Source of the DNA: Candidatus Parcubacteria bacterium
GTDB taxonomy: Bacteria > Patescibacteriota > Minisyncoccia > Phycocordibacterales > UBA9973
Reading direction: 5' to 3'
Assembly: GCA_039795715.1 (NCBI GenBank)
Contig: JBDKLD010000008.1
Location: 1 to 59,996, forward strand
Length of the DNA stretch: 59,996 bases
Part shown: positions 1 through 59,996 of the stretch, one piece after another
Layout: every line of letters starts with the position of its first letter
How positions within the stretch are numbered: the first letter of the stretch is position 1
Translations under genes and position numbers: made by a program
Notes under the pieces: model-generated
The model's input: the letters and a program-made list of their open reading frames with translations, nothing else
Told to the model about the DNA's origin: nothing
Databases searched by the model: none

Positions 1-1
1 A

Positions 2-118
2 ACTACTGAACTCAACTGGCTGCTCATTCTTATTTCGCTCGGGGCAACATTCATACTTCTTTTATTTGGGATTTATACTTTCAAAAAAACCGAGCGATAT
101 TTTGCAGATATAATCTAA
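2..118 (+). CDS. ABC-2 type polysaccharide export permease (Wzm/TagG-like), C-terminal fragment; gene begins upstream of window
   Basis: Frame is open from the window edge to TAA at 116-118. The tail NWLLILISLGATFILLLFGIYTFKKTERYFADII is a last TM helix plus the K-x-E-x-x-FAD-x-I ending typical of Wzm/TagG permeases. It lies 40 nt upstream of the partner ATPase. Confidence 0.55.
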   Translation, partial: TTELNWLLILISLGATFILLLFGIYTFKKTERYFADII

Positions 119-157
119 GAGCACAACAACATTATCTAAAGATGAAGAATACTTAAA

Positions 158-1441
158 ATGAAACCAATTATCGAAGTCAAAAACATAAGCAAGAAATACA
201 ACATCTCGCACCAAAGGGGTGGCTATGTTGCGCTCCGCGACACACTCACCACAATGCTTCGCAATCCATTCCGTTTTGCCAAACAAAAAATCAAAAACTC
301 GGTGCAGGGCAAGGAAATTTTCTGGGCGCTCAAAGATATCAACTTTTCAGTACAGAAAGGTGAAGTTATTGGCATCATCGGCAGAAATGGCGCGGGCAAG
401 TCAACGCTTCTCAAAATACTTTCACAAATTACTCCGCCAACGACCGGCGAAATAACACTTCGTGGTCGCGTCGGTTCACTCCTCGAAGTTGGCACAGGAT
501 TCCACCCAGAGCTCACTGGTCGCGAAAACATTTTCCTCAATGGTGCAATTCTCGGTATGAAGAAAAAAGAAATTGCTGAAAAATTTGATGAGATCGTAGC
601 ATTTGCTGATATCGATAAATTCCTCGATACGCCGGTGAAATACTACTCAAGTGGCATGTACGTTCGTCTTGCCTTCTCGGTCGCCGCACACATGGATCCT
701 GATATCTTGATCATCGACGAGGTGCTCGCTGTCGGTGATGCAGAGTTTCAGAAAAAGTGTTTGGGGAAAATGAACGAAATCACCAAAAAAGATGGACGGA
801 CTATTTTGTTTGTGAGCCACAACATGAATGCGATTGAACAGTTGTGCAAGCGAGTAATAATATTGAACGAAGGAGCACTCATATTTGATGGCCCTAGCAC
901 CAAAGGTCTAAAATTGTATGCCAATAAAGGACTTGGACTTGAGCAAGAAAAGAAATGGGAAATAGAAAATGCTCCAGGAAATGCAGTTGTAAAAACCCTA
1001 CGAACATTTACACACGATGCACACTTTGCCACATCTGCAACATTTGATATTACAAAAGAAATCGGCATCACCATTGAGTACCAAGTATTGGAAAAGGGGC
1101 ACATTTTTACTCACGGTATCAACCTTTTCAACCAAGATGGCACCAATGTTTTTAACTCGCACGATGTAACATCGAAACAACGACTGATACAACGGGAAAA
1201 GGGCATGTATGCTTCAACTGTTTGGATTCCAGGTAATACATTAAGTGAGGGTATTTTTACTGTAGGAATAGCGCTATTTAAACCAACTCCATTTATTCTC
1301 CATATCCTACAAGAAAACGTATTAGCATTTGAGGTTATTGATCATGTGCGTGGTGACTCTGCTCGAGGTACATACCATGGAGGATTCCCGGGTATTGTGC
1401 GACCATTGCTCACATGGGAAACAAAAAAATATGAGAAATAA
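158..1441 (+). CDS. wzt: Polysaccharide/teichoic-acid export ABC transporter ATP-binding protein (Wzt/TagH-like) with C-terminal extension
   Basis: Walker A GRNGAGKST, signature YSSGM, Walker B ILIIDEVLAVGD, H-loop VSHN. About 170 extra C-terminal residues, as in Wzt proteins that carry a glycan-terminus-binding module. Confidence 0.85.
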   Translation: MKPIIEVKNISKKYNISHQRGGYVALRDTLTTMLRNPFRFAKQKIKNSVQGKEIFWALKDINFSVQKGEVIGIIGRNGAGKSTLLKILSQITPPTTGEITLRGRVGSLLEVGTGFHPELTGRENIFLNGAILGMKKKEIAEKFDEIVAFADIDKFLDTPVKYYSSGMYVRLAFSVAAHMDPDILIIDEVLAVGDAEFQKKCLGKMNEITKKDGRTILFVSHNMNAIEQLCKRVIILNEGALIFDGPSTKGLKLYANKGLGLEQEKKWEIENAPGNAVVKTLRTFTHDAHFATSATFDITKEIGITIEYQVLEKGHIFTHGINLFNQDGTNVFNSHDVTSKQRLIQREKGMYASTVWIPGNTLSEGIFTVGIALFKPTPFILHILQENVLAFEVIDHVRGDSARGTYHGGFPGIVRPLLTWETKKYEK

Positions 1442-2222
1442 AATTAAGAAAATAATTCCAAAAAAAATTCGAGGTATTTTCTCAAAAATGAAAATGGTTC
1501 TTGGTGACTCGTATTATTTTTTAAAGAAATCAGATGTCACCTATGCTCATGATTCTCTCTATACGTTCCACAACGCAGACTTTTTAAAAGATCCTTTGTT
1601 TATGGAATCATATCGTTTGGGTAAAGAAACTGATAAGGGAATGCTCCTATCAAACTACGATATCGAATGGAGAATTCATACTCTATGTTGGGCAGCAACC
1701 CACGCAATGCATCTTGAAGGTGATTTTGTGGATTGTGGCGTCCACACGGGAATATTTTCTCGAGCAGTTATGCACTTTACCCATTTTGAAAAAAGCCGGA
1801 AAACCTACTACTTGCTTGATACATTTGAGGGTCTATCAGAAAAATACAGCACACCAGAAGAGATCCGACGGAATACTAAAATGGGCTACGACGAGCGAGG
1901 CAACATGTACGAGGAAGTAAAAAAAACATTTAGTAATTTTAACGTCAATATTATCAAAGGAGCTGTTCCGGAAACACTACCGCAAGTTACTTCGGATAAA
2001 ATATGTTTTCTGTCTATCGACATGAACTGTGTTGGACCAGAGCGCGATGCGCTGGAATTTTTTTGGGACAAAATGGTTTCAGGGGGCATTATTATCCTCG
2101 ATGATTACGGCTATGCAAATTCTACAAATGATCAAAAAAAAGCTCATGATGATTTTGCAAAATCAAAAGGAGTAATAGTATTAACTTTACCAACCTGCCA
2201 AGGAATGATTATTAAACCATAA
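1431..2222 (+). CDS. TylF/MycF-family SAM-dependent O-methyltransferase
   Basis: Motifs GDFVDCGVHTG, LLDTFEGL, GAVPETLP, LSIDMNCVGPERDALEFFWDKMVSGGIIILDDYG match the macrocin-O-methyltransferase family pattern. I chose the ATG at 1431, which overlaps the wzt stop; the ORF-track start at 1329 lies inside wzt. Confidence 0.75.
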   Translation: MRNKIKKIIPKKIRGIFSKMKMVLGDSYYFLKKSDVTYAHDSLYTFHNADFLKDPLFMESYRLGKETDKGMLLSNYDIEWRIHTLCWAATHAMHLEGDFVDCGVHTGIFSRAVMHFTHFEKSRKTYYLLDTFEGLSEKYSTPEEIRRNTKMGYDERGNMYEEVKKTFSNFNVNIIKGAVPETLPQVTSDKICFLSIDMNCVGPERDALEFFWDKMVSGGIIILDDYGYANSTNDQKKAHDDFAKSKGVIVLTLPTCQGMIIKP

Positions 2223-2223
2223 T

Positions 2224-2922
2224 ATGGAAACACTCAAAAAAACCTACCGTAGGGTAATGGAATTTGTAAATAAAATTAAGAATCGCCACTCTCTCTCAGG
2301 TGATGGTGAGCGAGTTGACATTACATTTGATGTAAAAATAGACACTACACATTTTGACATGTATCAAATGTCTCACTATAAGAGATACCTATTTGCAGTC
2401 GAAACTATTGCACAGGATGCAATAGTTGCCGATTTTGCTAGTGGTACCGGCTACGGTTCTATATTGCTGGCACAGAAAGCTAAACATGTTGTTGGTGCTG
2501 ATATAAATGACAAGGTAATAGCTACAATTAAAAAAAGGTACGCAACATTTCACAATGTAGAATTTCAAACTGCTGACCTGCTTACTCTTTCATTTGAAAA
2601 TACGTTTGACACTATCATATCATTTGAGACTATTGAACATTTTAAGGAAACAGACATTGCTAAGCTTTTTGCGATATATCAGAAAGCTCTCAGGCCGGGT
2701 GGTACTATTATTTTCTCTACACCATACATGCAGGAAAAAACTGAGGTAGCGGTAAATATGGGTTTTCACTTTACCTTTGATATAGATGAGCAGAAAATTG
2801 CAGACTGGCTTAGTACAGCTGGTCTCACTATGGTGACTTGTAAGTATCAGAATTACGAAACTCACAACATTGTCGACTCCCAAGAAAAGAAAGATTTTAT
2901 TATTTGTGTAGTGAAAAAGTAA
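2224..2922 (+). CDS. Class I SAM-dependent methyltransferase
   Basis: SAM motif I VADFASGTGYGS, acidic motif II GADIN, post-I/III FDTIISFETIEH and RPGGTIIFSTP. Starts 2 nt after the previous stop. Confidence 0.75.
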   Translation: METLKKTYRRVMEFVNKIKNRHSLSGDGERVDITFDVKIDTTHFDMYQMSHYKRYLFAVETIAQDAIVADFASGTGYGSILLAQKAKHVVGADINDKVIATIKKRYATFHNVEFQTADLLTLSFENTFDTIISFETIEHFKETDIAKLFAIYQKALRPGGTIIFSTPYMQEKTEVAVNMGFHFTFDIDEQKIADWLSTAGLTMVTCKYQNYETHNIVDSQEKKDFIICVVKK

Positions 2923-3779
2923 TGAAACCAACCGTGTCTATTTGTATACCTACCTACGAGCAAACCGGATATTTACAGAAAACCCTTGATTCAATTATTG
3001 CCCAAACATATACCGACTACGAACTAATTATTTCTGACGATTCAAAAAGTACCTCAGTTGAGGACCTGCTCGGAAAATATGGTTTTGGCAACAAACTCCT
3101 GTACGTCAGAAATAGCGAACCCAAAGGGTCACCGGAAAACTGGAATTCAGCTGTCAGACTTGCTAAGGGTAAGTATATTAAAATACTACACCATGATGAC
3201 TGGTTCAAGGACGAGAATAGCCTTTCTATTTTTGTTGAAATGATAGAAAAACATCCCGAATCTGATTTTGCATATTGCGCCACTCAAAATGTAGACGAAA
3301 ACGGCAAATTATTGTCACTGCATACAACAAATCATTCTCAGCTTGCCGCACTTCGCAAACACCCGGAACAGTTACTTTTTCACAACTATATTGGTGCTCC
3401 CAGTACCACTATATACAAGAGAGAAGGAACACTCGAATACGACGACAATCTTATATGGTTAGTTGATATAGATTTTTATATCCAAACACTTCTGTGTAAT
3501 AATAATTGTGTGTATTTAGATAAACCTCTTATTTGTGTTACTTCCAAAGCAGACCACCAGATTACACGGAAGGTTGAAAATGATCGATTTCTCGGTGCTA
3601 AGGAAAATCTGCATATTTACAAAAAAGTACGAAACGCTATCCCCTTCATTTCTTATGTTTTTTTGTTACTCAGATTACTTCGATCAAATAGCTTAATTAC
3701 ACTCGTCGGAGAATATGGCAAACAACTACACTCCACAATTCCATTTGAAATTAAAATCATCAGCTGGCTCAAGAAATAA
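2922..3779 (+). CDS. Glycosyltransferase family 2
   Basis: N-terminal VSICIPTYEQTGYLQKTLDSIIAQTYTDYELIISDDSK is the classic GT2 signature. A later HHDDW is DXD-like. TAATG overlap with the upstream stop. Confidence 0.8.
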   Translation: MKPTVSICIPTYEQTGYLQKTLDSIIAQTYTDYELIISDDSKSTSVEDLLGKYGFGNKLLYVRNSEPKGSPENWNSAVRLAKGKYIKILHHDDWFKDENSLSIFVEMIEKHPESDFAYCATQNVDENGKLLSLHTTNHSQLAALRKHPEQLLFHNYIGAPSTTIYKREGTLEYDDNLIWLVDIDFYIQTLLCNNNCVYLDKPLICVTSKADHQITRKVENDRFLGAKENLHIYKKVRNAIPFISYVFLLLRLLRSNSLITLVGEYGKQLHSTIPFEIKIISWLKK

Positions 3780-3786
3780 AATTAAT

Positions 3787-4542
3787 ATGAACTATCTAAT
3801 AAAAATTATCCCACACCCACTCAAGCTACTTATTGCCAACACACGAGCATACGTGCTTTTTCTGAAACAGTATCGTCATTTTATAAAACTATCAAAAAAG
3901 GGACACAGGTTTAGGGTTAGCTGGAGTGAACGAAATCCTCAGCTTCATGATAACTCCCGAGACACAGGTTTTGATCCCCATTACACATACCATCCAGCTT
4001 GGGCTGCTAGAATTCTCGCAAAAACAAAACCAGCACGACACGTAGATATTTCATCAATACTAAGTTTTTCAACAATAGTTTCAGCATTTGTGCCGACAGA
4101 TTTTTACGACTATCGACCTGCACACATTACACTGAGTGATCTTATCAGCAGAAAAGCCGATCTTACCGCACTCCAATTCTCAGATAATAGTATTGAATCA
4201 CTTTCCTGCATGCACACCATTGAACATATTGGGTTGGGCAGGTATGGTGACACAATCGATCCTGACGGCGACATAAAGGCTATGTCAGAACTTTCGCGAG
4301 TGATTGCGCGCGGCGGCAACTTGCTTTTTGTTACACCTATCGGGAAACCTAGAATTCAATTCAACGCTCACCGTATTTATTCATACAGGCAGATCATTGA
4401 TTATTTTCCAGATCTGAAATTAAAGGAATTTTCCCTTCTGGCGGACGACGGGGGTGGAGACGGCCTGATCATTAATGCATCCGAAACACAAGCAGACTCG
4501 CAAGAGTATGGCTGCGGATGTTTTTGGTTTACAAAAGTATAA
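3787..4542 (+). CDS. Methyltransferase-like protein (DUF268-type, GLGRYGD motif)
   Basis: SCMHTIEHIGLGRYGDTIDPDGD and RGGNLLFVTPIG resemble the DUF268/class I methyltransferase family as I recall it. ATG at 3787 follows the previous stop. Confidence 0.5.
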   Translation: MNYLIKIIPHPLKLLIANTRAYVLFLKQYRHFIKLSKKGHRFRVSWSERNPQLHDNSRDTGFDPHYTYHPAWAARILAKTKPARHVDISSILSFSTIVSAFVPTDFYDYRPAHITLSDLISRKADLTALQFSDNSIESLSCMHTIEHIGLGRYGDTIDPDGDIKAMSELSRVIARGGNLLFVTPIGKPRIQFNAHRIYSYRQIIDYFPDLKLKEFSLLADDGGGDGLIINASETQADSQEYGCGCFWFTKV

Positions 4543-4543
4543 T

Positions 4544-5350
4544 ATGGAAAAAGTATCAGTCATCATACCTACATGGAACAGCGCAAGTACTCTCATTGCT
4601 ACTATTAAAAGTTGCCTCAATCAGACTACTCCACCGTTTGAAATCCTTGTTTGTGATGATGGCTCTACCGACAATAGCGAGGGGGCTGTTAGAGTAATTG
4701 GCGATTCGCGTGTAATTTGGGCTCCTGGTGAACATTCCGGCACACCAGCAATACCAAGAAATAGAGGCATAGCTATGGCTAAGGGTGAATGGATTGCTTT
4801 TTGTGATAGTGACGACGAGTGGTTACCGACAAAACTTGAAAAGCAGCTGGTGTTGGCTAACAACCTAGACTACAAAGCATCGTGTACTGTTGCTTTAGTT
4901 AAAATCGATGGAATAATAACAAAAGAGGTTGTTAGTAGTTGGAAGAAAAATACATTTACTTTTTGTAATGCACTACACAGCAATGATATTGTCGGCAGTT
5001 CAGTCCTGATGCACTCATCAATTGTCAAAGAAATTGGCGAATTTACTCCTATTATTGAAAATGCTAGCTTTGCTGATTATATGTATTGGTTACGAGCAAT
5101 GACAAAAACAAATTTTGCCTATGTATGTGAACCACTTGTTATTTATGATGACCACCCAAAAACAAGCTTGCGTGCAACAAGTCTCTCAGATGAAGCATTG
5201 CAGAAAGTAGTATTTGCAGATTTCACTGATTGGGCAAGAAATCACCTTGGCAATCAAGCACCTGCTTTCATTCTAAAAATTGGTAAATATAAGGCAAGAG
5301 AAAGTGTGCGCAAAATTGTTTCAAAAATATGGCACGTATGGAAAAAGTAA
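4544..5350 (+). CDS. Glycosyltransferase family 2
   Basis: VSVIIPTWNSASTLIATIKSCLNQTTPPFEILVCDDGSTDNS, plus the DXD-like AFCDSDDEW. ATG at 4544 is 2 nt after the previous stop. Confidence 0.8.
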   Translation: MEKVSVIIPTWNSASTLIATIKSCLNQTTPPFEILVCDDGSTDNSEGAVRVIGDSRVIWAPGEHSGTPAIPRNRGIAMAKGEWIAFCDSDDEWLPTKLEKQLVLANNLDYKASCTVALVKIDGIITKEVVSSWKKNTFTFCNALHSNDIVGSSVLMHSSIVKEIGEFTPIIENASFADYMYWLRAMTKTNFAYVCEPLVIYDDHPKTSLRATSLSDEALQKVVFADFTDWARNHLGNQAPAFILKIGKYKARESVRKIVSKIWHVWKK

Positions 5351-6960
5351 AAATCGGCATCCTCTATATTTGCACCGGCAACTACACTGTTTTCTGGAAG
5401 GACTTTTATGAGAGCATGGAAAAGTATTTTGCGACTGACGCTGAAAAACATTACTTTGTCTTTACCGATGCCGATCACATAGAGCACGGGGTAGATGCGG
5501 CTGGAAACAAGAATCCGTATATTCATCGCATCTACCAGAAAAACCTTGGTTGGCCAGGCAATACGCTCAAGCGTTTTCACATGTTTCTTGGCATCGAAGA
5601 GGAGCTAGCAAAGCTCGATTACCTCTTTTTTTGCAATGCCAACTTACAAGTTCTTCAAACAATTTCTGCCTCCGATGTTTTACCAACTGGAGAAGAAAAG
5701 CTTGTTGCGACACTTCACCCAGGTTTTTATGCAAAACCACGTAGGAAATTTACTTACGAAAAAAATAGGAAGTCGATAGCATACATAAACAAAAGCGAAG
5801 GCGAACGCTACTTCGCTGGTGGTTTCAATGGCGGTACAAGTTCAGCTTTTATCTCTGCAACGAAAAAGATGCGAGAGCAAATTGATGCTGATGAGAAGAA
5901 TGGCGTAGTCGCTCGCTGGCATGATGAATCACATTGGAATAGATATTTGGTCAGTCGCACAGATGTAAAAGTCCTCTCTCCTGCTTTTCTCTATCCAGAA
6001 GGCTGGTCCCTACCTTTTACTCAAATTATTCTTGTACGAGACAAGAAAAAGCTTGGTGGCCACAATACAATGCGCAACAGCAAAAACTCGCTAAAGGATG
6101 TAGTAATAACATGGGCAAAAACGTTCATTAAAAACCTTATCTTGCTTGCGAAGCCGACCTCAAATACGACACATTTCATTCAGAAAAAATCACTTTTCTC
6201 GACACTTGACCAACACGAGCTAAACAGAAAAAACCTGATATGTATAACAATTGCTTTCAACAAAAGTACTGTAATTGAAGCGCAATGGAAGCAATTATCA
6301 GAGAACATTTCTGAGTCTTTCACCTACATAGTTGCTGACAATTCAAATGATGCAACTGTGAGTGCCGAGATACAGAATTACTGCGCTCAAAATTATATTT
6401 CATACGTTAAAATTCCAAATAATCCATTCGAGAAAAACCCAAGTCGCTCACATGGCATTGCGCTCAATTGGGCCTATGAACATATTGTAAAAAAGTACCG
6501 GCCAACGTATTTTGGTTTTATCGATCATGACATTTTGCCATTTAGGAAAACAGCAGTAACCGACAAAGTTCAAAATGGTATTTTTGGCCTCGCGCAGAAG
6601 CGTAACGAAAAATGGTACTTGTGGCCAGGATTTTCTTTTTTTAAGACATGTGAGGTAATAGAAAAACCACTAGATTTTTTACCATGCGACGGACTCGATA
6701 CTGGTGGCTCAAACTATGATGTGCTATACAAAAATATTGATCAGGCAACTCTTTCACAACTCCCACAGTACTATTTTGATATTGAAAAGAGAGTAAAGTT
6801 GCCAGCTTTTGATCACGCCAACCAAAACATAGTTGAAACTATTGGTGACTGGGTACACCTTATGAGAACTTCCAACTGGCATGGCTTGTCGCCAGAAAAA
6901 TCAAATAGTACTAAGAGTATCGAAGCTGCAGTAAAAACAATTCAAGAAATCGCATTATAG
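5329..6960 (+). CDS. Two-domain glycosyltransferase: N-terminal GT6 (ABO/alpha-1,3-Gal(NAc)-transferase-like, NXN type) fused to a C-terminal GT-A/GT2-like domain
   Basis: The N-terminal ~250 aa align by eye with human GTA/GTB blocks: HYFVFTD, LDYLFFCNANLQV (NAN in place of DVD), LVATLHPGFY, FTYEKNRKSIAYINKSEGERYFAGGFNGG, ARWHDESHWNRYL, KVLSPAFLYP. The C-terminal ~240 aa have ICITIAFNKS...YIVADNSND and FIDHDILPF (DXD-like). Confidence 0.85.
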   Translation: MARMEKVKIGILYICTGNYTVFWKDFYESMEKYFATDAEKHYFVFTDADHIEHGVDAAGNKNPYIHRIYQKNLGWPGNTLKRFHMFLGIEEELAKLDYLFFCNANLQVLQTISASDVLPTGEEKLVATLHPGFYAKPRRKFTYEKNRKSIAYINKSEGERYFAGGFNGGTSSAFISATKKMREQIDADEKNGVVARWHDESHWNRYLVSRTDVKVLSPAFLYPEGWSLPFTQIILVRDKKKLGGHNTMRNSKNSLKDVVITWAKTFIKNLILLAKPTSNTTHFIQKKSLFSTLDQHELNRKNLICITIAFNKSTVIEAQWKQLSENISESFTYIVADNSNDATVSAEIQNYCAQNYISYVKIPNNPFEKNPSRSHGIALNWAYEHIVKKYRPTYFGFIDHDILPFRKTAVTDKVQNGIFGLAQKRNEKWYLWPGFSFFKTCEVIEKPLDFLPCDGLDTGGSNYDVLYKNIDQATLSQLPQYYFDIEKRVKLPAFDHANQNIVETIGDWVHLMRTSNWHGLSPEKSNSTKSIEAAVKTIQEIAL

Positions 6961-6997
6961 AAAAAAGCTAACAATACGATAAAATACACACTGGCAA

Positions 6998-7870
6998 CTA
7001 CCACCTCTCCTTGTACACGCGAACCAAATAGTACCAAAGTTTTTTCGGCATTATTTTTTCTATTACAGCAAAGACCGAATACAGACCAACACGTAGCATT
7101 GCCTGAAAATAACCGATGGCAAACCCTGGATAATCATCGCGGTAGTTTTTGAGCATATTCAAAATTCTTCGTAGCTGTACAATCTTGTTTTTTCCGCTGA
7201 GACTTTCCTTTCGAACCATAAGTGTCACTGCGTAGAGCGAGATGTTGGCAAGTGTTCCCTCTTTGCCCATACGCAACCAAAAATCGTAGTCTTCTACGTG
7301 TCGCAAATCTTGCGACTCTTCATAGCCTCCGAGCTTGACCGCAATATCTCTACGGAACATTACCGAAGAATGAATAAAGCAATTTTTCCTATGCAGTGTA
7401 TTTCTTATTTCTCTGTCAGTCGCAGGAAGTAAGTAGCGCATTGTTTCTTGACCACTTTCATTTACCAAAATCGCTCCCGTACCAACAAGCACACAACTCT
7501 GCTCTTTTTCAAAAATACCGACTTGCATTTCAAGCTTGGCAATATCATTCCACGTATCGTCATCATCAAGTCTCGCGATGTAATCGCCTTTCGCCATGCT
7601 TATACCTCGGTTAAGTGATTTCTGAATGCCAAGGTTTGCCTCATTTTTGATATATATAATTCTCGAGTCATGAGTAGAAAAATTCACCACAATTCCCTTT
7701 GTGTCATCGGTAGAACCATCATCGACGATGATGAGTTCCCAGTTTGTGTAGGTCTGCGCTAATATACTTTCAATTGCAGACAGAATACGCGCCGAACCAT
7801 TATATGTCGGCATAATAATACTTACTAACGATTTTTCTGTAGTTACATTCATGTCTATATTCGTATCCAT
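6998..7870 (-). CDS. Glycosyltransferase family 2
   Basis: VSIIMPTYNGSARILSAIESILAQTYTNWELIIVDDGSTDDT and ARLDDDD (DXD). Confidence 0.85.
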   Translation of the reverse strand: MDTNIDMNVTTEKSLVSIIMPTYNGSARILSAIESILAQTYTNWELIIVDDGSTDDTKGIVVNFSTHDSRIIYIKNEANLGIQKSLNRGISMAKGDYIARLDDDDTWNDIAKLEMQVGIFEKEQSCVLVGTGAILVNESGQETMRYLLPATDREIRNTLHRKNCFIHSSVMFRRDIAVKLGGYEESQDLRHVEDYDFWLRMGKEGTLANISLYAVTLMVRKESLSGKNKIVQLRRILNMLKNYRDDYPGFAIGYFQAMLRVGLYSVFAVIEKIMPKKLWYYLVRVYKERW

Positions 7871-8730
7871 GTTGGAGGCGTAAGCGTACTTGTGTCTATA
7901 CTCTCGTCAGTAAACCAACGTTTTGGTGCTATGACTATTTTATCAGTATATGGGGCAAGCCATGCTGACCACCAAGAAAATGAGCTATTGGCAATAATGA
8001 AATGCTTGCACTGACTCATGAGATACATATGCTCTTCATTTTTTTTACCCGCATATTCTTGTCCGACATACACCACATTGTCCCCAAATAGCATGTGATC
8101 CCTGCACCATGCAATATCATCTGAAAATACATACATGGTTTCTATTGTAGTTTTTTGTTTGAGTAAATTAATCGCCGAGCCATAGTATTCTTTACCGACA
8201 GTTTCGTGGTGTACATTACCAACAAAGTCACCTCGTCTCACATGTACGCAGACTGCATTTTTTGATTGTATCTCTTTGGCAAGTTCCTGTGTTTTTTCAC
8301 TTACCTTTTCTTTTAGTCTAAAATCGTTGCGAATAACTTCTTCGTACTCAAAAAAATATTTGTAACTTTGCCAAAAACCACTCAAGTACGTATTGTTAGA
8401 GAGCTCAAGAATCGTAGCGTCAAAAGCAAATTTTTTTTCTACGCCATTTTTCTTTTGTAATTTACCAATAGTAATGTCAAATAATCTTGCCAAGAAAGGG
8501 CTGCGCAAACGATAGATAAAAGGGATTTCAGAAGGCTTCGCTATTCTTCCTGTAATACCAAAGACATCGAGATCAAAATGTCGAATAGTATCATTGTTAT
8601 ATGCAGGCTTCTTGCCGAGAGTGCTCGTATCAAGGCCGAGTTCAGTTGTATGTTTCAATGACAACACTCTTCCCACCGCATACTGAAACATTTGGTTCCC
8701 CAAGCCACCTGATAAACGTGTAATAATCAT
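7855..8730 (-). CDS. Alpha-1,2-fucosyltransferase (GT11, FutC-like)
   Basis: MIITRLSGGLGNQMFQYAVGR at the N-terminus, HVRRGDF (HxRRGD motif) and ANSSFSWWSAWL are the three GT11 motifs. Start taken at ATG 8730; the ORF track extends to 8751. Confidence 0.85.
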   Translation of the reverse strand: MIITRLSGGLGNQMFQYAVGRVLSLKHTTELGLDTSTLGKKPAYNNDTIRHFDLDVFGITGRIAKPSEIPFIYRLRSPFLARLFDITIGKLQKKNGVEKKFAFDATILELSNNTYLSGFWQSYKYFFEYEEVIRNDFRLKEKVSEKTQELAKEIQSKNAVCVHVRRGDFVGNVHHETVGKEYYGSAINLLKQKTTIETMYVFSDDIAWCRDHMLFGDNVVYVGQEYAGKKNEEHMYLMSQCKHFIIANSSFSWWSAWLAPYTDKIVIAPKRWFTDESIDTSTLTPPTWIRI

Positions 8731-8744
8731 ACTGCCTTTGTATA

Positions 8745-9632
8745 TTACCAATTGAGCTCAATTTCGGGAACTTTGCCACTTTCTGTGATGTATTTTACAA
8801 TGTCGAGGTATTTATCCTGCTGACTTGGGTCAAGAAGAGCCAGTCGCTTGAGTATGACGACGAGGTGTGAACTGTCTTTCTTTTTATAGAAATAGGTAAA
8901 CATTTTTTTGTAGGCTGCACGAGTTAAATTCACATCTTGATTAAAGTTACTTGAAAGTGCAGCTTCCAGGTGTTCTAGTGCGCGCGGCATGTACTCAGGC
9001 ATGTATTTATCATTTTCATATACCAAAAACTGTCCAAGAAAATACTGGATCTTGGGCGCATGCGGATCAACTGCGAGCGCTTTCTTGTAAAGGTCTATTG
9101 CCTCTTGATGTTTGTTTTGATTGTAGAGGTTTAGCCCATAGCTCTCTATTAATTTCTGATAACTGGGGAACAAATTGAGCGCTTCTCTGTAATAATGCTC
9201 AGCGTCGGCAAGATATTCCTGCTTCTTCGCTGGATCACTTTCATTAATTGCCAAGGTGTCATAAGTATAACTAATATAAATATAGCTATTGATATACGGC
9301 GTTGTAGTTAGCAAACTTTCCTTGATTTTATCGAGCGTAAATGGAATGAGTTTTGGCGCGATTTCCCTCTCTCCAGTATTGAATGTAGAGACCATAAACG
9401 CCAAGAAAACGTACCGGAGCATGGGCTGAACATGAGTATACGGAGTAAAAAGCGAAGCATCTTTGGTGACGACGGTATAGTCATAAGTATCGATAGCTTT
9501 TTGATAGGCTTTGTGGAGCCTAATAATCTGACTGTTCGGCACAAGCGTCCATGCAACAAAGGCTATGCCGAAAAAGAGCGTCGCGACAATAAGAGAGATT
9601 TTTATGACGATGTAGTTGTTAGACTCTTTCAT
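8745..9632 (-). CDS. Membrane-anchored TPR-repeat protein
   Basis: N-terminal TM helix (IVIKISLIVATLFFGIAFVAW) followed by TPR-like A-x-x-Y-Y-x-x-A-L-x-x-x-P repeats (AEHYYREALNLFP, AIDLYKKALAVDP). Confidence 0.6.
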   Translation of the reverse strand: MKESNNYIVIKISLIVATLFFGIAFVAWTLVPNSQIIRLHKAYQKAIDTYDYTVVTKDASLFTPYTHVQPMLRYVFLAFMVSTFNTGEREIAPKLIPFTLDKIKESLLTTTPYINSYIYISYTYDTLAINESDPAKKQEYLADAEHYYREALNLFPSYQKLIESYGLNLYNQNKHQEAIDLYKKALAVDPHAPKIQYFLGQFLVYENDKYMPEYMPRALEHLEAALSSNFNQDVNLTRAAYKKMFTYFYKKKDSSHLVVILKRLALLDPSQQDKYLDIVKYITESGKVPEIELNW

Positions 9633-10917
9633 AATGAGTAAATACCAGAAAAGCGGCTATCGAATAGAGCGCGAGGTACGACACGGCAACATCGAATCCG
9701 AAAAGGTTATTCACAAAAAAAGCCACCAGAAATACAAGTGTGACCAAACCAAATGGGAAATGCTCTCTCATTAGCCTTAGGCAATATTTAAACAGAAAAA
9801 ACCAGATCGCCATATACGAAATGAGTCCAAGTATGCCCGACATCACGAGCACATCAATGAGCTTATCATGGGCTCTATCCGCAATGAGTTCTTCGTATTG
9901 AAAAATACTCGGGTCGTAGTTTTGTTGGTAGAAGAAGACATAGTTGTCCCAGCCCCAACCAAGGAGCAAGGTTTTGGTGTTTGAATGTCCGAAAAATCCA
10001 TTGATCGAAAGTTTGGTAATTTTGGCTCGGGAAGCAATAGTCTCGCCAGCGAGGTTAGAAGTTGCGACGCGATTTAGACCGGGGATTTTCTGCCAAAAGT
10101 CCGCGTGCCGCGTAGAAAGGAAAATTCCTGAGAAAACAATGATCGCCACAAATACAAGCAGAGTCCAAAAGCGTAGGGTTTTACCCCAGAGCATCCTAGC
10201 CTTGCCTTTTACCGCTACTACAACGAGCCCGACGAGAACTGCCACAAAAAGCGCCAGTATGCCCGCCCTCGACTGTGTGAGGAAAACACCGATGATACTA
10301 GCCAAAATAGTAGCTACGCCAAAATACATGGTAAGTATCCTTTTGTTTTTCCTAGCTTCGAGGAAAACATACCCACCCGTTGTCAGAGCGAACAAGTAGT
10401 ACGTACAAAGGTACATAGGGTTACCGAGCCATGCATCAGGCCGTGCACCAGAGTCTGCGACTTGGAATAGTGTAATAACGAAAGTAAACATGCCGACAAT
10501 AGATGTCAACAAAAAGTATCTGTTCCAATCTTTTTTTTCAAAAACCAATGCCATAAGGAACAGGAAGGCGGAAAATGAAAAAATAGTGAGAAAACCTTCA
10601 GTCCTCGATATCTCACCGAAAAAAGCAAAAGCTTTGTTGTAGGCAAAGAGCGTCGACAAAGCGAGCAGAGCGGTGCTTGCCGCAACCGCTATAACCAGTC
10701 GATTGCGTCCAAGCTTTGCCATCCTATCGAGTAAAACTTTACAAAATGGATTATTTTTTCCTAGGAAGATGAGGAGCGCAATCAGAAAAAGAACGCCGAA
10801 AACCAAACCGCGAATAAATACAGTTTTCCCTCCGACATCATCAGAATATAGGTGTGGCGACCGTATGAGAGGCAAAAGTACAGAAAGAGTAATTGCGGAA
10901 ACTATTGCCTTTCTCAT
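9619..10917 (-). CDS. O-antigen ligase / Wzy_C-domain polytopic membrane protein (possible glycan ligase or O-oligosaccharyltransferase)
   Basis: About 10-12 predicted TM helices, a large loop, and TQSRAGILALFVAVLVG, which is typical of the Wzy_C (O-antigen ligase) domain. Confidence 0.65.
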   Translation of the reverse strand: MRKAIVSAITLSVLLPLIRSPHLYSDDVGGKTVFIRGLVFGVLFLIALLIFLGKNNPFCKVLLDRMAKLGRNRLVIAVAASTALLALSTLFAYNKAFAFFGEISRTEGFLTIFSFSAFLFLMALVFEKKDWNRYFLLTSIVGMFTFVITLFQVADSGARPDAWLGNPMYLCTYYLFALTTGGYVFLEARKNKRILTMYFGVATILASIIGVFLTQSRAGILALFVAVLVGLVVVAVKGKARMLWGKTLRFWTLLVFVAIIVFSGIFLSTRHADFWQKIPGLNRVATSNLAGETIASRAKITKLSINGFFGHSNTKTLLLGWGWDNYVFFYQQNYDPSIFQYEELIADRAHDKLIDVLVMSGILGLISYMAIWFFLFKYCLRLMREHFPFGLVTLVFLVAFFVNNLFGFDVAVSYLALYSIAAFLVFTHYERV

Positions 10918-10918
10918 A

Positions 10919-11638
10919 TTAGTTGAGCGTCTTGAGTCGATCTATTTCATTTTGGTAGATAGTTTTGTTTTCTGGATGAACTTCTATCGCCTTTTGCCAA
11001 GTTGCTATTGATTCAGCTATTTGTCCATTGCGCTCTGCAACGCCGGCAAAATAGGTGATGAGGTTAATCTTGGTTTCTGATCTTACTTTTGTTAGACCTT
11101 CATTATATATTGCTTTTAGCTGAGAATAATTAGTAGAAGTCTTTTCATCTAGCAATCCTATTTTCCAATTCCAATAATCAGCAAATGTAGGCGCTAGCGC
11201 GATAGCCCTGTCTATTGTTAGTTGTGCATTTTTCAAATCTTCTTGCGCACTATAGACCGTAAACAGTCCGGCAAGTGCTGTATCGTCATTTCTATATTTA
11301 AATGCTTGATTGTAATAACTAATTGCTAATTTATAATCTTTAGCAAGAAATGCTTTGCTCGCACTTGCCATAGAAGCATTGTATTTCTTACTAATTTCCC
11401 CATCTGCAGCCACAGAAGTAGTAGAGGTTGTAGCTTTTGGTTCATCCTTAGATACCGGAGTGAAATCAGCTGGGGTTTTGTCATCAATATTTTCGTTTGC
11501 CTTTGGAGTACCGGTCTCTGACTCAGATTCAATATTGCTAGTTTTGGGCATTTTAAAGTAGTAAATCCCCCCAATTACCAAAACTGCCACAATAGCTAGT
11601 ATTATAAGATTTTTATTAGTGTTTTTTTCGCTGTTCAT
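10919..11638 (-). CDS. Membrane-anchored TPR-repeat protein
   Basis: TM helix LIILAIVAVLVIGGIYYF, a low-complexity linker, then TPR-like repeats (AISYYNQAFKY, AIALAP, ATWQKAIEVHP). Start moved to ATG 11638, because the track start 11674 is a GTG inside a terminator hairpin. Confidence 0.6.
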   Translation of the reverse strand: MNSEKNTNKNLIILAIVAVLVIGGIYYFKMPKTSNIESESETGTPKANENIDDKTPADFTPVSKDEPKATTSTTSVAADGEISKKYNASMASASKAFLAKDYKLAISYYNQAFKYRNDDTALAGLFTVYSAQEDLKNAQLTIDRAIALAPTFADYWNWKIGLLDEKTSTNYSQLKAIYNEGLTKVRSETKINLITYFAGVAERNGQIAESIATWQKAIEVHPENKTIYQNEIDRLKTLN

Positions 11639-11664
11639 TTTGCTATTAAACCATACTGGAATAC

Positions 11665-11692
11665 AAAAAACCACCCCGAGGGGTGGTTTTTT
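11665..11692 (-). terminator. Rho-independent terminator downstream of the surface-protein gene
   Basis: aaaaaaCCACCCCgaGGGGTGGtttttt: GC-rich stem flanked by A and T runs, so usable in both directions. It lies about 57 nt after the stop at 11749. Confidence 0.7.
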
Positions 11693-11748
11693 GTTGCTTT
11701 TACAAGCAGACTACCTAGACTAGATTCAACCTTAGATAAACTAAACTA

Positions 11749-14700
11749 TTAGTTTACACGCATAGTTTGTGTATCTGTAGGAAGATTCTTTACTAACAAA
11801 GCATTGTTCCAGTCAAGTGTTGTAGCATCATGACTTACAGCTGATGTATCAGTCCAGATAAATGTAGCCTGGGCTGAGTTAGCAGCAGCAACCGTAGCAT
11901 AAGCAACAGGAGCTGCGTATGTATCAGGTTGAGCAATACTTACGTTAATATTATCATTAACAGTTGGTGTGAACGCTGTTGTGAGCTTCAACACATATGT
12001 CTTCGTACCACTGATTTGTTGCTCATTTGTCGCAACAAATGTGATTCCGCCAGCAGTATCGCTGTCAGTTTCTACTGATCCTGTGAAGGCAGCAGTACCG
12101 GCGATTTGTGTGTTGGTATCGTAATCCCACAATGTAGGCGAAGCAAGAGTATCTGTACCAGACATCGCACGAGTTACAGTAAAGATAATCTTCTTCCATC
12201 CAATAGTTCCACCCTGTGAAGCGACAGTGAACTTAGCAGCAGTTACAGTTCCTGTGCTGAGTATTGCTGTAGGGAGAGCAACGTTTGTAATTACAGGAAT
12301 TGCTCCGTAAACATACATCGCGTTACCAGCAGCACCACTTATAGTACCTGCAGCAGTAACACCAGTTGCTAGTGAACTTGCTGTAAAGGCAGTAAGGGTA
12401 GTGAGTAATGAAGCTCCTGATGTACCAGCGCCAATACCTACTGTACCCAAAGTGAGTTTAACAGTGAGGATCTTGCTAGTGTTAGCAGGAATATCCCAGT
12501 TAAGATCGTAGAAGTTTACAGTTGCTGCACCCGCAAGTGATGCGACCATAGTAGCACCATCATAAAGCGCGACACTAGATACGTTTGTAGCATCTGCAAT
12601 TGTAAATGTTAGATCTTTAACTTTGTAGCCAGCAGTAACCGCTTGGAACTTCAACGCTGAAGTAGTTATAGTTTGATTGTCATAGACAATACCTGTAACT
12701 GGAGCAGAAGCATCCAAAGAGGCAGTTATTGAAGCTGCGCTACTAATAATAGTTTGGCCAGCAATTGTAGTGGCAGCATCACCAGAAAAGACAGATTGTC
12801 CACTAGTCATTGATGTACCAGTTACCTTAAGAGCAATTCTAAATGAATCACTCGTAGCAACCGCAAAAGAAGCGCCTGCAGCATTCAAGCCATTATCTGC
12901 AAGATTTGCAAACATTTCAATTGTAAGGTTCTGATTCTTTGGCAATGTGTAGCCGATATTGAAGCTATTGCCTGTAGCTGTAACTGTAGGGAGAGGAGTT
13001 GTCTGAGCAACTACTGTGCCAGCACTATTCTTTACTACCGCGTATACATTTTTAAGATCACCAAATTCAAAAGTTGTATTTGTGACCGTTGGGACTGCAA
13101 ATGTAAGCGTATTCAAGTTAATATCTTCAATCGAACTACCCGAAAGATTGTATGAAGCAATCTTAAATGCTGTCGATGGAAGTACTGTTGACTGGTTTGC
13201 GTAAGTCGCATTCTTTGCCAAAGTTATTGATGTTGTCGCAATTGTAAGCTGGTTTGCTGAAACATCAGATGATGGTGCATTGAATGAACCAAGAGAGTCC
13301 GTTCGCTGTGCATTTGATGAACCAGTAATAATCTTTGCAAGGATAGTGTCAGAAGCATCAAGTGCCATACCTGACTGAAGACCATCATTGTCATAGATAT
13401 CAGCATGTAATTCAACCATTATTGGAGTACCTGGCATAACAGTGTAATTGACTGTGAACGTTGTTCCAGCTGGAACAAGAGTTGCATTTGAGCCATATTG
13501 ACTTCCGTTAATCAAGATACGGCCGTTACGGAGAGTAACTGCAGTATTGTTTGTTGAGCCAAGTGATCCATCAAATGTACCGCCTGCAATAAGTGTCTCG
13601 ATTTTGATCGGTTCACCGTATGCAGTTACCTTGAAGGTTCCGAGATTTACATCGGTACCTGCCAAAGTAAGGTTAGTTGAAGGCGATGAAACATCCTTTT
13701 CAATCGTAAGTGTTCCACCTGTAGCACCAGAAATAGTACTTGCAGATGATGGAGCCCAAGGAGTTGAAGTAGGAGTAATGTTTACACCAAAGCTTGAGTC
13801 AACAAAGTCTACGTCTGCTGCCTGACGAAGTGAAAGTTGTACTGTGCGTGAAGCACCAGATACAATGTCAGCTTCAACACGGACAACACGTGAGCCAGAA
13901 ACAAGCATGACTGGAGCAGAACTCATGTCAAAGGTTACATAACCCATTGAATCCATTCCTGCTGCTGAACCAACTTGTGTGCCATTTACGTAAAGCTTGA
14001 AGTTCTGGAAAGCACTAGCTGAAGCTGATCCAACGTTGCGAAGAGCGAGTCTCTTCATCCACACATCTCGGTTTGAGATAGTGAGTGTATCTTGCCAGAG
14101 AGTAACAGCTGACCCAGGATTGAGTGTTGCACCACTTGGAGTCGCACCCAAGTGAGTGACTGACGCAAGTGTTGCTGAAGCAATAGTATGAATATTGCCT
14201 GAGATCATTGGGCTAGTAGTACCAGAAGCAGTTGCAAATGACTTGAGCATTACGCCAACTGTTTGGCCTGATGTTAAAGTAAGAATATCAGATTTAACTT
14301 TGATATTCCTCATGCCACTGACAGTGAAAAGACCAGCAGGGACATTGAAAGAAACCATACCGTTGTTTGATACTGAAGCAGCATCAGTCAAGCGAGTAGC
14401 CCCATCAAAGAGGTACACATTTGAAAGAGTTGCATCAGCAGAAACACCGATACGCTGGAGAGTAATGTTAGTTACTGTACCAGTACCAGAGAAGGTGAAG
14501 TGAGCGAGGTCTGCTGTTGCTTGTGCAGCAACGAGCGTGCCAGCAGCTGGGTTGTCAGTAGACAACATAGCGCTAACTGGACCAGTCTGAGTGTTTGGTG
14601 GAGGAGTTGTAGAACCTGTTCCGCAACCCATAGCATTCATCTTTGCACGGCCAGCTGGACCAAAGACGCCGTCTGCTGTGAGACCCATCTTTCCCTGCCA

Positions 14701-14964
14701 AACCTTGACTGCTGCCTTGGTCTTGCTGCCAAACGAAGTTGATTCGTAGCCAGCTGAACCGACACCAGTAGATGAAACCATAGTATCAGCGCACATGTTA
14801 AGAGCTTTTTGGAGCTCCATAACAGCCATGCCCTTTGAACCCTGTTTAAGAGTTGGAGCAGCGAATGTGTATGCGCTTGCAACGCCAGCGCTTGTGAAAG
14901 CGAAGGCGAATGCCGCCAAACCCAAGACCACTTTCGCGGAGTTAGATTTTAGAAATTTAGACAT
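11749..14964 (-). CDS. Secreted peptidoglycan-binding, Thr/Ser/Ala-rich repetitive surface protein (S-layer-like candidate)
   Basis: Signal peptide (VLGLAAFAFAFTSAGVASA). PG_binding_1-like module (LKQGSKGMAVMELQKALN...TKAAVKVWQGKMGLTADGVFGPAGRAKM). TTPPPNTQTG linker. About 900 aa of degenerate ~100-aa beta-strand-pattern repeats with no Cys. Confidence 0.7.
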   Translation of the reverse strand: MSKFLKSNSAKVVLGLAAFAFAFTSAGVASAYTFAAPTLKQGSKGMAVMELQKALNMCADTMVSSTGVGSAGYESTSFGSKTKAAVKVWQGKMGLTADGVFGPAGRAKMNAMGCGTGSTTPPPNTQTGPVSAMLSTDNPAAGTLVAAQATADLAHFTFSGTGTVTNITLQRIGVSADATLSNVYLFDGATRLTDAASVSNNGMVSFNVPAGLFTVSGMRNIKVKSDILTLTSGQTVGVMLKSFATASGTTSPMISGNIHTIASATLASVTHLGATPSGATLNPGSAVTLWQDTLTISNRDVWMKRLALRNVGSASASAFQNFKLYVNGTQVGSAAGMDSMGYVTFDMSSAPVMLVSGSRVVRVEADIVSGASRTVQLSLRQAADVDFVDSSFGVNITPTSTPWAPSSASTISGATGGTLTIEKDVSSPSTNLTLAGTDVNLGTFKVTAYGEPIKIETLIAGGTFDGSLGSTNNTAVTLRNGRILINGSQYGSNATLVPAGTTFTVNYTVMPGTPIMVELHADIYDNDGLQSGMALDASDTILAKIITGSSNAQRTDSLGSFNAPSSDVSANQLTIATTSITLAKNATYANQSTVLPSTAFKIASYNLSGSSIEDINLNTLTFAVPTVTNTTFEFGDLKNVYAVVKNSAGTVVAQTTPLPTVTATGNSFNIGYTLPKNQNLTIEMFANLADNGLNAAGASFAVATSDSFRIALKVTGTSMTSGQSVFSGDAATTIAGQTIISSAASITASLDASAPVTGIVYDNQTITTSALKFQAVTAGYKVKDLTFTIADATNVSSVALYDGATMVASLAGAATVNFYDLNWDIPANTSKILTVKLTLGTVGIGAGTSGASLLTTLTAFTASSLATGVTAAGTISGAAGNAMYVYGAIPVITNVALPTAILSTGTVTAAKFTVASQGGTIGWKKIIFTVTRAMSGTDTLASPTLWDYDTNTQIAGTAAFTGSVETDSDTAGGITFVATNEQQISGTKTYVLKLTTAFTPTVNDNINVSIAQPDTYAAPVAYATVAAANSAQATFIWTDTSAVSHDATTLDWNNALLVKNLPTDTQTMRVN

Positions 14965-15601
14965 AATATATTTATAATTTGATGCACGTTATATGAATTT
15001 CGACGTGCTCTCTAAATTTATTTTAGATAAGAGCAAGATTCACAGTATGCATTTTTGTATCCGGAATGGATACGATGAATTATTTTTTTTGAGAACAATT
15101 CAAAACTCGAAACCAGATGCACATAACAAAACAATGGATGCTATACACAAATGATATCTGCCTTGTCGACAGGGCCGATAAAAGCCCGATCAGAAATACA
15201 AAAAACAAAAAGATTGACAACTCTTCGGTATCAAGTTTCGCCAACCTATGTATTTGTCAATGATCGAACCGTTGCTTAACGCGGACACAACAATCGCTAA
15301 ATAAATAGCTACGGAATCCTATCTTCCGATCGTGCCTTGCGTTAAAGGGCATATTATCACGAAACGGCAAATGCCGCTAGTAATATGCTTCCGATAATTA
15401 TACGACTTATACCGTAGATAACAATAATGCTACCTGTGGATTTAGCCTTACAAAATCGGCTTTTTGCCGTAATGGGTAAAAGCATGACTCAATCAAAATG
15501 CCCAATTGCGTGCACTAATGATGACGGGGCATTTCAGTGCGAATGACACTAAAAACAATAAGATACAGATGGAGAAAATGTCAAACGAAACGTTTACTCG
15601 A

Positions 15602-16444
15602 CTACTTTATCTTATACATACTCCATCGTCGCTCCCCGACCCTTTCAATTTTTCCTTCATCTATTAGTGACTGTAGATCTCGTTGGATGGTCTTAAAGGA
15701 CACATCGGGGAACTCAGCTTTGACTTCGGCAATTGTGCTAGATTCTTTTCCGACAAGAGCCTTTATTATCTTGGTCTTTCTATCATCAAAAGTTGTGGAT
15801 TTGTCTTTTATAAAATTCTTGGTGCCGAATGTTGGAGCAATAGATTTATTAAGGACATTTATTACTAATTGTTCATGTCCTTTATCTTGAATGTCCTTTA
15901 TATGTCCTTTATCACTAGGAGCATCATTGTGCACTGTCCTCAAAGGCTTTTCTGTTTTTTCCACAGGCTCATTCCGCAAAATACTTTCAATATCTATAAG
16001 GCCACCGCGACGTGATTCGTAGCTACCGCCAAGTGCCATAAGTTCAAGCCTCAAAATTCTAAAGTTCATCTCAGAGACAAGAAAAAGTGTCACGCCGACT
16101 TCGAGGTAAGCAATAATTTTCTTGATGATATTATTTATTTCGTTTGAGCGACGATCATAGTTTTCTCCCCTAGTTCCAGCAATGTCATTGGCAACCGAGA
16201 GGAGAGCGAGGCCTGCCTTGCGAATCTCCTTCTGGAGCGGCTCATCTGATGGCAAAATATTGGAAACAAGATAGAGCGCAGTCGTGATATTGCCCGCACG
16301 CTTGGCAGACTGCGACAACGACTTATCCATGGTTTCCAATGCATCCTTTACATGTCCCTTAGAAAGTCCAGTGTCTTTTATGTGATTGTCCTTTTGATTT
16401 TCCATATTGATGAGTATGTCTCTTATGTCTTTTATTATAACCAT
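15602..16444 (-). CDS. Hypothetical DNA-binding protein with C-terminal winged-HTH (DeoR-like) domain
   Basis: C-terminus STIAEVKAEFPDVSFKTIQRDLQSLIDEGKIERVGERRWSMYKIK looks like a DeoR-type wHTH. The N-terminal and central parts carry repeated KGH[IV]KD motifs and a helical region. Confidence 0.5.
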   Translation of the reverse strand: MVIIKDIRDILINMENQKDNHIKDTGLSKGHVKDALETMDKSLSQSAKRAGNITTALYLVSNILPSDEPLQKEIRKAGLALLSVANDIAGTRGENYDRRSNEINNIIKKIIAYLEVGVTLFLVSEMNFRILRLELMALGGSYESRRGGLIDIESILRNEPVEKTEKPLRTVHNDAPSDKGHIKDIQDKGHEQLVINVLNKSIAPTFGTKNFIKDKSTTFDDRKTKIIKALVGKESSTIAEVKAEFPDVSFKTIQRDLQSLIDEGKIERVGERRWSMYKIK

Positions 16445-16469
16445 CAGACATTTGTAAGCAAGCTCGGAG

Positions 16470-16590
16470 CATTTTAAAAATAAATATTACCAATCGAGGC
16501 ATTTTCGGAGCGCGACGGCGCGAGAAGAAGGCGCTTTTTCAGCAGAAAAAGACGCCGGTGACGAGAGGGGTAATATTTCTTTTTAAAATG
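16470..16590. repeat. Copy 1 of a structured GC-rich repeat element (81-nt core 16490-16570 closed by a 22-bp AT-rich helix)
   Basis: The core is 80/81 identical to 20420-20500. The flank cattttaaaaataaatattacc (16470-16491) pairs with ggtaatatttctttttaaaatg (16569-16590) with one mismatch. Confidence 0.8.
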
Positions 16591-16659
16591 CCCGCGAGGG
16601 AACTGCTATTTATACTCCGAGCTTGTGTTACAATGTTTTCATCATCTTATATTTAAACA

Positions 16660-18843
16660 ATGCCCAAAAAACCACCAGAGAAAGAAAAAAAGCAAAATGG
16701 TAAAAAGAAAGTCGCTGACCTACAAGAGAAAGGCTTGAAGCATGAAACCAAGCAGACCATTTACGCCATTGTTGCGTTTTTCCTCGCAATCTTTTTTGCC
16801 ATTGCCGCATTTGGGGGAGGCGGTGTCGCAGGTAGCGGTGTCTATGGCTTACTAAAGAAACTCTTTGGCGTTGGCTACATTTTCCTACCACTCAGCGCGG
16901 CACTACTCGGTATATCACTCATCGGCGAATACAGAGCAAGAGTCTCTAGTTCACACCTCGTCGCCTCACTGATTTTCCTTTTCTCTGCACTTTCAATAAT
17001 AGACATCGCTTCTGTTGCGCACGCTGGTGGCATGGTCGGCAAATTTGTCGCTTGGCCATTTATTAGGCTCTTTGATAAAAGCCTTGCAATACTACTTTTT
17101 GGCGCACTAGTTATTATTGCTCTCCTCATGCTTTTTGATGCCAAACCTGCGCTCGTTCCATTTTTCAAAAAACTTTGGGCACTCATCACTGGCAAGAAAG
17201 AAGTCGTGGCGAGCGCGACAATCACCTCTGCTGAAGAAAAGAAAATCGACGCAATCGCCAATGCCGAAATTGCCCGCGTCGAACATACAGAAAGAAAAGA
17301 CGAACCGCAACAAGAAGAACCAAAGAAAAAGAAAACCGATGATGAAATGGCTGGTTTCCAAATCGCTAGTATTCGCCGTGCGAGTGCGTACACACCACCA
17401 CCGCTTTCACTCCTCGAAGGCGATCGAGGCAAAGCGAACGTCGGCGACATCAAAGGCAATGCCAACATCATCAAGCGTACGCTAGCAAACTTTGGCATCC
17501 AAGTTGAAATGGATGAAATAACTGTCGGGCCATCTGTCACTCGCTACGCACTCAAACCAGCCGAAGGCGTCAAGCTCGCTCGCATTGTTGGTCTGCAAAA
17601 TGACCTCGCACTTGCGCTTGCTGCACATCCGATTCGCATCGAAGCGCCAATTCCAGGGAAGTCACTCGTCGGTGTCGAAATCCCAAACAAAACCAAGTCG
17701 ACTGTTGGCCTCGCCTCACTCCTCGAAGACAGCGAATATAAAAATTCTGAGAAGCCACTCTTTATGGGTGTTGGTCGTGGACTTTCTGGTCGCGCCAAAT
17801 TCATAAACCTAGCCAAGATGCCACACATGCTCATCGCTGGTACAACTGGCGCCGGCAAGTCAGTAACTATCCACACACTCATTACATCGCTCCTGTATCG
17901 TCTCGGGCCTGAAGATTTGCGATTTATCATGATCGACCCAAAGCGTGTTGAGCTCACGCTCTATAACAAAATCCCGCACTTGCTCACGCCTGTCATCACT
18001 GACGCCAAGAAAGCCATACTCTCGCTCAAATGGGCAGCAAAAGAAATGGAGCGTCGCTACAACATTCTCGAAACCGAAGCTGTGCGCGATATTGATTCGT
18101 ATCACAAACTCATCGGCAATAGAAAGCCAAAAGACGGGGAAGAAGTAGACCGCATGCCATTCATCGTCATTATTTTGGATGAGTTGGCAGATATTATGTC
18201 GTCGTACCCAAGAGAACTTGAAGCTGGCATCGTTCGTCTCGCGCAAATGTCTCGCGCTGTTGGTATTCACCTTATACTTTCTACTCAGCGCCCAGAAGTG
18301 AACGTCATCACCGGTCTCATCAAAGCCAATGTTCCGGCTCGCGTAGCGCTCAAAGTTTCTTCGCAAATAGACTCACGAACAATTCTCGATACTGGTGGTG
18401 CAGAGAAATTGCTCGGTGCTGGTGACATGCTTTTCATCTCAGGCGAATCTTCACAGCCAGAACGTATTCAGTCAGCATTTATTACCGAAGATGAAGTAAA
18501 ACGTGTCGCGGCTTGGCTCGGCAAGACATATGAGAATGAAGTTATTGGCGACATTGCGCTCACAGGTACGCCAAGTGTCGACAAGTCTATATTTGAAGCA
18601 ACACTAGATTCTGAGGACAATGCCGATGATGATGAAATGTATGAATCAGCAAAACAAGCTGTTATGGAGGCTGGTAAAGCCTCGACTTCGTACCTCCAGC
18701 GCAAACTCAAGCTCGGCTACGCTCGCGCAGCACGTCTCATGGATATACTTGAAGAACGTGGTGTTGTTGGCCCAGCAGATGGCGCAAAGCCTCGCGAAGT
18801 TTTGATAAAAAATGATATGGAAAATCCTGAGCTCGGCGCGTAA
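16660..18843 (+). CDS. ftsK: DNA translocase FtsK/SpoIIIE
   Basis: N-terminal TM segments. Motor domain with Walker A GTTGAGKS, Walker B IVIILDELADIM and HLILSTQRP. C-terminal gamma wHTH (TSYLQRKLKLGYARAARLMDILEERGVVG). Confidence 0.92.
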   Translation: MPKKPPEKEKKQNGKKKVADLQEKGLKHETKQTIYAIVAFFLAIFFAIAAFGGGGVAGSGVYGLLKKLFGVGYIFLPLSAALLGISLIGEYRARVSSSHLVASLIFLFSALSIIDIASVAHAGGMVGKFVAWPFIRLFDKSLAILLFGALVIIALLMLFDAKPALVPFFKKLWALITGKKEVVASATITSAEEKKIDAIANAEIARVEHTERKDEPQQEEPKKKKTDDEMAGFQIASIRRASAYTPPPLSLLEGDRGKANVGDIKGNANIIKRTLANFGIQVEMDEITVGPSVTRYALKPAEGVKLARIVGLQNDLALALAAHPIRIEAPIPGKSLVGVEIPNKTKSTVGLASLLEDSEYKNSEKPLFMGVGRGLSGRAKFINLAKMPHMLIAGTTGAGKSVTIHTLITSLLYRLGPEDLRFIMIDPKRVELTLYNKIPHLLTPVITDAKKAILSLKWAAKEMERRYNILETEAVRDIDSYHKLIGNRKPKDGEEVDRMPFIVIILDELADIMSSYPRELEAGIVRLAQMSRAVGIHLILSTQRPEVNVITGLIKANVPARVALKVSSQIDSRTILDTGGAEKLLGAGDMLFISGESSQPERIQSAFITEDEVKRVAAWLGKTYENEVIGDIALTGTPSVDKSIFEATLDSEDNADDDEMYESAKQAVMEAGKASTSYLQRKLKLGYARAARLMDILEERGVVGPADGAKPREVLIKNDMENPELGA

Positions 18844-18849
18844 ACGTAT

Positions 18850-19206
18850 ATGATGATTGACCCGAAAAAATTTATCCGGTTTGCCTTGATTGGTTTACTT
18901 TTTCTCGGCATTACGGTATACGGGTACTATCGGAGCAAGGACGCTATTTTTGGCATTGCTATCACAACTTCTATCCAAGACGGTGCTGTTCTTGACTCAA
19001 AACTGCTTACTCTCACTGGCAGTGCGCCACATACATCGAAGTTTACGGTCAACAACAGGGAGATTCTGCTCGACAAAAATGGTGACTTTGCCGATACATT
19101 GCTCCTCCAAGACGGCTATAATATACTTACCCTAGAAGCGAGCGACAAATTCGGTAGGACGATACAAAAGGTAATCCGACTGTATACCAAGCCTGCTGTT
19201 GTCTAG
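18850..19206 (+). CDS. Hypothetical membrane-anchored protein (small beta-sandwich ectodomain)
   Basis: One TM helix (FIRFALIGLLFLGITVYGYY) and a beta-rich C-terminus. No recognisable motif. Confidence 0.4.
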   Translation: MMIDPKKFIRFALIGLLFLGITVYGYYRSKDAIFGIAITTSIQDGAVLDSKLLTLTGSAPHTSKFTVNNREILLDKNGDFADTLLLQDGYNILTLEASDKFGRTIQKVIRLYTKPAVV

Positions 19207-19294
19207 TTTTATTTTTAACATTTCTTTATCAGTATTTCATGTGCGAGGTATACAATACTTGCATGTCATTTAGTAATTAATTCCAAAACATTTT

Positions 19295-20389
19295 ATGGCA
19301 AAAAAAGCTACGAAAGCACCAAAAGAGCAGGGGGGAGCAGTTGATGACGCAATCAAGTCAATCCTGACAAAGTTCGGCGAAGGTTCGATCATGAAGCTTG
19401 GCGATGCGCCGAAAGTTAACGTCAGCGCCATACCAACAGGCTCTATTGGTCTCGACATTGCACTTGGCATCGGCGGTTTGCCACGCGGACGTATCATCGA
19501 AATTTTCGGTCCTGAGTCATCGGGCAAAACCACACTCGCGCTCCACGTCGTCGCCGAAGCCCAAAAGCTTGGCGGTATTTGCGCGTACATTGATGCTGAA
19601 CACGCAATGGATCCAGAATATGCACAAAACCTCGGTGTAAATATTGCCGAGCTACTTATTTCTCAACCAGACACAGGTGAGCAAGGTCTCGAAATTGTCG
19701 AGTCGCTTGTTCGCACCGGCAAGATTGACGTCATTGTCATTGATTCTGTCGCAGCACTCACTCCAAAAGATGAAATAGAAGGTGATATGGGTCAGCAACA
19801 CATGGGCAAGCAAGCACGTCTCATGTCGCAGGCACTTCGCAAGCTCACCGCGCTCGTCGCACGCTCAAACACAATAGTTATTTTCATCAACCAGATCCGC
19901 ATGCAGATCGGCGTCATGTTCGGCAATCCAGAAACAACTCCAGGTGGCAAGGCACTCAAGTTCTACACTTCTGTCCGTCTCGATATTCGTCGCATCGCGC
20001 AGATTAAAAAAGGTGAAGAAGTCGTCGGCTCGCGCACTCGCGTCAAAGTTGTCAAAAACAAAGTCGCTGCACCATTCAAGCAAACCGAATTCGATATTAT
20101 TTACGGCGAAGGTATTTCACTCGAAGGTGAAATCATGGCACTCGGTGAGAAGCTCGGCATTATCGAGAAAAGTGGGGCTTCATACACCTACGTTCCACCA
20201 GCCGGAGAAAAAAGTGAGAAAGGTGAAAAGGCCGACAAAGCCGAGAAACAGCCCGACAAGATTCCGCTCGCACGCGGATACGACGCCACTCGCCAAGCTC
20301 TCCGCGAAAACCCAAAACTCCGCGACCAAATTCTCAAGGTCATCCGCAAGCGAATGAAAGAAGTTGTTTCCGAATCAAGCGGCGAATAG
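19295..20389 (+). CDS. recA: Recombinase RecA
   Basis: [13 protein letters not shown] (Walker A), [38 protein letters not shown]. Full length, with a Lys/Glu-rich insert near the C-terminus. Confidence 0.97.
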
Positions 20390-20406
20390 CAGACTATTCG
20401 AGCGAA

Positions 20407-20513
20407 GGAATAAAAATAGCCAATCGAGTCATTTTCGGAGCGCGACGGCGCGAGAAGAAGGCGCTTTTTCAGCAGAAAAAGACGCCGGTGACGAGAGGGG
20501 CTATTTTTATTCC
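20407..20513. repeat. Copy 2 of the structured GC-rich repeat element (core 20420-20500 closed by a perfect 15-bp helix)
   Basis: ggaataaaaatagcc (20407-20421) pairs perfectly with ggctatttttattcc (20499-20513). Starts 18 nt after the recA stop. Confidence 0.8.
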
Positions 20514-20523
20514 TGCGCACAAT

Positions 20524-20551
20524 TTGACAGAGCTATTTTTTTGTGTATAAT
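20524..20551 (+). promoter_or_regulatory. Sigma70-type promoter for the 20580 gene
   Basis: TTGACA (20524-20529), 16-nt spacer, TATAAT (20546-20551); 28 nt upstream of ATG 20580. Confidence 0.5.
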
Positions 20552-20579
20552 AATAGTAAACGTACTAAAAAATACAATA

Positions 20580-21188
20580 ATGAAAATAGCAAAAAAAGAT
20601 TGGAATACGCTCACAACTTCCCTACCTGGTAAATTTCAAAGCTACAAAAATCCTTCTCGCTTGAGAATGATTCGTGTTAAAAAACTGGCTTTAAAACTTC
20701 GTGAAATAATCAATTTGTGTAATGACCCAGATCTCATCAAGAGACTGTTATCTGGCCCTTGTATATTCTTGGAAAGACCTGTTATTCGCCACCAAGACAG
20801 TGTCGAATTCAACTTTGCCGAAAAATGCACGATAGCTGAAGGGCTTCGGAAAAAATCACCTGATGTTCTATACAAAATGTATAGAAACAATAAGCTTAAG
20901 GTACAACATCTTGTTGAAGCAATAAATGCTGTAAACTGGTATATCAGAACTGGCCGACCAATTACCAAAGATGTCCTTGCGAGCAAGCTTGTACTTGAAA
21001 AAGTACTCAATATTTCTAATCTCGATCATCTTCGCATCTACGAAGCACTCAAGTATGAGGACAAGATGGCCATCGTTAAAAAAGCCGAGAAATACCTCAT
21101 TGCAGTACTTACTATGTGTATTGAGCATGAAACAAAACAAGTTGCGCTCAATAAAAAAATGATTGTCGAGGAAGAAGTTTTTGCTTAG
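20580..21188 (+). CDS. Hypothetical protein (202 aa)
   Basis: ATG 20580 follows a consensus promoter. The ORF-track N-terminal extension from 20364 reads through the repeat element and was discarded. No recognisable motif. Confidence 0.5.
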   Translation: MKIAKKDWNTLTTSLPGKFQSYKNPSRLRMIRVKKLALKLREIINLCNDPDLIKRLLSGPCIFLERPVIRHQDSVEFNFAEKCTIAEGLRKKSPDVLYKMYRNNKLKVQHLVEAINAVNWYIRTGRPITKDVLASKLVLEKVLNISNLDHLRIYEALKYEDKMAIVKKAEKYLIAVLTMCIEHETKQVALNKKMIVEEEVFA

Positions 21189-21205
21189 GCCAAAACAAAG
21201 AATAC

Positions 21206-21231
21206 GCACCCAAATACTGGGTGCTTTTTTT
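21206..21231 (+). terminator. Rho-independent terminator
   Basis: GCACCC-aaatact-GGGTGC followed by ttttttt. Confidence 0.7.
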
Positions 21232-21233
21232 AT

Positions 21234-21262
21234 TTGCCTTTTTCCACCTGCTTGGCTATAAT
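21234..21262 (+). promoter_or_regulatory. Promoter of efp (probable leaderless transcript)
   Basis: TTGCCT (21234-21239), 17-nt spacer, TATAAT (21257-21262), then only 7 nt to ATG 21270. Confidence 0.45.
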
Positions 21263-21269
21263 CGTTGGC

Positions 21270-21848
21270 ATGGCACTCCTCGCATACAATGAAATAAAGG
21301 AAAAGAAGATAATCCTCCACGACGATGAGCCGTGCGAAGTGGTCGAAAGCCACGTCGCTCGTACCCAGCAACGTAAACCGCAAAATCAGGTCAAGCTTCG
21401 CAGTCTCATTTCGGGCAAGAGCTTTGCTGCCACCTACCACGTCTCTGAACAAGCCCCGGAAGCCGACATCACCAAGCGAGACGTCAAATTCCTCTACCAC
21501 AACAAAGGTGAATATTGGTTCTGCGACCCAACCAATCCAGCCAATCGCTTCAAGCTCGATGAAAAACTCCTCGGCGAAAGCGTTCGTTTTTTCAAACCAA
21601 ACGAAATCGTCACCTCACTCATTTGGGACAACGATGGCGAAGATGTCACTATCAGCGTCAAACTACCCGTCAAAATGACATTTGAAGTCAAAGATGCGCC
21701 ACCTGCCATCAAGGGCGGTAGCGTCACTGGAGGCAACAAACTCGTCACGCTCGACAATGGCGCAACCATCAACACCCCGCTTTTCATTTCTGTCGGCGAT
21801 AAAATTATCGTCAACACAGAGACTGGAGAATACACAGAACGAGTCTAA
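21270..21848 (+). CDS. efp: Translation elongation factor P
   Basis: Aligns by eye with E. coli EF-P: DDEPCEVVESHV...VKLRSLISGK, FLYHNKGEYWFCD, and C-terminal GATINTPLFISVGDKIIVNTETGEYTERV. Start at ATG 21270. Confidence 0.9.
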   Translation: MALLAYNEIKEKKIILHDDEPCEVVESHVARTQQRKPQNQVKLRSLISGKSFAATYHVSEQAPEADITKRDVKFLYHNKGEYWFCDPTNPANRFKLDEKLLGESVRFFKPNEIVTSLIWDNDGEDVTISVKLPVKMTFEVKDAPPAIKGGSVTGGNKLVTLDNGATINTPLFISVGDKIIVNTETGEYTERV

Positions 21849-21860
21849 ATTTAGCAAAAT

Positions 21861-21890
21861 AAAAAACCCAGCATTTGCTGGGATTTATTT
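21861..21890. terminator. Bidirectional terminator between convergent efp and the 21906 gene
   Basis: aaaaaaCCCAGCatttGCTGGGatttatttt. Confidence 0.65.
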
Positions 21891-21905
21891 TAACTAGTTA
21901 TTTTT

Positions 21906-22550
21906 TTACGCTGGGATAGCAAGCGTCTCAATAGGTATTGCGTGCACATGGACTTTCGGATACGAAACAATCCTGAGAAAGAATTTGCCTTCCCGCTTCC
22001 TGACTTCAAATTCAAAAGATTTTGATTTGAGGTAGTCGTAGTAAACTTTATCTCTACCGTAGAGGTCTTGGCACTTTACCGTATCCTGCTTGTACTCTTC
22101 GATCAATTCATACACTGTAAAGGTTCGATGATTATTATCTCTGGCTCGTAGCTCCATGAGCATAACACCTCGTAGTAACCGCTCAGCTTCCCTTTTATAG
22201 AGCGCTCTGTCGGCAATTTTCAAAAGATCTTTGTAGAGAAATCCGTCTGGCTCATAGGTATCACTGAGTAAGAATTTCATGGTTTCAGGGCCAAAGATAA
22301 TCCCTATTGGGCAACCTTTTTCTGTAGCATAGAATATGGGGTTCTTTATTTCTGGAGCCGACAAGAATATGCTGGCAAAATGGCGATCGACTTTGAACGA
22401 AGGCAGTGATTGCCCCCATGCCAATTCGAGGTTGTGTGTATCGGCATCTCTGCCGTGTGCGAGTAAAGTGGTCACAATATATTTTGCTGATGTTGCATCA
22501 TTTGCATAAATATAAAGAGTGAGATTTTCTGGATTTATTCTGCGTTGCAT
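21906..22550 (-). CDS. Hypothetical protein (214 aa)
   Basis: Long clean ORF with ATG and TAA. No recognisable motif. Confidence 0.5.
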   Translation of the reverse strand: MQRRINPENLTLYIYANDATSAKYIVTTLLAHGRDADTHNLELAWGQSLPSFKVDRHFASIFLSAPEIKNPIFYATEKGCPIGIIFGPETMKFLLSDTYEPDGFLYKDLLKIADRALYKREAERLLRGVMLMELRARDNNHRTFTVYELIEEYKQDTVKCQDLYGRDKVYYDYLKSKSFEFEVRKREGKFFLRIVSYPKVHVHAIPIETLAIPA

Positions 22551-22594
22551 GTATTTAGTTGTTTAAATATTTACCGCATTATACCACATATAAG

Positions 22595-22618
22595 AAAAAA
22601 CGCACGTTTTGCGTGCGT
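22595..22618 (-). terminator. Rho-independent terminator after rpsR
   Basis: Minus strand reads CGCACGcaaaaCGTGCG followed by tttttt. Confidence 0.7.
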
Positions 22619-22632
22619 CTCTTCTATCCCTA

Positions 22633-22842
22633 CTACTTGATGATGAATGGAATCAGTCCCATGAATCGCGCACGCTTTACTGCGAGAGAAAGCTTGCGTT
22701 GGTTCTTGGATGATAGACCTGAGCGCTTGCGAGAAGTGATCTTGCCGCTAGGGCCGAGGAATTTCTTCAGAATATCAATGTCTTTGTAGTCGACATGCTT
22801 GATATTGTTGGCTGAGAAATAATCGTGCTTCGTAAATGACAT
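22633..22842 (-). CDS. rpsR: 30S ribosomal protein S18
   Basis: DYKDIDILKKFLGPSGKITSRKRSGLSSKNQRKLSLAVKRARFMGLIPF. Confidence 0.95.
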   Translation of the reverse strand: MSFTKHDYFSANNIKHVDYKDIDILKKFLGPSGKITSRKRSGLSSKNQRKLSLAVKRARFMGLIPFIIK

Positions 22843-22876
22843 ATTATTTTTCGTTTAATTTTTAAAGTTTACTTTT

Positions 22877-23347
22877 TTAAAATGGAATATCTTCCAAGTT
22901 GTTATCGTCTGTCGGATATTCGATAGTGTCGAATCCGCCGTCTTCTTTCTTGTCATCTGGAGCTCCGCCACCTTCAGGCTTTTGGTATGCCCCTGTACTT
23001 GCGCCACCTGGACGGCCAGTACAGCTTGGGCCAAACTGGAAATTCTCAACGACGATTTCGGTGCGGTAATTCTTCTTGCCTTCTTTGTCGTCCCAGCTTC
23101 TTGTCTGAAGTCTGCCTTCGACGTAGAGTGAGCCACCTTTTTTCATATACTGAGCGATGAGCTCTGCGGGACGAGCGAATGCCACAATGTTGTGGTACTC
23201 AGTCGCCTCTTTCTTGGCACCGTTAGCGTCTTTCCATGTGCGGTTGGTTGCGAGTGCTGCTGACATGACTTTTACTCCTGATGGCAGAGACTTGAGCTCT
23301 GGATCGCGAGTGAGGTTTCCAATTATTTGAACTTTGTTGAGGTACAT
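22877..23347 (-). CDS. ssb: Single-stranded DNA-binding protein
   Basis: MYLNKVQIIGNLTRDPELKSLPSG...YVEGRLQTRSWDD OB fold. Gly/Pro-rich tail ending in the acidic tip DDNNLEDIPF. Start at ATG 23347. Confidence 0.93.
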   Translation of the reverse strand: MYLNKVQIIGNLTRDPELKSLPSGVKVMSAALATNRTWKDANGAKKEATEYHNIVAFARPAELIAQYMKKGGSLYVEGRLQTRSWDDKEGKKNYRTEIVVENFQFGPSCTGRPGGASTGAYQKPEGGGAPDDKKEDGGFDTIEYPTDDNNLEDIPF

Positions 23348-23402
23348 ATGTTTTTCTTGAATAGCTAGTAATATCACTGCCTGCCAAAGCGGTACAGTTA
23401 GT

Positions 23403-23915
23403 TTACTCCGTTACTGCGAGCTCTTCAAGTTTCTTCTCAATTTCTGCTTCGTCAATCGGAGTTTCTTCTGCATTCTCGATTTTACGTGCTGGACGCTTCA
23501 TACCACTACCCATAGTACGCTTGCCTGCGATAGTGTTTTCGCGGACAGTCAAAATGAGGAGGAAACGGAGAACATCTTCGTCGCGCTTGAGAATAGCCGA
23601 AATTTCTTCGTTCATGGCAGGATTACCTTCGAACTTCATCCAGCCAAAGTAGCCTTCACCAAACCACGACTTCTTGTTGCCGATCGGGCGAGACATTTCG
23701 TAGCCGAGAGTAATGAGACGAGGAAATTCCTCGCTAATGCTCACAGCGCCTTTACCTTCGACCAAATCCTTGATTGCGGTAACTTTTGCCGCAACATTTT
23801 CCTCGAGCATCGAGCCAATGAGCAAGTAGCCGAGCTCATACACACGATTCTGAGTCTCCCCTTTTCCCTCCTTTCCTTCACTTGTTACCTCACTCATTAT
23901 TTCGTTTTCTTCCAT
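23403..23915 (-). CDS. rpsF: 30S ribosomal protein S6 (with extensions)
   Basis: RVYELGYLL...GYFGWMKFEGNPAMNEEISAILKRDEDVLRFLLI is S6-like, and the gene sits in the conserved rpsF-ssb-rpsR order. Start ambiguous (23915 or 23897). Confidence 0.8.
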   Translation of the reverse strand: MEENEIMSEVTSEGKEGKGETQNRVYELGYLLIGSMLEENVAAKVTAIKDLVEGKGAVSISEEFPRLITLGYEMSRPIGNKKSWFGEGYFGWMKFEGNPAMNEEISAILKRDEDVLRFLLILTVRENTIAGKRTMGSGMKRPARKIENAEETPIDEAEIEKKLEELAVTE

Positions 23916-24044
23916 AGTTAAATGCCTGTTAAAAGGCATACAGATGCTTGTAAAATACCTCTCATGGGCGCGTATGCACCAAAGTGAGGCTTGTCTCGTT
24001 TCGGACCTAAGCGCTGGGGTTATCAGTACCCCCGCGAACGAGAC
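23916..24044 (-). promoter_or_regulatory. Structured 5' leader of the rpsF operon (candidate S6:S18-binding rpsF leader)
   Basis: About 130-nt untranslated leader. It holds a 52-nt hairpin (8-bp closing stem GTCTCGTT/AACGAGAC, 23993-24044) and a second hairpin (ATGCCT-tttaac-AGGCAT) abutting the start codon. Confidence 0.3.
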
Positions 24045-24050
24045 TTGGTT

Positions 24051-24079
24051 ACTTTAAGGGAAAATGACGGTTTTGTCAA
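24051..24079 (-). promoter_or_regulatory. Promoter of the rpsF-ssb-rpsR operon
   Basis: Minus strand reads TTGACA, 17-nt spacer, TAAAGT. Confidence 0.45.
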
Positions 24080-24084
24080 AATTA

Positions 24085-25650
24085 CTATTTGTCACCAAAA
24101 GAGTAGAAATACCCGTCTCTTGCTCCGACAAATATTTGCCCTTTCCAAATAGCTGGAGTGGACTCAATACATGCACCGGAGGCGAGCAACATGTCATTGG
24201 TCATTTTCGGATGCGCAGGGTCGTTGAGTGAATATTGGCGTAAACCACCAGGGACGCAGATACCGATGAGGAGTTTGCCATCAATCACGTTCGGCGAAGA
24301 CCAAGCATGGAAACCAGCGTCTTCGGTCGAAGTTATCGTGCCAGTTTCTCGTTCGATTGTTAGGAGTTTGCCAGTATGCGTCGTAGCGTACAGATAGTCG
24401 CCAAAGATCGCCGGCGTTGCCCAAATGCCACCTTTGTCGAAATGTTCTTTTGGTACATGAATGCCCCAAATGTACGGGTCGCCAGAAGTGTATGGATTGA
24501 GCTTCATGAGCTGACCAAGCTTTAGAGAACGCGCCGTATTTCTTTCAAGTTCACTCGAAACGTAGAGCATGCCTTTGTCGTCGACAACGATTGTGGCATC
24601 AGTATCATCTCCAGTCCAAAAATCAAAAACGATTGGCGCGACACCATCTGCCACATGAGAAATATCCAGACCAAGCACTCGCCCGCCGGAATTTGCAAAG
24701 TACACACGATCGCCGAAAAATGTCACCGAGTCTTCGATGCTGACATCTTCGTCGCCAACATTTTTTATCAGCTCATCATTGTAGCCAGGAGTTTTGAAAA
24801 TAATATTCGGCGCGACTACAACTTTTTTTACACCATTTTCATCGCTCATATACGATCGATTTATTTTCACGACGAAAAACCAGCTATTCTCGCCACCTTC
24901 AAAAAGCATGTCGTTGATCACGACAGGATTACCATCCCAATCGTTATTCCATTTGCCTTTGACGATATCAGCGTTGAGTCGCCAAACTTCTTTTGGCGGA
25001 AGTGTCGGATCGCCATCGAGCGAGAGGATGCGGAGATTGTTGTCGCGTGAACCAAAGTACAAAAGTGGATAGCCATCAGGATCGAGCGTCACTGAACCTT
25101 TGATGAGGTCGCCAGTTTGAAACTTGGGCCGAGTGTCTTTGCCAGTTTTGGCATTGACGAAATGCACCGCGCCGTCGTATGCGCCGAAAATAACTTCGGT
25201 AATGCCATCTGGTCGTTCCCACACAACAGGCTGTCCAGTCCAGCCACTACCACACCACTGCTTGGTCGTGCCTTCAGCTTCAGAGAAACTGCACATTGGT
25301 TTGGCATTGTCGCCGTTCGGATAACGCCATAGGACTTGTGGTTCTGCTGGAAGCGGACCTTTGCCATAGTATGTGCGGGTTGGAGAACCGCGAAACATGG
25401 TCAGTCCTTCGACTTTTCCCCATGGTTGGCCGATTGCTTTCAGCTGGTCCCCAGTGCCGAAAATACTGCCGACTTTTTCTGTGAATGACGAAATTGGAGT
25501 TTGCTCTTCTGTATTCCCGACAGCGCTTGCTGTACGGGAAAAATTGAATACAGTCGAATTTTGGTCAATCAAAAAAGCGGCCAGGAACCCGACCGCAGAG
25601 ATACCCAGACCAAATATGGCATAACGCGCCTTTGGATACTTTCGAAACAT
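24085..25650 (-). CDS. Membrane-anchored PQQ-like beta-propeller repeat protein
   Basis: TM helix AIFGLGISAVGFLAAFLI, then repeated G-x-[VL]-x-[AG]-[LV]-D-x-x-[TD]-G-like blades (AYDGAVHFVNAKTGK, THTGKLLTIERETGT, ARDGYFYSFG). Start at ATG 25650, just after the tatD stop. Confidence 0.65.
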   Translation of the reverse strand: MFRKYPKARYAIFGLGISAVGFLAAFLIDQNSTVFNFSRTASAVGNTEEQTPISSFTEKVGSIFGTGDQLKAIGQPWGKVEGLTMFRGSPTRTYYGKGPLPAEPQVLWRYPNGDNAKPMCSFSEAEGTTKQWCGSGWTGQPVVWERPDGITEVIFGAYDGAVHFVNAKTGKDTRPKFQTGDLIKGSVTLDPDGYPLLYFGSRDNNLRILSLDGDPTLPPKEVWRLNADIVKGKWNNDWDGNPVVINDMLFEGGENSWFFVVKINRSYMSDENGVKKVVVAPNIIFKTPGYNDELIKNVGDEDVSIEDSVTFFGDRVYFANSGGRVLGLDISHVADGVAPIVFDFWTGDDTDATIVVDDKGMLYVSSELERNTARSLKLGQLMKLNPYTSGDPYIWGIHVPKEHFDKGGIWATPAIFGDYLYATTHTGKLLTIERETGTITSTEDAGFHAWSSPNVIDGKLLIGICVPGGLRQYSLNDPAHPKMTNDMLLASGACIESTPAIWKGQIFVGARDGYFYSFGDK

Positions 25651-25660
25651 GATGGGCAGA

Positions 25661-26518
25661 TTATAGCAGGATTCTGAAAAATTGCTTGGCGTTATTGAGC
25701 ATGGCTTGGCGGACTTTTTCTTCGCCGATTTCATCATCCATGCCCTTGATTTTGGCAATGGTTTTAACGACCTCTTTTACCATCCATGGCTCTGCACGTC
25801 CAGACATACCAGTACGGTCATTTTTGCGATATGGTTCGGGCGCGGCAAATGGCGAATCAGTTTCAGCCATAATACTTTCGAGTGGCAACATTTTTATCAC
25901 TTCGTCATAGTCACGAGAAAAAGTAATTGGACCATCAAATGACATTGTGTGATGAGCGTCGAGTGCTTTTTGAGCGATAGTTGTATCGCCAACAAAGAAA
26001 TGAAAGTTGGCACGGACTTGAGGAAAATTTGAAAGAATATTGAGCGTGTCTTCATATGCGTCCATATTTACTATACCGTCTGGCGTCATACCTTTGCTCG
26101 GTCTCGCGTGGATCATAAGTGGCTTGCCTGTTTTCTCTGCGAGAGTAATTTGTTTCAGAAACAGTTCTTTTTGCTTTTTAAAAACTGTTTGCCCATCTGT
26201 GGTACGACTTTCTTTTGGCGTACGGAAAAAGTCAAAGCCACATTCCCCTATTGCCACAACTCTTGGATGCTTTGCCATTTCTTCATATGTAGTGATGTCA
26301 AAATCCTCATCGGTATCGGTCGGATGCTGACCAATCGTCGCCCAGATATTCGGGCTCATCTCGGCGATTTCAATTGCGCGCTTTGATGACGCAAGATCGG
26401 TGCCAACGCAAATCGTCGCAGCGCCTTCGAACTCCATTTTTTTTATCGCACTATCCAGATCCGCATCAAATTGCGGCAGGTTAAAGTGAGAATGAATGTC
26501 TATGTATTTTATTTCCAT
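25661..26518 (-). CDS. tatD: TatD-family metal-dependent hydrolase/DNase
   Basis: YIDIHSHFN (HxH), AIGECGFDF, PLMIHAR, ETDSPF. Confidence 0.85.
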   Translation of the reverse strand: MEIKYIDIHSHFNLPQFDADLDSAIKKMEFEGAATICVGTDLASSKRAIEIAEMSPNIWATIGQHPTDTDEDFDITTYEEMAKHPRVVAIGECGFDFFRTPKESRTTDGQTVFKKQKELFLKQITLAEKTGKPLMIHARPSKGMTPDGIVNMDAYEDTLNILSNFPQVRANFHFFVGDTTIAQKALDAHHTMSFDGPITFSRDYDEVIKMLPLESIMAETDSPFAAPEPYRKNDRTGMSGRAEPWMVKEVVKTIAKIKGMDDEIGEEKVRQAMLNNAKQFFRILL

Positions 26519-26524
26519 ACAAAA

Positions 26525-28018
26525 TTAGATTCTCTGAAACAACGGCTTCTCCGGTTTCATATTCTGCTGAATGAGAGCTTTGAGTAAGTCGTGAGTTTTT
26601 GGCATGAGTGGTGCGAGCATAGTTGTGATGGAGTGTAGTCGCGCTACATATTCGCCGATGAGCGCCTTACCTTTTTCTTCGTCGGTTTTGACAACTTTGA
26701 AGGCTTCAGTTTCCTGGATGTACTTGTCGAGCGATTGTACTTCTTTCCAGACGTAATCGGTAGCAGTGACAATGTCGAACTCTTGAAGTTTTATTGAAAA
26801 TTCCTTCATGTCGATGTGATTGGAAAAATCGGGTGCAGATGTAGGCGCGGATATGAGATATTTTTGCGACAAGGTGAGAATGCGCGATGCCAAATTGCCG
26901 AGTCCATTTGCCAGACCGGCATTGTACCATTCGATCATGGCTTCCATGGTCAGATCAGAATCTTCGAAAGAGTTGGTGTGACGAAGTAAAATATAGCGCA
27001 ACACATCGGATGCGAGATTGCCGGCAACTGGCTGAAACACTGCTACGACATCGTATGGCGAAATGACATTACCGAGAGACTTCGACATTTTCTGCCCGCC
27101 AGAATTGATGAAGCCGTTCACCACTACATGATCAGTCCCCGGCAAACCGGCAGAGAGTAACATTGCCTGCCAAGTAAGCGACTGTTGGCGAGTATTGTCT
27201 TTACCGCAGTATTGGACTTTGTCGCCATTTTGCCAGAATTTTTCGAAGAGGGTTTCATCGCCATTTTTTTCGCTGACTTCCCCATCTGGCCAACCAAGCG
27301 TCGAAATATAGTTGGTGAGCGCATCAAACCAAACGTACATGACTTGCGATGCGTCACCCGGCACAGGAACTCCCCATGGCATTTTCTCGGCACTACGCGA
27401 AATAGAAAAATCCTGCAAGCCACGCGAAAGAAAAGCTTTCATTTCATTGTAGCGAAAATCAGGAATGACGAGTTGCTGATGATCAGCATAATATTTTTCA
27501 AGCAACGGCGCGACTTTCGACAAAGCAAAGAAATAATTTTCTTCGTCAATAAGCTCGAGCTCGCGATTCGGATGAATCGGACAGCGGCCTTTTTCATCTA
27601 GCTCACTATCGGTTTTCTCCAGCTCACAACCGACACAATACTTGGCACTATATTTTCCTTTGTAGATATAGCCACGTTCGTCACAGATTTGCCAGAGTTT
27701 CTGTGCGGCACTTTCATGGTGCGCATCTGTCGTTCGGATAAAATGAATGTCGTCACTGATGCCGAGCAATTCTACTAGCCCGCGAAATTTCTCTGCGTAG
27801 CCATCGACATAGTCGCGGACATCCTTGCCGGACTTTTGCGCAGATTCCCAAAGCTTGAGGCCATGCTCGTCAGTGCCGGTATTGAAAAAGACATCGTGAC
27901 CAGTGAGTTTCTTGTAGCGCGCGATCACGTCGGCGCGAATTATTTCCATAGCAAAACCAACGTGCGGTTCAGCATTTACGTAAGGCAACGTTGTCGTGAT
28001 GTAGAAAGGTTTCGACAT
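26525..28018 (-). CDS. metG: Methionyl-tRNA synthetase (short form)
   Basis: FYITTTLPYVNAEPHVGF (HIGH region), Zn-knuckle CVGCE...CPIH, KMSKSLGN. Confidence 0.93.
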   Translation of the reverse strand: MSKPFYITTTLPYVNAEPHVGFAMEIIRADVIARYKKLTGHDVFFNTGTDEHGLKLWESAQKSGKDVRDYVDGYAEKFRGLVELLGISDDIHFIRTTDAHHESAAQKLWQICDERGYIYKGKYSAKYCVGCELEKTDSELDEKGRCPIHPNRELELIDEENYFFALSKVAPLLEKYYADHQQLVIPDFRYNEMKAFLSRGLQDFSISRSAEKMPWGVPVPGDASQVMYVWFDALTNYISTLGWPDGEVSEKNGDETLFEKFWQNGDKVQYCGKDNTRQQSLTWQAMLLSAGLPGTDHVVVNGFINSGGQKMSKSLGNVISPYDVVAVFQPVAGNLASDVLRYILLRHTNSFEDSDLTMEAMIEWYNAGLANGLGNLASRILTLSQKYLISAPTSAPDFSNHIDMKEFSIKLQEFDIVTATDYVWKEVQSLDKYIQETEAFKVVKTDEEKGKALIGEYVARLHSITTMLAPLMPKTHDLLKALIQQNMKPEKPLFQRI

Positions 28019-28021
28019 GAA

Positions 28022-29083
28022 TTAGGAATTGGTTTCGTCGATAACGACACGCCTCTTTTCTATATCATCGACATATTCAAGCAATGCGACCGTGACTGGA
28101 ATCGCGAGAATGAGCCCCCATACACCAGCGAGCTGAAAACCAGCGAGCACAGAAAGTATCACGACGAGCGGAGAAATGCCGACGACACGCTTGACGACGA
28201 GTGGCTGGAAAACGTAGCTTTCTATTTGCTGGATAACAAGGTACGAAATGAAAACAAAAACCGAAAGCTTGAGACCGCCTTGGAGATAGGCAAAACCTGT
28301 TGCCGGAATCATGGCAAGTGTCACGCCAAATGGAATGAGCTCAAAAAGCCCAGTCGCTATCGCGAGCAAGAGCGCGTACGGAATACCGAGTAGTGACAGC
28401 ACGACAAATGTCATCACCGCGACAATAAGTCCGAGGATGAGCTGGCTCTTGAGCCAAAGCGCAATCTTGTGTTGCGTCCTGTCCCATAGACCGATGACGT
28501 AGTTCTCATGCTTCTGCGGTGTGATGATGCGGAGGAATTTTGAAATACCATTTTCCTGTATCGAAAGGTAGAAGGAAATAATGATGATGAGGACAACGTT
28601 GATGATGCCACCAAAAATCGTAACAATTGAAGCAAAAAATCCGCCCGAGACGCCGGCCGCGAACTTCTGTATCGATGTTGCGAAATCCCCAAGCGAGCTA
28701 GCATTGAGTGATGACACAAAGTCTGATGCGCTATTGAGGCTGTCGGCTGTGCCTCGAAAGTTCGTAGATGTAATGTAATTGGAAAGTAAATTGATGAGGT
28801 GCGATGTTTCGGAAATAATGAGCGGAACGAAGAGATAGAAAAGTCCAGCCAGCCCGAGAATAAAAAGTACGTATACAATAACCACAGAGAGCATTCTGCC
28901 GATGCCGATTTTCTTGAAACGCCTGATCGCGGCTTCGGCGAATGAAGCAATGACAACCGCGGTGAGCACGACGAGAATGATGCTACGAAGCAAATAGAGT
29001 GCGTAGAGAAGCAGGCCATACAAAAGAACACGGATTATTGTTCCGGTCGAGATAACTACGAGGCGCTTATCTTCTCTTTCCAT
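28022..29083 (-). CDS. AI-2E family transporter (PerM/UPF0118)
   Basis: Eight or so TM helices and the conserved C-terminal LIPFGVTLAMIP...GISPLVVILSVLAG pattern. ATG 29083 preferred over the GTG at 29098. Confidence 0.7.
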   Translation of the reverse strand: MEREDKRLVVISTGTIIRVLLYGLLLYALYLLRSIILVVLTAVVIASFAEAAIRRFKKIGIGRMLSVVIVYVLFILGLAGLFYLFVPLIISETSHLINLLSNYITSTNFRGTADSLNSASDFVSSLNASSLGDFATSIQKFAAGVSGGFFASIVTIFGGIINVVLIIIISFYLSIQENGISKFLRIITPQKHENYVIGLWDRTQHKIALWLKSQLILGLIVAVMTFVVLSLLGIPYALLLAIATGLFELIPFGVTLAMIPATGFAYLQGGLKLSVFVFISYLVIQQIESYVFQPLVVKRVVGISPLVVILSVLAGFQLAGVWGLILAIPVTVALLEYVDDIEKRRVVIDETNS

Positions 29084-29112
29084 GCCAGTATCGTACACCC
29101 TTAGAGCCCTGC

Positions 29113-30387
29113 TTACAAATCTACTTGGGGAAGGAAGGATTCAAGTATTTTTTCATCTGCCACTGGACCAACTCCTGCGAGACGGAAGTTTTCTGGTTTT
29201 AAAATATCTTTTGCCACACGTAAAATATCTTCTTTGGTGATGGCTTCGATTCGAGCAGTGCGTTCTTCTATGGTGTCGAGTGGATGATTGAAGAGGAATG
29301 AACTACCGTAAAAATTGGCAACGTGTTCATTGTCTTCAAATCCCATGAGCAACGCTGACTTGCGAGACTTCTTTGCTAAAGTAAGTTCGAGATCGGTGAC
29401 TGGTACTTCCGCGATTTTCTGAAATTCTGCCACCATCGCCGGGAGCACAATTGAGAGACCTTTGGGATCTATGCCTGTACCACCATAGAAAACACCATAG
29501 CCTTCAGCAGCAGATTGCGTAGCAAAAACATAGTAGCCATAACCAAGCTCTTCACGAATGCGTTGGAAAAGTCGTGACGACATCGTGCCACCGAGAATGG
29601 TAGCGACAAGGGATGCGATAAAGCGATCAGGGTGTTCGTAACCAAAACTTCGTGCACCAAGCAGGAAGTGCATTTGTTCACTGTCGTCTTTCGCGACTTT
29701 GACGCGACTACCGACACTTTCACCTGTGGCGACGATTGGCGCAGGCGTAGTAGCCTGCGCTTCGTTAAAATATTTTTCAATTTCAGAAAATGCACTCTCG
29801 TGTGAAATACCGCCTGCAACCACAACAACTGTTCCCGCCGGACTGTAATGTTGCTTGTGCCAAGCAGACATACGTTCGCGTGTCATGCCACGGACAGTTT
29901 CCTCGTAACCAATAACTGGGCGACCAGCAGGAAGACCGGGAAAAACAAGTTCATCAAAAAGCTGGTCAACGCGTGCACGCGGTTCATCCATGTACATTTT
30001 TATTTCATCAACAATGACGCCTTTTTCTTTCTCTAGCTCAGCATCTGGAAAAATAGAATTGAGGTAAATGTCAGCCAGAATTTCCAAGCTCTCGGCAAAT
30101 TCTGGTATTGCGGTCTTGGCATAATAGCCAGTGTACTGATTGGAAGTAAAGGCATTGATGTGCGCGCCAAGCGCGTCAAAGTCACGAGTGATCTGGAGCG
30201 CAGAAGGACGCTTTGTTGTGCCCTTGAAACACATGTGCTCGAGAAAATGCGCGATGCCAGCATCTGCTTCGGACTCATTGTTGGAGCCAACTCGCTGGAG
30301 AATCATTGTAGTTTGCGAAAGCGACTCCGGCATATATACCGAAACGACACGCACGCCGTTGTTTAATTCGTGAGTTTTTATTTGCAT
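29113..30387 (-). CDS. M16-family zinc peptidase (pitrilysin/insulinase-like)
   Basis: Inverted zinc motif HFLEHMCFKGT (HxxEH) and a typical ~420-aa two-lobed length. Confidence 0.85.
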   Translation of the reverse strand: MQIKTHELNNGVRVVSVYMPESLSQTTMILQRVGSNNESEADAGIAHFLEHMCFKGTTKRPSALQITRDFDALGAHINAFTSNQYTGYYAKTAIPEFAESLEILADIYLNSIFPDAELEKEKGVIVDEIKMYMDEPRARVDQLFDELVFPGLPAGRPVIGYEETVRGMTRERMSAWHKQHYSPAGTVVVVAGGISHESAFSEIEKYFNEAQATTPAPIVATGESVGSRVKVAKDDSEQMHFLLGARSFGYEHPDRFIASLVATILGGTMSSRLFQRIREELGYGYYVFATQSAAEGYGVFYGGTGIDPKGLSIVLPAMVAEFQKIAEVPVTDLELTLAKKSRKSALLMGFEDNEHVANFYGSSFLFNHPLDTIEERTARIEAITKEDILRVAKDILKPENFRLAGVGPVADEKILESFLPQVDL

Positions 30388-30479
30388 AGCATTATTTTAG
30401 CAAACTGAAATTAAAAAAAGATTACTTTAAAATAAAGAAAAGATAAAGAAATTCTCTGGCAGAAAACCCGCTTCGGCGA

Positions 30480-31832
30480 CTAGGCAATCTTGCCTTTGAT
30501 GAACGAAACAAGCTCGCTTATTGCCACTCTCTCCTGCTCCCCGCTGTCACGATGACGGATAGTGACTGTACCCAGATGCTCAGGCTTTTCTCCGAGCGTG
30601 TCGAAGTCTACCACAATGCAAAACGGCGTGCCAATTTCGTCTTGGCGACGGTAGCGTTTGCCAATATTGCCATTGTCGTCGTAGGAAATACGGCCAAATT
30701 CTTTCTTGAGCGTGGTAAAAACTTCGCGGGCTTTTTCCACGAGTTCAGGCTTGTTGCGAAGGAGCGGAGAAACCGCGGCGAGCACTGGCGCAATGTGTGG
30801 AGCAAGTTTGAGATATGGTCGTGTCTCGCCATTCATTTCATCTTCGGTATATGCCTCCATAAGAGTAAACAGGACAGCACGATCAACACCGCCAGAGCAT
30901 TCAATATCCCAAGGAATGTAGCGCTCTTTGGTTTCTTCATCGTAGTACGACATATCAACACCTGAATACTCTGTGTGACGACGCAAATCCCAATCAGCGC
31001 GATGGTGAATCCCCCAGGCTTCTTTCCAACCAACTACTGGCATATTGTACTCAATATCCCAAGCATCTTTTGCATAATGCGCGAGCTCATCAGGACCATG
31101 TTGTCGCAAGCGTAAGTTCTCTTTTTTAAATCCAAGGCTTATGTACCAATCAAGCGCAGATTGTTTCCATGATTCAAAAATTTCCATCGCTGACTTTTCA
31201 TCAGGCTTGACGTAATACTGAAGTTCCATTTGTTCAAACTCGCGTTGTCGAAAAAGAAAGTCTCTCGGTGTGATTTCATTTCTAAATGCCTTGCCAATTT
31301 GCCCGACGCCAAATGGCAACTTGGGGTGCATCGAATCAAGAATATTTTTGAAATTGACATGGACGCCTTGGGTAATCTCGCCACGGAGATAGGCCTTGGT
31401 CGCAGTTGCCTCTGATGCGCCCAGCTTTGTTTCTACAAGCAAATTGAAAACTCGTGGCTCTGACCAAGCAACTTTTTCTTTTGTATGTTTGGTCTCATGG
31501 TCAGCAATAGCTTCTGGTTGATCGGCACGTACTCTTTCGTGGCAGATATTGCATTCAACCAAAGGATCGGTAAAAAGCTCTGTATGGCCAGATGCTTGCC
31601 AGACTTTTTCCGGCATGAGAATCGCCGCGCTAATTGGAAAAATATCTTCTCGGTCTGAGATGAACTTTTTCCAAAAATGCTGTTTGATATTGTGTCGCAA
31701 CTCTACACCAAGCGGGCCGTAATCATAGATTCCCGCCATGCCCCCATAAATCTCTGATCCTTGGAAAATAAAGCCACGTCGCTTGCAGAGCGATACGATT
31801 TTTTCCATTGTGCTGTTAGTTTCTTCTTTCAT
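30480..31832 (-). CDS. glyQS: Glycyl-tRNA synthetase (alpha2 dimeric type)
   Basis: IVSLCKRRGFIFQGSEIYGG, GPLGVELRHNI, FRNEITPRDFLFRQREFEQME (class II motif 2), and a C-terminal anticodon-binding domain. Confidence 0.93.
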   Translation of the reverse strand: MKEETNSTMEKIVSLCKRRGFIFQGSEIYGGMAGIYDYGPLGVELRHNIKQHFWKKFISDREDIFPISAAILMPEKVWQASGHTELFTDPLVECNICHERVRADQPEAIADHETKHTKEKVAWSEPRVFNLLVETKLGASEATATKAYLRGEITQGVHVNFKNILDSMHPKLPFGVGQIGKAFRNEITPRDFLFRQREFEQMELQYYVKPDEKSAMEIFESWKQSALDWYISLGFKKENLRLRQHGPDELAHYAKDAWDIEYNMPVVGWKEAWGIHHRADWDLRRHTEYSGVDMSYYDEETKERYIPWDIECSGGVDRAVLFTLMEAYTEDEMNGETRPYLKLAPHIAPVLAAVSPLLRNKPELVEKAREVFTTLKKEFGRISYDDNGNIGKRYRRQDEIGTPFCIVVDFDTLGEKPEHLGTVTIRHRDSGEQERVAISELVSFIKGKIA

Positions 31833-31850
31833 AATTATTATTTGTTGAAT

Positions 31851-33770
31851 TTATTGGACAACTTTTTCTCCATTTGGCGGAAAACCTGGCTCACCGGATA
31901 CAAGCGTCGAAAGTTTGGCAGAGGTTTTCCTAATTGCGGTATTGGTAAACAAATCAGTCGCAGTAAGGACAGATTCGCTGAGCAAGCTCGGTATTGTGTT
32001 TACTTGCGAAGTTGATGGCTTGAGCATGACTTGGAACGAAACTGTTTTTGGATTTCCAGAAAATCCAGCTCCGCGCGACACACTGCCAACATTCCAGACT
32101 ATCTCATGCGTCGTCGTATTGTAGTCAAGATTTTCATTTGAACCTGGATCTTTTTTGACAAATGAAATATTGGCTGGCAATGTTGCCTTTACTTCTCCCT
32201 TGGAAACCTTATTGCTAGTATTAGTGATTTTCCATTCTATCGTATAGGTAGTTTCAGCTCCAGCTTTTGGAGGAAGCGGACCAGAATTCTGAATTCCGCC
32301 CGTCGAGTATAGCGTTCTGCTGGAAAGTTGCAAATCGGTATTTATCCGAAAATCTTTTTTCTCAAAACTATTGACTTCTTTGAGCGCAACGCCTTCGTCG
32401 AGTTGACTGCCTTTGACGCTGATTTCCACGGTAATAGTCGGGTCAGTAATAACGGCATTGGCGCCTGCAAGCAGTGAAAGTGACGAGAAGCTAAGTGAAA
32501 GTGTGCCGTGTGCCCCGGGTTTTACGTTGGCAAAAGCTGGCACGGTGTTTTTGTCCCAGACAACAGTGCCAGTATTTGAATCGTAGAAGCCATTTGATTT
32601 GATGCCTGTACTACTTAGGGCATTACCGTAAAGCCTTGCTCGAATCTCAAGATTATCGACAGGTGTCGGAAGATTATTTGACCATTCAACTTTTGCGTCT
32701 ATTTTATCTGCCGAATTTACTGCAAAGATATCTTCGTCTTTGCCACCAAGTGTAAGTCTGGCGTCAATGAATGGCTTGCCGATGAGTACTTCGTACACAC
32801 TGCTATTGTAGACAACAGAAACTTTGGTGCCGTCTTTGGGGTCTTGTTCGCCAGCTGAAATACGGAAAGCTTTTTTATCACCATTGATACCAACAATTTT
32901 GCCGTGTACAGTTATGATATTTTCAGAACCGACATCGGTTTTACCCAAAGGAAATATGTTGTTATTGAGTAATGACTTTGGGGTCGCATCAGCAAACTGA
33001 AATCCTGGTGGGTAGTCAACTCTGATAATTGTATTTTTACTGAGGTGGTTCGAGGCGACGACAGCTTTGATCTTGAGTGTATAGTCTTGGTTTGAAACAC
33101 TTTCAACTGGCGCTTCGACAGTGAGGACAAGCGGTGCTGTATTGATCTGAATAGGAAAAACTTCTTCCTTGATGAAGGTTGCTACAGAGCCGCGGACAGT
33201 GTATTCGAGACGTGCGCGGATTTCTTTGTTTGTGCCTTGCTCACCGTAGAGAATAACCGAAATATGTTCATCTATTTGCTCACCTGGAGAAATGGACTTG
33301 AGGCTGATACGTTTGCGCTCGTAGTCGCCAGCATCACCAGTGTCGGAGCCACGCGGATACTCGATAATGAGCTGAGCAGAATCAATAGACACGGAATTTT
33401 CGTTGGTGACAGAAATATCCATCGGAAGTTCTTCGCCACCGGCAGTATAGGCATTACCGGTGATTGCGATTTTTACTCGATCGTTGGAAACGGTGTTTCC
33501 TCCTGCGTAGAGCATGACAAAGGCGTATATCACGCCTAGTACCAAAAATAGCACAGCGCCGATGAAGAACTTTTTAAATAAAGATGAAGAAGTTCTAAAA
33601 TTTGCTCGGCTGGTTTTTTTTGGCATAGTATTTTCTTTCCACTCTTCACTCACGCCAAAATCTTTCTGACTGAATGTCCCGTCTTTTTTTTCGTGAATGA
33701 GGGCTTTGTTTCGGGAATAAAGTTTCCTTCTCAATGATTCGATTCGACTGATACGATTGTTGTCGTCCAT
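31851..33770 (-). CDS. Hypothetical signal-anchored multi-domain beta-rich surface protein
   Basis: Cytoplasmic N-terminus, a single TM (FFIGAVLFLVLGVIYAFVMLYAG), then about 560 aa of beta-sandwich-like sequence. Confidence 0.5.
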   Translation of the reverse strand: MDDNNRISRIESLRRKLYSRNKALIHEKKDGTFSQKDFGVSEEWKENTMPKKTSRANFRTSSSLFKKFFIGAVLFLVLGVIYAFVMLYAGGNTVSNDRVKIAITGNAYTAGGEELPMDISVTNENSVSIDSAQLIIEYPRGSDTGDAGDYERKRISLKSISPGEQIDEHISVILYGEQGTNKEIRARLEYTVRGSVATFIKEEVFPIQINTAPLVLTVEAPVESVSNQDYTLKIKAVVASNHLSKNTIIRVDYPPGFQFADATPKSLLNNNIFPLGKTDVGSENIITVHGKIVGINGDKKAFRISAGEQDPKDGTKVSVVYNSSVYEVLIGKPFIDARLTLGGKDEDIFAVNSADKIDAKVEWSNNLPTPVDNLEIRARLYGNALSSTGIKSNGFYDSNTGTVVWDKNTVPAFANVKPGAHGTLSLSFSSLSLLAGANAVITDPTITVEISVKGSQLDEGVALKEVNSFEKKDFRINTDLQLSSRTLYSTGGIQNSGPLPPKAGAETTYTIEWKITNTSNKVSKGEVKATLPANISFVKKDPGSNENLDYNTTTHEIVWNVGSVSRGAGFSGNPKTVSFQVMLKPSTSQVNTIPSLLSESVLTATDLFTNTAIRKTSAKLSTLVSGEPGFPPNGEKVVQ

Positions 33771-33785
33771 TGTTTTATTTTAGCA

Positions 33786-34367
33786 TTAAAGCATTGTTTC
33801 GCGGAGGCTGTTGTTGACTTCTTTCACCAAATCTTCGCGACGCATAGCTACTTGCTCAAGTAATTGGTCAGTAATTGGCTCTCTGACAATGCTTCGTTCC
33901 CCACTCTCAGTGACGTACCCAAGGTGGTAGAGAATACGAAATACTGCGAGGAGCTCGAGAGAGGTGACGTTTGAGATGAGCTTTTCTTTACTTTTTTTTG
34001 AGAGGAAATTCATAACCTCTATGATTGCCTCGTAGAGTGGCTCATTTTTCTCTTGTTCTGGTACAAGCCTACGGATGAGGCTCGCGACACGGTGAAGCAT
34101 CGCTAAAGTCGCCATATCTGGCGTCTCGATGCCGAGGAGCAAATCAGTGCTACCTGCCCTATATGCCACCTTGGTATTGATCAGGTCTATGCGGACCACC
34201 ATGTACGGCTGGAGGGCAAAACGGAGCTTGGAAGATAGCTTCCTAACACCACGTGCGTCCGCCTTCACTAGCCCAAAATCCCTCGTATAGAGAGAGATTT
34301 GCTTGTCCGCCTCGCCCCGAGCGTAGCCGCCAAGAACGAGACCTTCAGTGTGGTGGATGTGGTGCAT
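33786..34367 (-). CDS. recO: DNA repair protein RecO
   Basis: N-terminal OB-fold pattern TEGLVLGGYARGEADKQISLYTRDFGLVKADARGVRK, a short helical C-terminus, and typical size for a reduced genome. Confidence 0.7.
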   Translation of the reverse strand: MHHIHHTEGLVLGGYARGEADKQISLYTRDFGLVKADARGVRKLSSKLRFALQPYMVVRIDLINTKVAYRAGSTDLLLGIETPDMATLAMLHRVASLIRRLVPEQEKNEPLYEAIIEVMNFLSKKSKEKLISNVTSLELLAVFRILYHLGYVTESGERSIVREPITDQLLEQVAMRREDLVKEVNNSLRETML

Positions 34368-34381
34368 GGCTGAGTATTTTA

Positions 34382-35014
34382 CTACTTTTCAAAAATCATT
34401 TTATAAAGTTTTTCTGACGCTTCTATTTTTTCTTCAATTTTGTCGCTTGTCGCAATAAGTTTTAACTCTGAATAAAATGTAAGGTCTTCATTCATTATCG
34501 TCGGCAAAGAATCATACACAGACGGTGCCGAATGCCCTTTATGCTTTTCAAACCAAAGGACAACTGAAGTCTGGTAAATGTGTCCTATTTTAATAGTCAC
34601 AGCAACTGGGTCGTCACGGTAGTCTTTCATACTATCAATCCGCGCAGCGTACCAAGCCTGCCATGACTGCCATTCTTCTTTTGACATTGGCAGTTCGCTT
34701 TCGGTAATTTTTGCACAACGTTCAAGAATCTCAGTTCCAATGCCATCAACTTCAAAGAGTACCCGAGCATTACCACGGCGAAGCGACCAAGCATGCTTTT
34801 TCAGATCAACATCCGAAATCGGATAACCAATGTTTGCACCTTCGCAATTTTGTCCGAAAACTATTTCGCGATAGATTTTTCTTGGCTCTTTTAAAACAAA
34901 AAATGTATCCCAATCGCTGTGTTCTTTTTCTTTACCAACAGCACGTGAGCCATGAAGAATAATGGCAAGTGGTTGGTGTTTTTGTTTGAAATAATCGATG
35001 AGTTTTTGTTCCAT
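34382..35014 (-). CDS. Pol-beta-superfamily nucleotidyltransferase domain protein
   Basis: LAIILHGSRAVGKEKEHSDWDTFFV contains the G-S-x(n)-D-x-D minimal nucleotidyltransferase signature, followed by a helical C-terminal domain. ATG 35014 is 5 nt after the upstream stop. Confidence 0.6.
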   Translation of the reverse strand: MEQKLIDYFKQKHQPLAIILHGSRAVGKEKEHSDWDTFFVLKEPRKIYREIVFGQNCEGANIGYPISDVDLKKHAWSLRRGNARVLFEVDGIGTEILERCAKITESELPMSKEEWQSWQAWYAARIDSMKDYRDDPVAVTIKIGHIYQTSVVLWFEKHKGHSAPSVYDSLPTIMNEDLTFYSELKLIATSDKIEEKIEASEKLYKMIFEK

Positions 35015-35018
35015 GCTT

Positions 35019-35786
35019 TTAATACTTATAGTCGTACGTTTCCAATTCAATTCGGCTATAGTCGATAAGTTTTTTTGCCTGCAAATCGTAGCTGTGAGTT
35101 TGGTAAGGGTTTTCAGGAGCGTCAAGCTTAAATAAATTTTGCTGATAAACATAGACCTGACCTTTGATTGGAACGCCTGGGTAACACCACAAGACCCATT
35201 CTTCTCTACCTTGAATATATTCGTTTGGCAAAGTAAATCTTTTCTTTGAGATGAGGTATAAAATAAAGTGTTCTTCTAGAAAAAAATTCTCTTGCTCTTC
35301 GGTGAGCTCCCTTCCACAGAAAGTGGCGTCCTCTTTTACATACGCTTTGAAAAGCGTGTCATTTTCATACATTTTTTTGAAGCGCTTAAAATCTGCATCA
35401 AAATCACCTCCTTTATAATTGAGATACAGCTGATTCCAAACTTCATAGAAAAATCCATGTTGAATTTGGAAACGATCTTTTTCTTTTAAAAGAAGATTTC
35501 GAAAGCCATTATTGTGTCTCATCACAAGATTCATAAACTTCCCTTTTAAATCAGAAGCTGTCTCTCTTGAATGAAGATAGAGGTAGTCACCATAAATCAT
35601 ATTGAGTCCGATTTTTGGCTCAGATACCTTACTAGGTGAAAAATGCTTTATATACTCCAAGCACTCTGCTGGAGATTGTCCCGTAGCATGATCGACGCGA
35701 GCAAGAGAAATCGGAAAAACCAAAATGCCAAACTCTTTTGGGAGTTTATTGATATCGAAGAAAGTATTTTTTGGTAGATTTTCCAT
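35019..35786 (-). CDS. Hypothetical protein, weak cyclodipeptide-synthase-like motif pattern (see findings)
   Basis: Clean 255-aa ORF whose ATG (35786) is separated by 1 nt from the ileS stop (TAGcATG). Motifs FPIS, NFFLEEH and CYP have spacing reminiscent of CDPS. Confidence 0.6.
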   Translation of the reverse strand: MENLPKNTFFDINKLPKEFGILVFPISLARVDHATGQSPAECLEYIKHFSPSKVSEPKIGLNMIYGDYLYLHSRETASDLKGKFMNLVMRHNNGFRNLLLKEKDRFQIQHGFFYEVWNQLYLNYKGGDFDADFKRFKKMYENDTLFKAYVKEDATFCGRELTEEQENFFLEEHFILYLISKKRFTLPNEYIQGREEWVLWCYPGVPIKGQVYVYQQNLFKLDAPENPYQTHSYDLQAKKLIDYSRIELETYDYKY

Positions 35787-35787
35787 G

Positions 35788-38700
35788 CTATTTCTCAATC
35801 TTAACTTTATACATATTTTCCTCTATCTTTATCTCCTGCCCATCATTTTCAGTAAAATTGATTTGTGAGACAAGAACAGTTTTCTTGATGTCATCGGCAA
35901 ACTTCTCGAGAAGTTTTTTGCCATCCTCATTTGTTTCAACTGAAAGTGTAATCACATCGGACGGAGTCAGGCCTGCGGCTTTTCTCATATCTTGAAGCGC
36001 GCGCATCAGTTCACGGGCATTGCCTTCGGCGCGGAGCTCGGGAGTAATGTCGGTTATAAGAGTTACTACTGGAGGTGCCTCATCATTTCCAGACGACGAA
36101 AAGGTAACCTCTTTTACATTCAATTCTTCCATAATTATAGACATAAAATCGATTGCCTTGGCTGATGTACTAAAAGGATATTGTCTTACTAATAATTTTG
36201 AAAGTGGCTGACGAACTTTAATCTGATGTTTTTGGCGTTCCTCAAGACCGTAGCTTACAATTTGTCTAACTTGTTTCATATAATCAATCATCTCTTCATC
36301 AACCGTCATAGCTTCCGGCCAAACCGAAAGATGCACACTCTCCGCATCGTTCGCACCTTTCAATTTCTGCCAAATATCTTCTGCGGTAAACGGCGCAAAT
36401 GGAGCGAGTAATTTGATAAATGTTTTTATCACAAAATAGAGCGTAGCCTTCGCATCTTTATTTCCCTCCTTTATTCTGTCTCGAGAGCGTCGCAGGTACC
36501 AAGTAGAAAGATCGTCTACAAACAGATCGATTGGTCTTGTAGCTTCGACAATATCGTAGTTTTCCATTCCTATAGTAACTTCACCGGCAAGTTGGTTGAG
36601 TCGAGACAGTATCCATACATCGAGCACATTTTCAGATGCAGGAACAGTGTCGTTTTCCAAAGACGTATCTCGATAGAGTTCGTAAAAAGTGAGAACGTTA
36701 TAGAAACGTCCGATCAATTTCTTATTAATATCATCAACAAGTTTTTCAGAAAAATTGGCGTCCTCGCCTTTCATGAGCGGACTCGACATGAGGTAAAGTC
36801 TTAGAGCGTCGACACCATATTTATCGAATAAAATCCACGGATCGGGAAAGTTACCTTTAGACTTTGACATTTTCTGACCATCTTCAGCTTGAAGTGTCCC
36901 CGTTGTGACAACATGTTCAAATGGTGCACGATCAAAAAGGATAGAGGAAATAACAAGTGAGTAATAAAACCAGGTACGGGTTTGGGCAATGTACTCGGCA
37001 ACAAAACCGGCTGGAAAATTTTCTTTTTGCCAACTTGGTCTATCAAACGGAAAGTGATCTTGGGCAAAAGGCATTGAGCCTGATTCAAACCAGCAATCTA
37101 TTACTTCAGGGATGCGTTGATACTCGTCCCCGCTTTCATCGACAAGTGTAATCGCGTCAATGTAAGGTCGATGAAAATCAAGTTCAAAGTTAGCATTATG
37201 CGGAAATGGCACAAAATCAATTTTACGATGCTCAGCATTTTGGAAATAGTGATAGTCCGGAACATTTTTTATGGCATCGAGTGCTGCTTCGGTCGAAAGT
37301 GCTTGCGCACCAGTAGTCAGCAGCCAACTTGGTCCGCCGTGTGTCACAATCAAGATTTTTTTATTCTGATGTTTCTGTTCAAGCTCAAAGATAAAATCGA
37401 GCATGCGCTTGCGCACATCAGCATACGACTCACCACCTTCTGGTGCTAGGAAAAAGTTACTCGTCGTTTTAGGAAAAGCATCATGATAATCATTCCATTT
37501 TTTGCCATCATATTTTGGACCAAGCTTCATTTCAACCAACCGGTCGTCTTCGACGACATCACTCACCTTGAGACCATAATGTGCAGCAACTTCATAAGCC
37601 GTCGACTTGGTACGTGAAAACGGCGAGCTAAAAATGAGATCAATGTCGGTTTCTTGTTTGAGCGCAGCCGCAGCATCTTTCGTCACTTTTTTGCCAGCTT
37701 CAGTGAGCGAAGCATGTTCTCCCGGATCATCAGTAATAAGACCTTTGAGATTTGCATCAGTCTCACCATGGCGCATGACATAGTATGTATTTCCAGATTT
37801 TTTAGTTTTTTTCTTGAGTTCTGCGAGTGAACTGATGAACATTGTTTTGCCTTTTTTATTTTTCCAGATTGGCAAAGGCGAAGCCCAGTAACGATTACGC
37901 GAAATAGTCCAATCGGGCGCACTTTCGAGAATTGCGCCAAAGCGTCCGTCTTTGAGATGCGCAGGTACCCAATTCATTTCCTTGGCATGCTCTTGCAGAT
38001 CTTTTTTTACTTTCTGAATATTTACAAACCATGACGGCAAAGCGTAGTAATATAGCGGAGTTTCGCAACGATAGCAGTGCGGATATGAGTGCACAATTTT
38101 TTCTTTTTCAAAAAGATGGTGATTGTGCGCCAAGTATTTAACAATTTCAATATCACCCGCCTGGTGGTTATCTTTTGGTTTTACAAATTGACCGGCAAAA
38201 TGCGTGACTTCATCCTTAAATCTGCCTTGCGATGTGACGTGGATAATCCAAGGCAGACCTTCTTTCTTGGCTAAGTTCATATCGTCTTCGCCGAAAGCTG
38301 GCGCAATGTGAACAATCCCAGTACCCGCATCAAGTGTCACAAAATCCGCGCCAACTACTGACCAAAGTTTATCGGTTTTAATTGCATCATCATGTGTATA
38401 GTAGTCGAAAATCGGCTCGTACTTTTTACCGACAAGATCTTTGCCTTTTACTTCACCGATTACCTCATGAGCAACTTTGACAACTGTGATTCTTTCTTTT
38501 GCCAAAATGTAGGTTGCTTCTTCGATTTTGATTTTTACGTAGTCAAACTCCGGATTGACTGCGAGCGCTACGTTACCGGGCAACGTCCATGGCGTCGTAG
38601 TCCATGCGATCAAATACGTTTTTGGTTCTCCGACGATTGCGAATTTTGCGTAGACAGAAATATCGGTGATATCTTTATAACTATTATCCATCGCGATTTC

Positions 38701-39288
38701 AGAATTCGCGATCGGTGTTTCGCAACGCGGGCAATATGCAAGCACTCTCACTCCTTCATATATGAGATCTTTTTTATTTAACTCGGATAGTGCCCACCAG
38801 ACTGATTCAATGAAATTATTATCCATCGTCTTGTAGCCATTATCAAAATCAACCCAACGACCAATACGATCAACGGTCTTTTTCCACTCTCCAACGTACG
38901 TCAAAACTTTACTACGGGCTGTTTCTGTAAACTTTTCTATGCCATATGCCTCAATATCTTTTCTTCCAGATATACCAAGTTCCTTTTCAACAATATTTTC
39001 AATCGGCAAACCATGACAATCCCAACCCCAACGACGAGGAACATGGTAACCTTGCATCGTCTTATAACGACCAACAACATCTTTTGCTGTACTACCAAGG
39101 ATGTGACCATAGTGAGGAAGCCCTGTGGCAAATGGCGGACCATCATAAAATACATAGTTCCCTCTTGGAGAAGACTTAGAGAGTGATTTTTGGAACATAC
39201 CCTCGCTCTGCCAAAAAGCCAAGATTTTTTCTTCGCGCTCAGCTTGGGGAGATTTCTTTTGTTCCTTGGCGTCTTTGTTGATATCCAT
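35788..39288 (-). CDS. ileS: Isoleucyl-tRNA synthetase (type 2-like) carrying an internal histidine-phosphatase domain
   Basis: PPFATGLPHYGH (HIGH), editing-domain WTTTPWTLPGN, CYRCETPL, WTISRNRYWASPLPIW, RIPEVIDCWFESGSMP, KMSKSKGN. 1166 aa. Confidence 0.95.
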   Translation of the reverse strand: MDINKDAKEQKKSPQAEREEKILAFWQSEGMFQKSLSKSSPRGNYVFYDGPPFATGLPHYGHILGSTAKDVVGRYKTMQGYHVPRRWGWDCHGLPIENIVEKELGISGRKDIEAYGIEKFTETARSKVLTYVGEWKKTVDRIGRWVDFDNGYKTMDNNFIESVWWALSELNKKDLIYEGVRVLAYCPRCETPIANSEIAMDNSYKDITDISVYAKFAIVGEPKTYLIAWTTTPWTLPGNVALAVNPEFDYVKIKIEEATYILAKERITVVKVAHEVIGEVKGKDLVGKKYEPIFDYYTHDDAIKTDKLWSVVGADFVTLDAGTGIVHIAPAFGEDDMNLAKKEGLPWIIHVTSQGRFKDEVTHFAGQFVKPKDNHQAGDIEIVKYLAHNHHLFEKEKIVHSYPHCYRCETPLYYYALPSWFVNIQKVKKDLQEHAKEMNWVPAHLKDGRFGAILESAPDWTISRNRYWASPLPIWKNKKGKTMFISSLAELKKKTKKSGNTYYVMRHGETDANLKGLITDDPGEHASLTEAGKKVTKDAAAALKQETDIDLIFSSPFSRTKSTAYEVAAHYGLKVSDVVEDDRLVEMKLGPKYDGKKWNDYHDAFPKTTSNFFLAPEGGESYADVRKRMLDFIFELEQKHQNKKILIVTHGGPSWLLTTGAQALSTEAALDAIKNVPDYHYFQNAEHRKIDFVPFPHNANFELDFHRPYIDAITLVDESGDEYQRIPEVIDCWFESGSMPFAQDHFPFDRPSWQKENFPAGFVAEYIAQTRTWFYYSLVISSILFDRAPFEHVVTTGTLQAEDGQKMSKSKGNFPDPWILFDKYGVDALRLYLMSSPLMKGEDANFSEKLVDDINKKLIGRFYNVLTFYELYRDTSLENDTVPASENVLDVWILSRLNQLAGEVTIGMENYDIVEATRPIDLFVDDLSTWYLRRSRDRIKEGNKDAKATLYFVIKTFIKLLAPFAPFTAEDIWQKLKGANDAESVHLSVWPEAMTVDEEMIDYMKQVRQIVSYGLEERQKHQIKVRQPLSKLLVRQYPFSTSAKAIDFMSIIMEELNVKEVTFSSSGNDEAPPVVTLITDITPELRAEGNARELMRALQDMRKAAGLTPSDVITLSVETNEDGKKLLEKFADDIKKTVLVSQINFTENDGQEIKIEENMYKVKIEK
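37198..37788 (-). other. Histidine phosphatase superfamily (PGAM-like, branch 1) domain inserted in ileS, aa ~501-697
   Basis: TYYVMRHGETDAN (RHG catalytic His, Asn), SSPFSRTKSTA (Arg), GGESYADV (Glu), ILIVTHGG (second His). In frame and uninterrupted within ileS. Confidence 0.8.
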
Positions 39289-39393
39289 ATCGGTATTTAT
39301 AAACGTAGCCTTATACTAGCAAAATTGAGGTTATTTTGAAATATTGCGTTTGGCACAGAATTTAGTGATAGCAATAAGTAAATATCGGGCAAT

Positions 39394-39418
39394 AAAAAAG
39401 CACCCAAAACGAGTGCTT
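39394..39418 (-). terminator. Rho-independent terminator overlapping the stop of the HD-domain gene
   Basis: Minus strand reads AAGCACtcgttttggGTGCTT followed by ttttttatt. Confidence 0.6.
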
Positions 39419-40061
39419 AGATAACATACATAAATCTTCCGATATTTTCTTTTGCCAAATCTTCATATTTTGTAAAGTGGTATGTGCCAAAAATTTTCCG
39501 AGCAAGAAATCGCTTGAGAAATATTTTTTGACCATATATGAATTCACCCCTACTACATACGGCACGATGTTCCCTCGCCAGTTTCTCGGCATTACCTTTG
39601 AACACTTCCCATGGTACAGCTAGAGAAGAGAGGTCGATATCGGTGACAAGCCATTCATCTTCTTTCTCCGGTGCATGATCATGCCTGGTAGCCAGAATGT
39701 ATCGCTCTATGTCGCAAATGTAATTTTCATTTACCCCAAGCTTTGTGAGGCAACTCCTGGCGAGCTTCGCGGAAAGTACTTCATTTTCTGGAAAACCCGG
39801 AATGTAGACTGCGTCATGGAAGAAGAGCGCAGCATAAACATTTTGACGTGCGAGATACCCTTGAGAGTAATCAATTTTTAAAATCCGGAGTACCTTTTCC
39901 AAACAATCAGTGAGGTGAAAAAGTGTATGGTAGTGGCGATGATTTTCGCCGTACATAGCTTTGATACTCGCAATGAGCGATGGCACAAAGATCAACCGAT
40001 CTGGCTTGCAGGTAATATGGCTATTGAATGTCTCGAGAGACAAAGGATCTATTTTTTTCAT
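39417..40061 (-). CDS. HD-superfamily metal-dependent phosphohydrolase (COG4339-like)
   Basis: HRHYHTLFHLTDCL and FFHDAVY are the H...HD metal-binding motifs. ATG 40061 preferred over the TTG at 40076. Confidence 0.65.
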   Translation of the reverse strand: MKKIDPLSLETFNSHITCKPDRLIFVPSLIASIKAMYGENHRHYHTLFHLTDCLEKVLRILKIDYSQGYLARQNVYAALFFHDAVYIPGFPENEVLSAKLARSCLTKLGVNENYICDIERYILATRHDHAPEKEDEWLVTDIDLSSLAVPWEVFKGNAEKLAREHRAVCSRGEFIYGQKIFLKRFLARKIFGTYHFTKYEDLAKENIGRFMYVI

Positions 40062-40129
40062 GAGAATTTTTCCCAACTATACTGACATCAAGGAAAATAG
40101 CAAGCGACGGAAAACTACAAAAAGCCATA

Positions 40130-40153
40130 AAAAAGCTCCCTTTATCAGGGAGC
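40130..40153 (-). terminator. Rho-independent terminator
   Basis: Minus strand reads GCTCCCTgataaAGGGAGC followed by ttttt. Confidence 0.65.
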
Positions 40154-40160
40154 AATGCAA

Positions 40161-40958
40161 TTAGTTATTTTCGTACACTCTTCTTTTCATGTCATTTGGA
40201 ATAATTTTCTGATTGTAGAAAGGAACGGCTTTCATTTTCAGAGCAGATGCCTTGACGTATTCTTTTTTTGCACCAACTGAGCTTTCCCAATTTGGTAATT
40301 GAAGAAGTGTTGAAAACTTCCCTGTTTCCATAAGTGGAAAATAGAACCTATCTAAAAATACTTGCCCAAAATATCCGCGAATCTCATGTTTTTTTATCTC
40401 ATGGACAGCACTGAAAAGTGGCTGGAATGACATTTGATTGAAAACCCGATAACCACTGTTGGCAGCGTTCGCAACTGCATTACTAAATGCAGTAAGATTT
40501 TCTTCTTTTGTTCCGCCACCCGTACTAATTGGTCCAGAAACCAATGCTAATGTGTGCTGGTCGTTTATGACATCAAGTGCAAGTAAAAATGCTTTTTCGA
40601 GGGCATTGTCATACGGCTTGATCGCATAGAGTTTTTCTAGGTGTTCATTGGTCCAATTGTAACGATGCAAAAATTGAAATGTGCCGACTTTCTGACCTAA
40701 AACTTTTGTACCCAAAATAGCAATATGGTCATCGACAAAAGTATCTTTGAAACCGGGAACAAACTTTGGGATAGCAACGAAAGGATGGTCATGGATGTCG
40801 GTTTCGTGGAAACAAATACCGACTATTTCGTTTGTGTCTGAAGCGACTTTCATGAGACGATCGTAGTCTGGATGATCAAAGTAAGGAGCTTCGAGATGTG
40901 TGCCAACTTTGGCAATGAGGGAGAGCAATTCTGGTTTGGTGTCTTTGTATCTTTTCAT
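40161..40958 (-). CDS. Hypothetical protein (possibly nucleoside-metabolism related by context)
   Basis: Clean ORF between the PNP and HD genes. The segment LVSGPISTGGGTKEEN is vaguely Rossmann/deoxyribosyltransferase-like, but this is not diagnostic. Confidence 0.45.
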   Translation of the reverse strand: MKRYKDTKPELLSLIAKVGTHLEAPYFDHPDYDRLMKVASDTNEIVGICFHETDIHDHPFVAIPKFVPGFKDTFVDDHIAILGTKVLGQKVGTFQFLHRYNWTNEHLEKLYAIKPYDNALEKAFLLALDVINDQHTLALVSGPISTGGGTKEENLTAFSNAVANAANSGYRVFNQMSFQPLFSAVHEIKKHEIRGYFGQVFLDRFYFPLMETGKFSTLLQLPNWESSVGAKKEYVKASALKMKAVPFYNQKIIPNDMKRRVYENN

Positions 40959-41017
40959 GGTATTCGATTTTAAAAATGTTCGTTTGCATAGTATCAAATA
41001 TTAGTGTTTTGTCAAAT

Positions 41018-41038
41018 AAAAAACTCTCTTTCGAGAGT
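41018..41038 (-). terminator. Rho-independent terminator after the PNP gene
   Basis: Minus strand reads ACTCTCgaaaGAGAGT followed by tttttatt. Confidence 0.6.
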
Positions 41039-41039
41039 C

Positions 41040-41906
41040 CTATTTAACCGCGATGATTAAACTCCGAACAACATCCGTAAGCTTGGCGTCATTTTCTTTT
41101 GCCATTCTTGTAACCTCTGAGTGAGAAACCGCATGGGCATTTTCATCAAAATGATTGTTGGTGATGAGCGACACACCAGCGATACTGATTTTCGGATTCT
41201 GAGCTTTAATCGCCCAAACTTCTGGCACAGTAGACATACCGACAGAGTTGAAGCCACGATCCCGCAAGTCTATGGCAGTACAAGGGCTTTCATATTCTGG
41301 GCCTTGAACCGCAAAATAGCTACCTAGGGAATTTGGAAATTTCGCTCTAAAGTACCAATTGAGGTCAAACAAATTTGAACAGTTCACAAATCTTCTATTA
41401 TCTTCAAAGAAAGCGATATTGGGACTTGGAATATTCCCCGCGCAATCTTTCAAGAAAATAATTTTCCCGGCTTCAAAAGTGAGCCCTCCAGCCGCATTGA
41501 GCAAAATAAAATTCTTGGCACCGTAGCGAATGCAAACCCTCATCATAAACGCTGCTTCGTGAGCAGATCCGCTTTCGTAAAAATGATGCCTGCCTTGGAG
41601 AAGCCAGAGCACGAGTCGTCGTGGCTTTTTCTTCTTGCCATCAAACGACTGGTGTACCGTGACTTCAGCAACGACGAGCATACCGATATGGTTTGCGACA
41701 GTTGGCACAGGAAAGCCAATTTTTTTATAAGGAACCATCATGGTAAATCTGCCATTTTTTCGAATCACGTCGAGTAATCCTTCAATTGGCGCACTACCTT
41801 GCTGGATGACAATATCTGGCTTTTCAATACCGCCAGTGGTGAGAATTTTCTGAGCAGAATTTTCAATTCTTTTCTTGTATTTGCTGATGTAGTCTCTATC
41901 TATCAT
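41040..41906 (-). CDS. Purine nucleoside phosphorylase / MTA phosphorylase family (trimeric PNP type)
   Basis: SVGMSTVPEVWAIKA and VSLITNN are hallmark PNP/MTAP motifs. Length is 288 aa. Confidence 0.8.
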   Translation of the reverse strand: MIDRDYISKYKKRIENSAQKILTTGGIEKPDIVIQQGSAPIEGLLDVIRKNGRFTMMVPYKKIGFPVPTVANHIGMLVVAEVTVHQSFDGKKKKPRRLVLWLLQGRHHFYESGSAHEAAFMMRVCIRYGAKNFILLNAAGGLTFEAGKIIFLKDCAGNIPSPNIAFFEDNRRFVNCSNLFDLNWYFRAKFPNSLGSYFAVQGPEYESPCTAIDLRDRGFNSVGMSTVPEVWAIKAQNPKISIAGVSLITNNHFDENAHAVSHSEVTRMAKENDAKLTDVVRSLIIAVK

Positions 41907-42008
41907 ATGTAGTTATTTAAAATTGTTTTGCTATTTCTACATGATATTGGTTATTTTGTCAAACAAAAAAACCGCTCCAAACTGAAGCGATTTTTTCATA
42001 ATATTTTC

Positions 42009-43064
42009 TTAAGCAAAAACAAATTTCGGTATGTATCCCCTCCGATTGAGGTAGAAAATCACAAGCAAAGCGAGCACTATAACAATAATTGTCGGATTGA
42101 CAGGAGAAAAGATTTTCGCCAAGCCCCAAACGCTTATCCAGTTGGCATTGATAGTGCCATTTACTGTTTCTATGTTATCAGTGAATGTTTCATCTTGTTT
42201 GACATTGTTATCTTGATTGAGTTTGGCAGCCGCGATTTGGTTATTGTAGTTTTTCTGCTGGGTATTGTAGCTAGTATTTTCTTCGGCTTTCTTTTGCTCA
42301 AGCATTGATTTTTCCCAAATCTTTGTATTTTGCTGTGAAGTCAGCAAGTTCTTCTGTGTTTGGTCAGTTGAGGCAGCAGCTTCTGTTGTCTTGGCGTTTA
42401 TTTCTGTCTGCTTAGTTGCGATTTGCTCATTGAGCGTCGCCAATGTTTGATTGTGCTTTGTGGCTAGCGAAGCCTTGGCTTTTTCAAGCGCAGAAAGGTT
42501 GTTGCTAATATCTTCTGCTTGTTGCTCTATTCCCTGCTTCTGACTGAGAAGGTTTGTTGAAGACTCAGAAACATTTACCAATTTTTCATTGGTTAGGCTT
42601 TCGATTTCATCCTTGAATGCTTCAAACTTAGACTTTGGCACAACAAAAGAAATGTAGCCGTACTTATCTGTGCTACTTATATTATCCACTCGCCCATCCG
42701 CACCTTTGACAATATTCTTGGCGTCTTTGATCACGTCGGCAACATGCCTTGTATAAATCACTGCATTGTAATTTGTCTTGAGGAATTCACGTGTGTCTTT
42801 GTATGAAGATTGTTCATTGTATGGGTATGGATAGATATCCGGCATCATTCCATTACCAGCAGTATCTGTTTCCATCATTGGTGGCATTGTCATCCCTGGA
42901 TATCTATAATTACTACTAGTGCCCATACTCGGACCAACACCAAGTGTAGTACCTAAGTATCCACGAACAAACCAGCCCAAAAAGATGACAGCGACAATCA
43001 CCACAAGCCACGTCACTTTTTTCTTTGAGATTTTAATTATTTTACGAGTGTCATTATTTTCCAT
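42009..43064 (-). CDS. DUF4349-like membrane protein (N- and C-terminal TM helices, central coiled coil)
   Basis: TM WLVVIVAVIFLGWFV, a Q/N/T-rich coiled-coil segment, and a C-terminal TM TIIVIVLALLVIFYL. This architecture is typical of DUF4349 proteins. Confidence 0.5.
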   Translation of the reverse strand: MENNDTRKIIKISKKKVTWLVVIVAVIFLGWFVRGYLGTTLGVGPSMGTSSNYRYPGMTMPPMMETDTAGNGMMPDIYPYPYNEQSSYKDTREFLKTNYNAVIYTRHVADVIKDAKNIVKGADGRVDNISSTDKYGYISFVVPKSKFEAFKDEIESLTNEKLVNVSESSTNLLSQKQGIEQQAEDISNNLSALEKAKASLATKHNQTLATLNEQIATKQTEINAKTTEAAASTDQTQKNLLTSQQNTKIWEKSMLEQKKAEENTSYNTQQKNYNNQIAAAKLNQDNNVKQDETFTDNIETVNGTINANWISVWGLAKIFSPVNPTIIVIVLALLVIFYLNRRGYIPKFVFA

Positions 43065-43141
43065 AGTTATATTTTCTATTAGTAATGACCTAATAGTGGC
43101 ATATATATGTTTTTCAGCAAGCACGACCCAGGAAAACGAAA

Positions 43142-44854
43142 TTACATTTTCGCTGGAACTTTGAGCCCGAGCAGGTGCAAGCCTTTGGTGAGCACAGTCG
43201 CAACCGCACCTGAAACCGCAATTTTGTATGAGCTTGTTGGGTCTTCGGCGTCGATGATAGTTTCGGTCGCGTAGAAAAAGTTGAATGCGCCGGCGAGCTC
43301 CATGAGGTATGTCGCGATGTGGTGAGGTTGGCGTTCTTCAACTGCGCGCAGTGACGCAAAAGGAAAACGTTCGAGAATGCGCTCGATTGGAAGGGTGACA
43401 TCGGTTGGATTGTGGAGGTGTGTTTTGATACTGGCTTCTTCGGATTTGCGACAAATCGCTCGCGCACGGGTTGTAGCGTACTGCAAGTACGGGCCCGAGT
43501 CGCCGTCAAAAGAAATAGATTTGTCAAAATCGTAAATAATATCCATGCCGATATTGGAGCGCAAAATAGAATACTTCACTGCCGCAACACCAACAGCTTC
43601 AGCGACAACTTCGCGTTCATCGTGTGTAAACTCGCGATCTTTGGTTATGGTCATGATGGCTTCTTTTGCATCGCGAATGAGCGACTCGCCAGTGACGACA
43701 TTGCCGAGGCGCGACGACATTTTCCCTGTCGCAAAGCGCATCATACCGTGCGTGATGTGTTCCATTCTCTCGGCGTAATTTTCGCTCGGAAACATTTGGC
43801 GAATGGCTTCGGTGACGACATCCATGTAGTCCTTCTGCTCTACGGCAGTGGTGACGATAGAGAGATCAGGTTCAAGCTCGGTGAACTTTGTTACAGTGAG
43901 GGCAAGTTCCTTGGCGTCGTAGAGCGGCAAACCGTTACTCGTCAGGAAAACGCGAGTGTGCAGTTTTAGATTGTGCTTCTCTGCATGGAAAATAATCGCG
44001 CCTTCAGAATCTTCAAATACACCTTTGTCTTTGTACTCTCTGACAAGTTCGGCGCCACGAGTCGCCATCTCGGATTCAAAGTAGTATTTGTCGAACTTGG
44101 TGCCGAGTATTGCATAGAGTGCTTCAAAAGCTTCGAGTGTAACTTTGCGTCCCTCATCATAAAGCGCAGTATAGTCGCTAGTCTTTTCATATAGTTTTTT
44201 ATTGAGCACATCTATTTCCGCCTTTGCAACTTCGTCTTTTTCATAAATACTGTTGCCATACGAATAGCATTCGCCGATGAAGTTAGCTTTTTCGCTGACC
44301 GAGTTGCCGAGAATTTGTCCACCTTTTTTTACAATACCGTAAATAGCAATTGCTACATGGAGACCAATGTCGCCTTGGTAATTGGCACGAGTAACTTGTC
44401 CGCCATGAAATTCTACGAGTCGTGCAATCGATTCGCCAATTGCATTCGACATGAGGTGTCCGATATGGAAAGGCTTGAAAGGGTTTGGCTGTGTATATTC
44501 GACAATCACTTTTTTATTATCAAAAATGTCACTCTTGCCGAAGTGCTCGCCGTCACGAAGGATGAATTCCAAAATACTGGTGTAGTAGTCACGCGAGAGA
44601 TGGAAGTTTATGAAGCCCGGACCAGCAACATCAACCGAGGAAATGTATGGTGGCAAGGCTTTCTGCATTTCTGCCACAATTGTTTCAGCTATTACTTTTG
44701 GCGCTTTGCCGTACTGTTTGGAAATAGAAAGTGCTGTTGATGACATGTAATCACCGCGCCCCGACTCTTTTGGATATGTAATCTCAGGCTTGCCAACCAT
44801 GTAGCCAGCCTTGAGCATCGTTTCTTCTAAAAATGTTTGGAGTAATTCTTTCAT
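43142..44854 (-). CDS. argS: Arginyl-tRNA synthetase
   Basis: NPFKPFHIGHLMSNAIGESIARL (HIGH), MSSRLGN (degenerate KMSKS typical of ArgRS), and a C-terminal DALR domain ending in M. Confidence 0.93.
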   Translation of the reverse strand: MKELLQTFLEETMLKAGYMVGKPEITYPKESGRGDYMSSTALSISKQYGKAPKVIAETIVAEMQKALPPYISSVDVAGPGFINFHLSRDYYTSILEFILRDGEHFGKSDIFDNKKVIVEYTQPNPFKPFHIGHLMSNAIGESIARLVEFHGGQVTRANYQGDIGLHVAIAIYGIVKKGGQILGNSVSEKANFIGECYSYGNSIYEKDEVAKAEIDVLNKKLYEKTSDYTALYDEGRKVTLEAFEALYAILGTKFDKYYFESEMATRGAELVREYKDKGVFEDSEGAIIFHAEKHNLKLHTRVFLTSNGLPLYDAKELALTVTKFTELEPDLSIVTTAVEQKDYMDVVTEAIRQMFPSENYAERMEHITHGMMRFATGKMSSRLGNVVTGESLIRDAKEAIMTITKDREFTHDEREVVAEAVGVAAVKYSILRSNIGMDIIYDFDKSISFDGDSGPYLQYATTRARAICRKSEEASIKTHLHNPTDVTLPIERILERFPFASLRAVEERQPHHIATYLMELAGAFNFFYATETIIDAEDPTSSYKIAVSGAVATVLTKGLHLLGLKVPAKM

Positions 44855-44896
44855 GTTTTGTTGAAAATAAATTGATGGAAAATTAATCTGAGTGTA

Positions 44897-45334
44897 CTAC
44901 TTCCCCGTGCTACCGAAGCGCCCTTCACCGCGAGATGTGTCCGACAACTCTGTCGCTTCGGAAATCTTGGCGATTGCGACGACATACATAATTATTTGCG
45001 CAACTTTATCACCCTTCTCTACAGTATATGGCTCAGTAGACAGATTGACGAGGTGTACATTGTACTCACCACGATAACCGGCATCAAAAACGCCACCCAT
45101 GACATGAAGCCCAGATTTTGAAATACTGCCCTTGTCCGCCATAATTGCCGCGAAACCTTCAGGGAATTCAAGCGCAAAACCAAGATCAAAGATGTGGTGC
45201 CCACCTGGTGGCACCGTTACTGTTTCCGTACTCCTTACATCCAAGCCAACGTCACCCGGATGAGCATAGCTCGGCAAAATAGCCTCGGTGTTCAGTTTTT
45301 TAACCTTGATTTCCACGCGGTTATAGTAACACAA
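44897..45334 (-). CDS. dut: dUTP diphosphatase
   Basis: PSYAHPGDVGLDV, GVFDAGYRGE, and C-terminal SRGEGRFGSTG. The start is uncertain: the track start 45334 is TTG, and GTG at 45316 gives an N-terminus that aligns with E. coli Dut. Confidence 0.88.
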   Translation of the reverse strand: MCYYNRVEIKVKKLNTEAILPSYAHPGDVGLDVRSTETVTVPPGGHHIFDLGFALEFPEGFAAIMADKGSISKSGLHVMGGVFDAGYRGEYNVHLVNLSTEPYTVEKGDKVAQIIMYVVAIAKISEATELSDTSRGEGRFGSTGK

Positions 45335-45404
45335 AGCAGCAAAAATGACTGTTTGACTTTATGGTGAATAAAAGTAAAGTTAGACAAAATCTAAAAAACT
45401 CAAT

Positions 45405-45947
45405 ATGGAAAACCAGATAAAAACCACGACTGATTTTGATGATATCACAAACGAATGCCTCGATTTAATGTTCAAGAAACGTCTTGACTATGGTGATGCG
45501 TGGGAAATACTCCGACCAAGCAGTCTTACCGACCAAATCTTCATCAAGGCCAAGAGAATTCGTTCTGTTCAGGAAAAGAAATCACAGAAAGTTAAAGACA
45601 ATTTGAAAGATGAATTTGTTGGCATGCTCAATTATTCGCTTATGGGAATAAGCCAACTAGAAAAACGAGCATCTGACACTGTCGAGCAAAAGTATCAAAC
45701 AATAGTCGGTGATATAAAAAAACTCTTGGAAATAAAAAACCATGACTACGGAGAAGCTTGGCGAGACCTGCGCATTTCTTCTATTACAGATCTTATTCTG
45801 CAAAAACTCATGCGACTACGTCAGATGGAAACCAATGGCTACGAAGTTAAAGTATCCGAGCACGCACGCTCGTCGTACGAGGACATTGTAAACTATTGTG
45901 TTTTCGCACTCATTCTCATCAAGGAAGGCGCTGACCCAATGAAGTAA
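45405..45947 (+). CDS. Tandem DUF1599-like helical protein
   Basis: Two internal repeats: KKRLDYGDAWEILRPSSLTDQIFIKAKRIRSV and IKNHDYGEAWRDLRISSITDLILQKLMRLRQM. From memory this is the DUF1599 pattern. Divergent from dut and upstream of thyX. Confidence 0.5.
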   Translation: MENQIKTTTDFDDITNECLDLMFKKRLDYGDAWEILRPSSLTDQIFIKAKRIRSVQEKKSQKVKDNLKDEFVGMLNYSLMGISQLEKRASDTVEQKYQTIVGDIKKLLEIKNHDYGEAWRDLRISSITDLILQKLMRLRQMETNGYEVKVSEHARSSYEDIVNYCVFALILIKEGADPMK

Positions 45948-45975
45948 CCCGAACTTTTTTCGGGTTTTTTATTTT
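45947..45975 (+). terminator. Rho-independent terminator (partial, upstream of thyX)
   Basis: ACCCGAActtttTTCGGGT followed by tttttatttt. Confidence 0.65.
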
Positions 45976-46041
45976 GCACATATTTGACAAAGTGTGCTGA
46001 AAAGATAATCTTAGGGCAAACAAACCTTAAAACTATATATC

Positions 46042-47388
46042 ATGCAAGAAAATCAGAACACAGAAACTCCTAGCTACGAAATATTCGTAGTCGATCACCT
46101 TGGCCCGCAAGAAGTTGCGATGGCGCAAGCTCTCTACTCAAGAGACCCTCGTAGTGTTATAGAACACCTCAAAGTTATTGAGGAGAAAGGTCCGGAAGCA
46201 TTTATGGGTAAATACTATGTTGAGTATGGACATAAATCTATCGGGGATTGTGGTTCAACTACGATCTTTATCGAAAACGTCAGCATGCTTGTAGCCAAAG
46301 CTGTGCAAGACTGGTCACTCTATAGTGGACAAGAAGCCAGTACTCGCTACCTCGACATGAGTAAACAATCTGTACTCAATCCAATTGGTACTCCTGCTGG
46401 ACAAGCAATACAAAACCGTTGGATGGCATTTTACGAAAAAGCATTAGCTGTACTTATCGCTGAACTAGAGGAACAGTATCCTCGAAAAGAAGGCGAAAAA
46501 GAAATTGTTTATTCAAAAGCAATAAAAGCAAAGGCCTTTGATATTGCTCGTGGTTTTTTGCCAGCGGGAATTACTACCTTTGTCAGTTGGCATACAAATC
46601 TTCGACAAGCTGCGGACCATCTCAAAGAAATGCGACATCACCCGCTCAAAGAAGTTCGTGATATTGCGGTTCAAACACTTTCGAAGCTTATCGAAAAGTA
46701 CCCGAGTAGCTTTAGTCACGAAATCCTACCTGATGATGAGCAGTACTTAGGTAGTGCAGTCGGAAGAGTTTCGTATCTCGACTTGTCTCACAATCTATAC
46801 AATTCTGAAATTTCTGAATTGGAATTTAGCGCTAAAAGTAATCTGAATTCTGACTGGCTTAATCACTACAGCAACGTGCTCACTTCGAGACCTAAAAAGA
46901 GTGAGCTTCCTAAACAATTACGAATTTGTGGCGGTTTCTCTTTTGAATTTCTTTTGGATTTTGGATCATTTCGTGATCTTCAGAGGCAAAGAAGTGTTAT
47001 TCAGCCAATGCCACTACTCACAACGCATTATGGTTTTGAGCCATGGTACCTTGAACAACTACCTGATTCGCTACGAGAAGAGGCTGTGGAATTGATTAAG
47101 GAACAGGCTGATGAGCTAGACATGCTGACAATGTCAAAAACTGAAAAACAGTATTACATTGCAATGGGTTTCAGAGTTCATTGCGTCATTGAGGCTCCTC
47201 TTCCCGCCGCAGTATACATCGCTGAACTCCGAGCTGGTCAGACTGTTCATCCAACACTCCGAGTAATTGCGCAACAAATGGGTGCTTACATTAAAGAATC
47301 CGTCCGAGGCATTGCGCTTTACTATGACGAAAGCCCGGATGAGTGGAGCACTAAACGTGGCAAACAGGATATTATTAAAAAAGAATAA
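46042..47388 (+). CDS. thyX: FAD-dependent thymidylate synthase ThyX-like, long (pseudo-tandem) form
   Basis: ThyX-like blocks: AMAQALYSRD, QEASTRY (the S-x-R-Y part of the ThyX motif), HTNLRQAADHLKEMRHHP, FRDLQRQRS (RHR-like). 448 aa versus about 220-250 for canonical ThyX. Confidence 0.6.
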   Translation: MQENQNTETPSYEIFVVDHLGPQEVAMAQALYSRDPRSVIEHLKVIEEKGPEAFMGKYYVEYGHKSIGDCGSTTIFIENVSMLVAKAVQDWSLYSGQEASTRYLDMSKQSVLNPIGTPAGQAIQNRWMAFYEKALAVLIAELEEQYPRKEGEKEIVYSKAIKAKAFDIARGFLPAGITTFVSWHTNLRQAADHLKEMRHHPLKEVRDIAVQTLSKLIEKYPSSFSHEILPDDEQYLGSAVGRVSYLDLSHNLYNSEISELEFSAKSNLNSDWLNHYSNVLTSRPKKSELPKQLRICGGFSFEFLLDFGSFRDLQRQRSVIQPMPLLTTHYGFEPWYLEQLPDSLREEAVELIKEQADELDMLTMSKTEKQYYIAMGFRVHCVIEAPLPAAVYIAELRAGQTVHPTLRVIAQQMGAYIKESVRGIALYYDESPDEWSTKRGKQDIIKKE

Positions 47389-47397
47389 CAAAATACA

Positions 47398-47422
47398 CAG
47401 CGCATTACTGCGCTGTTTTTTT
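47398..47422 (+). terminator. Rho-independent terminator after thyX
   Basis: CAGCGCattactGCGCTG followed by ttttttt. Confidence 0.7.
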
Positions 47423-47450
47423 ATTTAACTTCTTTTGCTATACTCGCCAT

Positions 47451-47939
47451 ATGCAAACCGACCAACACCAACGACCACCATGGGACAGCTATTTTATGGA
47501 AATTACTAAAACTGTTGCTCTGCGCGCCACATGTGACCGCGGACGCTCTGGTTGTGTCATTACAAGAGACAAACAAATCTTAGTTACTGGCTATGTTGGC
47601 GCACCAAAAGGACTTCCCCACTGTGATGAAGTTGGGCACCAAATGAAAAAAATCACGCACGAGGACGGCACTGTCAGCGAACATTGCCAAAGAACAACTC
47701 ATGCTGAGCAAAATGCTATCGTTCAAGCGGCAAAATTTGGAGTAGCAATTAATGGTGGGACTTTGTACTGCACCATGACGCCTTGTGCCACATGCGCGAA
47801 AATGGTTATCACTGCCGGTATCTCTCGAGTTGTTTGCGAAAAAAGATACCAACGTGGCAAAGAATCTGAAGAAATGTTTAAGACTGCTGACATCGAACTG
47901 GTTTTTCTCGATGGCAGTGAAATGGAATATGGAAAATAA
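47451..47939 (+). CDS. dCMP deaminase (ComEB/deoxycytidylate deaminase family)
   Basis: Zinc motifs HAEQNAI and PCATCAKMV; WDSYFMEITKTVALRATC at the N-terminus. Confidence 0.9.
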   Translation: MQTDQHQRPPWDSYFMEITKTVALRATCDRGRSGCVITRDKQILVTGYVGAPKGLPHCDEVGHQMKKITHEDGTVSEHCQRTTHAEQNAIVQAAKFGVAINGGTLYCTMTPCATCAKMVITAGISRVVCEKRYQRGKESEEMFKTADIELVFLDGSEMEYGK

Positions 47940-48486
47940 AATTATTATTGGTCTGGTTGGTCGTATTTGCGCCGGCAAAGGTACTATTTCCGACCACCTG
48001 GCAAAAAAATACGGCGCAGCAGTGCTAAGTTTTTCCGACCCAATGCGAGAAATACTACGAGTCCTTCACCAAGAAGTAAACAGGCCAAATTTACAAAAAC
48101 TTTCACTCGCCATGCGAACCTATTTCGGTGAAGCAGTTTTCTCTACGATGATTAAAGGATACTCAAATGAAATACATGAGAGTATTATTGTTCTTGATCC
48201 GTTTCGGAGAATAGCTGATATCGAAGCATTTGAGGCAGGCTCTTTGATAACTATTGGAGTGACGAGGAATGAAAAAGGTCGCTATGAATCAATGCTACAC
48301 CGTAATCGTGAGAAAAGTGATAGTGATATCACGATCGAAAAATTTCGAGAACTTGATACTGCCGAATCCGAACACGAAATAGACAGCCTCGTTGCCAAGG
48401 CGGACTATACGATTGCAAACGATGGTTCGATAGAAGAATTGCTCCAAAAAGTTGATGATTGCATGGCCGCAATTTTGGGAAAATAG
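47929..48486 (+). CDS. P-loop nucleotide/nucleoside kinase-like protein (dNMP-kinase-like)
   Basis: IIIGLVGRICAGKGTISDHLAKKYG is a Walker A at the extreme N-terminus, as in small (d)NMP/dephospho-CoA-type kinases. 11-nt overlap with the deaminase gene. Confidence 0.55.
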   Translation: MENKIIIGLVGRICAGKGTISDHLAKKYGAAVLSFSDPMREILRVLHQEVNRPNLQKLSLAMRTYFGEAVFSTMIKGYSNEIHESIIVLDPFRRIADIEAFEAGSLITIGVTRNEKGRYESMLHRNREKSDSDITIEKFRELDTAESEHEIDSLVAKADYTIANDGSIEELLQKVDDCMAAILGK

Positions 48487-48496
48487 TGTTTAGAAA

Positions 48497-48528
48497 ATAA
48501 AAAATCCCGCACAGTGCGGGACTTTTTT
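48497..48528. terminator. Bidirectional terminator between the convergent kinase gene and rplK
   Basis: aaaaaaaaTCCCGCAcagTGCGGGActttttt. Confidence 0.7.
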
Positions 48529-48540
48529 ATTTTAGAATAG

Positions 48541-48966
48541 TTAGTCAACAATCGTAATCCCTGCATTCTTGGCAGTACCTTCGACTATTTTCATGGCGCC
48601 TTCGATGTCGTTCGCGTTGAGATCGCGCATCTTCTTCTCGGCAATGTCACGGAGCTGAGCTCGGGTGATTTTGCCGACCTTGGAAATGTTCGGCTTGCCA
48701 GAACCTTTCTCGATACCTGCTGCCTTGAAAATCAGCGCGCTCGTAATCGGGGTTTTGACGACGAAATCATAAGTGCGATCTTCGTAAACATTGATTTTGA
48801 CACCAACAGTCTCGCCGATCCACTCCTGACTAGCGGCATTGAACTTCTGGACGAAATCGCCAATGTTCACACCGGCCTGACCAAGAGCAGGTCCAAGTGG
48901 TGGCGCTGGGGTTGCTTTACCCGCTGGGGCAAGGACTTTTACTTTTTTGATGATTTTCTTTGCCAT
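48541..48966 (-). CDS. rplK: 50S ribosomal protein L11
   Basis: [38 protein letters not shown]. Confidence 0.96.
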
Positions 48967-49023
48967 ATTTTTAGAAAAAATTGATTGGAAATTAATGTGT
49001 GAAGCGTATGCGTAACGAGCTCG

Positions 49024-49052
49024 ATATTACCTGATTATCGCCCTTCCGTCAA
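49024..49052 (-). promoter_or_regulatory. Candidate internal promoter for rplK
   Basis: Minus strand reads TTGACG, 17-nt spacer, TAATAT, within the 104-nt nusG-rplK spacer. Confidence 0.35.
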
Positions 49053-49070
49053 ACCGTCAACAGTTCAATT

Positions 49071-49616
49071 TTAGAGCTTCTTAACCTGCAAGAAATCGAG
49101 CTCAACCGGCGTCTCGCGACCGAACATTGAGACGAGCACGCGAACCTTGCCGCGATCAGTATCGACAGCCGAGATTTTGCCTTCGAGTTCCTTGAATGGA
49201 CCATCGGCGATCATGACCGTCTCGCCAACTTGCAGGTCAATATTGTGAGTGACCGTCGTGTCATCCATACGAGAGAAGAGAACTTTGATTTCTTCAGGAG
49301 AAAGCGGAACAGGGTTGACGCCTGCGCCGACGAAACCAGTCACGCGTGGAGTATTACGAACAACATACCAAGAATCGTCAGTCACGATCATGTCAACGAG
49401 CACGTAGCCGGGATAGACTTTTTCTTCTTGCTCGACGCGCTTGCCGGCTTTGATTTTTATTTTTTTCTCAACTGGCACGATGACGCCAAAAATACGATCC
49501 TGCATACCGAGGGATTCGATGCGCTGTTTGAGGTTACGCATAACTGCGTTCTCATACCCTGAATAGGTGTGGATCGCGTACCAATGCCTCTCACCTGTTG
49601 ATTCTTGTTTTGCCAT
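49071..49616 (-). CDS. nusG: Transcription termination/antitermination factor NusG
   Basis: WYAIHTYSGYENAV (NGN domain), PGYVLV, and KOW GETVMIADGPFKELEGKISAVD. Confidence 0.94.
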   Translation of the reverse strand: MAKQESTGERHWYAIHTYSGYENAVMRNLKQRIESLGMQDRIFGVIVPVEKKIKIKAGKRVEQEEKVYPGYVLVDMIVTDDSWYVVRNTPRVTGFVGAGVNPVPLSPEEIKVLFSRMDDTTVTHNIDLQVGETVMIADGPFKELEGKISAVDTDRGKVRVLVSMFGRETPVELDFLQVKKL

Positions 49617-49637
49617 AAATAAAAATTTTTGCGTTGA

Positions 49638-49820
49638 TTAAAGTGCTAAAAGTTTTGTGAGACCGAAAGAAAAAAGTGTGTCGAATGCCCAAAGAAAGTA
49701 TGCAACGCCGACTGAAATACCAATGACCGCAATAGTGGAAATAACCACCTCTCTGCGAGTCGGCCACTTCACCTGCTTCATTTCTTCTTTTGTTGATTTG
49801 ATGTAGTTTACTAATTTCAT
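49638..49820 (-). CDS. secE: Preprotein translocase subunit SecE
   Basis: 60 aa; EEMKQVKWPTRREVVISTIAVIGISV. Conserved position upstream of nusG. Confidence 0.85.
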   Translation of the reverse strand: MKLVNYIKSTKEEMKQVKWPTRREVVISTIAVIGISVGVAYFLWAFDTLFSFGLTKLLAL

Positions 49821-49864
49821 ATATTGTCCGCCGGAGCGAAAATTCCTGCTAAAATCCTCTTACT

Positions 49865-49922
49865 AAAAACCGCCCCCGCGGGGCAGTACTTACAGTGTAA
49901 GAATACCTCGGGGAGCGGTTTT
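49865..49922 (-). terminator. Long hairpin terminator after the SIMPL-domain gene, upstream of secE
   Basis: Minus strand reads AAAACCGCuCCCCG...CGGGGGCGGUUUUU, an imperfect ~50-nt hairpin plus a U-run. Confidence 0.55.
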
Positions 49923-49940
49923 AGTCAAACATTCGTAATG

Positions 49941-50726
49941 TTAGCGTATTTCGTAGGTGATAGTCACATTGACTGAGATCTTGTTTTCACCTGTAGGAAC
50001 AGCAGGGCTTGCTGATGGAGCGGATTCTGCACCCGCCGACATCATGGCGTCTTTGGCATAATACATTGGGTAACCGCCATTTGACTCATTGAAACTAATG
50101 ACGCGAACAATATGGACACCGAGATCACTCGCAAGCTTTTCGGCTTTTGTTTTGGCTTCGGTGATCGCAAGTGCACGAGCATCGTCTTTTATTTTGTCTT
50201 CATCTTCGATGGTAAAGTTTGGTCCACTTATCTCTGCAATACCATTTTCACCAAGACCAGTGAGAACATCGCCAATTGTATCTATGTCGCGGATTTTAAT
50301 ATCGACAGTCTGGCTAGCTTCGTAGCCAACAATTCTTGATTGGCTTGTTGGACAGTACAGCTTTGTACATGGTGCGTACTCATATTTTGGCTGTGCATAG
50401 TAGGTGCTTGTCTTGATATCTTTTTCCGCAATACCTTTATCTTTGAGATACTTGACCGCCTTGTTGATCATTTCGGTCTCTTTGGTCTGAGCAATCTTGG
50501 TTGTGCTTCCTTCTCCACGCGCAGTAAAGGAAATCATCGCAATATCTGGAGCGGCAAAAAATTCACCATCACCGCTTACTGAAATTGTACTTGGTGTGTC
50601 TTTGCTACCAATGTACTGTCCAGCGCGTATTTCATTGATTATTTTAACTACAAAAAATACTGAGATAACTAGCAGGAAGAGACCGATACCATTGACGAAC
50701 TGGCTTTTTTGTTTTTCTGTAAACAT
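49941..50726 (-). CDS. SIMPL-domain (DUF541) protein, membrane-anchored
   Basis: N-terminal TM, then ISVSGDGEFFAAPDIAMISF...ISFNES...GENKISVNVTITYEI, which is characteristic of SIMPL/DUF541 proteins. Confidence 0.7.
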   Translation of the reverse strand: MFTEKQKSQFVNGIGLFLLVISVFFVVKIINEIRAGQYIGSKDTPSTISVSGDGEFFAAPDIAMISFTARGEGSTTKIAQTKETEMINKAVKYLKDKGIAEKDIKTSTYYAQPKYEYAPCTKLYCPTSQSRIVGYEASQTVDIKIRDIDTIGDVLTGLGENGIAEISGPNFTIEDEDKIKDDARALAITEAKTKAEKLASDLGVHIVRVISFNESNGGYPMYYAKDAMMSAGAESAPSASPAVPTGENKISVNVTITYEIR

Positions 50727-50790
50727 ATTTTGAATTAATTACTTATAATAATCAAGATGACGGACAAGCCACCTCTTCATTGCAACACTA

Positions 50791-51300
50791 CTATTGTATC
50801 GCAACTAGCTCAACCTCGAAAATGAGCGTAGAGTTTGGCGGAATAATGCCTTTGTCTTCTGAACCATAGGCCAACTCTGGGGCAATTGTAAGCTTACGTT
50901 TTTCGCCAACTTTCATTCCTAGCACACCAAGATCCCAGCCTTGGATAACATTTCCTGAACCCACAGTGAAGACAAATGGCTTCACGTGCCCAAAGGCAGG
51001 ATCAATACTGGAGTCAAATACTTTTCCATTGACCAAAGTTCCAGTGTAATTGACGCTCGCAATTTGTCCGATTTTTATCGGCTCACCTGTTCCCTCTTGC
51101 AACGTTTCCATTATTAATTTTTCACTTGTTAGTGTTTGATCCATACTATCTTGCTGATCGTCAGCAAGGACAGCAGTGGCGGTATTGGTAGCGGTAGTAG
51201 TTTCTGTATTTTTTGAAATATCTGAATTTTTTGACAAAATAAACCAACCAGCAACAATCACAGCGACAATAATGACAATCGAAATAACAGTTTTATTCAT
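50791..51300 (-). CDS. FKBP-type peptidyl-prolyl cis-trans isomerase, membrane-anchored
   Basis: VNYTGTLVNGKVFDSS, FVFTVGSGNVIQGWDLGVLGMKVGEKRKLTIAPELAYG, and LIFEVELV. Confidence 0.9.
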   Translation of the reverse strand: MNKTVISIVIIVAVIVAGWFILSKNSDISKNTETTTATNTATAVLADDQQDSMDQTLTSEKLIMETLQEGTGEPIKIGQIASVNYTGTLVNGKVFDSSIDPAFGHVKPFVFTVGSGNVIQGWDLGVLGMKVGEKRKLTIAPELAYGSEDKGIIPPNSTLIFEVELVAIQ

Positions 51301-51342
51301 ACGTTGATTAACTATAAATTAAATATTAATAAAAAATAATTG

Positions 51343-52566
51343 CTAACCCGTAGAGTATACACTACGTCGGAAAACAGTGCCCGCGACAAAAATCAGAATT
51401 GCCCCCACTGCAACTGGGGTCCAGGGCGCAAAAAGCGCTGCGATGCCTCCAGCAAGAAGTGGTGGTATTGCTTGCGCGATAGATATGACCGAGGTATTTA
51501 CACCGAGCACTTCCCCACGATTATATTCACTGGCACTACGCGTGAGAAGCGATGAGAAATTGGAGGCCTGTAAGCCTTGTGGAATAGCAAAAGGTAAAAT
51601 AAGTGCGTAGAGCGCAAGTGGTGTATTGGCAAAAAATGTCAGTGCGAGGCCTGCAGCCGCAAAGTAGTAAACGTAGCGAAGTGTTTTTCTATCTGAGTAT
51701 CGGCGTGACACCGCAGGCACTATAACGAGCTGGGTAAAAATAATGCAGATACCGACAAAACCAAAAATATTGCCGACCTGGTGCGCGCTAAAATCAAACT
51801 TGCGCGAAACGTAGACATTGAAAAAAGAGGCGAAAAAATTGAAGCCAGAATTGAAAATAAATGAAACCAAGAAAAGTGATCGCAAATCTTTCATTCTGTT
51901 GGCTTTGATAATATTTTTCACCGCACCAAAAATCTCGATTTTCTTTTTTTCTCTGAGTTTCGGGCTCGTTTCTTTGAAGAAAAAATAAATCGAAAGTACA
52001 TTGATAAATGAAATTGCCGCGGCAAAGAGAAACGGCGTCGAAGAGTTGAACCAAGAAACAAAGTTGCTGTTCGCCAACTGCCCACCAATGAACGGCCCGA
52101 GCACAAAACCGAGCCCCCAAAATGCACCCATGACACCGAATACTCTCACGCGATCTTTCTCTTCTGTCGTATCAGCAATAGCCGCTTGCGCAACAGCGAT
52201 GTTGCCTCCGGTAATACCGTCGAGAATACGCGAGGCAAAGAGCAGTGGGACATTTTTGGTTACGATAGCATAGGCAAAAATCAGGTACGACATCGCCGTA
52301 CCCAAGATAGAGATGAGCAAAATTGGTCGACGGCCATACTTATCAGAAAGAGCGCCAAGAATTGGTGAAGCGAAAAATACTGCGAGCGGATAACTTGCTG
52401 TCAGGAGGCCGAGGTAAAATAGTCCGAGGTCGGCCTTGGCTGGGTCAAGCAAGAAAAAGTCAGAGCCAGGGACGCCAAGGAGCTGGGGCAAAATCGGGAT
52501 GAGGATGCCGACGCCCAGCATGTCGATACATATAGTCAGAAACAGAAACCAGTGCCGTCTTTTCAT
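51343..52566 (-). CDS. MFS transporter (drug/H+ antiporter-like)
   Basis: 12 TM helices and MFS motif A GALSDKYGRRPILL. Confidence 0.85.
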   Translation of the reverse strand: MKRRHWFLFLTICIDMLGVGILIPILPQLLGVPGSDFFLLDPAKADLGLFYLGLLTASYPLAVFFASPILGALSDKYGRRPILLISILGTAMSYLIFAYAIVTKNVPLLFASRILDGITGGNIAVAQAAIADTTEEKDRVRVFGVMGAFWGLGFVLGPFIGGQLANSNFVSWFNSSTPFLFAAAISFINVLSIYFFFKETSPKLREKKKIEIFGAVKNIIKANRMKDLRSLFLVSFIFNSGFNFFASFFNVYVSRKFDFSAHQVGNIFGFVGICIIFTQLVIVPAVSRRYSDRKTLRYVYYFAAAGLALTFFANTPLALYALILPFAIPQGLQASNFSSLLTRSASEYNRGEVLGVNTSVISIAQAIPPLLAGGIAALFAPWTPVAVGAILIFVAGTVFRRSVYSTG

Positions 52567-52620
52567 GTACCGCCATTCTAGCAGAATACGGGAAAAGAAA
52601 AAGTGCTGTATAATCTTCGT

Positions 52621-53727
52621 ATGAAATTTGGATTTTTACTTTTCGCTTTGCCATTCCTCGCCCTGATTGCGATCACCTCAGTGGTAGTATTTAAAGTTGG
52701 CGTCGTTTTTGGAGTACTCAAGACACCGCTTGTACGACAAATTGTCATGTGGGTATTTATTTTGTTGCCAATTATTTTGATCACTACCATGGCGATCGGC
52801 AACAAGCATTTCAACTACATCAATATTTTCTTCTACCATATTGCCGTGACTTGGTTGCCGGTGCTTATTTATTTATTCATGGGCGCAGTGCTTTTGTCAC
52901 TCATCAACTTTGTTGCCGTATATAGCGGTCACCCAGTCAATATGTACGTGCTTTCTGTTTGGGTAATTGTTATCACGGCGGTCGCTACAGGATATGGAAT
53001 AGTAAATGCCACTATGCCGAGAATTGTGACGTACGATATTGATTCCCCTGCTCTTTCCAAGCAATGGGCTGGCAAAAATATTGTGCTAGTTTCAGACACG
53101 CACCTTGGCGTCGTTCGTAGTGGAAAATTTATGAAAAAAGTTGTCGGTAAAATAAATGAGCAAAAGCCCGACGTGGTTTTCATCGCTGGCGACATTATTG
53201 ATGGACCGGTATTTAATTATCAAAAAGGTCTTTCACCACTCAAAGATATCAAGTCTACATTTGGTATTTTCTATACTCCGGGCAATCATGAGGGTTACAA
53301 TCCTGAGCCTGAGAAATTTTATCCAATAGTGAAGGCACTCACGACGACGGTAATAGATAGCAAAACCGAAGTGAACGGGACGGCTATTGTTGGACTCGAC
53401 TACAGACGCGAAACAGTAGAAGCTACGGCGGAAAGATTGAAGGACACAGGCTTTCGTGCTGATGTGCCGACAATTGCACTCCTCCACGATCCGACAAACG
53501 TCACGACACTCATGGATGCAGGAGTGTCGCTGGTTTTGTCAGGACACACACATTGCGGACAATTTTTCCCCATCAACTTAGTCGTGCGAGGTATATATAA
53601 GGAGTATACATACGGAGTAAATGTTCGTGGCAATAGTACAGCTGTCACTACCTGTGGTGTGGGTACGGCAATGTCACCACTTCGACTTGGCACAAATCCG
53701 GAGATTGTGGTTTTGCATATCAAATAA
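52621..53727 (+). CDS. Membrane-anchored metallophosphoesterase (YkuE-like)
   Basis: N-terminal TM helices, then LVSDTHLG, IAGDIIDG, GNHE, and SGHTHCGQ. ATG 52621 preferred over the GTG at 52603. Confidence 0.85.
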   Translation: MKFGFLLFALPFLALIAITSVVVFKVGVVFGVLKTPLVRQIVMWVFILLPIILITTMAIGNKHFNYINIFFYHIAVTWLPVLIYLFMGAVLLSLINFVAVYSGHPVNMYVLSVWVIVITAVATGYGIVNATMPRIVTYDIDSPALSKQWAGKNIVLVSDTHLGVVRSGKFMKKVVGKINEQKPDVVFIAGDIIDGPVFNYQKGLSPLKDIKSTFGIFYTPGNHEGYNPEPEKFYPIVKALTTTVIDSKTEVNGTAIVGLDYRRETVEATAERLKDTGFRADVPTIALLHDPTNVTTLMDAGVSLVLSGHTHCGQFFPINLVVRGIYKEYTYGVNVRGNSTAVTTCGVGTAMSPLRLGTNPEIVVLHIK

Positions 53728-53769
53728 AAACTTAAGTTTTACTTTATCTTGTTTGGCTATACTGCCAAG

Positions 53770-54297
53770 ATGCAGATGGAAGGAAAATTACCAAAAAAAC
53801 ATATTTCTAACGGACTTTTTGAAAGTATCAGTAAAAAAGCTGAAGAAAAATACAAGCTCATCGCGCCAACATACTGTCCTTATTTAAAAGATAAGGTGAA
53901 TTTCAATGCAAGAGGACTGGATCATATTAGATTTAAAGCATGGAATAGACGTCGTAGTAGATTTGATCAATTTACTAGACTAAAACTTATTCCTTTAGCC
54001 CCCAAAATATTGTCTTTATCCCATACTGTCCAGGGGAAATGGTGCCGCAAAGAGTGGCAACGAGTAAAAAGACACGGCAGATGGGAAAAACACCCAAGAG
54101 AGGTTGTTTACTTTGAATTTGTTGCTGTTATCAACAATGCTCGGGCAAAAGTAATAGTAAAGGAAATTGTTGGGGGGCAAAAGTTTTTCTGGAGTCTTAT
54201 ACCTTTTTGGAGAATGAATGAGATAACTAAGGCAAGAAAACTATATGACAGCGATATAGAAAATGACGGCAACTTTACTGATGATATTGAGGATTAA
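53770..54297 (+). CDS. Hypothetical basic protein (175 aa)
   Basis: Clean ORF. ATG 53770 preferred over the TTG at 53749. No recognisable motif. Confidence 0.45.
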   Translation: MQMEGKLPKKHISNGLFESISKKAEEKYKLIAPTYCPYLKDKVNFNARGLDHIRFKAWNRRRSRFDQFTRLKLIPLAPKILSLSHTVQGKWCRKEWQRVKRHGRWEKHPREVVYFEFVAVINNARAKVIVKEIVGGQKFFWSLIPFWRMNEITKARKLYDSDIENDGNFTDDIED

Positions 54298-54300
54298 AAG

Positions 54301-54332
54301 AAAAACAACCAAATAAATCTGGTTGTTTTTCT
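54301..54332 (+). terminator. Rho-independent terminator
   Basis: AAAAACAACCAaataaatcTGGTTGTTTTT followed by ctt. Confidence 0.65.
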
Positions 54333-54437
54333 TAGACACTTGGCAACGGTTTATGAACCGAGAGAGAGCCGAAGCCCTCACAAGTGCCTACAACTATTAT
54401 ATTCACGAGATATTTATTGTCAACAATTATTTTTATC

Positions 54438-55364
54438 TTACTTTCTCCAACGCGCAGTCACACCGGCCGGCAAGCTAACATTTCGAGATGAATTTTCTTT
54501 CAAGATAAGTTCAAGCGTTTCTGTAGTTCCGCTGAATTTTTCTTCAATTTGTTTTAAACAATTACCGAATGCGAGCGCGGAATAGCCTGACGCATAGCCA
54601 GAAATGACAAGGAAAAGCGGTTTATCTGACAGCAACTGCATGCAGGTATCAAAAAGTTCCAAAAATTGTTCTTCTATTTTCCAAACTTCTCCGTCTGGAC
54701 CACGACCGAAAGCCGGTGGATCCATAACTATACCGTCGTATTTTTTTCCGCGCTTCACTTCCCTTTTGGCAAAAGCCAGTGCGTCATCAACGAGCCAACG
54801 TATTGGCGCATTATCAAGACCATTCAATTTGGCATTTTCTTTTGCCCAATCCACAACCGGTTTTGAGGCATCGACATGAGTGACTTCAGCTCCGGCTTTG
54901 GCCGCAACAAGTGTTGCGCCACCAGTGTAGGCAAAAAGATTGAGAACGTTTGGTTTTGCACCAGCGTTTTCATTTTCCGTCTTTTTATTTTCTAAACATT
55001 CAGCAATGAACTGCCAATTCAGAGTTTGCTCAGGAAAAATACCGACATGCTTGAACGATGTCGGACGCACCAGAAAATGCAGCCCGCTGTGTTCTATTAT
55101 CCATTCATCTGGCACGCTTTTATTTACAACTTTATTTCCATCACTGCTCCCATCTTTACTTTCTTCTTTATTTCCTGCTGTGCGCTTTTTCCAAGAACCA
55201 GTTTTCGAATCTATGCGGACAAAAGATAGATCGGCGTTTTCCCATGCACTAGCTGTCAGACCTTTATGCCAGAGCGCTTCCGGATCTGGCCGACGCACAA
55301 CAACATCCCCGATGCGCTCGAGTTTCTCGCCTTCCCCACTATCTATGAGTTCATATCCATTCAT
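54438..55364 (-). CDS. Class I SAM-dependent rRNA methyltransferase (RlmI/RlmK/COG1092-like)
   Basis: LNLFAYTGGATLVAAKAGAEVTHVDASK (SAM motif I/II) and GIVMDPPAFGRG (DPP motif), with an N-terminal PUA/EEHEE-like region. Confidence 0.75.
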   Translation of the reverse strand: MNGYELIDSGEGEKLERIGDVVVRRPDPEALWHKGLTASAWENADLSFVRIDSKTGSWKKRTAGNKEESKDGSSDGNKVVNKSVPDEWIIEHSGLHFLVRPTSFKHVGIFPEQTLNWQFIAECLENKKTENENAGAKPNVLNLFAYTGGATLVAAKAGAEVTHVDASKPVVDWAKENAKLNGLDNAPIRWLVDDALAFAKREVKRGKKYDGIVMDPPAFGRGPDGEVWKIEEQFLELFDTCMQLLSDKPLFLVISGYASGYSALAFGNCLKQIEEKFSGTTETLELILKENSSRNVSLPAGVTARWRK

Positions 55365-55382
55365 GCGGCAATAGTAACGAAA

Positions 55383-56015
55383 TTATTGCTCATCTGCAAT
55401 TTTTTTATTTTCTTTATATCTCTTGTTTCGATTGCGGACTTGCTGAATTGTTCGTACTAGAAGCGGGACTATTGTCGTCAACACAACCACTGCAACAATT
55501 ATTGGTAAAATATATTTATCAGGATTTGGAACATATTGCCCGAAAAAGTATCCCATACTGGCAACAACTGTCGGCCAGAGAATTGCGCCGATTGCATTGT
55601 AAGTAGTGAACATCCGGCGTGGCATCTTACCGATTCCTGCCATAGGACCAGCAACTGAACGGAGCACGGGCACAAATCTAGCGAAAAGTAACGTCAATAC
55701 GCCGAAACGAGTAAAGTATTTTTCTGCTCGCTCCATACTTTTGGTTGAAATAAGTCCGGTATTTTTTTTCTCAAAAAATTTGGTGCCGTACTTTTTACCC
55801 AAAAAGTAAGCAAGCTCAAATCCCAAAAATGATGCCACTGCTGTCACGACGATAGTTCCAATAAATGACATTTTGCCAATAGCAGCCAAAATGCCGAAAG
55901 AAAAAATAAGGCTATCGCCTGGAAACATAATGCCAATCAAAAGCCCTGTTTCAGCAAATATTGCAATAGACAGGCCGAGTAGGCCGAGCGTAGAAAATGT
56001 TTCGATACTGAACAT
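55383..56015 (-). CDS. DedA-family membrane protein
   Basis: FPGDSLIF, and FARFVPVLRSVAGPMAGIGKMPRRMF is the DedA/SNARE-associated signature. Confidence 0.85.
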   Translation of the reverse strand: MFSIETFSTLGLLGLSIAIFAETGLLIGIMFPGDSLIFSFGILAAIGKMSFIGTIVVTAVASFLGFELAYFLGKKYGTKFFEKKNTGLISTKSMERAEKYFTRFGVLTLLFARFVPVLRSVAGPMAGIGKMPRRMFTTYNAIGAILWPTVVASMGYFFGQYVPNPDKYILPIIVAVVVLTTIVPLLVRTIQQVRNRNKRYKENKKIADEQ

Positions 56016-56028
56016 ATTTTAGAAAAAT

Positions 56029-56196
56029 TTAAAAAAGGTGGAGGAAATAGGCAATCATAATAAGTGCACCGATAGTACCGACAGCAGGATGAATCCGCCA
56101 AAGAATAATGTCGATAATAACTAGACCCAAGAACCAGACTAATCCAAGTGCTTCTATTGAATCACTAATTGTTGAGAGAAATGTTTGCAATGTCAT
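56029..56196 (-). CDS. Possible small two-TM membrane protein (55 aa; below the ORF-track cutoff)
   Basis: My own translation: MTLQTFLSTISDSIEALGLVWFLGLVIIDIILWRIHPAVGTIGALIMIAYFLHLF. ATG...TAA, and it fills an otherwise empty gap upstream of dedA. Confidence 0.35.
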   Translation of the reverse strand: MTLQTFLSTISDSIEALGLVWFLGLVIIDIILWRIHPAVGTIGALIMIAYFLHLF

Positions 56197-56253
56197 GTGA
56201 CTATTTTATCACAGGAACTTGCGTGGTGCGAGCTTTGTAGTAGGATAGCCACC

Positions 56254-56409
56254 ATGGATGACATTATGAAACCTCTTGGCACCTTTTTCGGCTATTTTTT
56301 TAATATGGTGCTTCTAATAGTGCTGGCTCTTGTATACCTCCCGTCTTTCCTTATTACGACTCACCTCAATAAACCATTCGAGGATCTACTCAAGGAATTT
56401 GGGTTTTAA
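56254..56409 (+). CDS. Possible small membrane protein (51 aa)
   Basis: MDDIMKPLGTFFGYFFNMVLLIVLALVYLPSFLITTHLNKPFEDLLKEFGF has one TM helix and is followed by a hairpin terminator. Confidence 0.3.
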   Translation: MDDIMKPLGTFFGYFFNMVLLIVLALVYLPSFLITTHLNKPFEDLLKEFGF

Positions 56410-56411
56410 AT

Positions 56412-56438
56412 AAAAAAAACCCCTGATATACAGAGGTT
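56412..56438 (-). terminator. Hairpin terminator between convergent genes
   Basis: Plus strand reads aaaaaaaAACCCCTGatataCAGAGGTT, with one mismatch in the stem. A U-run follows on the minus strand. Confidence 0.5.
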
Positions 56439-56439
56439 A

Positions 56440-56814
56440 TTAGGTTTTTTCTGTGACACCCATAATATGGAGTATCACATTCTTGAGTTTTTTAAAATCA
56501 AGCGGCATTTGAATTACATCGATATCTGCCATACCTCTCATTGTTCGAGCAACATGGAGTGGTTTACTGTCTGGGTCAAGGAGACAGATGATTGATCCCT
56601 CTTTTCTGTGAGAGCGAAGAATGTTCAGCCATTCTGACTTTAGGTTCCCTTTCGTGCAAACAATAACATTTGCCCTTTCAAAGATACTTTCTGGCCATTG
56701 TGTGCCAATAGCGACATACACAAGCATTAATGATGTTTTCAATTTCTTTTCGATATCACCGAAGAGTTTTTTCAAGAGGTCTTCGTCTTCAATGTTAGTT
56801 ACAAACATATTCAT
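56440..56814 (-). CDS. Hypothetical protein (about 124 aa)
   Basis: Clean ORF downstream of alr, with an alternating beta/alpha pattern. No diagnostic motif. Confidence 0.45.
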   Translation of the reverse strand: MNMFVTNIEDEDLLKKLFGDIEKKLKTSLMLVYVAIGTQWPESIFERANVIVCTKGNLKSEWLNILRSHRKEGSIICLLDPDSKPLHVARTMRGMADIDVIQMPLDFKKLKNVILHIMGVTEKT

Positions 56815-56872
56815 ATTGTTTAGGATTTTTTTGAAGTATAGACTCTTTTGACGAGATTGCAATAGCCAGAAT

Positions 56873-57991
56873 CTATTCTGTATATATCCTCGGCACCCGA
56901 GCCGATAAACAAGTTACAATTTCGTGTGGTGTCGTACCGACTTGCGTCGCAATTTCTTGGACTGAGATTTGCTCGTTGCCGTCTTTACCAATCAATGTAA
57001 CCACATCTCCAACGTACGCTTCACCGTCTCTACCGAGCGAAACCGTAAACTGATCCATGCAGATACGGCCCACAACAGGAAAGGATTTACCTTTGATGAG
57101 CACGTAGCCAGCATTTGATAGTCGTCTTGGATAACCATCGGCGTAGCCAAGTGGAAGTGTGATGATTCTTTCATATTCGTTTTGTACCTGATAGGTTTTG
57201 CCGTAGCCAATGTACTCACCTTTGCTTGAGACTTTAAAGTAAGTAACTTTTGTTGTGAGCGAAAGTGCTGGCATTATTTTAGAAGGAAGTATGCTCGATT
57301 CACATTCAGGCTCTATGCCATATATTGCAACACCCGGACGGACCATAGAGAGGTGGTATTCCGGATAGAGAAAAATCGAACGAGATGAGCATATGTGCAA
57401 GAATGTCGGCTTCAGGTTTTTTTCATCTGCATATGCTACGGCAGTTTGGAAACGTTCGAACTGGATTTTTGTGTAGTCTGCATCCATGCTGTCAGAAAAA
57501 TGTGAGTACATACCTTCGCAAATTATTTTTCCTTTTGTCGTCAGGTCAACTGCCAGGTCGATGAATTTCTCTTTTCTCTGCCAGTGGACGCCGACTCGCC
57601 CCATACCAGTATCTATTTTGAGGTGGACTGTTGGTATTTTTCCGAGCTTTTCCCCTACTCTCGCAATCTCTTCCAGCTTGTCTGATGAGGCCGCGGTGAT
57701 TGTTAGATTGTATGTGATAGCACTCTCTATTTCATCACTATCAATAGAGCCGAGCACAAGTATAGGCACGGCAATTTTATCTTTTCGTAATGTCACGCCT
57801 TCGGCTACCAGGGCCACAGCAAAATAGTCCACATGTGGGGCAAGAGCTTTTGCCACCGGTACCATGCCATGTCCATAAGCATCGGCTTTGATTACGTCGC
57901 AAATAGCGACTTTGTCGCTAACTGTTTTACGAATGACATTGATATTGTTTTCTATCGCTCCGAGCGAGACTGTGGCATAGGTATTACGCAT
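56873..57991 (-). CDS. alr: Alanine racemase
   Basis: PLP-lysine motif DVIKADAYGHG, and C-terminal GYADGYPR and RICMDQF. Confidence 0.93.
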   Translation of the reverse strand: MRNTYATVSLGAIENNINVIRKTVSDKVAICDVIKADAYGHGMVPVAKALAPHVDYFAVALVAEGVTLRKDKIAVPILVLGSIDSDEIESAITYNLTITAASSDKLEEIARVGEKLGKIPTVHLKIDTGMGRVGVHWQRKEKFIDLAVDLTTKGKIICEGMYSHFSDSMDADYTKIQFERFQTAVAYADEKNLKPTFLHICSSRSIFLYPEYHLSMVRPGVAIYGIEPECESSILPSKIMPALSLTTKVTYFKVSSKGEYIGYGKTYQVQNEYERIITLPLGYADGYPRRLSNAGYVLIKGKSFPVVGRICMDQFTVSLGRDGEAYVGDVVTLIGKDGNEQISVQEIATQVGTTPHEIVTCLSARVPRIYTE

Positions 57992-58008
57992 TGGTGTATT
58001 ATATAGGC

Positions 58009-58593
58009 ATGATTACATTTACCCCAAAGGTGTTTACTGTCCCCGCGCTCAAAGGCATTTCGGCTAAAACAATGGAGGAGCACATCAAGCTCTATGAGGG
58101 CTACGTCAAAAATGCCAACGCAGTTTTGGCGAAAGTTGAAGAATATGTGAAAGATAGCGAAACGAATGCTTACGTTCTCGGCGAACTCATGCGACGCTTT
58201 TCATTTGAGTGGAATGGTATGAAGAATCATGAGAAATATTTTGCTTTGCTCGAAGGCGGTGCTTCACCGCTGACTGTCGGCAGTCCGCTCGAAAATACCA
58301 TCACTACCACATGGGGTTCAGTCGGTGCATTCATGGCTAGGTTCAAAGCGCTCGCGCTCACTCGTGGCATCGGCTGGGCGATGCTTTCTAAAGACAGCGC
58401 TGGTAATTTACTCATGCACTGGGTAGACGAGCAACACCTCGGCCAGCTCCAAGACACAACGCCAGTCATCGCACTCGACATGTGGGAACATTCTTTTGTC
58501 GCTGACTACCAACCTTCTGGCAAGAAAAACTACGTAGAAGACTTTTTTGAAAACTTAAATTGGAGTGTAGCGGAAAAGTTTTTTGCGGAGTAA
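58009..58593 (+). CDS. Fe/Mn superoxide dismutase family protein (divergent N-terminal motif)
   Basis: Metal-ligand blocks: TMEEH, WNGMKNHEKYF, and ALDMWEHSF (D-x-W-E-H). ATG 58009 preferred over the TTG at 57991. Confidence 0.75.
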   Translation: MITFTPKVFTVPALKGISAKTMEEHIKLYEGYVKNANAVLAKVEEYVKDSETNAYVLGELMRRFSFEWNGMKNHEKYFALLEGGASPLTVGSPLENTITTTWGSVGAFMARFKALALTRGIGWAMLSKDSAGNLLMHWVDEQHLGQLQDTTPVIALDMWEHSFVADYQPSGKKNYVEDFFENLNWSVAEKFFAE

Positions 58594-58596
58594 AAA

Positions 58597-58860
58597 ATGA
58601 ACTATCATTTGAAAAATGTATTACTGGCTTTTGCGGCAGCAATCACTGACTGGTTGCTTTGGAAAAATTTTGCGCATAGTCGACTTACCTTTGTTGGATT
58701 TTTAGTTTCTGCAATTATTGCTGCATATATAATTAGGAAAGTAACGACAAATTCAATTGCCGATTTTATCTTACGTTTTTTTATTATTTCTGCTCTATCT
58801 TTTATTTTTATTAACATTCCTGCATTTTTATTTTACCTATTCGTTGTCGTACTTTTTTGA
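58597..58860 (+). CDS. Possible small 3-TM membrane protein
   Basis: Hydrophobic 87-aa ORF. It overlaps the 3' end of comEC by 24 nt and is the only call ending in TGA. Confidence 0.3.
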   Translation: MNYHLKNVLLAFAAAITDWLLWKNFAHSRLTFVGFLVSAIIAAYIIRKVTTNSIADFILRFFIISALSFIFINIPAFLFYLFVVVLF

Positions 58861-59996
58861 GTTCCTCTTTACCCAACCAAACGGATCAAAGCAGTAGAAA
58901 AGAAAAGCATACGTCAGCAACATCACAATGAACGGCATTTGCACGGTAACTGCCGCAAACAGCACATTTGCAGAAGCGTGAATCAGAAAAAGAATTGCTC
59001 CCGCAAAAAGACTAGCGATGAATGCAAAAGGTGTGGCGAGCGGTAAGTAAATGTAACCAACAATTGCTGTGACTGCGGTAAATGCCATAAGGTATGGCAC
59101 GAACGGCAAAATGAGAATGTTGGTGATTGGGCTGATAATAGAGAGCACGCTCATTTTCCAAAGAATAAATGGCAGAACGAAAATCTGCGTGCCGATTGTG
59201 CCGGTGAGCATTTCGCGCCACGGTATGCCGAGCGCTTTCTCGGGGACTTTTACAAACCAGTGTGCGACGCGCGGAGAAAAATAAATAATACCGACAGTTG
59301 CGAGAAAAGACAGCTGGGCAGAAACGTCACGGTAGAGTGTATAGGGATTGATGGCTGTCATGACAAAGGCTGCCATGAGAATAACTGTACCGATGTTGGC
59401 GCTCCGACCTTTTGATTTGGCAAAGAGCACAATGCCTGCCATTATCCCCGCTCGGACAGCACTCGATTGCAAACCGGTCATGATGACAAAAAAGAGAATC
59501 GCAAGTCCGCCCATGGCTAGTGCCCCAGCGAGCGGGAGGAAAGAAAAAAGCTCTCGGAAAAATCCGGAGACAATACTCACGTTGTAACCAGAGAGTGCGA
59601 TGATGTGCGTCGTACCCGTTGCGACAAATTCTTCACGATTTTCTTTGGTAATTTGTTTATCGCCGAGAAGTACGCCAGTAGAAAGACTTCCTTTCGTATT
59701 CGGCACGAGTGTTTTGACTATGTCTTCTAGTTTGTTGTTGAATTTGTAGAGCACACGCGAGACTGGATTGCCGGCTCTTTTTGCGGGCTCACCATTATTT
59801 TCTGTTTTGAAAATAGTGTTAGCTTTGACAATGCCAAGTATGCTGTCTTTTTTGAGGTAATTTGGATAATCAAATATTCCGCCGGAAGTTGTTTCAAATG
59901 GTTTTGGCTTTTCGAGATTGCCACGCACGGTAAGCATGTCGCCATATTCATATTCCCTGCCTTCACTTTCTCGAATGATTAATTTTATTTTTTCTT
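58837..59996 (-). CDS. comEC: ComEC/Rec2-family competence channel protein, N-terminus beyond window
   Basis: The Competence-domain pattern of many TM helices (HIIALSGYNVSIV, AVRAGIMA). The frame stays open upstream of the ATG at 59937 to the window edge (…KIKLIIRESEGREYEYGDMLTVRG), consistent with the OB-fold N-domain. Confidence 0.75.
   Translation of the reverse strand, partial: EKIKLIIRESEGREYEYGDMLTVRGNLEKPKPFETTSGGIFDYPNYLKKDSILGIVKANTIFKTENNGEPAKRAGNPVSRVLYKFNNKLEDIVKTLVPNTKGSLSTGVLLGDKQITKENREEFVATGTTHIIALSGYNVSIVSGFFRELFSFLPLAGALAMGGLAILFFVIMTGLQSSAVRAGIMAGIVLFAKSKGRSANIGTVILMAAFVMTAINPYTLYRDVSAQLSFLATVGIIYFSPRVAHWFVKVPEKALGIPWREMLTGTIGTQIFVLPFILWKMSVLSIISPITNILILPFVPYLMAFTAVTAIVGYIYLPLATPFAFIASLFAGAILFLIHASANVLFAAVTVQMPFIVMLLTYAFLFYCFDPFGWVKRNSKKYDNE

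Follow-up and report, generated by a model that had tools for sequence, protein, structure and literature searches.

What could a glycosyltransferase with two catalytic-looking domains build in a CPR/Patescibacteria cell? The window, that is the whole stretch of DNA analysed here (59,996 nucleotides of contig JBDKLD010000008.1), contains a reading frame in which a GT6 domain is followed by a second GT-A domain, and its contig is labelled 'Candidatus Parcubacteria bacterium' by NCBI, in agreement with the CPR-like host suspected in a preliminary description of the sequence. To our knowledge, the surfaces of CPR/Patescibacteria cells have hardly been explored, and their envelope glycans are essentially uncharacterised. 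The protein is quite probably a bifunctional, peripherally membrane-associated glycosyltransferase of an ABC-transporter-dependent surface-glycan pathway whose product would be an A-antigen-like epitope.

The reading frame and its GT6 domain

The frame is continuous, with no internal stops, and all motifs listed in the preliminary description are present in its translation (HYFVFTD, LHPGFY, FTYE..AYI..GGFNGG, WHDESHWNRYL, KVLSP, ICITIAFNKS, ADNSND and FIDHDI). NCBI places the start at Met4 (nt 5338), giving a 'hypothetical protein' of 540 aa (MEN9582153.1); with either start, Met1 or Met4, the gene overlaps the 3′ end of the upstream GT2 gene. The frame and the features of its N-terminal half are the following:

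5329-6960, + strand: two-domain glycosyltransferase ORF, 543 aa, complete
5350-6075, + strand: GT6 catalytic domain of the bacterial NXN / BoGT6a-like clade, aa 8-249
5635-5643, + strand: N103-A-N105 (codons AAT GCC AAC), DXD replacement, aligned with BoGT6a N95-A-N97 and GTA D211-V-D213
5722-5724, + strand: Gly132, equivalent of GTA 235 by alignment
5815-5823, + strand: A163-G164-G165, predicted donor-sugar pocket (equivalents of GTA 266-268 by alignment)
5917-5928, + strand: W197-H198-D199-E200, by alignment the acceptor-stacking Trp, sugar-binding His and Asp, and catalytic Glu (roles from PMC3516806)
6034-6075, + strand: GT6 C-terminal lid with V236, R237-D-K239 and R249 (roles from PMC3516806 and PMC3961637)

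The N-terminal half had been taken for a bacterial GT6 enzyme of the NXN type, and the profile searches agree, with PF03414 matched at 132.6 bits (cutoff 25, E=1.7e-38; Pfam) and NCBIfam NF041524 at 293.7 bits (cutoff 250). Its best solved relative is BoGT6a (4ayj, E=1.2e-73, aa 8-250), the block-for-block alignment with human GTA is reproduced (E=1.2e-33), and block pLDDT across the domain is 84-98 in the full-length AF2 model. Among 25 tabulated BoGT6a positions, 23 are identical, I228 is conservatively replaced by Val, and the crystal-contact residue E132, replaced by Lys, is the sole other difference. In the alignment, E200 corresponds to BoGT6a E192 and GTA E303, W197 to BoGT6a W189, and V236 to BoGT6a I228, the fucose-accommodating position A7, while R237, K239 and R249 (the last read from the alignment) correspond to R229, K231 and R243, which in BoGT6a substitute for a metal in binding the diphosphate (PMC3516806, PMC3961637). 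The role of BoGT6a Asn95 has also been described (PMC3516806). Given the change from DVD to NAN, metal independence is predicted for the GT6 domain.

The linker and the C-terminal domain

Downstream of the GT6 domain the protein continues with these features:

6085-6153, + strand: linker, an amphipathic, basic-hydrophobic-basic (BHB)-like helix by hydropathy and model, aa ~253-275, NSLKDVVITWAKTFIKNLILLAK
6226-6957, + strand: second GT-A domain, of an unnamed family, aa ~300-543
6337-6345, + strand: D337-N338-S339 (VADNS) at the end of strand beta-2, aligned with the GT2 'DDGS' nucleotide-binding motif (conservation, hhalign)
6451-6453, + strand: H375, invariant His with a putative functional role
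6523-6531, + strand: D399-H400-D401, a DXD directly after strand beta-4 (E394-399), presumed metal/diphosphate site (conservation, model, hhalign)
6697-6699, + strand: D457 in GLDTGG, candidate catalytic Asp, from its invariance
6856-6858, + strand: H510 (GDWVHLMR), candidate third metal ligand, from its invariance

Hydrophobicity in the protein peaks at the linker (KD 1.09), whose hydrophobic moment is 0.45. Its character is conserved and similar to that of the tails in single-domain bacterial GT6 proteins. Following the BHB concept (PMC3516806), the linker is probably a peripheral membrane anchor and not a transmembrane segment, and it could equally derive from the helix at the N-terminus of the C-terminal family. 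In the full-length model, which has a pLDDT of 93 but a pTM of 0.61, the linker helix 255-274 has a pLDDT of 59-81, and these values suggest that both domains are rigid and flexibly tethered.

The C-terminal extension of ~293 aa, in which a second glycosyltransferase-like domain had been suspected, is genuine. Its homologues number 326 at E<=1e-3. The family is widespread, counting 262 confirmed relatives in GTDB species genomes and hundreds of metagenomic clusters, and the AF2 model of the domain has GT-A topology (pLDDT 93.6, pTM 0.89). The top Foldseek matches of this model were all GT-A transferases (E~5e-5), distant at TM<=0.38, and the nearest structures mix inverting (GT2, GT13, GT31) and retaining (GT6) enzymes. 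No curated family was matched above threshold in Pfam or NCBIfam, and no sequence match was found in the PDB; PF00535 reached 12.0-12.4 bits against a cutoff of 23.3 (E=0.15-0.2) and is weakly matched by 11 of 108 relatives (E<=0.01). In hhalign, the domain aligns with GT2 over domain aa 49-165 (88.5%, E=2.7e-6), with ADNS placed on the GT2 DDGS and DHD on the GT2 DXD. Similarity to GT2/PF00535 enzymes was not detectable in the acceptor half, and the relation to GT2 appears to be confined to the nucleotide-binding half. An origin of the domain as a diverged GT6 duplicate was rejected, as hhalign against GT6 gave 0.3%, like the GT11 negative control (1%).

Seven residues of the domain (N338, S339, H375, D399, D401, D457 and H510) are invariant in 108 homologues and D337 is conserved in at least 90%; all other fusions examined retain the conserved residues, with one DQD variant. 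The family furthermore has specific invariant motifs, namely SxSHG, WYLWPGF, GLDTGG and WxH.

Gene neighbourhood and the proposed pathway

In the window, the fusion gene is surrounded by the following genes:

158-1441, + strand: Wzt-like ABC ATPase, with a weak Wzt_C match
1329-2222, + strand: TylF-like methyltransferase
2224-2922, + strand: SAM methyltransferase
2904-3779, + strand: GT2
3715-4542, + strand: DUF268 protein
4475-5350, + strand: GT2 directly upstream of the fusion gene (PF00535, E=7e-28), syntenic in L001, L002 and L005
6998-7870, - strand: GT2 between the fusion gene and GT11 (PF00535, E=1.3e-38), conserved in position in L001 and L002-L004
7855-8751, - strand: GT11, alpha-1,2-fucosyltransferase family, with HVRRGDF (PF01531, E=2.1e-34)
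8745-9632, - strand: TPR protein
9619-10917, - strand: Wzy_C / O-antigen-ligase-like membrane protein
10919-11674, - strand: TPR protein
11749-14964, - strand: 1071-aa protein with a PG_binding_1 domain

The gene order GT2, fusion, GT2, GT11 is kept across loci; for the GT11 gene, synteny was seen in L002, L005 and L007-L010. Genes for GDP-fucose synthesis and an initiating transferase were not found within the window, and since the contig begins inside the cluster, at wzt, they may lie off-contig. The syntenic locus L002 holds genes of the GDP-mannose-dehydratase/epimerase family (putative GDP-fucose synthesis); upstream it carries Bac_transf, Wzm, Wzt and a methyltransferase gene, and downstream Wzy_C followed by PG_binding_1.

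The same fusion is present in 8 of 80 GTDB genome loci and in several metagenome clusters, with an NXN GT6 in CPR and a DXD GT6 in Gammaproteobacteria. GT2, GT6, the C-terminal family (CT) and GT11 repeatedly occur together, as neighbours or as fusions of different make-up: L017, L019 and L045 have GT6 and CT as separate neighbouring genes, in one order or the other, and other genomes hold GT2-CT, GT6-GT2 and GT2-GT11 fusions. A GT11 gene lies within 10 kb in 23 of the 40 closest loci, compared with 2 among the 40 that follow (Fisher p=4e-7, the loci being phylogenetically non-independent), which supports a functional coupling of these enzymes. The rarity of bacterial GT6 enzymes implied in the preliminary description was overstated: GT6 domains are abundant in metagenomic proteins, where multidomain forms are common (GT6-GT2, GT2-GT6, GT11-GT6, GT6-methyltransferase), and a GT6 fusion from a 2015-era Nomurabacteria MAG (L006) was already in GenBank.

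Domain identities, folds, residue conservation, the recurrence of the fusion and its coupling to neighbouring genes are directly observed, and donors, acceptors, the stereochemistry of the second domain, the order of action and the final glycan are inferred from them. According to the model that we propose, a cell-surface glycan would be assembled at the cytoplasmic face of the membrane and exported by the ABC transporter, with a lipid, a protein or a wall polymer as its possible final acceptor. The GT11 enzyme, encoded two genes from the fusion, would make a Fuc-alpha1,2-Gal (H-like) acceptor, and the GT6 domain, as a metal-independent retaining alpha-1,3-transferase, would most likely transfer GalNAc from UDP-GalNAc to the Gal of Fuc-alpha1,2-Gal, giving a blood-group-A-like epitope. 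UDP-GalNAc specificity and the use of an H-type acceptor are suggested by the residues of the GT6 domain and by the adjacent GT11 gene. The C-terminal domain, independently folded and catalytically intact-looking, would perform another step on the same lipid-linked glycan; our preferred guess is a transfer of the sugar that forms or carries the Gal acceptor, and any of the three further GT2 genes in the cluster could equally supply the beta-Gal step. The amphipathic BHB-like linker helix would keep both active sites at the membrane.

The order of action and the final glycan that we infer would be different if the C-terminal domain acted after the H-like disaccharide had been made, on Fuc-alpha1,2-Gal, the fucose or the A-type GalNAc, with two terminal sugars as the outcome. 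We consider such a late step somewhat unlikely. In its favour, the family is tied to GT11 more than to GT6: of the 40 closest loci mentioned above, 23 have GT11 and 14 have GT6, and 11 loci have GT11 without GT6. However, a domain that makes the GT11 acceptor would be expected to show this association just as much. Also in its favour, the invariant distal His510 and the DXD of the C-terminal domain form a metal-site pattern that retaining GT-A enzymes often have (GT8, GT27, GT78, GT81), yet with TM<=0.38 to everything and GT2 as the only profile similarity, structure and profiles do not discriminate.

Alternatively, the GT6 domain could be a B-type (UDP-Gal) or other-donor enzyme, so that the product would not be A-like, which we regard as unlikely. 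The donor-sugar determinants of GT6 enzymes have been described (PMC4202792, PMC3516806), and the equivalents of GTA 235/266/268 are Gly132/Ala163/Gly165 (ERYFAGGFNGG), the last two standing opposite GTA Leu266 and Gly268; all three are exactly as in the GalNAc-transferase BoGT6a, and the A-type assignment of the residues at 266 and 268, made in the preliminary description, is borne out. N103, whose BoGT6a counterpart contacts GalNAc N2′, is conserved as well. The small residues at 266/268 are compatible with both donors, and the one at the 266 equivalent would permit GalNAc without excluding UDP-Gal.

It is also conceivable, but to our mind quite improbable, that the protein is a co-polymerase, in which the GT6 and C-terminal domains would alternate in building a repeating disaccharide backbone. 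The GT6 acceptor would then be non-fucosylated, with the roles of GT11 and the methyltransferases limited to decorating the chain or capping it. Such a protein could be modelled on the bifunctional polymerases of ABC-transporter-dependent pathways and on two-domain enzymes such as exostosins. It would fit the Wzt-type ABC export (with its weak Wzt_C), the several methyltransferases, typical of chain-terminating functions, the Wzm/Wzt pair of the syntenic L002, the two intact-looking active sites on a flexible tether, and the common occurrence of GT6 multidomain proteins with GT2 partners. Against it stand the tight synteny of the fusion with GT11, and the lack of use of, or activity with, unfucosylated LacNAc in the characterised BoGT6a and PaGT6. 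Moreover, H130, G132 and the small V236, equivalent to the residues H122, G124 and I228 with which BoGT6a accommodates the 2′-fucose and which set GTA and BoGT6a apart from alpha3GalT, are kept (rules from PMC3516806 and PMC4202792).

Finally, the reading of the fusion as an artefact, by chimeric assembly or a frameshift joining neighbouring genes, is effectively refuted: although L017, L019 and L045 carry the two domains as separate neighbouring genes, and the GT6 part is divided between two frames in L007, the frame is continuous, the identical 543-aa product is found on two JGI contigs and one Logan contig, which speaks against the assembly error considered for nt 6080-6250, at least 8 GTDB species genomes have the architecture, no fewer than 15 other proteins or loci of several phyla show homologous fusions with 36-65% identity, the character of the linker is conserved, and the two halves co-diverge (r=0.93).

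Coming back to the A-like pathway, the predicted CPR surface epitope, Fuc-alpha1,2-(GalNAc-alpha1,3)-Gal, could be probed by lectins or anti-A antibodies. The linkage of the widespread, unnamed C-terminal family to GT6/GT11, both fused and unfused, provides a functional lead for this family, which might also be useful for the chemoenzymatic synthesis of blood-group glycans, and the DXD and NXN forms of the same fusion bear on the origin of metal independence in GT6. As a tentative extension, which we would not yet favour, the C-terminal domain could found a new GT family, with its closest subfamily being a dedicated partner of alpha-1,2-fucosyltransferases in an 'ABH-antigen module' with GT11 and GT6. 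If so, this three- or four-enzyme module would be portable and shuffled by gene fusion across phyla, and blood-group-A-like surface epitopes would be present on Parcubacteria, Nomurabacteria, Paceibacterota and Saccharibacteria, possibly serving episymbiotic attachment or the evasion of phages or of immunity. That both the DXD and the NXN clades have the fusion would in that case place it before the switch to metal independence.

Comparison with known systems

Neither glycosyltransferases with two domains nor NXN GT6 enzymes in bacteria are new, and the fusion with its NXN GT6 represents a variation and extension of known biology. The E. coli O86 blood-group-B-like cluster follows the same logic, with GT2s, a GT11 alpha-1,2-FucT and a GT6 in one surface-glycan cluster; we take its members to be WbnI (GT6, Gal-specific), the GT11 fucosyltransferase, WbnJ (GT2 beta-1,3-GalT) and WbnH. 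The O86 pathway is Wzy-dependent and its enzymes are all single-domain, whereas Wzm/Wzt-type ABC transport is expected for the Parcubacteria cluster, and we know of no extra GT-A family fused to GT6 in O86.

BoGT6a (Bacteroides ovatus; 4ayj/4ayl/4cj8) is a metal-independent alpha-1,3-GalNAc transferase that makes the blood-group A antigen. It has in common with the Parcubacteria protein the N-A-N, the AGG donor pocket, WHDE, the R-D-K and GGHxxxR lid, apparently an amphipathic BHB-like segment after the catalytic domain, and a GT11 gene expected as the upstream step. Apart from E132 and I228, which are Lys and Val in the Parcubacteria domain, the two differ in their hosts, a gut Bacteroides and a CPR bacterium, and in that BoGT6a stops after its BHB tail, whereas the Parcubacteria protein continues into the second GT-A domain of ~245 aa. 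Human GTA/GTB likewise have the GT-A fold and the catalytic Glu (E303, here E200), with the 235/266/268 equivalents of the fusion being small as in GTA. In contrast to the human enzymes, the fusion is devoid of an N-terminal transmembrane or stem region, has NAN for DVD, and carries an extra catalytic-looking domain.

As for the C-terminal domain, SpsA and TarP (GT2 / PF00535) are among its Foldseek matches and have the nucleotide-binding half in common with it. For the whole architecture, the multidomain GT6 proteins of metagenomes can be compared, in which GT6 is likewise fused to a pathway partner. The partner in our protein is, however, a member of an unnamed family and not a canonical GT2, and the BHB-like linker appears to be retained between the domains, whereas the GT6-GT2 protein P0133 runs directly into its GT2 domain.

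The fusion gene and its recurrence

The window protein is encoded in one continuous frame, with the N-A-N motif at the following position:

5329..6960 (+), ORF of the two-domain glycosyltransferase, 543 aa
5635-5643 (+), codons AAT GCC AAC, encoding N-A-N

All motifs quoted in the preliminary description are found in this translation, N-A-N exactly at nt 5635-5643. In NCBI the gene starts at Met4 and its 540-aa product is annotated as 'hypothetical protein RL641_107' (MEN9582153.1). The record is a 59,996-bp contig of a MAG labelled 'Candidatus Parcubacteria bacterium', so the CPR host guessed from the sequence was correct. Since the same contig encodes RecA, FtsK, MetRS, ArgRS and IleRS, the fusion gene is physically linked to housekeeping genes.

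An assembly error joining two separate ORFs, considered earlier, and likewise a frameshift artefact are ruled out by the continuous frame, by an identical 543-aa product with the same neighbours on two JGI contigs and a Logan assembly, and by homologous fusions elsewhere. Among the top matches obtained with the C-terminal query, P0002-P0006 and P0022 are fusions carrying PF03414, and the two-domain matches P0132, P0135 and P0136 were added when 1.84 billion representatives were searched exhaustively with phmmer. When the profile of the C-terminal domain (CT) family was run against one genome per GTDB species, 262 relatives were obtained, and 8 of the best 80 loci examined hold the same fusion: two in Nomurabacteria, one each in Patescibacteria, Paceibacterota and Saccharibacteria, two in Gammaproteobacteria MAGs and one in an unclassified bacterium. 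CPR fusions carry NAN/AGG/WHDE/[IV]RDK, and Gammaproteobacteria and other fusions carry D[AV]D/CGG; all of them retain the catalytic residues of CT, one as a DQD variant. Identity to the window protein rises and falls together in the GT6 half and the CT half (r=0.93, n=15), which is compatible with a single old fusion, or with two that were afterwards co-inherited.

At the locus of P0003 (L007, 9250..10828, Patescibacteria MAG JAZKCM010000003.1), the GT6 part is distributed over two overlapping frames (9250-9519 and 9443-10828), which suggests a frameshift, from a sequencing error or in a pseudogene; the product is 'partial' in the NCBI listing. A tblastn search of annotated plasmids with CT gave one match, a Mesorhizobium 'hypothetical protein', while the full protein searched against phages matched through the GT6 half only (cyanophages such as P-SSM2), with no fusion and no useful annotation.

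The two domains and their linker

In regard to the N-terminal domain, residues 3-248 match Pfam PF03414 (GT6; E=1.7e-38) and residues 8-239 match NCBIfam NF041524 (293.7 bits, cutoff 250), in agreement with the GT6 assignment proposed for this half. The best solved relative is BoGT6a, the metal-independent GalNAc-transferase of Bacteroides ovatus (4ayj, E=1.2e-73, aa 8-250); human GTA/GTB come next (E~1e-33). BoGT6a numbering was rebuilt from the alignment and checked against residues named in the structure papers, giving the following correspondences.

Residues of BoGT6a and their counterparts in the window protein (alignment)
I8 / T10 / Y13: I14 / T16 / Y19
N69 / T70 / R73: N78 / T79 / R82
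N95-A-N97: N103-A-N105
H122 / G124 / K128 / T134: H130 / G132 / K136 / T142
Y153: Y161
A155-G-G157: A163-G-G165
W189-H-D-E192: W197-H-D-E200
I228: V236
R229 / K231: R237 / K239
R243: R249

In BoGT6a, Asn95 binds ribose and phosphate and contacts N2' of GalNAc, Glu192 is the catalytic residue, Lys231 and Arg243 bind the diphosphate in the metal's place, and room for the 2'-fucose is provided by His122, Gly124 and a small residue at 228 (PMC3516806, PMC3961637). At the GTA/GTB discriminator positions 235/266/268, where Met at 266 excludes GalNAc (PMC4202792), the window protein has Gly/Ala/Gly, in common with BoGT6a. Among the residues compared, the two differ at I228, which is V236, and at the crystal-contact residue E132 of BoGT6a, which is Lys. 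With the BoGT6a residues and Gly/Ala/Gly retained, the domain genuinely belongs to the NXN clade of bacterial GT6, and its predicted activity is the transfer of GalNAc in alpha-1,3 linkage to Fuc-alpha1,2-Gal, with no need of a metal. The alignment thus confirms the NXN motif and the small donor-position residues that had been noticed, and the earlier interpretation is supported overall, its UDP-GalNAc and H-acceptor specificities being predictions from residues.

The second domain (aa 251-543) has no significant Pfam or NCBIfam match, PF00535 reaching 12 bits where 23.3 are needed. It has 326 homologues, mostly standalone proteins of 250-310 aa annotated as 'hypothetical' and devoid of Pfam domains. 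In a 108-homologue alignment, N338, S339, H375, D399, D401, F450, D457 and H510 (full-length numbering) are invariant, and AFN, SxSHGxxLNW, GFxDHDxxP, WYLWPGF and LDTGG are nearly so. With this alignment, AlphaFold2 gave a confident model (pLDDT 93.6, pTM 0.89) with the GT-A order of strands and helices, D-N-S following beta-2 and D-H-D directly following beta-4, so that the second glycosyltransferase-like domain of ~290 aa perceived earlier is borne out by predicted structure. Foldseek of the model against PDB returned GT-A glycosyltransferases only (E~5e-5, TM<=0.38), namely B3GalT5 (GT31), BoGT6a (GT6), TarP and SpsA (GT2) and GnT-I (GT13); as these matches are distant and belong to several CAZy families, they assign neither family nor stereochemistry. 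The 108-homologue profile found nothing among PDB sequences, the top match (E=0.6) being spurious.

Profile-profile comparison (hhalign) was decisive for the relationship, with 88.5% (E=2.7e-6) against a GT2 alignment, over the nucleotide-binding half only, where VADNS is aligned on IVDDGS and IDHD on LDDD, versus 1% for a GT11 control and 0.3% for a GT6 alignment. The last value rules out a diverged second GT6 copy, to which the second rank of BoGT6a in Foldseek could have pointed. Judged from profiles and the model, CT is an intact GT-A transferase of an unnamed GT2-related family, not a GT6 duplication, and is probably metal-dependent. PF00535-like N-terminal halves and a DXD plus distal His site are both known from inverting and retaining GT-A families alike, and therefore do not indicate its stereochemistry.

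In the full-length model, mean pLDDT is 93.0 and pTM 0.61, and the linker residues 250-300, with a helix at 255-274, reach a pLDDT of 59-81; these values indicate two rigid domains that are flexibly joined. Within the linker, NSLKDVVITWAKTFIKNLILLAK is amphipathic and the most hydrophobic window of the protein (KD 1.09, below transmembrane-helix level), similar to the tails following 'GGHxxLR' in single-domain bacterial GT6 homologues, described as basic-hydrophobic-basic (BHB) membrane-association segments typical of the NXN clade (PMC3516806). The GT6-GT2 fusion P0133 lacks such a segment. The window protein is likely a peripheral membrane enzyme with two active sites facing a lipid-linked glycan.

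The gene cluster and its counterparts in other genomes

The fusion gene lies in a cluster with the order Wzt-like ABC ATPase, TylF-like methyltransferase, SAM methyltransferase, GT2, DUF268 protein, GT2, GT6::CT fusion, GT2 (-), GT11 (-), TPR protein, Wzy_C protein, TPR protein and large PG_binding_1 protein. These and other genes of the contig are located as follows:

158..4542 (+), Wzt-like ABC ATPase followed by three methyltransferase-like genes (TylF-like, Methyltransf_25, DUF268)
8745..14964 (-), Wzy_C (O-antigen-ligase-like) membrane protein between two TPR proteins, then a 1071-aa protein with an N-terminal PG_binding_1 domain
35788..39288 (-), isoleucyl-tRNA synthetase, 1166 aa
46042..47388 (+), ThyX (Thy1) homologue, 448 aa

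A Wzt_C (glycan-cap-binding) domain is weakly matched in the ATPase (E=5.6e-4), and the combination of this gene with methyltransferase genes resembles methyl-cap chain-length control in ABC-transporter-dependent pathways. Wzm and an initiating transferase are absent because the contig starts inside the cluster, and no GDP-fucose or UDP-sugar synthesis genes were found across the window. The syntenic P0005 locus (L002) adds Bac_transf, Wzm and, beside GT11, three GDP-mannose-dehydratase/epimerase-family genes, a putative GDP-fucose pathway. In this related CPR locus, too, Wzy_C stands beside a PG_binding_1 protein (14085..17494), a pairing that may point to the place of glycan attachment in the CPR envelope.

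GC of the glycan cluster (1-12 kb) is 0.37-0.41, below the 0.42-0.47 of the remaining contig (0.44-0.47 in the housekeeping part, 16000..32000), as is typical of horizontally mobile surface-polysaccharide loci. Rfam and tRNA scans revealed no non-coding features across the window. The IleRS matches IleRS 8c8u best in PDB, in two stretches (E=3e-214), and its insert at aa ~503-668 is a histidine-phosphatase domain (PF00300 His_Phos_1, E=3e-32; phosphoserine phosphatase 4ij5, E=1e-11), unusual inside the catalytic body of an aminoacyl-tRNA synthetase. The Pfam domain of the ThyX homologue covers aa 16-221 only, leaving an unassigned C-terminal extension of ~225 aa.

The chief evidence for placing the CT family in one pathway with GT11 and GT6 is a 'Rosetta-stone' pattern. 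Among the 40 closest of the 80 loci there are 8 fusions, a separate GT6 within 10 kb in 6 and GT11 within 10 kb in 23, compared with 0, 1 and 2, respectively, in the next 40 (mostly Mesorhizobium and Paludibacteraceae); for GT11 (23/40 vs 2/40) Fisher p=4e-7, the loci being phylogenetically non-independent. The P0022 locus also contains GT2, fusion and GT11. The 6 loci with a separate GT6 include L017, L019 and L045, and further loci carry the modules in other combinations:

L017, Parcubacteria MAG: GT6, CT, GT11 in this order, separate genes
L019, Neisseriaceae MAG: CT, GT6, GT11 in this order, separate genes
L045, Lachnospiraceae MAG: GT11-CT-GT6, separate genes
Further combinations: [GT6-GT2]+[GT2-CT]+GT11; [GT2-CT] with GT11 nearby; CT+[GT6-GT2]; [GT2-GT11]+CT+GT6

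Prokaryotic GT6 is elsewhere fused as GT6-GT2, GT2-GT6, GT11-GT6 and GT6-methyltransferase, and CT also as GT2-CT; one 1191-aa metagenomic protein has GT2 and two GT6 matches. Such other fusions are carried by loci L012, L011, L022, L034 and L035 and proteins P0133, P0137, P0140-P0142 and P0159, and none of these architectures was met in the literature searched. Distant CT-family members are widespread in Mesorhizobium spp. (L033-L085), with no GT6 or GT11 nearby, some stop-to-stop ORFs reaching 600-730 aa through an extension devoid of Pfam domains. Rhodoplanes spp. (L065, L066, L074) have two divergently oriented paralogues ~200-350 bp apart.

Proposed pathway and comparison with known systems

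The window protein is quite likely a bifunctional enzyme with two active sites in an H/A-like glycan pathway. A phosphoglycosyl transferase, encoded off-contig and suggested by L002, would start a lipid-linked glycan, which GT2 enzymes and CT would extend at the cytoplasmic face, one of them presumably installing beta-Gal. GT11 would then add alpha-1,2-Fuc, judging by its family, and the GT6 domain would add alpha-1,3-GalNAc without metal, judging by its residues. Placing CT before GT11 is tentative, and its acting after GT11 is less likely still. For the last step, ABC-transporter-dependent O-antigen and S-layer glycan pathways serve as the model: methyltransferases may cap the chain, export would be through Wzm/Wzt, and ligation to an acceptor may fall to the Wzy_C protein.

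Interest in these results is moderate and lies in CPR surface biology, in the annotation of an orphan glycosyltransferase family and in how GT6 evolved; they would not surprise a specialist. The literature searched documents bacterial GT6 from some 25 Gram-negative species in four phyla, in every case a catalytic domain with a BHB tail (PMC3516806), and neither BoGT6a structure paper searched mentions multidomain or fused forms. Such forms are common in databases, so the rarity claimed in the preliminary description was overstated. On GT6 in Patescibacteria, the literature searched yielded one unrelated preprint and nothing else. The GT6 half adds a member to an established clade, and the second domain comes from an unnamed family.

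Follow-up and report, generated by a model that had tools for sequence, protein, structure and literature searches.

Can a CPR bacterium assemble a blood-group-A/B-like epitope on its surface, as the first-pass annotation proposed from a GT6 and a GT11 glycosyltransferase gene lying close together in its genome? We addressed this question in a window of 59,996 nucleotides (the whole stretch of DNA that was analysed, about 60 kb). The host, previously described as CPR-like, is placed by its RecA, which is 93% identical to RecAs of Candidatus Pacebacteria/Paceibacterota MAGs, in the Paceibacterota (CPR), and is uncultured and ultra-small. Our best explanation of the locus, which we regard as reasonably probable, is a Wzm/Wzt cluster in which GT11 followed by GT6 would yield a blood-group-A-type trisaccharide. 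The two enzymes are encoded as follows:

5329..6078, +, GT6 domain, residues 1–250 of a 543-aa fusion (PF03414, NF041524 and BoGT6a matches)
6079..6228, +, basic amphipathic linker, residues 251–300 (hydropathy, charge)
6229..6960, +, domain X, residues ~301–543, GT2-like GT-A with a DHD motif, D399-H400-D401 (AF2, Foldseek)
7855..8730, −, GT11 fucosyltransferase (PF01531, motifs, AF2/Foldseek, named homologues)

A GT11 gene with the family's motifs, and a GT6 gene about 0.9 kb away in the same cluster (a gap of 895 bp), had both been reported, and both are borne out. The GT6 part turns out to be just the N-terminal half of a protein with two domains (whole ORF 5329–6960, +, 543 aa), and GT6 (+) and GT11 (−) are convergent on opposite strands; both features had been overlooked.

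The GT11 ORF encodes 291 aa from its ATG, a length also called independently on identical metagenome contigs, while the mechanical ORF start is a TTG at 8751. Its product matches PF01531 (E=2.1e-34, 119.6 bits against a cut-off of 23.9) and carries the motifs GGLGNQ (8–13), HVRRGD (163–168), FSDD (202–205) and NSSFSWWSAWL (248–258), which are invariant or almost so across 24–26 homologues. The AF2 model (pLDDT 89) resembles GDP-fucose fucosyltransferases only: all 50 of the Foldseek matches listed are such enzymes (NodZ, FUT8, POFUT1/2, AtFUT1), in keeping with the fucosyltransferase role assigned earlier. The nearest named homologues, from Woesebacteria, Paceibacterota and Minisyncoccia, are annotated as α-1,2-fucosyltransferases, and the protein is a predicted GDP-Fuc:β-Gal α-1,2-fucosyltransferase. 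Its regiochemistry is not guaranteed by family membership, since the GT11 member HhFT2 of H. hepaticus is an α-1,3-fucosyltransferase (PMC4202792).

The GT6 domain matches PF03414 (E=1.7e-38, residues 3–248 of the ORF; Pfam) and NF041524 (293.7 bits against a cut-off of 250; NCBIfam), and is closest in character to BoGT6a of Bacteroides ovatus (PDB 4AYL/4AYJ/4CJ8), a metal-independent blood-group-A synthase, with 51% identity (121/239, E=1e-73) over the whole catalytic domain. Both have NXN in place of DXD, and they share the same catalytic, donor and acceptor residues, including those that accommodate the 2′-fucose and the Ala/Gly donor pocket. We compared 16 functional positions, whose roles are taken from PMC3516806 and PMC3961637: NXN, D191/E192, K231/R243 and the acceptor-side H122, G124, F125, T134, Y153, W189 and W218 are among those covered (BoGT6a numbering). 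Fifteen are identical, and at the sixteenth a conservative substitution puts V in place of I228; the residues at the corresponding sites of the GT6 domain are NAN 103–105, D199-E200, H130, G132, F133, T142, Y161, A163, G165, W197, W226, V236, K239 and R249. BoGT6a differs in being a single-domain enzyme with a C-terminal basic-hydrophobic-basic membrane tail, whereas the window's protein continues through its amphipathic linker into a second GT-A domain; their hosts differ as well, a Gram-negative gut commensal as opposed to a CPR bacterium.

The acceptor-site residues bear on whether GT6 and GT11 act on the same sugar at all. They could be independent, with GT6 working on an unfucosylated galactoside to give an α-Gal- or Forssman-type product and GT11 on another residue; vertebrate GT6 members (α3GalT, iGb3S, Forssman synthase) need no fucose, and four further glycosyltransferase domains in the cluster could make several acceptors. 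Fucose-independent α3GalT, however, has Gln, Trp and Trp at the positions of H122, G124 and I228, which exclude fucose (PMC3516806, PMC3961637), and this set is absent from the GT6 domain, which has H130, G132 and V236 instead. That pattern fits the fucosyl-galactose-dependent enzymes, as had been anticipated, and Fuc-α1,2-Gal acceptors are used by each of the four prokaryotic GT6 enzymes that have been characterised (BoGT6a, WbnI, BgtA, PaGT6; PMC4202792). With the conserved linkage described below, we consider independent action quite improbable.

The donor is a separate matter. Donor-discriminating positions of human GTA are G235, L266 and G268 (PMC4202792), and their equivalents here are G132, A163 and G165, an 'AGG' class common to the GT6 domain and BoGT6a, while other bacterial homologues have the Met seen in GTB. 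The pair might be coupled and functional with GT6 moving galactose (B type, like E. coli O86 WbnI) or another UDP-sugar, giving a B-like or non-human epitope: Gal as well as GalNAc transferases belong to the family, very few residues set donor choice in the human enzymes (PMC4202792), and bacterial homologues differ widely at position 266 (A 30, M 17, Q 14, C 6, S 6). Yet the window's Ala/Gly/Gly at 266/268/235 is that of the GalNAc-transferring BoGT6a, with no GTB-type Met, and we judge another donor unlikely, the A-versus-B call being based on these three positions. For the A-type reading, the GT6 domain is a predicted metal-independent α-1,3-GalNAc (or Gal) transferase acting on Fuc-α1,2-Gal, of which we infer the donor sugar and linkage positions.

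The 543-aa protein's C-terminal half is a second, divergent GT2-like GT-A domain. Its AF2 model (pLDDT 92) finds GT-A enzymes with Foldseek (TarP, BoGT6a, SpsA, GlcAT, TarS; E ~1e-5, TM ~0.4), and the Pfam GT2 match across its family is weak (7 of 15 members, best 9e-4); the family comprises 1503 representative clusters, mostly stand-alone proteins of 240–300 aa. The linker holds the protein's most hydrophobic 19-residue stretch (residues 255–273, KD 1.09), with a hydrophobic moment of ~0.45 and eight K/R against three D/E. By analogy with the tail of basic-hydrophobic-basic character reported for bacterial GT6, it may serve as a peripheral membrane anchor.

The region makes up the distal part of a Wzm/Wzt ABC-transporter-dependent surface-glycan cluster, a context that had also been overlooked. 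The remaining genes are:

1..118, +, 3′ end of wzm (ABC-2 permease), truncated at the window edge (contigs L001/L002)
158..1441, +, wzt ATPase with C-terminal extension, a putative glycan-cap-binding domain (PF00005 1.2e-23; weak Wzt_C 5.6e-4)
1431..2222, +, TylF-type O-methyltransferase (PF05711 8e-17; 263 aa called on L001/L002)
2224..2922, +, class I SAM methyltransferase (PF13649 1.3e-18)
2922..3779, +, GT2 glycosyltransferase a (PF00535 1.3e-21; 285 aa called)
3787..4542, +, DUF268-type methyltransferase (PF03269 2.2e-15)
4508..5350, +, GT2 glycosyltransferase b (PF00535 7e-28; 22-nt overlap with the GT6 start)
6998..7870, −, GT2 glycosyltransferase c (PF00535 1.3e-38)
8745..9632, −, TPR protein with N-terminal hydrophobic segment (TPR Pfam matches)
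9619..10917, −, Wzy_C/O-antigen-ligase-family membrane protein (PF04932 2.7e-10, 40.6 bits against a cut-off of 31.7)
10919..11638, −, second TPR protein (TPR matches; 239 aa called)
11749..14964, −, 1071-aa Ser/Thr/Ala-rich secreted protein with N-terminal peptidoglycan-binding domain (weak PG_binding_1)

The ABC-transporter pathway is supported by a polyprenyl glycosylphosphotransferase, Wzm, and Wzt with a C-terminal domain. On the identical contigs L001 and L002, a 276-aa PF01061 ABC2_membrane gene ends 40 nt before wzt, and on L001 a 428-aa polyprenyl glycosylphosphotransferase gene (TIGR03025, 314 bits) lies ahead of wzm; the wzt product matches PDB 8DKU/7K2T (E=1e-70) over residues 53–380, past the nucleotide-binding domain. 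Besides these, the cluster has genes for three methyltransferases and three GT2 enzymes, together with one that is O-antigen-ligase-like and one for a surface protein of the wall-binding kind. The DUF268-type methyltransferase has homologues of 52–69% identity in eight related loci (seven listed), while no homologue of the TylF-type enzyme was found in related loci. The Wzy_C-family protein is a candidate glycan ligase or O-oligosaccharyltransferase, and the 1071-aa protein a candidate for accepting or carrying the glycan; the latter has homologues (46–50%) in the clusters of L008–L010, a close relative of the bacterium encodes in the same place a protein of 1159 aa with the same PG_binding_1 match, and the gene in the window is followed by a 14-bp hairpin at 11663–11694.

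GT2c fills the gap between GT6 and GT11, overlaps GT11 by 16 nt, with which it is co-transcribed, and is EpsE/TuaG-like, scoring under the equivalog cut-offs. The same gene order recurs in close CPR relatives, with GT2b and GT6(+X) on one strand and then GT2c and GT11 on the opposite one: seven loci (L006–L010, L012, L026) have a GT2b counterpart (48–60% identity) in the same position and a GT2c counterpart (47–54%) between GT6 and GT11. More widely, the linkage is strongly conserved: 66 of 80 species loci, from several phyla, carry GT11 no more than 10 kb from GT6, with the two directly adjacent in 22 and fused in one, and 27 of the 120 GT6 protein clusters listed are single GT6::GT11 polypeptides. 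Such conserved adjacency and repeated fusion argue for consecutive steps. Fusions such as P0033, P0076 and L031, from Patescibacteria and other MAGs, are 57% (GT6) and 33% (GT11) identical to the window's domains and sit between GT2 genes, the P0033 locus opening with a wzt gene that bears Wzt_C; in the window, by contrast, GT11 is separate and on the opposite strand, and the partner domain of GT6 is GT2-like.

No route to GDP-fucose came to light: none of gmd, fcl, fkp and manC was found in the window or in 8.7 kb upstream, about 68 kb of genome in all. CPR bacteria have small genomes, and auxotrophy is frequent among them. In the closest relatives (L008, L009, L012), gmd-fcl directly follows GT11, a slot that in the window holds the TPR and Wzy_C genes. 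Fucosylation may have ceased, gmd/fcl having been lost to the TPR-Wzy_C block, with GT11 a relic or using some scavenged GDP-sugar or an alternative one, and GT6 left without its acceptor; the lack of any GDP-sugar gene in the 68 kb fits this. We nevertheless hold it to have only a small chance of being right, as the GT6 and GT11 ORFs are both intact and retain all their catalytic motifs, the window shows only ~60 kb of the genome, and 55 of the 66 loci with both genes have no gmd/fcl closer than 10 kb, so that these genes as a rule lie at a distance.

With GDP-fucose presumed available, the genes form a real and probably functional A-type epitope module. The polyprenyl glycosylphosphotransferase encoded just upstream of the window would prime a lipid-linked glycan, to be extended by the GT2 enzymes and domain X, one of which would contribute a β-linked galactose. 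GT11 would add α-1,2-fucose to this galactose, giving the H-type disaccharide, and the BoGT6a-like, metal-independent NXN-type GT6 domain would then add α-1,3-GalNAc to the same galactose, giving GalNAc-α1,3-(Fuc-α1,2)-Gal-β, the blood-group-A-type trisaccharide. The chain would probably be capped by the methyltransferases, exported by Wzm/Wzt and attached to a surface acceptor by the Wzy_C-family ligase.

Methyl-capped ABC-transporter-dependent systems for O-antigen or S-layer glycans that serve for comparison are E. coli O9a (WbdD/Wzt) and the Geobacillus stearothermophilus slg cluster with its WsaB ligase. They share with the window Wzm/Wzt with a Wzt C-terminal domain, methyltransferases, multi-domain glycosyltransferases and a Wzy_C-family ligase, but neither a kinase nor a coiled-coil regulator of chain length could be recognised in the window's cluster, whose predicted glycan differs in that it contains fucose and an A-type branch, with putative capping and acceptor. 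The E. coli O86 O-antigen is Wzx/Wzy-dependent. Its cluster, a blood-group-B mimic, combines the same two families (WbnI, GT6; WbnK/WbwK, GT11), and the GT11-made Fuc-α1,2-Gal is then decorated by GT6 (PMC4202792). WbnI, however, transfers Gal, whereas the window's pocket is A-like and its cluster encodes methyltransferases along with Wzm and a Wzt that carries a C-terminal domain, and lacks adjoining gmd/fcl.

Immune mimicry, also suggested at first, is unsupported: among the named relatives are MAGs of aquifer, lake and bog origin, and an animal host is not in evidence. The first-pass interpretation is partly supported: the gene pair, its families and the CPR host stand. The pairing of GT6 with GT11 was already known from gut bacteria; here it appears in a new fused form and in a new lineage.

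Three genes occupy the region 5329-8730:

5329-6960, plus strand: GT6-X, 543 aa; PF03414 (Glyco_transf_6) at residues 3-248, E=1.7e-38
6998-7870, minus strand: GT2c, 290 aa; PF00535, 1.3e-38
7855-8730, minus strand: GT11, 291 aa from ATG; PF01531 (Glyco_transf_11), E=2.1e-34

Identical genes were called independently on metagenome and SRA contigs of four samples. Together with the Pfam matches, these calls bear out the coordinates, the GT6 and GT11 family assignments and the spacing of 0.9 kb (895 bp) given in the first-pass annotation. That annotation missed that the GT6 domain covers no more than residues 1-250 of a protein with two domains (X being the second, C-terminal one), and that GT6-X and GT11 are convergent. 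GT6-X is the last gene of a plus-strand operon, overlapping the preceding GT2 gene (GT2b) by 22 nt, while on the minus strand GT11 shares 16 nt with GT2c. Promoter and terminator scans of positions 1-16.7 kb gave hits at chance level (38 found versus 40.6 expected, and 13 versus 13.7).

The GT6 domain scores 132.6 bits against PF03414 (cut-off 25), and GT6-X scores 293.7 bits against NCBIfam NF041524, 'family 6 glucosyltransferase' (cut-off 250). The closest solved structure is BoGT6a of Bacteroides ovatus (E=1e-73, 51% identity, 121/239), a metal-independent GalNAc transferase, characterised both biochemically and by its structure, that makes blood-group-A structures from 2'-fucosyllactose and H-type acceptors (PMC3516806). 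Published functional residues of BoGT6a were mapped onto the window protein by alignment, and 15 of the 16 positions are identical, the 16th being conservative.

Functional positions of BoGT6a and their equivalents in the window protein
NXN motif: BoGT6a N95-A-N97; window N103-A104-N105
Catalytic pair: BoGT6a D191/E192; window D199/E200
Diphosphate binding: BoGT6a K231, R243; window K239, R249
Acceptor contacts: BoGT6a H122, F125, T134, Y153, W189, W218; window H130, F133, T142, Y161, W197, W226
Fucose-requirement positions: BoGT6a H122, G124, I228; window H130, G132, V236; alpha3GalT Gln, Trp, Trp

The roles of the catalytic Asp-Glu pair (D191/E192) and of the diphosphate-binding, C-terminal Lys231/Arg243 come from work on BoGT6a (PMC3961637). 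With its Pfam and NCBIfam matches, the NXN motif (also present in 73 of 78 aligned homologues) and the D/E and K/R pairs, the domain has the sequence features of the metal-independent NXN clade of CAZy family GT6. Fucose-requiring enzymes have His122, Gly124 and, at 228, a small residue, which sets them apart from the fucose-independent alpha3GalT with its Gln, Trp and Trp (PMC3516806); by residue mapping, the acceptor pocket of the window protein (H130, G132, V236) shows the pattern that admits 2'-fucosyl-galactose. Donor choice in the human transferases of blood groups A and B depends on G235/L266/G268 (GTA) versus S235/M266/A268 (GTB) (PMC4202792). The window equivalents, G132/A163/G165, follow the BoGT6a pattern, so that the domain falls, as far as its sequence tells, in the 'A-like' donor class, and UDP-GalNAc is its probable donor. 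The residue equivalent to 266 varies among 80 genomic homologues: 30 have Ala, 17 Met and 14 Gln. Some proteins with the GT6+X architecture carry DXD (DAD or DVD) rather than NXN, plus a Cys at the GTA-266 position (proteins P0029, P0035 and P0040; loci L014, L015 and L018, GT6 at ~10001-11700). L014 and L018 lie on 0.7-0.95-Mb contigs labelled Gammaproteobacteria, and L015 on an 11-kb contig of an unclassified bacterium; these proteins are presumably a metal-dependent variant of the same two-domain architecture.

The GT11 protein scores 119.6 bits against PF01531 (cut-off 23.9). Its motifs, an N-terminal GGLGNQ, HxRRGD, FSDD and NSxFSWWxAWL, are invariant or nearly so in homologue alignments, in line with the earlier statement that all GT11 motifs are present. 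Searching the PDB with the sequence gave no match at E<=0.01. The predicted structure (AF2, pLDDT 89) has the fold of the GDP-fucose-dependent GT-B fucosyltransferases: all 50 Foldseek matches listed from the PDB are fucosyltransferases, including NodZ, FUT8, POFUT1/2 and plant AtFUT1 (E 2e-7 to 2e-4). The nearest proteins (49-57% identity) are annotated as alpha-1,2-fucosyltransferase and belong to Woesebacteria, Paceibacterota and Minisyncoccia MAGs. Family GT11 also holds an alpha-1,3-fucosyltransferase (PMC4202792); the predicted alpha-1,2 regiospecificity on beta-galactosides has indirect support only, from the conserved linkage and fusion of GT11 with a GT6 that uses Fuc-alpha1,2-Gal as its acceptor.

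This linkage extends well beyond the window, where the two genes lie 895 bp apart in one surface-glycan cluster. We scanned 185,579 species, each represented by one genome, and found GT6 relatives in 428 genomes; at least 20 of the best 80 of these are labelled Patescibacteria. Of the same best 80 loci, 66 have a GT11 homologue (>=90 bits) no more than 10 kb from GT6; in 22 it is directly adjacent or overlapping, and in one (L031, Magasanikbacteria) GT6 and GT11 share an ORF. The other 14 loci have no such homologue, about half of them being truncated at a contig edge. In the protein database, 27 of the 120 GT6 clusters listed are GT6::GT11 fusions in a single polypeptide, such as P0033 (GT6 at residues 1-238, GT11 at 271-527). 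Both fusion loci that we inspected lie between GT2 genes and adjoin a GT4 gene, and the P0033 locus starts with a Wzt gene (ATPase of ABC-transporter glycan export) that has a Wzt_C domain. The conserved neighbourhood and the repeated gene fusion are strong evidence that GT6 and GT11 catalyse consecutive steps of one pathway, which agrees with the requirement of all characterised prokaryotic GT6 enzymes for Fuc-alpha1,2-Gal (PMC3516806, PMC4202792). Other partners of GT6 among the 120 clusters listed are Methyltransf_21/FtsJ (19 clusters), GT2, Wzy_C and DUF268; across multi-domain glycan enzymes, GT6 acts like a mobile module. The 19 methyltransferase fusions (PF05050; in the P0034-P0074 list) usually have an FtsJ-like methyltransferase domain as well; the Wzy_C fusion is P0056 (740 aa) and the DUF268 fusion P0083.

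The partner of GT6 in the window, domain X (residues ~301-543), has no Pfam family above threshold, and a profile search against PDB sequences returned noise only (best E=0.036). An AlphaFold model built from 15 homologues (pLDDT 92) matched the GT-A enzymes TarP, BoGT6a, SpsA, GlcAT-P and TarS in Foldseek (E ~1e-5, TM ~0.4). The domain carries an invariant D-H-D (399-401) as well as DNS and DTGG motifs; 7 of the 15 members have weak, sub-threshold Pfam GT2 matches, and one stand-alone relative lies just above the GT2 cut-off. A profile search of 1.84 billion representatives recovered 1503 clusters (411 at E<=1e-30), mostly stand-alone proteins of 240-300 aa. Because of the modelled fold, the motifs, the weak GT2 matches and the stand-alone relatives, we assign X to a predicted divergent GT2-like family of GT-A fold, here fused to GT6. 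Two genes joined by a sequencing error could also give an ORF such as 5329-6960; we rejected this, since about 26 protein clusters among the matches listed, at 33-58% identity, share the same continuous GT6+X architecture. In L029 and L080 the order is reversed, with X before GT6. Single-domain bacterial GT6 enzymes have a basic-hydrophobic-basic membrane tail at their C-terminal end (PMC3516806). The basic amphipathic segment at residues 253-277 of GT6-X, which is followed by the second GT-A domain of 240 residues, appears to resemble this tail.

Fucosylation by GT11 calls attention to the supply of GDP-fucose, for which the first-pass annotation had proposed looking in the rest of the genome. 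At the level of the locus (the window and 8.7 kb upstream), neither Pfam nor tblastn with the Gmd, Fcl and ManC proteins of E. coli revealed gmd, fcl, fkp or manC. Three of the closest relatives (L008, L009 and L012) have fcl and gmd directly after GT11, a slot that is filled by TPR/Wzy_C genes in the window. A location of gmd/fcl away from GT6-GT11 is common, as 55 of the 66 loci with both glycosyltransferases have no gmd/fcl within 10 kb. Searching JGI metagenomes with the Gmd of L009 gave, among the matches listed (80 loci), none from 3300043397 or 3300049847, the metagenomes that contain the window organism. Judged by sequence, the donor of GT11 may also be colitose or another GDP-6-deoxyhexose; no such pathway is encoded in the window.

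The surrounding genes concern the assembly and export of a surface glycan. On two contigs identical to the window, a Bac_transf polyprenyl glycosylphosphotransferase (PGT; TIGR03025, 314 bits) lies upstream, followed by the ABC-transporter permease gene wzm, which reaches into the window. The plus strand continues with Wzt, a TylF-type O-methyltransferase, a class I methyltransferase, a GT2, a DUF268 methyltransferase, a second GT2 and GT6-X; the other strand encodes a GT2, GT11, a TPR protein, a Wzy_C/O-antigen-ligase-family protein, a second TPR protein and a 1071-aa protein. Wzt matches PDB 8DKU/7K2T (E=1e-70) over residues 53-380, i.e. past the ATPase domain, and has a weak Pfam Wzt_C match; this entry is the O-antigen exporter WzmWzt of Aquifex in full-length form, including the carbohydrate-binding domain. 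Wzm, Wzt and a lipid-carrier priming transferase are found in one cluster, and no Wzx-type flippase was found among the scanned ORFs. Judged by gene content, the predicted layout of the cluster is that of an ABC-transporter-dependent pathway for a terminally methylated glycan. The order PGT, Wzm (~80% identical), Wzt, GT2b, GT6(+X), GT2c, GT11 recurs in seven close CPR relatives (L006-L010, L012 and L026). The G+C content is 0.37-0.41 in the glycan cluster (1-12000) versus 0.44-0.47 in the housekeeping region (16000-30000), a lower G+C being usual for variable surface-polysaccharide loci. At the edge of the cluster lies the following gene:

11749-14964, minus strand: Ser/Thr/Ala-rich secreted protein, 1071 aa, with N-terminal PG_binding_1

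A perfect hairpin with a 14-bp stem (11663-11694) follows this gene. Homologues at 46-50% identity occur in the clusters of L008-L010, and the 1071-aa product is possibly a glycosylated wall or S-layer-like protein.

The RecA protein (19295-20389) is 93% identical to those of Candidatus Pacebacteria/Paceibacterota MAGs and its named top matches are all Patescibacteria, confirming the earlier description of the organism as CPR-like. In the close relative L167 (GCA_016307145.1; RecA 91%), the synteny of TPR, Wzy_C, surface protein, FtsK, RecA and EF-P is shared, with a 1159-aa PG_binding_1 protein at the position equivalent to the 1071-aa gene. The L167 flank ends at the TPR/Wzy_C genes, and its 103.6-kb contig is absent from the GT11 and GT6 matches listed. 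After EF-P, L167 additionally encodes a DegT-type aminotransferase and a 439-aa SDR (Epimerase/GDP_Man_Dehyd) at 12457-14964. The same slot in the window (21850-22880) is taken instead by an ORF of 214 aa that matches no family, a difference suggestive of strain-level variation among sugar-modifying genes. Elsewhere, the window is of housekeeping character (FtsK, RecA, EF-P, several aminoacyl-tRNA synthetases, ThyX, NusG and ComEC), and no tRNA genes or Rfam families were found in it. The isoleucyl-tRNA synthetase (35788-39288, minus strand, 1166 aa) has a histidine-phosphatase domain (PF00300, 3e-32, residues 503-668) inside its class I catalytic domain. ThyX (46042-47388, plus strand, 448 aa) has its Thy1 domain at residues 16-221 only, leaving a C-terminal extension of >200 residues without a family match. 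Nucleoside-handling genes are interleaved with ArgRS at 39417-45947:

40161-40997: DUF4406
41040-41906: PNP_UDP_1 phosphorylase
45405-45947: double DUF1599 'nucleotide modification associated domain 1' protein

In the pathway that we propose, the fucosyltransferase would act first and the fucose-dependent GT6 second, as in known systems. In a bolder and, taken as a whole, unlikely reading, the methyl-capped, blood-group-A-like fucosylated glycan would be exported by Wzm/Wzt and joined by the Wzy_C ligase to the 1071-aa surface protein encoded nearby, which would be anchored to peptidoglycan. On this protein the glycan would serve as a recognition tag, in episymbiotic attachment to a host cell or in phage or predator evasion on it, and not in animal immune mimicry. 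Such mimicry, raised in the first-pass annotation, is unsupported, because the named GT6 relatives include aquifer, lake and bog MAGs; a role of the glycan in cell-cell recognition or phage evasion is possible. In the same reading, ABO-type (GT6) glycosyltransferases would have a large and overlooked reservoir in the environment, formed by Paceibacterota and other Patescibacteria, where they would have been recombined into 'cassette' proteins (GT6::GT11, GT6::GT2-like and GT6::methyltransferase). That the reservoir, the cassette proteins and the exported A-like tag on the 1071-aa protein should all hold jointly is, in our estimate, unlikely.

The nearest known systems are B. ovatus BoGT6a, E. 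coli O86 WbnI/WbnK(WbwK) and H. mustelae BgtA (PMC4202792). The window module has the family matches, motifs and functional residues of the GT6 NXN clade and of GT11, and resembles these systems, at the sequence level, in pairing a fucosyltransferase with a subsequent fucose-dependent GT6. It differs in that its GT6 is fused to a second glycosyltransferase domain and no GDP-fucose operon is adjacent. Export is assigned to a Wzm/Wzt ABC transporter, whereas the B-antigen O-unit of E. coli O86 has a Wzx/Wzy layout. The host lineage, CPR, is a further difference, a 2012 survey of GT6 having listed only four phyla (PMC3516806). The NCBI pipeline already assigns names to such proteins in Paceibacterota MAGs, and our literature search found no paper that treats GT6 in Patescibacteria or fucosyltransferases in the Candidate Phyla Radiation.

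On its own, the GT6/GT11 finding does not reveal a new mechanism. Up to now, blood-group-like glycans of bacteria have been linked with Gram-negative species that are associated with animals, and they have been invoked to explain natural anti-A/anti-B antibodies and how the ABO gene family of vertebrates originated horizontally. The pair is now found in aquatic and subsurface ultra-small bacteria with its specificity determinants intact, repeatedly fused into single polypeptides and tied into an ABC-transporter pathway. The fusions offer compact bifunctional enzymes for the chemo-enzymatic synthesis of H and A antigens. For organisms that are hard to label or enrich, the predicted glycan is a concrete surface epitope, testable by lectin or antibody staining, and for the GT6 family, both the known host range and the known architecture are widened.

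Follow-up and report, generated by a model that had tools for sequence, protein, structure and literature searches.

The window, by which we mean the whole stretch of 59,996 nucleotides analysed here, contains the genes ftsK and recA, and the relatives of its ftsK belong to Candidatus Paceibacterota within the candidate phyla radiation. An 81-nt block occurs twice on its plus strand, once at 16490-16570 (copy 1) between ftsK and a divergent gene with an HTH domain, and once at 20420-20500 (copy 2) behind recA. Copy 1 is bracketed by two blocks that are conserved in relatives, namely ATTATA at 16434-16439 (TATAAT if taken from the minus strand) and TGTGTTACAAT just upstream of ftsK, and it lies upstream of both flanking promoters. 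Because the conserved minus-strand TATAAT at 16434-16439 falls inside the longer frame of the open reading frame at 15602-16444 (minus strand), this frame probably starts later within 16401-16444, at the methionine of MENQK... near 16405; the mRNA would then be nearly leaderless.

The element of copy 2 starts 12-17 nt past the stop codon of recA (20387-20389) and is directly followed by a promoter for the next gene that agrees with the consensus at 12 of 12 positions (20524-20551). Its arm sequence is GGCUAUUUUUAUU, and the transcript would read UAGCC...GGCUA followed by UUUUUAUU, at the same place at which L003 and L006 carry terminators (loci of other genomes and metagenome contigs are given as L numbers). 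Of relevance for annotation, a public gene call of 274 aa (20364-21188 of the window, plus strand, corresponding to 6070-6894 of L201) runs through copy 2 and the promoter at 20524-20551. This call begins at a TTG within the 3' end of recA, and the gene after copy 2 most likely begins at ATG 20580 (202 aa, no Pfam hit). Strict scans detected no terminator at copy 1 or copy 2 and, spanning both cores, no promoter within either core.

Sequence and fold of the two copies

A pattern search of the window returned the 81-nt block exactly twice, with none expected by chance, and the two cores are identical at 80 of 81 positions, G16499 versus T20429 being the sole difference. A repeat finder extended the similarity to 103 nt at 92% identity (16479-16581 versus 20409-20511). 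The covariance model, run on the window with filters off, scored copy 1 at 72.2 bits (E ~1e-20) and copy 2 at 70.6 bits and found these two copies only; the next-best matches reached at most 15 bits, lay inside coding sequence and did not contain the motif. The G+C content of the cores is 57-58% versus about 42% for the window, and the core contains no ATG; a GC-rich core without ATG had already been described in the first-pass annotation.

Each core sits within its own long inverted repeat, which had likewise been recognised at first reading. In copy 1, 16470-16491 pairs with 16569-16590 over 22 bp with one mismatch and one further G-C pair is possible, which places the arms of this long, AT-rich and locus-specific stem, termed P1, at 16469-16491 and 16569-16591 (22-23 bp, from the inverted repeat and folding). 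In copy 2, 20407-20421 pairs perfectly with 20499-20513 over 15 bp, and the helix can be extended to 20 bp with one A/G mismatch (arms 20402-20421 and 20499-20518, the latter reading GGCTATTTTTATTCC...). As read from the sequence, an outer helix of copy 1 is formed by AAGCTCGGAG (16460-16469) and CTCCGAGCTT (16615-16624) with 10 bp across a 24-nt bulge on the 3' side, and its 3' strand adjoins the TGTGTTACAAT box in the alignment. Many homologs possess an outer helix similar to that of copy 1, plus an asymmetric internal loop.

It had been proposed that five compensatory differences between the flanks of the two copies reflect selection on pairing. These differences do exist, but homology between the flanks is not detectable: beyond the common CC/GG, 8 of 13 positions agree in the 5' arms against 6.2 predicted by composition alone (p = 0.15-0.23), and AT-rich arms of unrelated members in other genomes agree with copy 1 at 8-10 of 13. 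Since the flank identity is at chance level, the two copies carry two different palindromes and not one drifted helix.

Identity, covariance model and covariation support a conserved three-way-junction core of 81 nt, at 16490-16570 of the plus strand in copy 1. It comprises the short helix P1b (16498-16502 with 16558-16562) and two hairpins. P2 consists of a lower stem (16503-16506 with 16524-16527), a bulged G (16507), tandem G·A pairs (16508-16509 with 16522-16523) and an upper stem (16510-16513 with 16518-16521) that carries a GACG loop (16514-16517); P3 (16530-16540 with 16545-16556, bulged A16552) ends in an AGCA loop (16541-16544). In copy 2 the same parts are found at an offset of +3930, and the only difference between the cores falls into the inner helix, where U20429 pairs with A20491 so that P1b is fully paired, versus a G16499·A16561 mismatch in copy 1. 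The earlier three-helix picture was essentially right: besides P1 there is one hairpin with tandem G·A pairs and a second one of 10-11 bp that is tipped by C-AGCA-G, and more than 100 homologs covary accordingly. Its CGCG-ACGG-CGCG tetraloop, however, was off by one in register; GCGC-GACG-GCGC is correct because homologs such as AGCC-GACG-GGCU pair only in this way.

Folding of the sense strand, a check that had been suggested for this model, gave -46.3 kcal/mol for copy 1 (z = -7.1) and -52.9 kcal/mol for copy 2 (z = -8.6), and none of 200 shuffles folded as well. The antisense strands of copies 1 and 2 also fold well (z = -7.0 and -8.3, respectively).

A family with a conserved tip and locus-specific stems

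Diverged relatives of the element were found in loci of related species by blastn and a simple descriptor search, and a metagenome scan with CGGAGSSCGACGGSSCGAGA returned at least 120 loci, about two thirds of the matches listed being true members by eye. With a covariance model built from 30 members, at least 14 members were identified in the 934 kb that surround ftsK in 80 related species. In the metagenome loci the model recovered more than 100, which lie in both orientations and reach a density of four copies per 10 kb. The search for further homologs that the first reading had called for uncovered more than 100 of them in Candidatus Paceibacterota. An exact 28-mer of the core had no match in GTDB genomes or viral contigs, and the one degenerate-pattern match in viral contigs lies in G+C-rich coding sequence and is not a member.

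The members share a conserved junction of about 55-80 nt, composed of P1b, P2 and P3, at the tip of the long stem P1, which often has an inner GA/GA pair and a short P1b. In P2, a lower stem of 3-6 bp is followed by a bulged G, tandem G·A pairs and a stem of 4 bp that carries the GACG loop; P3 is a stem of 7-11 bp that has a bulged A close to its base and ends in the AGCA loop. Double-sided changes occur in 13 of the 14 pairs. Among 104 distinct sequences, 96.5% of the cells are paired versus 67.5% in shuffles and 38-62% in slid controls, and 369 cells are double-sided versus 94 in shuffles, in an alignment that was fitted to the model and in which part of P2, although not its pairing, was fixed by the search pattern.

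That no known Rfam family is involved, as had been supposed, is borne out by Rfam 15, which gave no family match at gathering score over the whole window and nothing relevant at E<=10 around copy 1; in 36 homolog-bearing loci no family overlapped the element at gathering score or at E<=1. A snoRNA-like match (E = 0.008) at 16582-16657 of the minus strand lies outside the core and is attributed to chance. Literature keyword searches, which are weak evidence of novelty given their incomplete coverage, returned no account of such an element. With more than 100 instances, strong covariation and absence from Rfam, the element is a ready candidate for a new family.

The idea that cores within one genome are always near-identical proved wrong, as core identity within other multi-copy contigs is 50-76% and several subfamilies coexist in one genome. 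One subfamily (L116 4280-4406, L151, L176, L155, L105, L111 and L153) has an element of about 150 nt, in which a short outer helix and an asymmetric internal loop with a GAGAAAGAG-like 3' side are semi-conserved, the inner UUUUUGGAG/CUCCAAAAA helix and the core are conserved and the intervening 7-9-bp duplex alone is hypervariable. Pairs of elements from different subfamilies are further found back to back (L179 869-1122, L125 1695-1925, L153 10182-10389, L116 4296-4531), in opposite orientation, about 120-150 nt apart and with partly overlapping outer helices.

The median length of the stem P1 is 22 bp (range 12-37 bp; the longest scored is 32 bp, and 37 bp are reached in L193), about 96% of its pairs are Watson-Crick, and its sequence is different at every locus. 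If both transition mismatches are scored neutrally, G:T outnumbers A:C by 94:28 in the stems when read on the sense strand of the core, and by 48:19 in the outer, locus-specific stem (p = 5e-4). The bias is alike in co-oriented (23:5) and anti-oriented (37:9) elements. The hairpin therefore matters, or arises, on the sense strand of the core, and an excess that tracks the core points to either sense transcription or a putative single-strand DNA step. As guides to sequence at the same locus, the stem arms showed no excess over shuffled arms (9.6 nt versus 9.0 nt).

The genomes of this group also contain many long perfect palindromes with short loops; in 1.4 Mb, 130 of them have a stem of 14 bp or more. 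Examples are L015 13406-13466, L013 11214-11273, L041 10319-10374 and L067 6378-6417, besides about 125 others; their loops measure 0-6 nt and their stems 14-30 bp, and most resemble bidirectional terminators with pairing A- and T-tracts. A 138-nt perfect palindrome at the very end of a contig (L072 5819-5956; stem 69 bp, loop 0), which includes coding-like sequence, is probably an assembly fold-back artefact.

Overall, the two copies belong to a widespread structured family with a conserved three-way-junction tip, locus-specific stems and strand-specific pairing.

Genomic position and turnover

With respect to their neighbouring genes, the elements are oriented at random (17 co-oriented, 21 anti-oriented, 11 convergent, 9 divergent), and about 36% of the long-stem copies are antisense to both neighbours. 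In tandem contexts the element seems to lie nearer the 3' end of the facing gene than the start of the other gene. Many copies are close to a stop codon, where relatives have terminators of the A-tract/stem/T-tract type, and several, copy 1 included, lie between divergent genes. In the family as a whole, U-tracts show no bias towards the direction in which the neighbouring gene runs, and sense-side sigma-70 promoters are not significantly enriched (36/60, p = 0.19). GC skew of the sense strand is positive for 33 elements and negative for 35, which rules out an orientation tied to replication. The neighbours are unrelated housekeeping genes with none recurring; among them no recombinase adjoins a copy, and no direct repeats or target-site duplications flank the long-stem copies. 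One long-stem member (L163 807-871) is located 66 nt upstream of a tmRNA gene (937-1341) on the same strand.

Comparison of orthologous sites revealed a considerable turnover. The site upstream of ftsK contains an element in the window (+), L203 (+), L003 (+) and L004 (-), and is empty in L001, L002, L005, L006, L011 and L206. The site downstream of recA carries elements with a different stem in each case in the window (+), L204/L208 (+), L007 (-) and L205-207 (-), none in L203 and ordinary terminators directly before the orthologous -35 box in L003 and L006. Together with the vacant site of L203, these four kinds of element make five states among genomes with 84-93% identical recA. Divergence of recA among L007, L204 and L208 is only about 8%, and the genomes closest to the window have recA about 84% identical; a look-up of the exact RecA protein for a strain-level empty site recovered the same sequence alone. 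In L034 an element occupies the position of ordinary bidirectional terminators in L016, L032 and L067, and shares an outer A/T-tract stem with the terminator of L016. Elsewhere, 97%-identical cores (72 nt) are present at non-syntenic loci with unrelated stems. Gain, loss, replacement and inversion hence occur at orthologous intergenic sites, with the fold kept on one strand.

Where descent is clear, the element appears to evolve like a constrained structure: between L204 and L208 it is intact and its sole three changes are transitions that yield G·U pairs, and between L015 and L020 compensatory changes are found throughout. The first-pass annotation had named, as evidence against its own proposal, a lack of further homologs and of transcription together with flanks that are older terminator hairpins entered by a mobile core. 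This applies in part, since plain terminators do occur in relatives at some of the orthologous sites and the element is gained, lost and flipped in the manner of an insertion.

An element adjacent to recA is found in the window (16469-16591 and 20402-20518), L007, L204/L208, L205-207 and L111; in the latter, an unrelated metagenome contig, recA again lies between two elements (4356-4445 and 5567-5668). This adjacency could be due to chance or could mark a favoured site.

A class of its own is formed by members with a short P1, which are found strictly behind tRNA genes: 12 of them have a tRNA gene within 300 nt, and all 12 share its strand and follow it downstream. In several cases a direct copy of the tRNA end flanks the element, with 19/19 nt in L135 (2376-2394 and 2525-2543) and its ortholog L091, 16 nt in L122 (402-420 and 677-695) and L095, and 41 nt in L189. 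In the orthologs L135 and L091 the tRNA-Ser 3' ends differ at 6-7 of 19 positions, and the downstream copy exactly matches the tRNA of its own locus, with the 5' arm of the element shifting to stay complementary. This three-way covariation suggests an alternative pairing in the RNA. From our point of view, the repeats of the tRNA-linked class are as compatible with an integrated element that bears att-like repeats as with an RNA device based on alternative pairing. In L189 (2809-3136 and 3287-3327), the tRNA gene just downstream of the element appears to contain a group I intron (Rfam Intron_gpI, 74.5 bits), and the 41-nt direct repeat that flanks the element corresponds to the 5' part of this tRNA.

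Interpretation and comparison with known systems

Different explanations can be imagined for these observations. The one that we favour, with a probability of about 0.5, is that the element represents a mobile, structure-selected, non-coding repeat of Candidatus Paceibacterota that resides at hairpin tips, the cores of the window being one subfamily. A non-autonomous mobile or recombining module would settle at the tips of intergenic hairpins, often at sites that are occupied by bidirectional terminators in relatives, or immediately after a tRNA gene. It may be tolerated, or even useful, because its compact folding would leave the host hairpin intact, and the long perfect palindromes of these genomes could serve as hosts. 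Near-identical cores with unrelated stems at unrelated loci look like spread and not like descent. Copy 2, which lies in sense orientation between recA and the next promoter, would, once transcribed, form the terminal hairpin of the recA mRNA and could act as a terminator substitute or as a block to 3' exonucleases; copy 1 is probably a passenger between divergent promoters.

Several points sit less easily with a mobile repeat at hairpin tips. For the long-stem class, neither a mobilising enzyme nor a target-site duplication nor a genuinely empty site at strain level was found, and some of the stems are not terminator-like, in line with the lack of a U-tract bias and the location of several copies between divergent genes. 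A G:T excess that tracks the core and not the flanking transcription would not be predicted for a pure passenger in host terminators. As the near-identity seen in the window is not the rule, it could equally stem from a recent local duplication or gene conversion. Lastly, some members of the family possess conserved motifs beyond the variable stem, and the simple notion of a core inserted into a pre-existing hairpin therefore falls short.

It is also possible, if on the doubtful side, that the element is a functional RNA module, either cis-acting or a protein-bound small RNA, that is selected in many copies. The stem would then require pairing only, hence its differences between loci, and gains and losses would represent ordinary duplication and decay. 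Strong covariation, the conserved GACG and AGCA loops, tandem G·A pairs and bulged A, and the sense-strand G:T excess are all what such a module would leave behind, and so are the three changes to G·U pairs in the intact L204/L208 elements. The tRNA-linked class adds to this, with 12 of 12 members co-stranded and downstream and the covariation of L135/L091 with the tRNA 3' end. A functional RNA is, however, difficult to reconcile with the roughly 36% of long-stem copies that are antisense to both neighbours, the lack of a detectable promoter signal or a linked gene, and the position of copy 1 upstream of both flanking promoters. The flips of orientation at the same site between close relatives, and near-identical cores with unrelated stems at unrelated loci, argue in the same direction. 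Of the two options raised in the first-pass annotation, a structured RNA or a palindromic element, the structure itself has been substantiated, a palindromic or mobile nature fits at least as well as an RNA gene, and the data point to both.

One could further speculate, although we consider it unlikely, that the element is of a kind so far unrecognised, in which an RNA-like tip propagates among locus-specific hairpins by a process that depends on its single-strand fold, and whose tRNA-linked form acts as an alternative-pairing switch in the maturation of the tRNA. Spread as a single strand might involve templated copying, fold-back synthesis or a structure-specific recombinase, and local sequence would either supply the stem or serve as what the stem is matched to. 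The tRNA-linked form would contain the tRNA 3' end as an exact copy, together with its complement.

A more improbable alternative is a folded single-stranded DNA substrate of recombination, comparable to attC or the CTX attP. Its three-way-junction tip would be the target of a tyrosine recombinase or HUH enzyme, with a gene located elsewhere, that moves or inverts it. The short-stem class is flanked by tRNA-end repeats in the manner of integrated elements, but no recombinase is found next to any copy and the long-stem copies have no flanking direct repeats. The conservation of structure over sequence, the strand-specific G:T excess, the conserved extrahelical bases and the presence of both orientations at one site would be in keeping with such a substrate, but transposition that depends on the lagging strand would predict a bias in GC skew (33 versus 35), and the conserved part is the tip and not the base as in attC. 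A mere local duplication, or an ordinary intrinsic terminator with a large loop and no family meaning, might come to mind for two directly oriented copies in 60 kb, 3.9 kb apart, of which copy 2 lies where relatives have terminators, but it is already refuted by more than 100 covarying homologs in other genomes, besides the unrelated flanks of the two copies and the lack of a family U-tract bias, and hardly merits further consideration.

The tiny genomes of the candidate phyla radiation have little non-coding DNA, and few non-coding elements have been described from them. The family bears on termination and on the organisation of mRNA and tRNA 3' ends in these organisms. Like integron attC sites and the attP(+) hairpins of CTX phage, the element retains structure over sequence, folds strand-specifically and has conserved extrahelical bases. 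In attC, however, the conserved boxes lie at the base and the centre is variable, and the element shows the reverse, a conserved tip on a variable base; its copies are furthermore dispersed, form no array and have no integrase nearby, for which reason an attC site was rejected. The T-shaped terminal hairpins of adeno-associated virus are similar by analogy only, with a long stem, two small hairpins at a three-way junction and a tip that can lie either way ('flip/flop'). Those hairpins form the ends of a linear viral genome and have a conserved stem with Rep sites, whereas the elements described here are chromosomal and internal and have variable stems.

On the RNA side, P2 resembles kink-turns and related tandem-G·A motifs, since 5'-GA/5'-GA is conserved next to a bulge and a second GA/GA often flanks P1b. 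The tandem GA/GA hardly varies, but in place of the three bulged nucleotides of a kink-turn there is one G, or none as in L034. With intrinsic bidirectional terminators the element has in common that many copies lie near stop codons at the terminator sites of relatives; unlike in these, the loop is a folded module of 55-80 nt, a family U-tract bias is lacking and some copies lie between divergent genes. An invertible promoter (inverton) was dismissed, the inverted repeats being locus-unique and the strict scans showing no promoter within either core.

Among small mobile repeats, an assignment to MITEs is at odds with the stems, which differ between 97-99% identical cores instead of forming conserved terminal inverted repeats, and with the flanking repeats, which are confined to the tRNA-linked class and measure 16-41 nt instead of having the fixed length of a target-site duplication. 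Palindromes derived from IS200/IS605 would display a strand bias tied to replication; the elements are distributed 33 versus 35 and occur in both orientations within single contigs. REP and REPIN sequences conserve the sequence of the stem among copies, and here only the tip is conserved.

REP/BIME, REPIN, ERIC, Correia/NEMIS and RUP/BOX are small intergenic palindromic repeats of bacteria. Like these, the element is short, non-coding, multi-copy and intergenic near gene ends, would form stable hairpins if transcribed, occurs in both orientations and varies in presence between relatives. It differs from them in that neither a RAYT-type nor any other transposase was found among the neighbouring genes and in that the long-stem copies have no target-site duplications. 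Above all, those repeats conserve the stem or terminal inverted repeats, whereas here the tip is conserved and the stem is unique to the locus. This reversal of the arrangement in known bacterial repeats raises the question how a folded module spreads between hairpins.

What the first reader, a model, noticed from the sequence alone, without database searches (positions are those of the whole stretch)
37198..37788. Complete histidine-phosphatase (PGAM-like) domain inserted inside the catalytic core of isoleucyl-tRNA synthetase
The 1166-aa ileS ORF keeps all IleRS hallmarks: HIGH = PHYGH, the editing-domain TPWTLPGN motif, and KMSKSKGN.

The anomaly lies between two conserved blocks, WTISRNRYWASPLPIW (aa ~461-475) and FHRPYID / RIPEVIDCWFESGSMP (aa ~705-740). 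As I recall the Thermus enzyme, IleRS has only a ~40-60 aa linker here, often a Zn knuckle. This protein has ~195 extra residues in that position.

The extra residues carry every catalytic signature of the histidine phosphatase superfamily:
- YYVMRHGETDAN: phospho-acceptor His plus Asn.
- SSPFSRTKSTA: Arg.
- GGESYADV: acid/base Glu.
- ILIVTHGG: second His.

The reading frame is continuous, so this is a single polypeptide. The Cys knuckle that normally flanks this site is absent.

I know of no described aaRS with an embedded PGAM-type phosphatase. One speculative role is 3'-end tRNA phosphate removal or repair before charging, or hydrolysis of a phosphorylated nucleotide by-product.
Basis: partly seen in the sequence, partly recalled or inferred. 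Interest (0 to 1): 0.85.

Follow-up and report, generated by a model that had tools for sequence, protein, structure and literature searches.

The report
Phosphatase domain nested inside isoleucyl-tRNA synthetase
The isoleucine-charging enzyme of this tiny-genome (Patescibacteria) bacterium carries a complete, apparently active phosphatase inside its catalytic core; hundreds of related species share this or encode the phosphatase as a separate gene just upstream, yet I found no paper describing it and its substrate is unknown.

Summary
Window 35788-39288 (-) encodes a 1166-aa type-2 IleRS (TIGR00392, 853 bits) with intact HIGH, editing and KMSKS motifs. About 212 residues (aa 492-703) sit in its CP3 hairpin and form a complete branch-1 histidine phosphatase (PF00300, E=3e-32).

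It is not an assembly artefact. All 120 best full-length homologues have the insert, as do at least 172 GTDB species representatives of Parcubacteria/Paceibacteria, including a closed chromosome.

The catalytic residues are almost invariant: R506/H507 181/181, R559 190/190, E620 186/192, H650 191/193. AlphaFold folds the domain confidently, and its nearest structures are small-metabolite phosphatases (PspA, GpgP, PhoE).

New here: in related lineages the same phosphatase is a separate ~190-aa gene directly upstream of an insert-less ileS (argS-HP-ileS-recO; 48 of 50 resolvable metagenome loci). Fused and split forms interleave on the IleRS tree. Other lineages carry two or three phosphatase domains at other IleRS sites.

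The IleRS-phosphatase partnership therefore looks selected.

I found no literature describing this. I rate it a new variant of a known kind, of moderate to high interest.

The parts
35788..39288 (-). ileS: 1166-aa type-2 (eukaryote-like) isoleucyl-tRNA synthetase with a nested phosphatase
   Evidence: ORF. TIGR00392 852.6 bits. Best solved relative is P. megaterium IleRS2 8c8u/8c8v by sequence and by fold.
37864..39288 (-). IleRS N-terminal part, aa 1-475: Rossmann half 1 with HIGH (PHYGH 58-62), CP core with CxxC...CxxC (186/189/405/408), CP1 editing domain (TPWTLPGN 232-239), CP2, and the WTISRNRYWASPLPIW block
37816..37863 (-). CP3 N-terminal arm, aa 476-491 (KNKKGKTMFISSLAEL). It is shared with insert-less IleRS; the CxxC of the zinc knuckle is lost here.
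   Evidence: Alignments to insert-less IleRS break at WIN 491-493 and 704. pLDDT above 90.
37180..37815 (-). Inserted segment, aa 492-703: basic linker KKKTKKSGN, histidine phosphatase domain, and a return strand (NAEHRKIDFVPFPHN...)
   Evidence: AlphaFold pLDDT mostly 85-96.
37285..37782 (-). His_Phos_1 (PF00300) match, aa 503-668
   Evidence: E=3.3e-32. Best solved matches are PspA 4ij5/4ij6 and PhoE 1h2e/1ebb.
37768..37773 (-). Codons for R506-H507 of the RHG motif; H507 is the predicted phospho-acceptor
   Evidence: Invariant in 181/181 aligned homologues
37612..37614 (-). Codon for R559 (phosphate pocket)
   Evidence: 190/190
37429..37431 (-). Codon for E620 (predicted proton donor)
   Evidence: 186/192
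37339..37341 (-). Codon for H650 (second catalytic His)
   Evidence: 191/193
37117..37179 (-). CP3 C-terminal arm, aa 704-724 (DFHRPYIDAITLVDESGDEYQ). Relatives have the second CxC of the knuckle here.
36649..37116 (-). Rossmann half 2, aa 725-880, with RIPEVIDCWFESGSMP and KMSKS (nt 36859-36873)
35791..36621 (-). Anticodon-binding domain (aa 890-1031) and type-2 C-terminal domain DUF5915 (aa 1074-1166)
43142..44854 (-). argS, the conserved upstream neighbour. In split-form relatives the phosphatase gene lies between argS and ileS.
33786..34367 (-). recO, the conserved downstream neighbour of ileS in both fused and split loci

Best explanation
This is the housekeeping type-2 IleRS of a Parcubacteria/Paceibacteria (Patescibacteria, CPR) bacterium. 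A complete, catalytically competent branch-1 histidine phosphatase of the compact PhoE/PspA/GpgP type is nested in the tip of its CP3 hairpin. The phosphatase belongs to the same family as one that related lineages encode as a separate ~190-aa gene directly upstream of an insert-less ileS, sometimes overlapping it (argS-HP-ileS-recO). It is therefore a dedicated partner of IleRS that has been built into the synthetase, or in some lineages released again. Shown: the architecture, its lineage-wide conservation, near-invariant catalytic residues, a confidently folded independent domain on confidently predicted connectors, the split-gene counterpart, and further insertion sites. Inferred: the protein has two independent active sites. 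IleRS charges tRNA-Ile as usual. The phosphatase hydrolyses a phosphomonoester through a phospho-His507 intermediate, with R506, R559 and H650 holding the phosphate and E620 acting as proton donor. My best guess for the substrate class is a small phosphorylated metabolite or nucleotide (about 0.5), with selection favouring co-production and co-localisation with IleRS rather than channelling between the two sites. The actual substrate is unknown.
For: Domain calls. Insertion point and size against solved IleRS2 and against insert-less relatives. CP3 is a topologically variable subdomain next to the active site: PMC7191050 and PMC12077802. Breadth: all 120 best full-length homologues at 58-76% identity carry PF00300. 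The exhaustive search gives 63 representatives at E<=1e-30 and 714 at E<=1e-10, with 39 full-length proteins holding the domain at ~470-750. At least 172 GTDB species representatives carry it, including closed chromosome CP060229.1, all colinear IleN-insert-IleC. Catalytic residues: R506 and H507 181/181, R559 190/190, E620 186/192, H650 191/193, at ~35-45% overall identity. Structure: full-length pLDDT 86 and pTM 0.76, with connectors above 90; insert alone pLDDT 90 and pTM 0.89; nearest folds are iPSP 4ij6 (TM 0.76), mycobacterial hydrolase 6s2q, GpgP Rv2419c and PhoE. Split form: the stand-alone phosphatase lies upstream of insert-less ileS. In the metagenome scan 48 loci are split (46 with argS upstream), 24 fused and 2 lack ileS nearby. 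The window shares the argS...ileS...recO-639aa-class II aaRS backbone. On the IleRS tree split L085 is sister to fused L045 in 100/100 bootstraps, and the split forms are never monophyletic. Other sites and multiple copies: P0208, P0203 and L090.
Against: No biochemical data exist, and conserved catalytic residues do not prove activity. The substrate class is inferred only from the nearest relatives, at 18-27% identity; protein-directed members of the superfamily such as SixA and PGAM5 have the same core. I could not obtain model coordinates, so the orientation of the phosphatase pocket relative to the synthetic site, the KMSKS loop and the tRNA path is untested. The insert evolves faster than the Rossmann core (identity to the window protein 0.43 against 0.76 among the more distant homologues). 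Conserved adjacency inside a translation-gene cluster could reflect co-expression alone. The direction of change (fusion or fission) is unresolved, and the phosphatase similarities do not match the IleRS tree, probably because of compositional bias.
Confidence: 0.72

Rival explanations
1. No mechanistic link. A general metabolic or scavenging phosphatase happened to lie in a translation-gene operon upstream of ileS and was fixed inside a permissive surface loop (CP3) by constructive neutral evolution. Tethering to IleRS has no functional meaning beyond co-expression.
For: CP3 already varies in topology among IleRSs. The nearest relatives are broad or metabolite phosphatases. The insert is less conserved than the synthetase core. 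The domain tolerates being separate, being in CP3, or being in other loops.
Against: Internal insertion into the core of an essential enzyme is risky, yet it is kept across at least 172 species. His_Phos domains occur at four or more distinct IleRS sites, and in two or three copies in some lineages. In the split state the gene stays directly next to ileS in 48 of 50 resolvable loci, sometimes overlapping it. More distant stand-alone homologues, such as P0113, are not next to ileS. No other aaRS turned up with this domain among the hits seen.
Confidence: 0.3
2. tRNA-end healing. The phosphatase removes a 3'-phosphate or a 2',3'-cyclic phosphate from the tRNA-Ile acceptor end, or from another tRNA-borne phosphate, so that IleRS can charge it.
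For: CP3 flanks the active site. The insert is preceded by a conserved basic linker, KTKKSGN. All known positions (CP3, the anticodon-binding domain, stand-alone) are compatible with reaching a bound tRNA somewhere. The stand-alone forms are very basic, pI 8.8-10.2.
Against: The searchable literature holds no precedent for a branch-1 histidine phosphatase acting on RNA ends. The nearest structures are all metabolite phosphatases. The basic charge is confounded by generally basic, AT-rich proteomes. A damaged 3' end would not be specific to tRNA-Ile. The anticodon-binding-domain site lies at the other end of the enzyme from the acceptor end, about 70 A by the N34-to-CCA distance quoted in PMC11685878. 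Cyclic phosphodiesterase chemistry is not typical of this fold (my own knowledge).
Confidence: 0.12
3. Protein phosphatase or regulator. The domain dephosphorylates IleRS itself, for example a Ser in or near the KMSKS loop phosphorylated by a HipA/HipT-like toxin kinase, or a phospho-His or phospho-Ser on a partner protein. That would protect or regulate charging.
For: Members of the superfamily (SixA, PGAM5, Sts-1) are protein phosphatases, and HipA/HipT kinases inactivate class I synthetases GltX and TrpS at the ATP-site loop (both from my own knowledge). The stoichiometric, physically tethered arrangement would suit a cis-acting phosphatase. CP3 neighbours the active site.
Against: SixA is a weak match (36.5 bits against a 74.5 cut-off). 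No kinase partner was seen in the window neighbourhood. Insertion sites far from KMSKS also exist. There is no direct evidence of IleRS phosphorylation.
Confidence: 0.08
4. Non-catalytic module. The fold serves only as an enlarged CP3 (a structural, tRNA-binding or ligand-sensing domain), with the catalytic residues kept for ligand binding.
For: CP3 is a site of lineage-specific elaboration. One copy in the triple-insert protein P0208 has Gln in place of the catalytic Glu.
Against: All five catalytic residues are near-invariant across about 190 sequences at 35-45% identity. The same protein exists free-standing with the same residues.
Confidence: 0.05
5. Assembly chimera, frameshift or mobile-element artefact.
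For: None found. The window is a single assembled sequence, and I could not map reads.
Against: The same colinear architecture appears in hundreds of independent assemblies, including a closed chromosome. There is no GC break and there are no flanking repeats. No intein or transposase domains were detected.
Confidence: 0.01

Closest known systems
Type-2 (eukaryote-like, mupirocin-resistant) bacterial IleRS, e.g. Priestia megaterium IleRS2 (PDB 8c8u/8c8v) and Thermus thermophilus IleRS (1ile)
   Same: Same domain order (Rossmann, CP core, CP1 editing, CP2, CP3, Rossmann, anticodon-binding domain, DUF5915 C-terminal domain), with HIGH and KMSKS. 717 bits to 8c8u; fold TM 0.77 normalised to the target.
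   Different: Those enzymes have ~18 residues between chain positions 461 and 480, or a small zinc-binding CP3. Here ~212 extra residues form a whole enzyme domain, and this particular protein has lost the CP3 cysteines.
Compact branch-1 histidine phosphatases: metal-independent phosphoserine phosphatase PspA (4ij5/4ij6), PhoE/YhfR (1h2e/1ebb), glucosyl-3-phosphoglycerate phosphatase Rv2419c, CobC
   Same: Same fold and the same catalytic set (RHG, Asn, Arg, Glu, His). E=1e-12 by sequence; TM up to 0.76.
   Different: Only 18-27% identical. It scores below every NCBIfam equivalog cut-off, is embedded in another enzyme rather than free, and has its C-terminal tail replaced by a strand that returns to CP3.
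Bifunctional RNase H / acid phosphatase (Rv2228c type, NCBIfam NF005567)
   Same: A nucleic-acid enzyme joined to a CobC-like histidine phosphatase. This is the best-scoring NCBIfam phosphatase model (86 bits).
   Different: That is an end-to-end fusion rather than a nested insertion, and the score is far below the 326-bit cut-off. The functional link between its two halves is also unclear, to my knowledge.
IleRS with an added GNAT acetyltransferase domain (NCBIfam NF040702 'ileS_w_GNAT')
   Same: A precedent for a bacterial IleRS acquiring a second enzymatic domain. P0239 even combines a His_Phos insert with a C-terminal GNAT.
   Different: A different added domain. The window protein scores 354 bits against a 1999-bit cut-off and is not a member.
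6-phosphofructo-2-kinase/fructose-2,6-bisphosphatase
   Same: A histidine phosphatase domain permanently joined to another enzyme in one polypeptide; a weak sequence match (E~1e-6).
   Different: A tandem fusion with opposing activities on one metabolite. Here the partner is a tRNA synthetase, and no shared substrate is evident.

Membership tests
Isoleucyl-tRNA synthetase (TIGR00392 equivalog) | Whole-protein score above the curated cut-off | tested here: met
   852.6 bits against 621.4
Isoleucyl-tRNA synthetase (class Ia) | HIGH and KMSKS signature motifs plus CP1 editing-domain motifs | tested here: met
   PHYGH 58-62, KMSKS 806-810, WTTTPWTLPGN and GTGIVHIAPAFGEDD present
Type-2 (eukaryote-like) IleRS | C-terminal DUF5915-type domain instead of the bacterial zinc-binding domain; closest to IleRS2/MupA-like enzymes | tested here: met
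   PF19302 at 1074-1166. Best PDB hits are IleRS2 8c8u at 717 bits against IleRS1 8c9e at 285 bits. MupA/MupB exception models score 711 bits, below their 1900 cut-off, so it is not MupA or MupB itself.
Isoleucyl-tRNA synthetase | Ile-specific aminoacylation of tRNA-Ile | not testable with these tools
   Needs an enzyme assay
Histidine phosphatase superfamily, branch 1 (PF00300) | Score above the gathering threshold | tested here: met
   112.2 bits against 21.7, E=3.3e-32, profile positions 2-165 of 194
Histidine phosphatase superfamily, branch 1 | Catalytic core: RHG His and Arg, second Arg, second His, acidic proton donor | tested here: met
   R506, H507, R559, E620 and H650 are present and near-invariant in homologues
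Histidine phosphatase superfamily, branch 1 | Alpha/beta fold of the family | tested here: met
   AlphaFold pLDDT 90; Foldseek probability 1.00 and TM 0.66-0.77 to PspA, PhoE and GpgP
Histidine phosphatase superfamily, branch 1 | Phosphomonoesterase activity through a phospho-histidine intermediate | not testable with these tools
   Needs an assay of wild type against H507A
Cofactor-dependent phosphoglycerate mutase (dPGM) | Equivalog score above cut-off | tested here: not met
   NF038349 68.3 bits against 225; PRK01295 33.3 against 316. Mutases rank below the phosphatases in the fold search.
Alpha-ribazole phosphatase CobC (TIGR03162) | Equivalog score above cut-off | tested here: not met
   77.6 bits against 162.9
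Phosphoserine phosphatase PspA (NF045917) | Equivalog score above cut-off | tested here: not met
   57.3 bits against 350, although it is the best solved-structure neighbour
Phosphohistidine phosphatase SixA (TIGR00249) | Equivalog score above cut-off | tested here: not met
   36.5 bits against 74.5
Bifunctional RNase H/acid phosphatase (NF005567) | Equivalog score above cut-off and an RNase H domain | tested here: not met
   86 bits against 326, phosphatase half only

The most novel reading that the evidence does not exclude
The phosphatase is a dedicated catalytic partner of IleRS that acts on the synthetase's own macromolecular world. It would either remove a blocking phosphate from tRNA-Ile or reverse an inhibitory phosphorylation of IleRS. 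That would be a previously unknown repair or regulatory activity built into an aminoacyl-tRNA synthetase, conserved across a major branch of the Candidate Phyla Radiation, and present either as an operon partner or as a nested domain.
Probability: 0.2. Interest if true: 0.85.

Novelty: new variant of a known kind. Interest (0 to 1): 0.62.

Why it matters
Added domains on aminoacyl-tRNA synthetases are a recognised route to new functions, but catalytic add-ons in bacterial enzymes are rare. I know of none nested inside the catalytic core. Here an apparently active phosphatase has been kept with IleRS across hundreds of species of an abundant, poorly understood bacterial radiation, as a fused domain, as a neighbouring gene, or in several copies. 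That pattern is the classic comparative-genomics signature of a functional partnership, and it gives a directly testable question: which phosphate ester matters to isoleucine charging in these minimal cells? There is also a practical point. NCBI-sourced records often name these proteins only 'class I tRNA ligase family protein'. The embedded His_Phos domain could likewise be mistaken for a phosphoglycerate mutase in metabolic reconstructions.

Tried and rejected
1. Chimeric assembly, frameshift or mobile insertion. Rejected: the architecture is conserved across independent assemblies including a closed chromosome, with no GC break, no flanking repeats, and no intein or transposase domain.

2. 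Split ileS genes. In one search every hit was 562 aa or shorter, which suggested split genes. This came from the short query retrieving contig-end fragments; full-length proteins appeared. P0028 is a frameshift-broken long-read copy. P0059 is broken only because UGA is a sense codon in that organism.

3. Membership of specific phosphatase families (dPGM, CobC, PspA, SixA, RNase H/acid phosphatase). All score below their curated cut-offs.

4. A neighbour-joining tree of phosphatase domains, to ask whether all IleRS-associated copies share one origin. It was star-like and unresolved.

5. Agreement between stand-alone phosphatases and the inserts of their IleRS's nearest fused relatives. There was none: all stand-alones resemble P0170's insert best. 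P0170 and the stand-alones share a strongly basic, Lys-rich composition, so I treat this as compositional attraction.

6. The acidic-insert versus basic-stand-alone contrast as evidence for RNA binding. It is confounded by genome-wide basic proteomes in the split-form lineages.

7. RNA genes in the window that might hint at a tRNA link. There are none, and there is no second His_Phos copy in the window.

8. Measuring the distance and orientation between the phosphatase pocket and the synthetic site or tRNA path. Model coordinates are not exposed.

9. Literature. Eight full-text searches and one targeted read of a 2026 preprint on IleRS domain evolution found no description.
Full report
**1.

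The window has one continuous 1166-codon ORF on the minus strand, 35788..39288.

Pfam finds His_Phos_1 (PF00300) at residues 503-668, with E=3.3e-32 and 112 bits against a cut-off of 21.7. The class I synthetase model is split around it. Anticodon_1 and DUF5915 follow. NCBIfam's ileS equivalog TIGR00392 scores 852.6 bits against a cut-off of 621.4.

GC content is flat across the borders. No repeats flank the segment beyond short chance matches.

**2. Where the extra domain sits**

The best solved relative is Priestia megaterium IleRS2 (8c8u, 717 bits). It aligns to query 14-479 and 697-1066 using chain residues 9-461 and 480-852. So roughly 218 residues here correspond to an 18-residue stretch in that enzyme.

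Insert-less Patescibacteria IleRSs are 51-56% identical over the N-terminal part. Their alignments break exactly at residues 491-493 and 704. The inserted segment is therefore about aa 492-703 (nt 37180-37815), replacing a ~9-residue turn.

In published IleRS nomenclature this is the CP3 subdomain. Its topology differs between Candida, Thermus and Staphylococcus enzymes, and only the Thermus enzyme has a zinc motif there (PMC7191050). The base of CP3 borders the active site (PMC12077802).

The window protein has no cysteine between residues 408 and 732. Many insert-bearing relatives keep the CxxC...CxC knuckle on either side of the phosphatase. The phosphatase is thus nested inside the knuckle hairpin rather than substituted for it.

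**3. It is not an artefact and not rare**

- A search with the insert plus flanks returned about 40 Patescibacteria proteins carrying both PF00133 and PF00300.
- The full-length query returned 120 best hits at 58-76% identity and 1135-1232 aa. All carry PF00300. Sources label them 'isoleucyl-tRNA synthetase' or 'class I tRNA ligase family protein', and one is a 2015 GW2011 Parcubacteria entry.
- An exhaustive HMMER scan of 1.84 billion cluster representatives, using the insert alone, gave 63 hits at E<=1e-30 and 714 at E<=1e-10. Thirty-nine listed hits are at least 1050 aa, with the match at about residues 470-750 and the same motif spacing.
Their titles read Paceibacterota, Nomura-, Zambryski-, Adler-, Taylor- and Wolfebacteria, and they include the closed chromosome CP060229.1.
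- All 80 retrieved loci are colinear IleRS-N, insert, IleRS-C.

**4. The phosphatase looks active**

I aligned 181-195 homologous domains at about 35-45% overall identity.

| Residue | Conservation |
|---|---|
| R506 | 181/181 |
| H507 | 181/181 |
| N513 | 162/181 |
| R559 | 190/190 |
| E620 | 186/192 |
| H650 | 191/193 |

The insert evolves faster than the Rossmann core. Identity to the window protein is 0.43 against 0.76 among the more distant homologues. That is about the same rate as the IleRS C-terminal domain.

AlphaFold2 with a 76-sequence alignment gives mean pLDDT 86 and pTM 0.76. The insert scores mostly 85-96 and both connectors score above 90. The insert alone gives pLDDT 90 and pTM 0.89.

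The whole model matches type-2 IleRS structures best. The insert matches metal-independent phosphoserine phosphatase (4ij6, TM 0.76), mycobacterial hydrolase 6s2q, glucosyl-3-phosphoglycerate phosphatase Rv2419c, PhoE, Entamoeba PSP, a riboflavin-pathway histidine phosphatase and CobC. All of these rank ahead of the mutases and the bisphosphatase. None of the NCBIfam equivalog models reaches its cut-off. It is a distinct subfamily of the compact, ~200-aa phosphatase type.

**5. The same phosphatase exists as a separate gene next to ileS**

The closest free-standing relatives are P0090, P0094, P0252 and P0244, at 33-37% identity to the insert.

- Each is encoded between argS and an insert-less ileS of 938-961 aa (the P0244 contig holds only the start of ileS). 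Where the CP3 region was read (L081, L085), the zinc knuckle is intact.
- Spacing ranges from a 19-nt overlap to a few nucleotides, and recO lies a little downstream.
- The true start is MKLNN(T/K)Y..MRHGE. This matches a 192-aa Candidatus Portnoybacteria entry, PJE57524.1.
- The window has the same backbone: argS, four small genes, ileS, two genes, recO, a 639-aa protein, then a class II synthetase. Most fused loci share it, with argS upstream in 51 of 80 and recO downstream in 59 of 80. None has a second phosphatase copy.
- A metagenome scan seeded with the stand-alone forms returned 80 loci: 48 split (46 with argS upstream, most with gaps of 145 nt or less), 24 fused, 6 too short to classify, and 2 without ileS nearby.
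- A more distant stand-alone homologue, P0113, sits in an unrelated oxaloacetate decarboxylase context.

**6. The state has changed more than once, and other insertion sites exist**

I built a neighbour-joining IleRS tree with the insert masked (869 columns, 96 sequences). The three split-form enzymes fall inside the fused clade. Split L085 is sister to fused L045 in 100/100 bootstraps. The split forms are never monophyletic (0/100), and L093 is always far from L081. At least two transitions must have occurred.

I cannot say which direction they went. Phosphatase similarities do not track the IleRS tree, probably because of Lys-rich compositional bias.

Other lineages have different arrangements.

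- **L090.** This gene reads as one ORF only if UGA is a sense codon. It has a CP3 copy plus a second copy in the anticodon-binding domain. P0203 has the same arrangement.
- **P0208.** It has three copies: one in CP3 but after the DLHKHFVD motif, one after DCWFESGSMP...HYPF, and one in the anticodon-binding domain. The first has Gln in place of the catalytic Glu.

**7. Interpretation**

Recurrent fusion at several sites, conserved and sometimes overlapping adjacency when the genes are separate, and invariant catalytic residues together argue that an active phosphatase is a selected partner of IleRS in these bacteria.

What it hydrolyses is not shown. The nearest relatives point to a small phosphomonoester, which I put at about 0.5. 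Because the partnership tolerates the split state and distant insertion sites, selection seems to act on co-production and co-localisation rather than on a fixed channel between the two active sites.

The same is true of a protein-phosphatase role, for example reversal of HipA-like phosphorylation near KMSKS (about 0.08; the HipA analogy comes from my own knowledge). A purely neutral hitch-hiking explanation (about 0.3) is the main rival. A non-catalytic role (about 0.05) and an artefact (under 0.01) are unlikely.

**8. Novelty**

The two components are textbook families. The nested architecture and the operon partnership are visible in public sequence databases. Even so, I found no paper describing them in eight full-text searches and one targeted read of a 2026 preprint on IleRS domain evolution. 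I classify it as a new variant of a known kind.

A specialist would probably be surprised that a whole bacterial class makes its only visible IleRS with an embedded second enzyme. The finding also sets up a clear experiment. Interest is limited by the unknown substrate and by the fact that the feature is widespread rather than unique. Overall I score interest at 0.62.

Noticed in passing
L090 (Logan SRR25490548 contig, 4157 nt), whole locus: This ileS was called as three ORFs but reads as one continuous ORF when UGA is translated (code 25 or 4): 7 in-frame stops under code 11 against 2 under code 25. It is a UGA-recoded Patescibacteria lineage whose IleRS carries two His_Phos domains, one in CP3 and one in the anticodon-binding domain.
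   Followed up: partly
P0208 (1087 aa, JGI/ENA metagenome protein): This IleRS has three His_Phos domains, none exactly at the window's insertion point. The first copy has GGQS instead of GGES, so the catalytic Glu is replaced by Gln.
   Followed up: partly
P0239 (1066 aa, JGI): An IleRS-like protein combining an IS200-type Y1 transposase domain (aa 340-461, inside the editing region), a His_Phos insert and a C-terminal GNAT acetyltransferase. It may be a read-through or pseudogene, or a real multi-domain oddity.
   Followed up: no
window 39417-43124 (-): Four small genes lie between argS and ileS that are absent from the compact argS-ileS loci of relatives: a weak DUF4407-like protein, a PNP_UDP_1 phosphorylase-superfamily protein, a weak DUF4406-like protein, and a 219-aa protein with no Pfam hit. 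This looks like a lineage-specific insertion into a conserved operon.
   Followed up: partly
window 34382-35798 (-): Between ileS and recO there is a Pol-beta-type nucleotidyltransferase (34382-35152), possibly of the MNT kind found in toxin-antitoxin pairs (my own reading). A 259-aa ORF with no family hit (35019-35798) overlaps it by 134 nt, and that ORF in turn overlaps the ileS stop by 11 nt.
   Followed up: no
L085-L087, about 1.0-2.7 kb (upstream of argS): A reverse transcriptase (RVT_1) lies a little upstream of the argS-HP-ileS cluster, with a bAvd-like accessory gene called in L087. Together they suggest a diversity-generating retroelement.
   Followed up: no
window 1-59996: No tRNA, tmRNA or Rfam-detectable RNA gene in the whole 60-kb window.
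   Followed up: yes
stand-alone phosphatases P0090, P0094, P0252 and P0241 versus inserted domains: Stand-alone ileS-adjacent phosphatases are strongly basic (pI 8.8-10.2, net charge up to +28), whereas inserted domains are acidic (median pI 5.7). The contrast is confounded by generally basic, AT-rich proteomes in the split-form genomes, and one fused insert (P0170) is also basic.
   Followed up: yes
P0071 cluster (members of 33 to 1549 aa, several on NCBI contigs): A divergent IleRS clade, 28% identical over the query region, whose CP3 phosphatase carries a further ~40-residue internal expansion. Cluster members are heavily fragmented (223- and 339-aa pieces), and one member is 1549 aa long. 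This could be another recoded lineage.
   Followed up: no
annotation of homologues: NCBI-sourced names for these full-length proteins are mostly the generic 'class I tRNA ligase family protein' rather than isoleucine--tRNA ligase. The window protein nevertheless passes the TIGR00392 cut-off, so the insert may be degrading automated naming.
   Followed up: no
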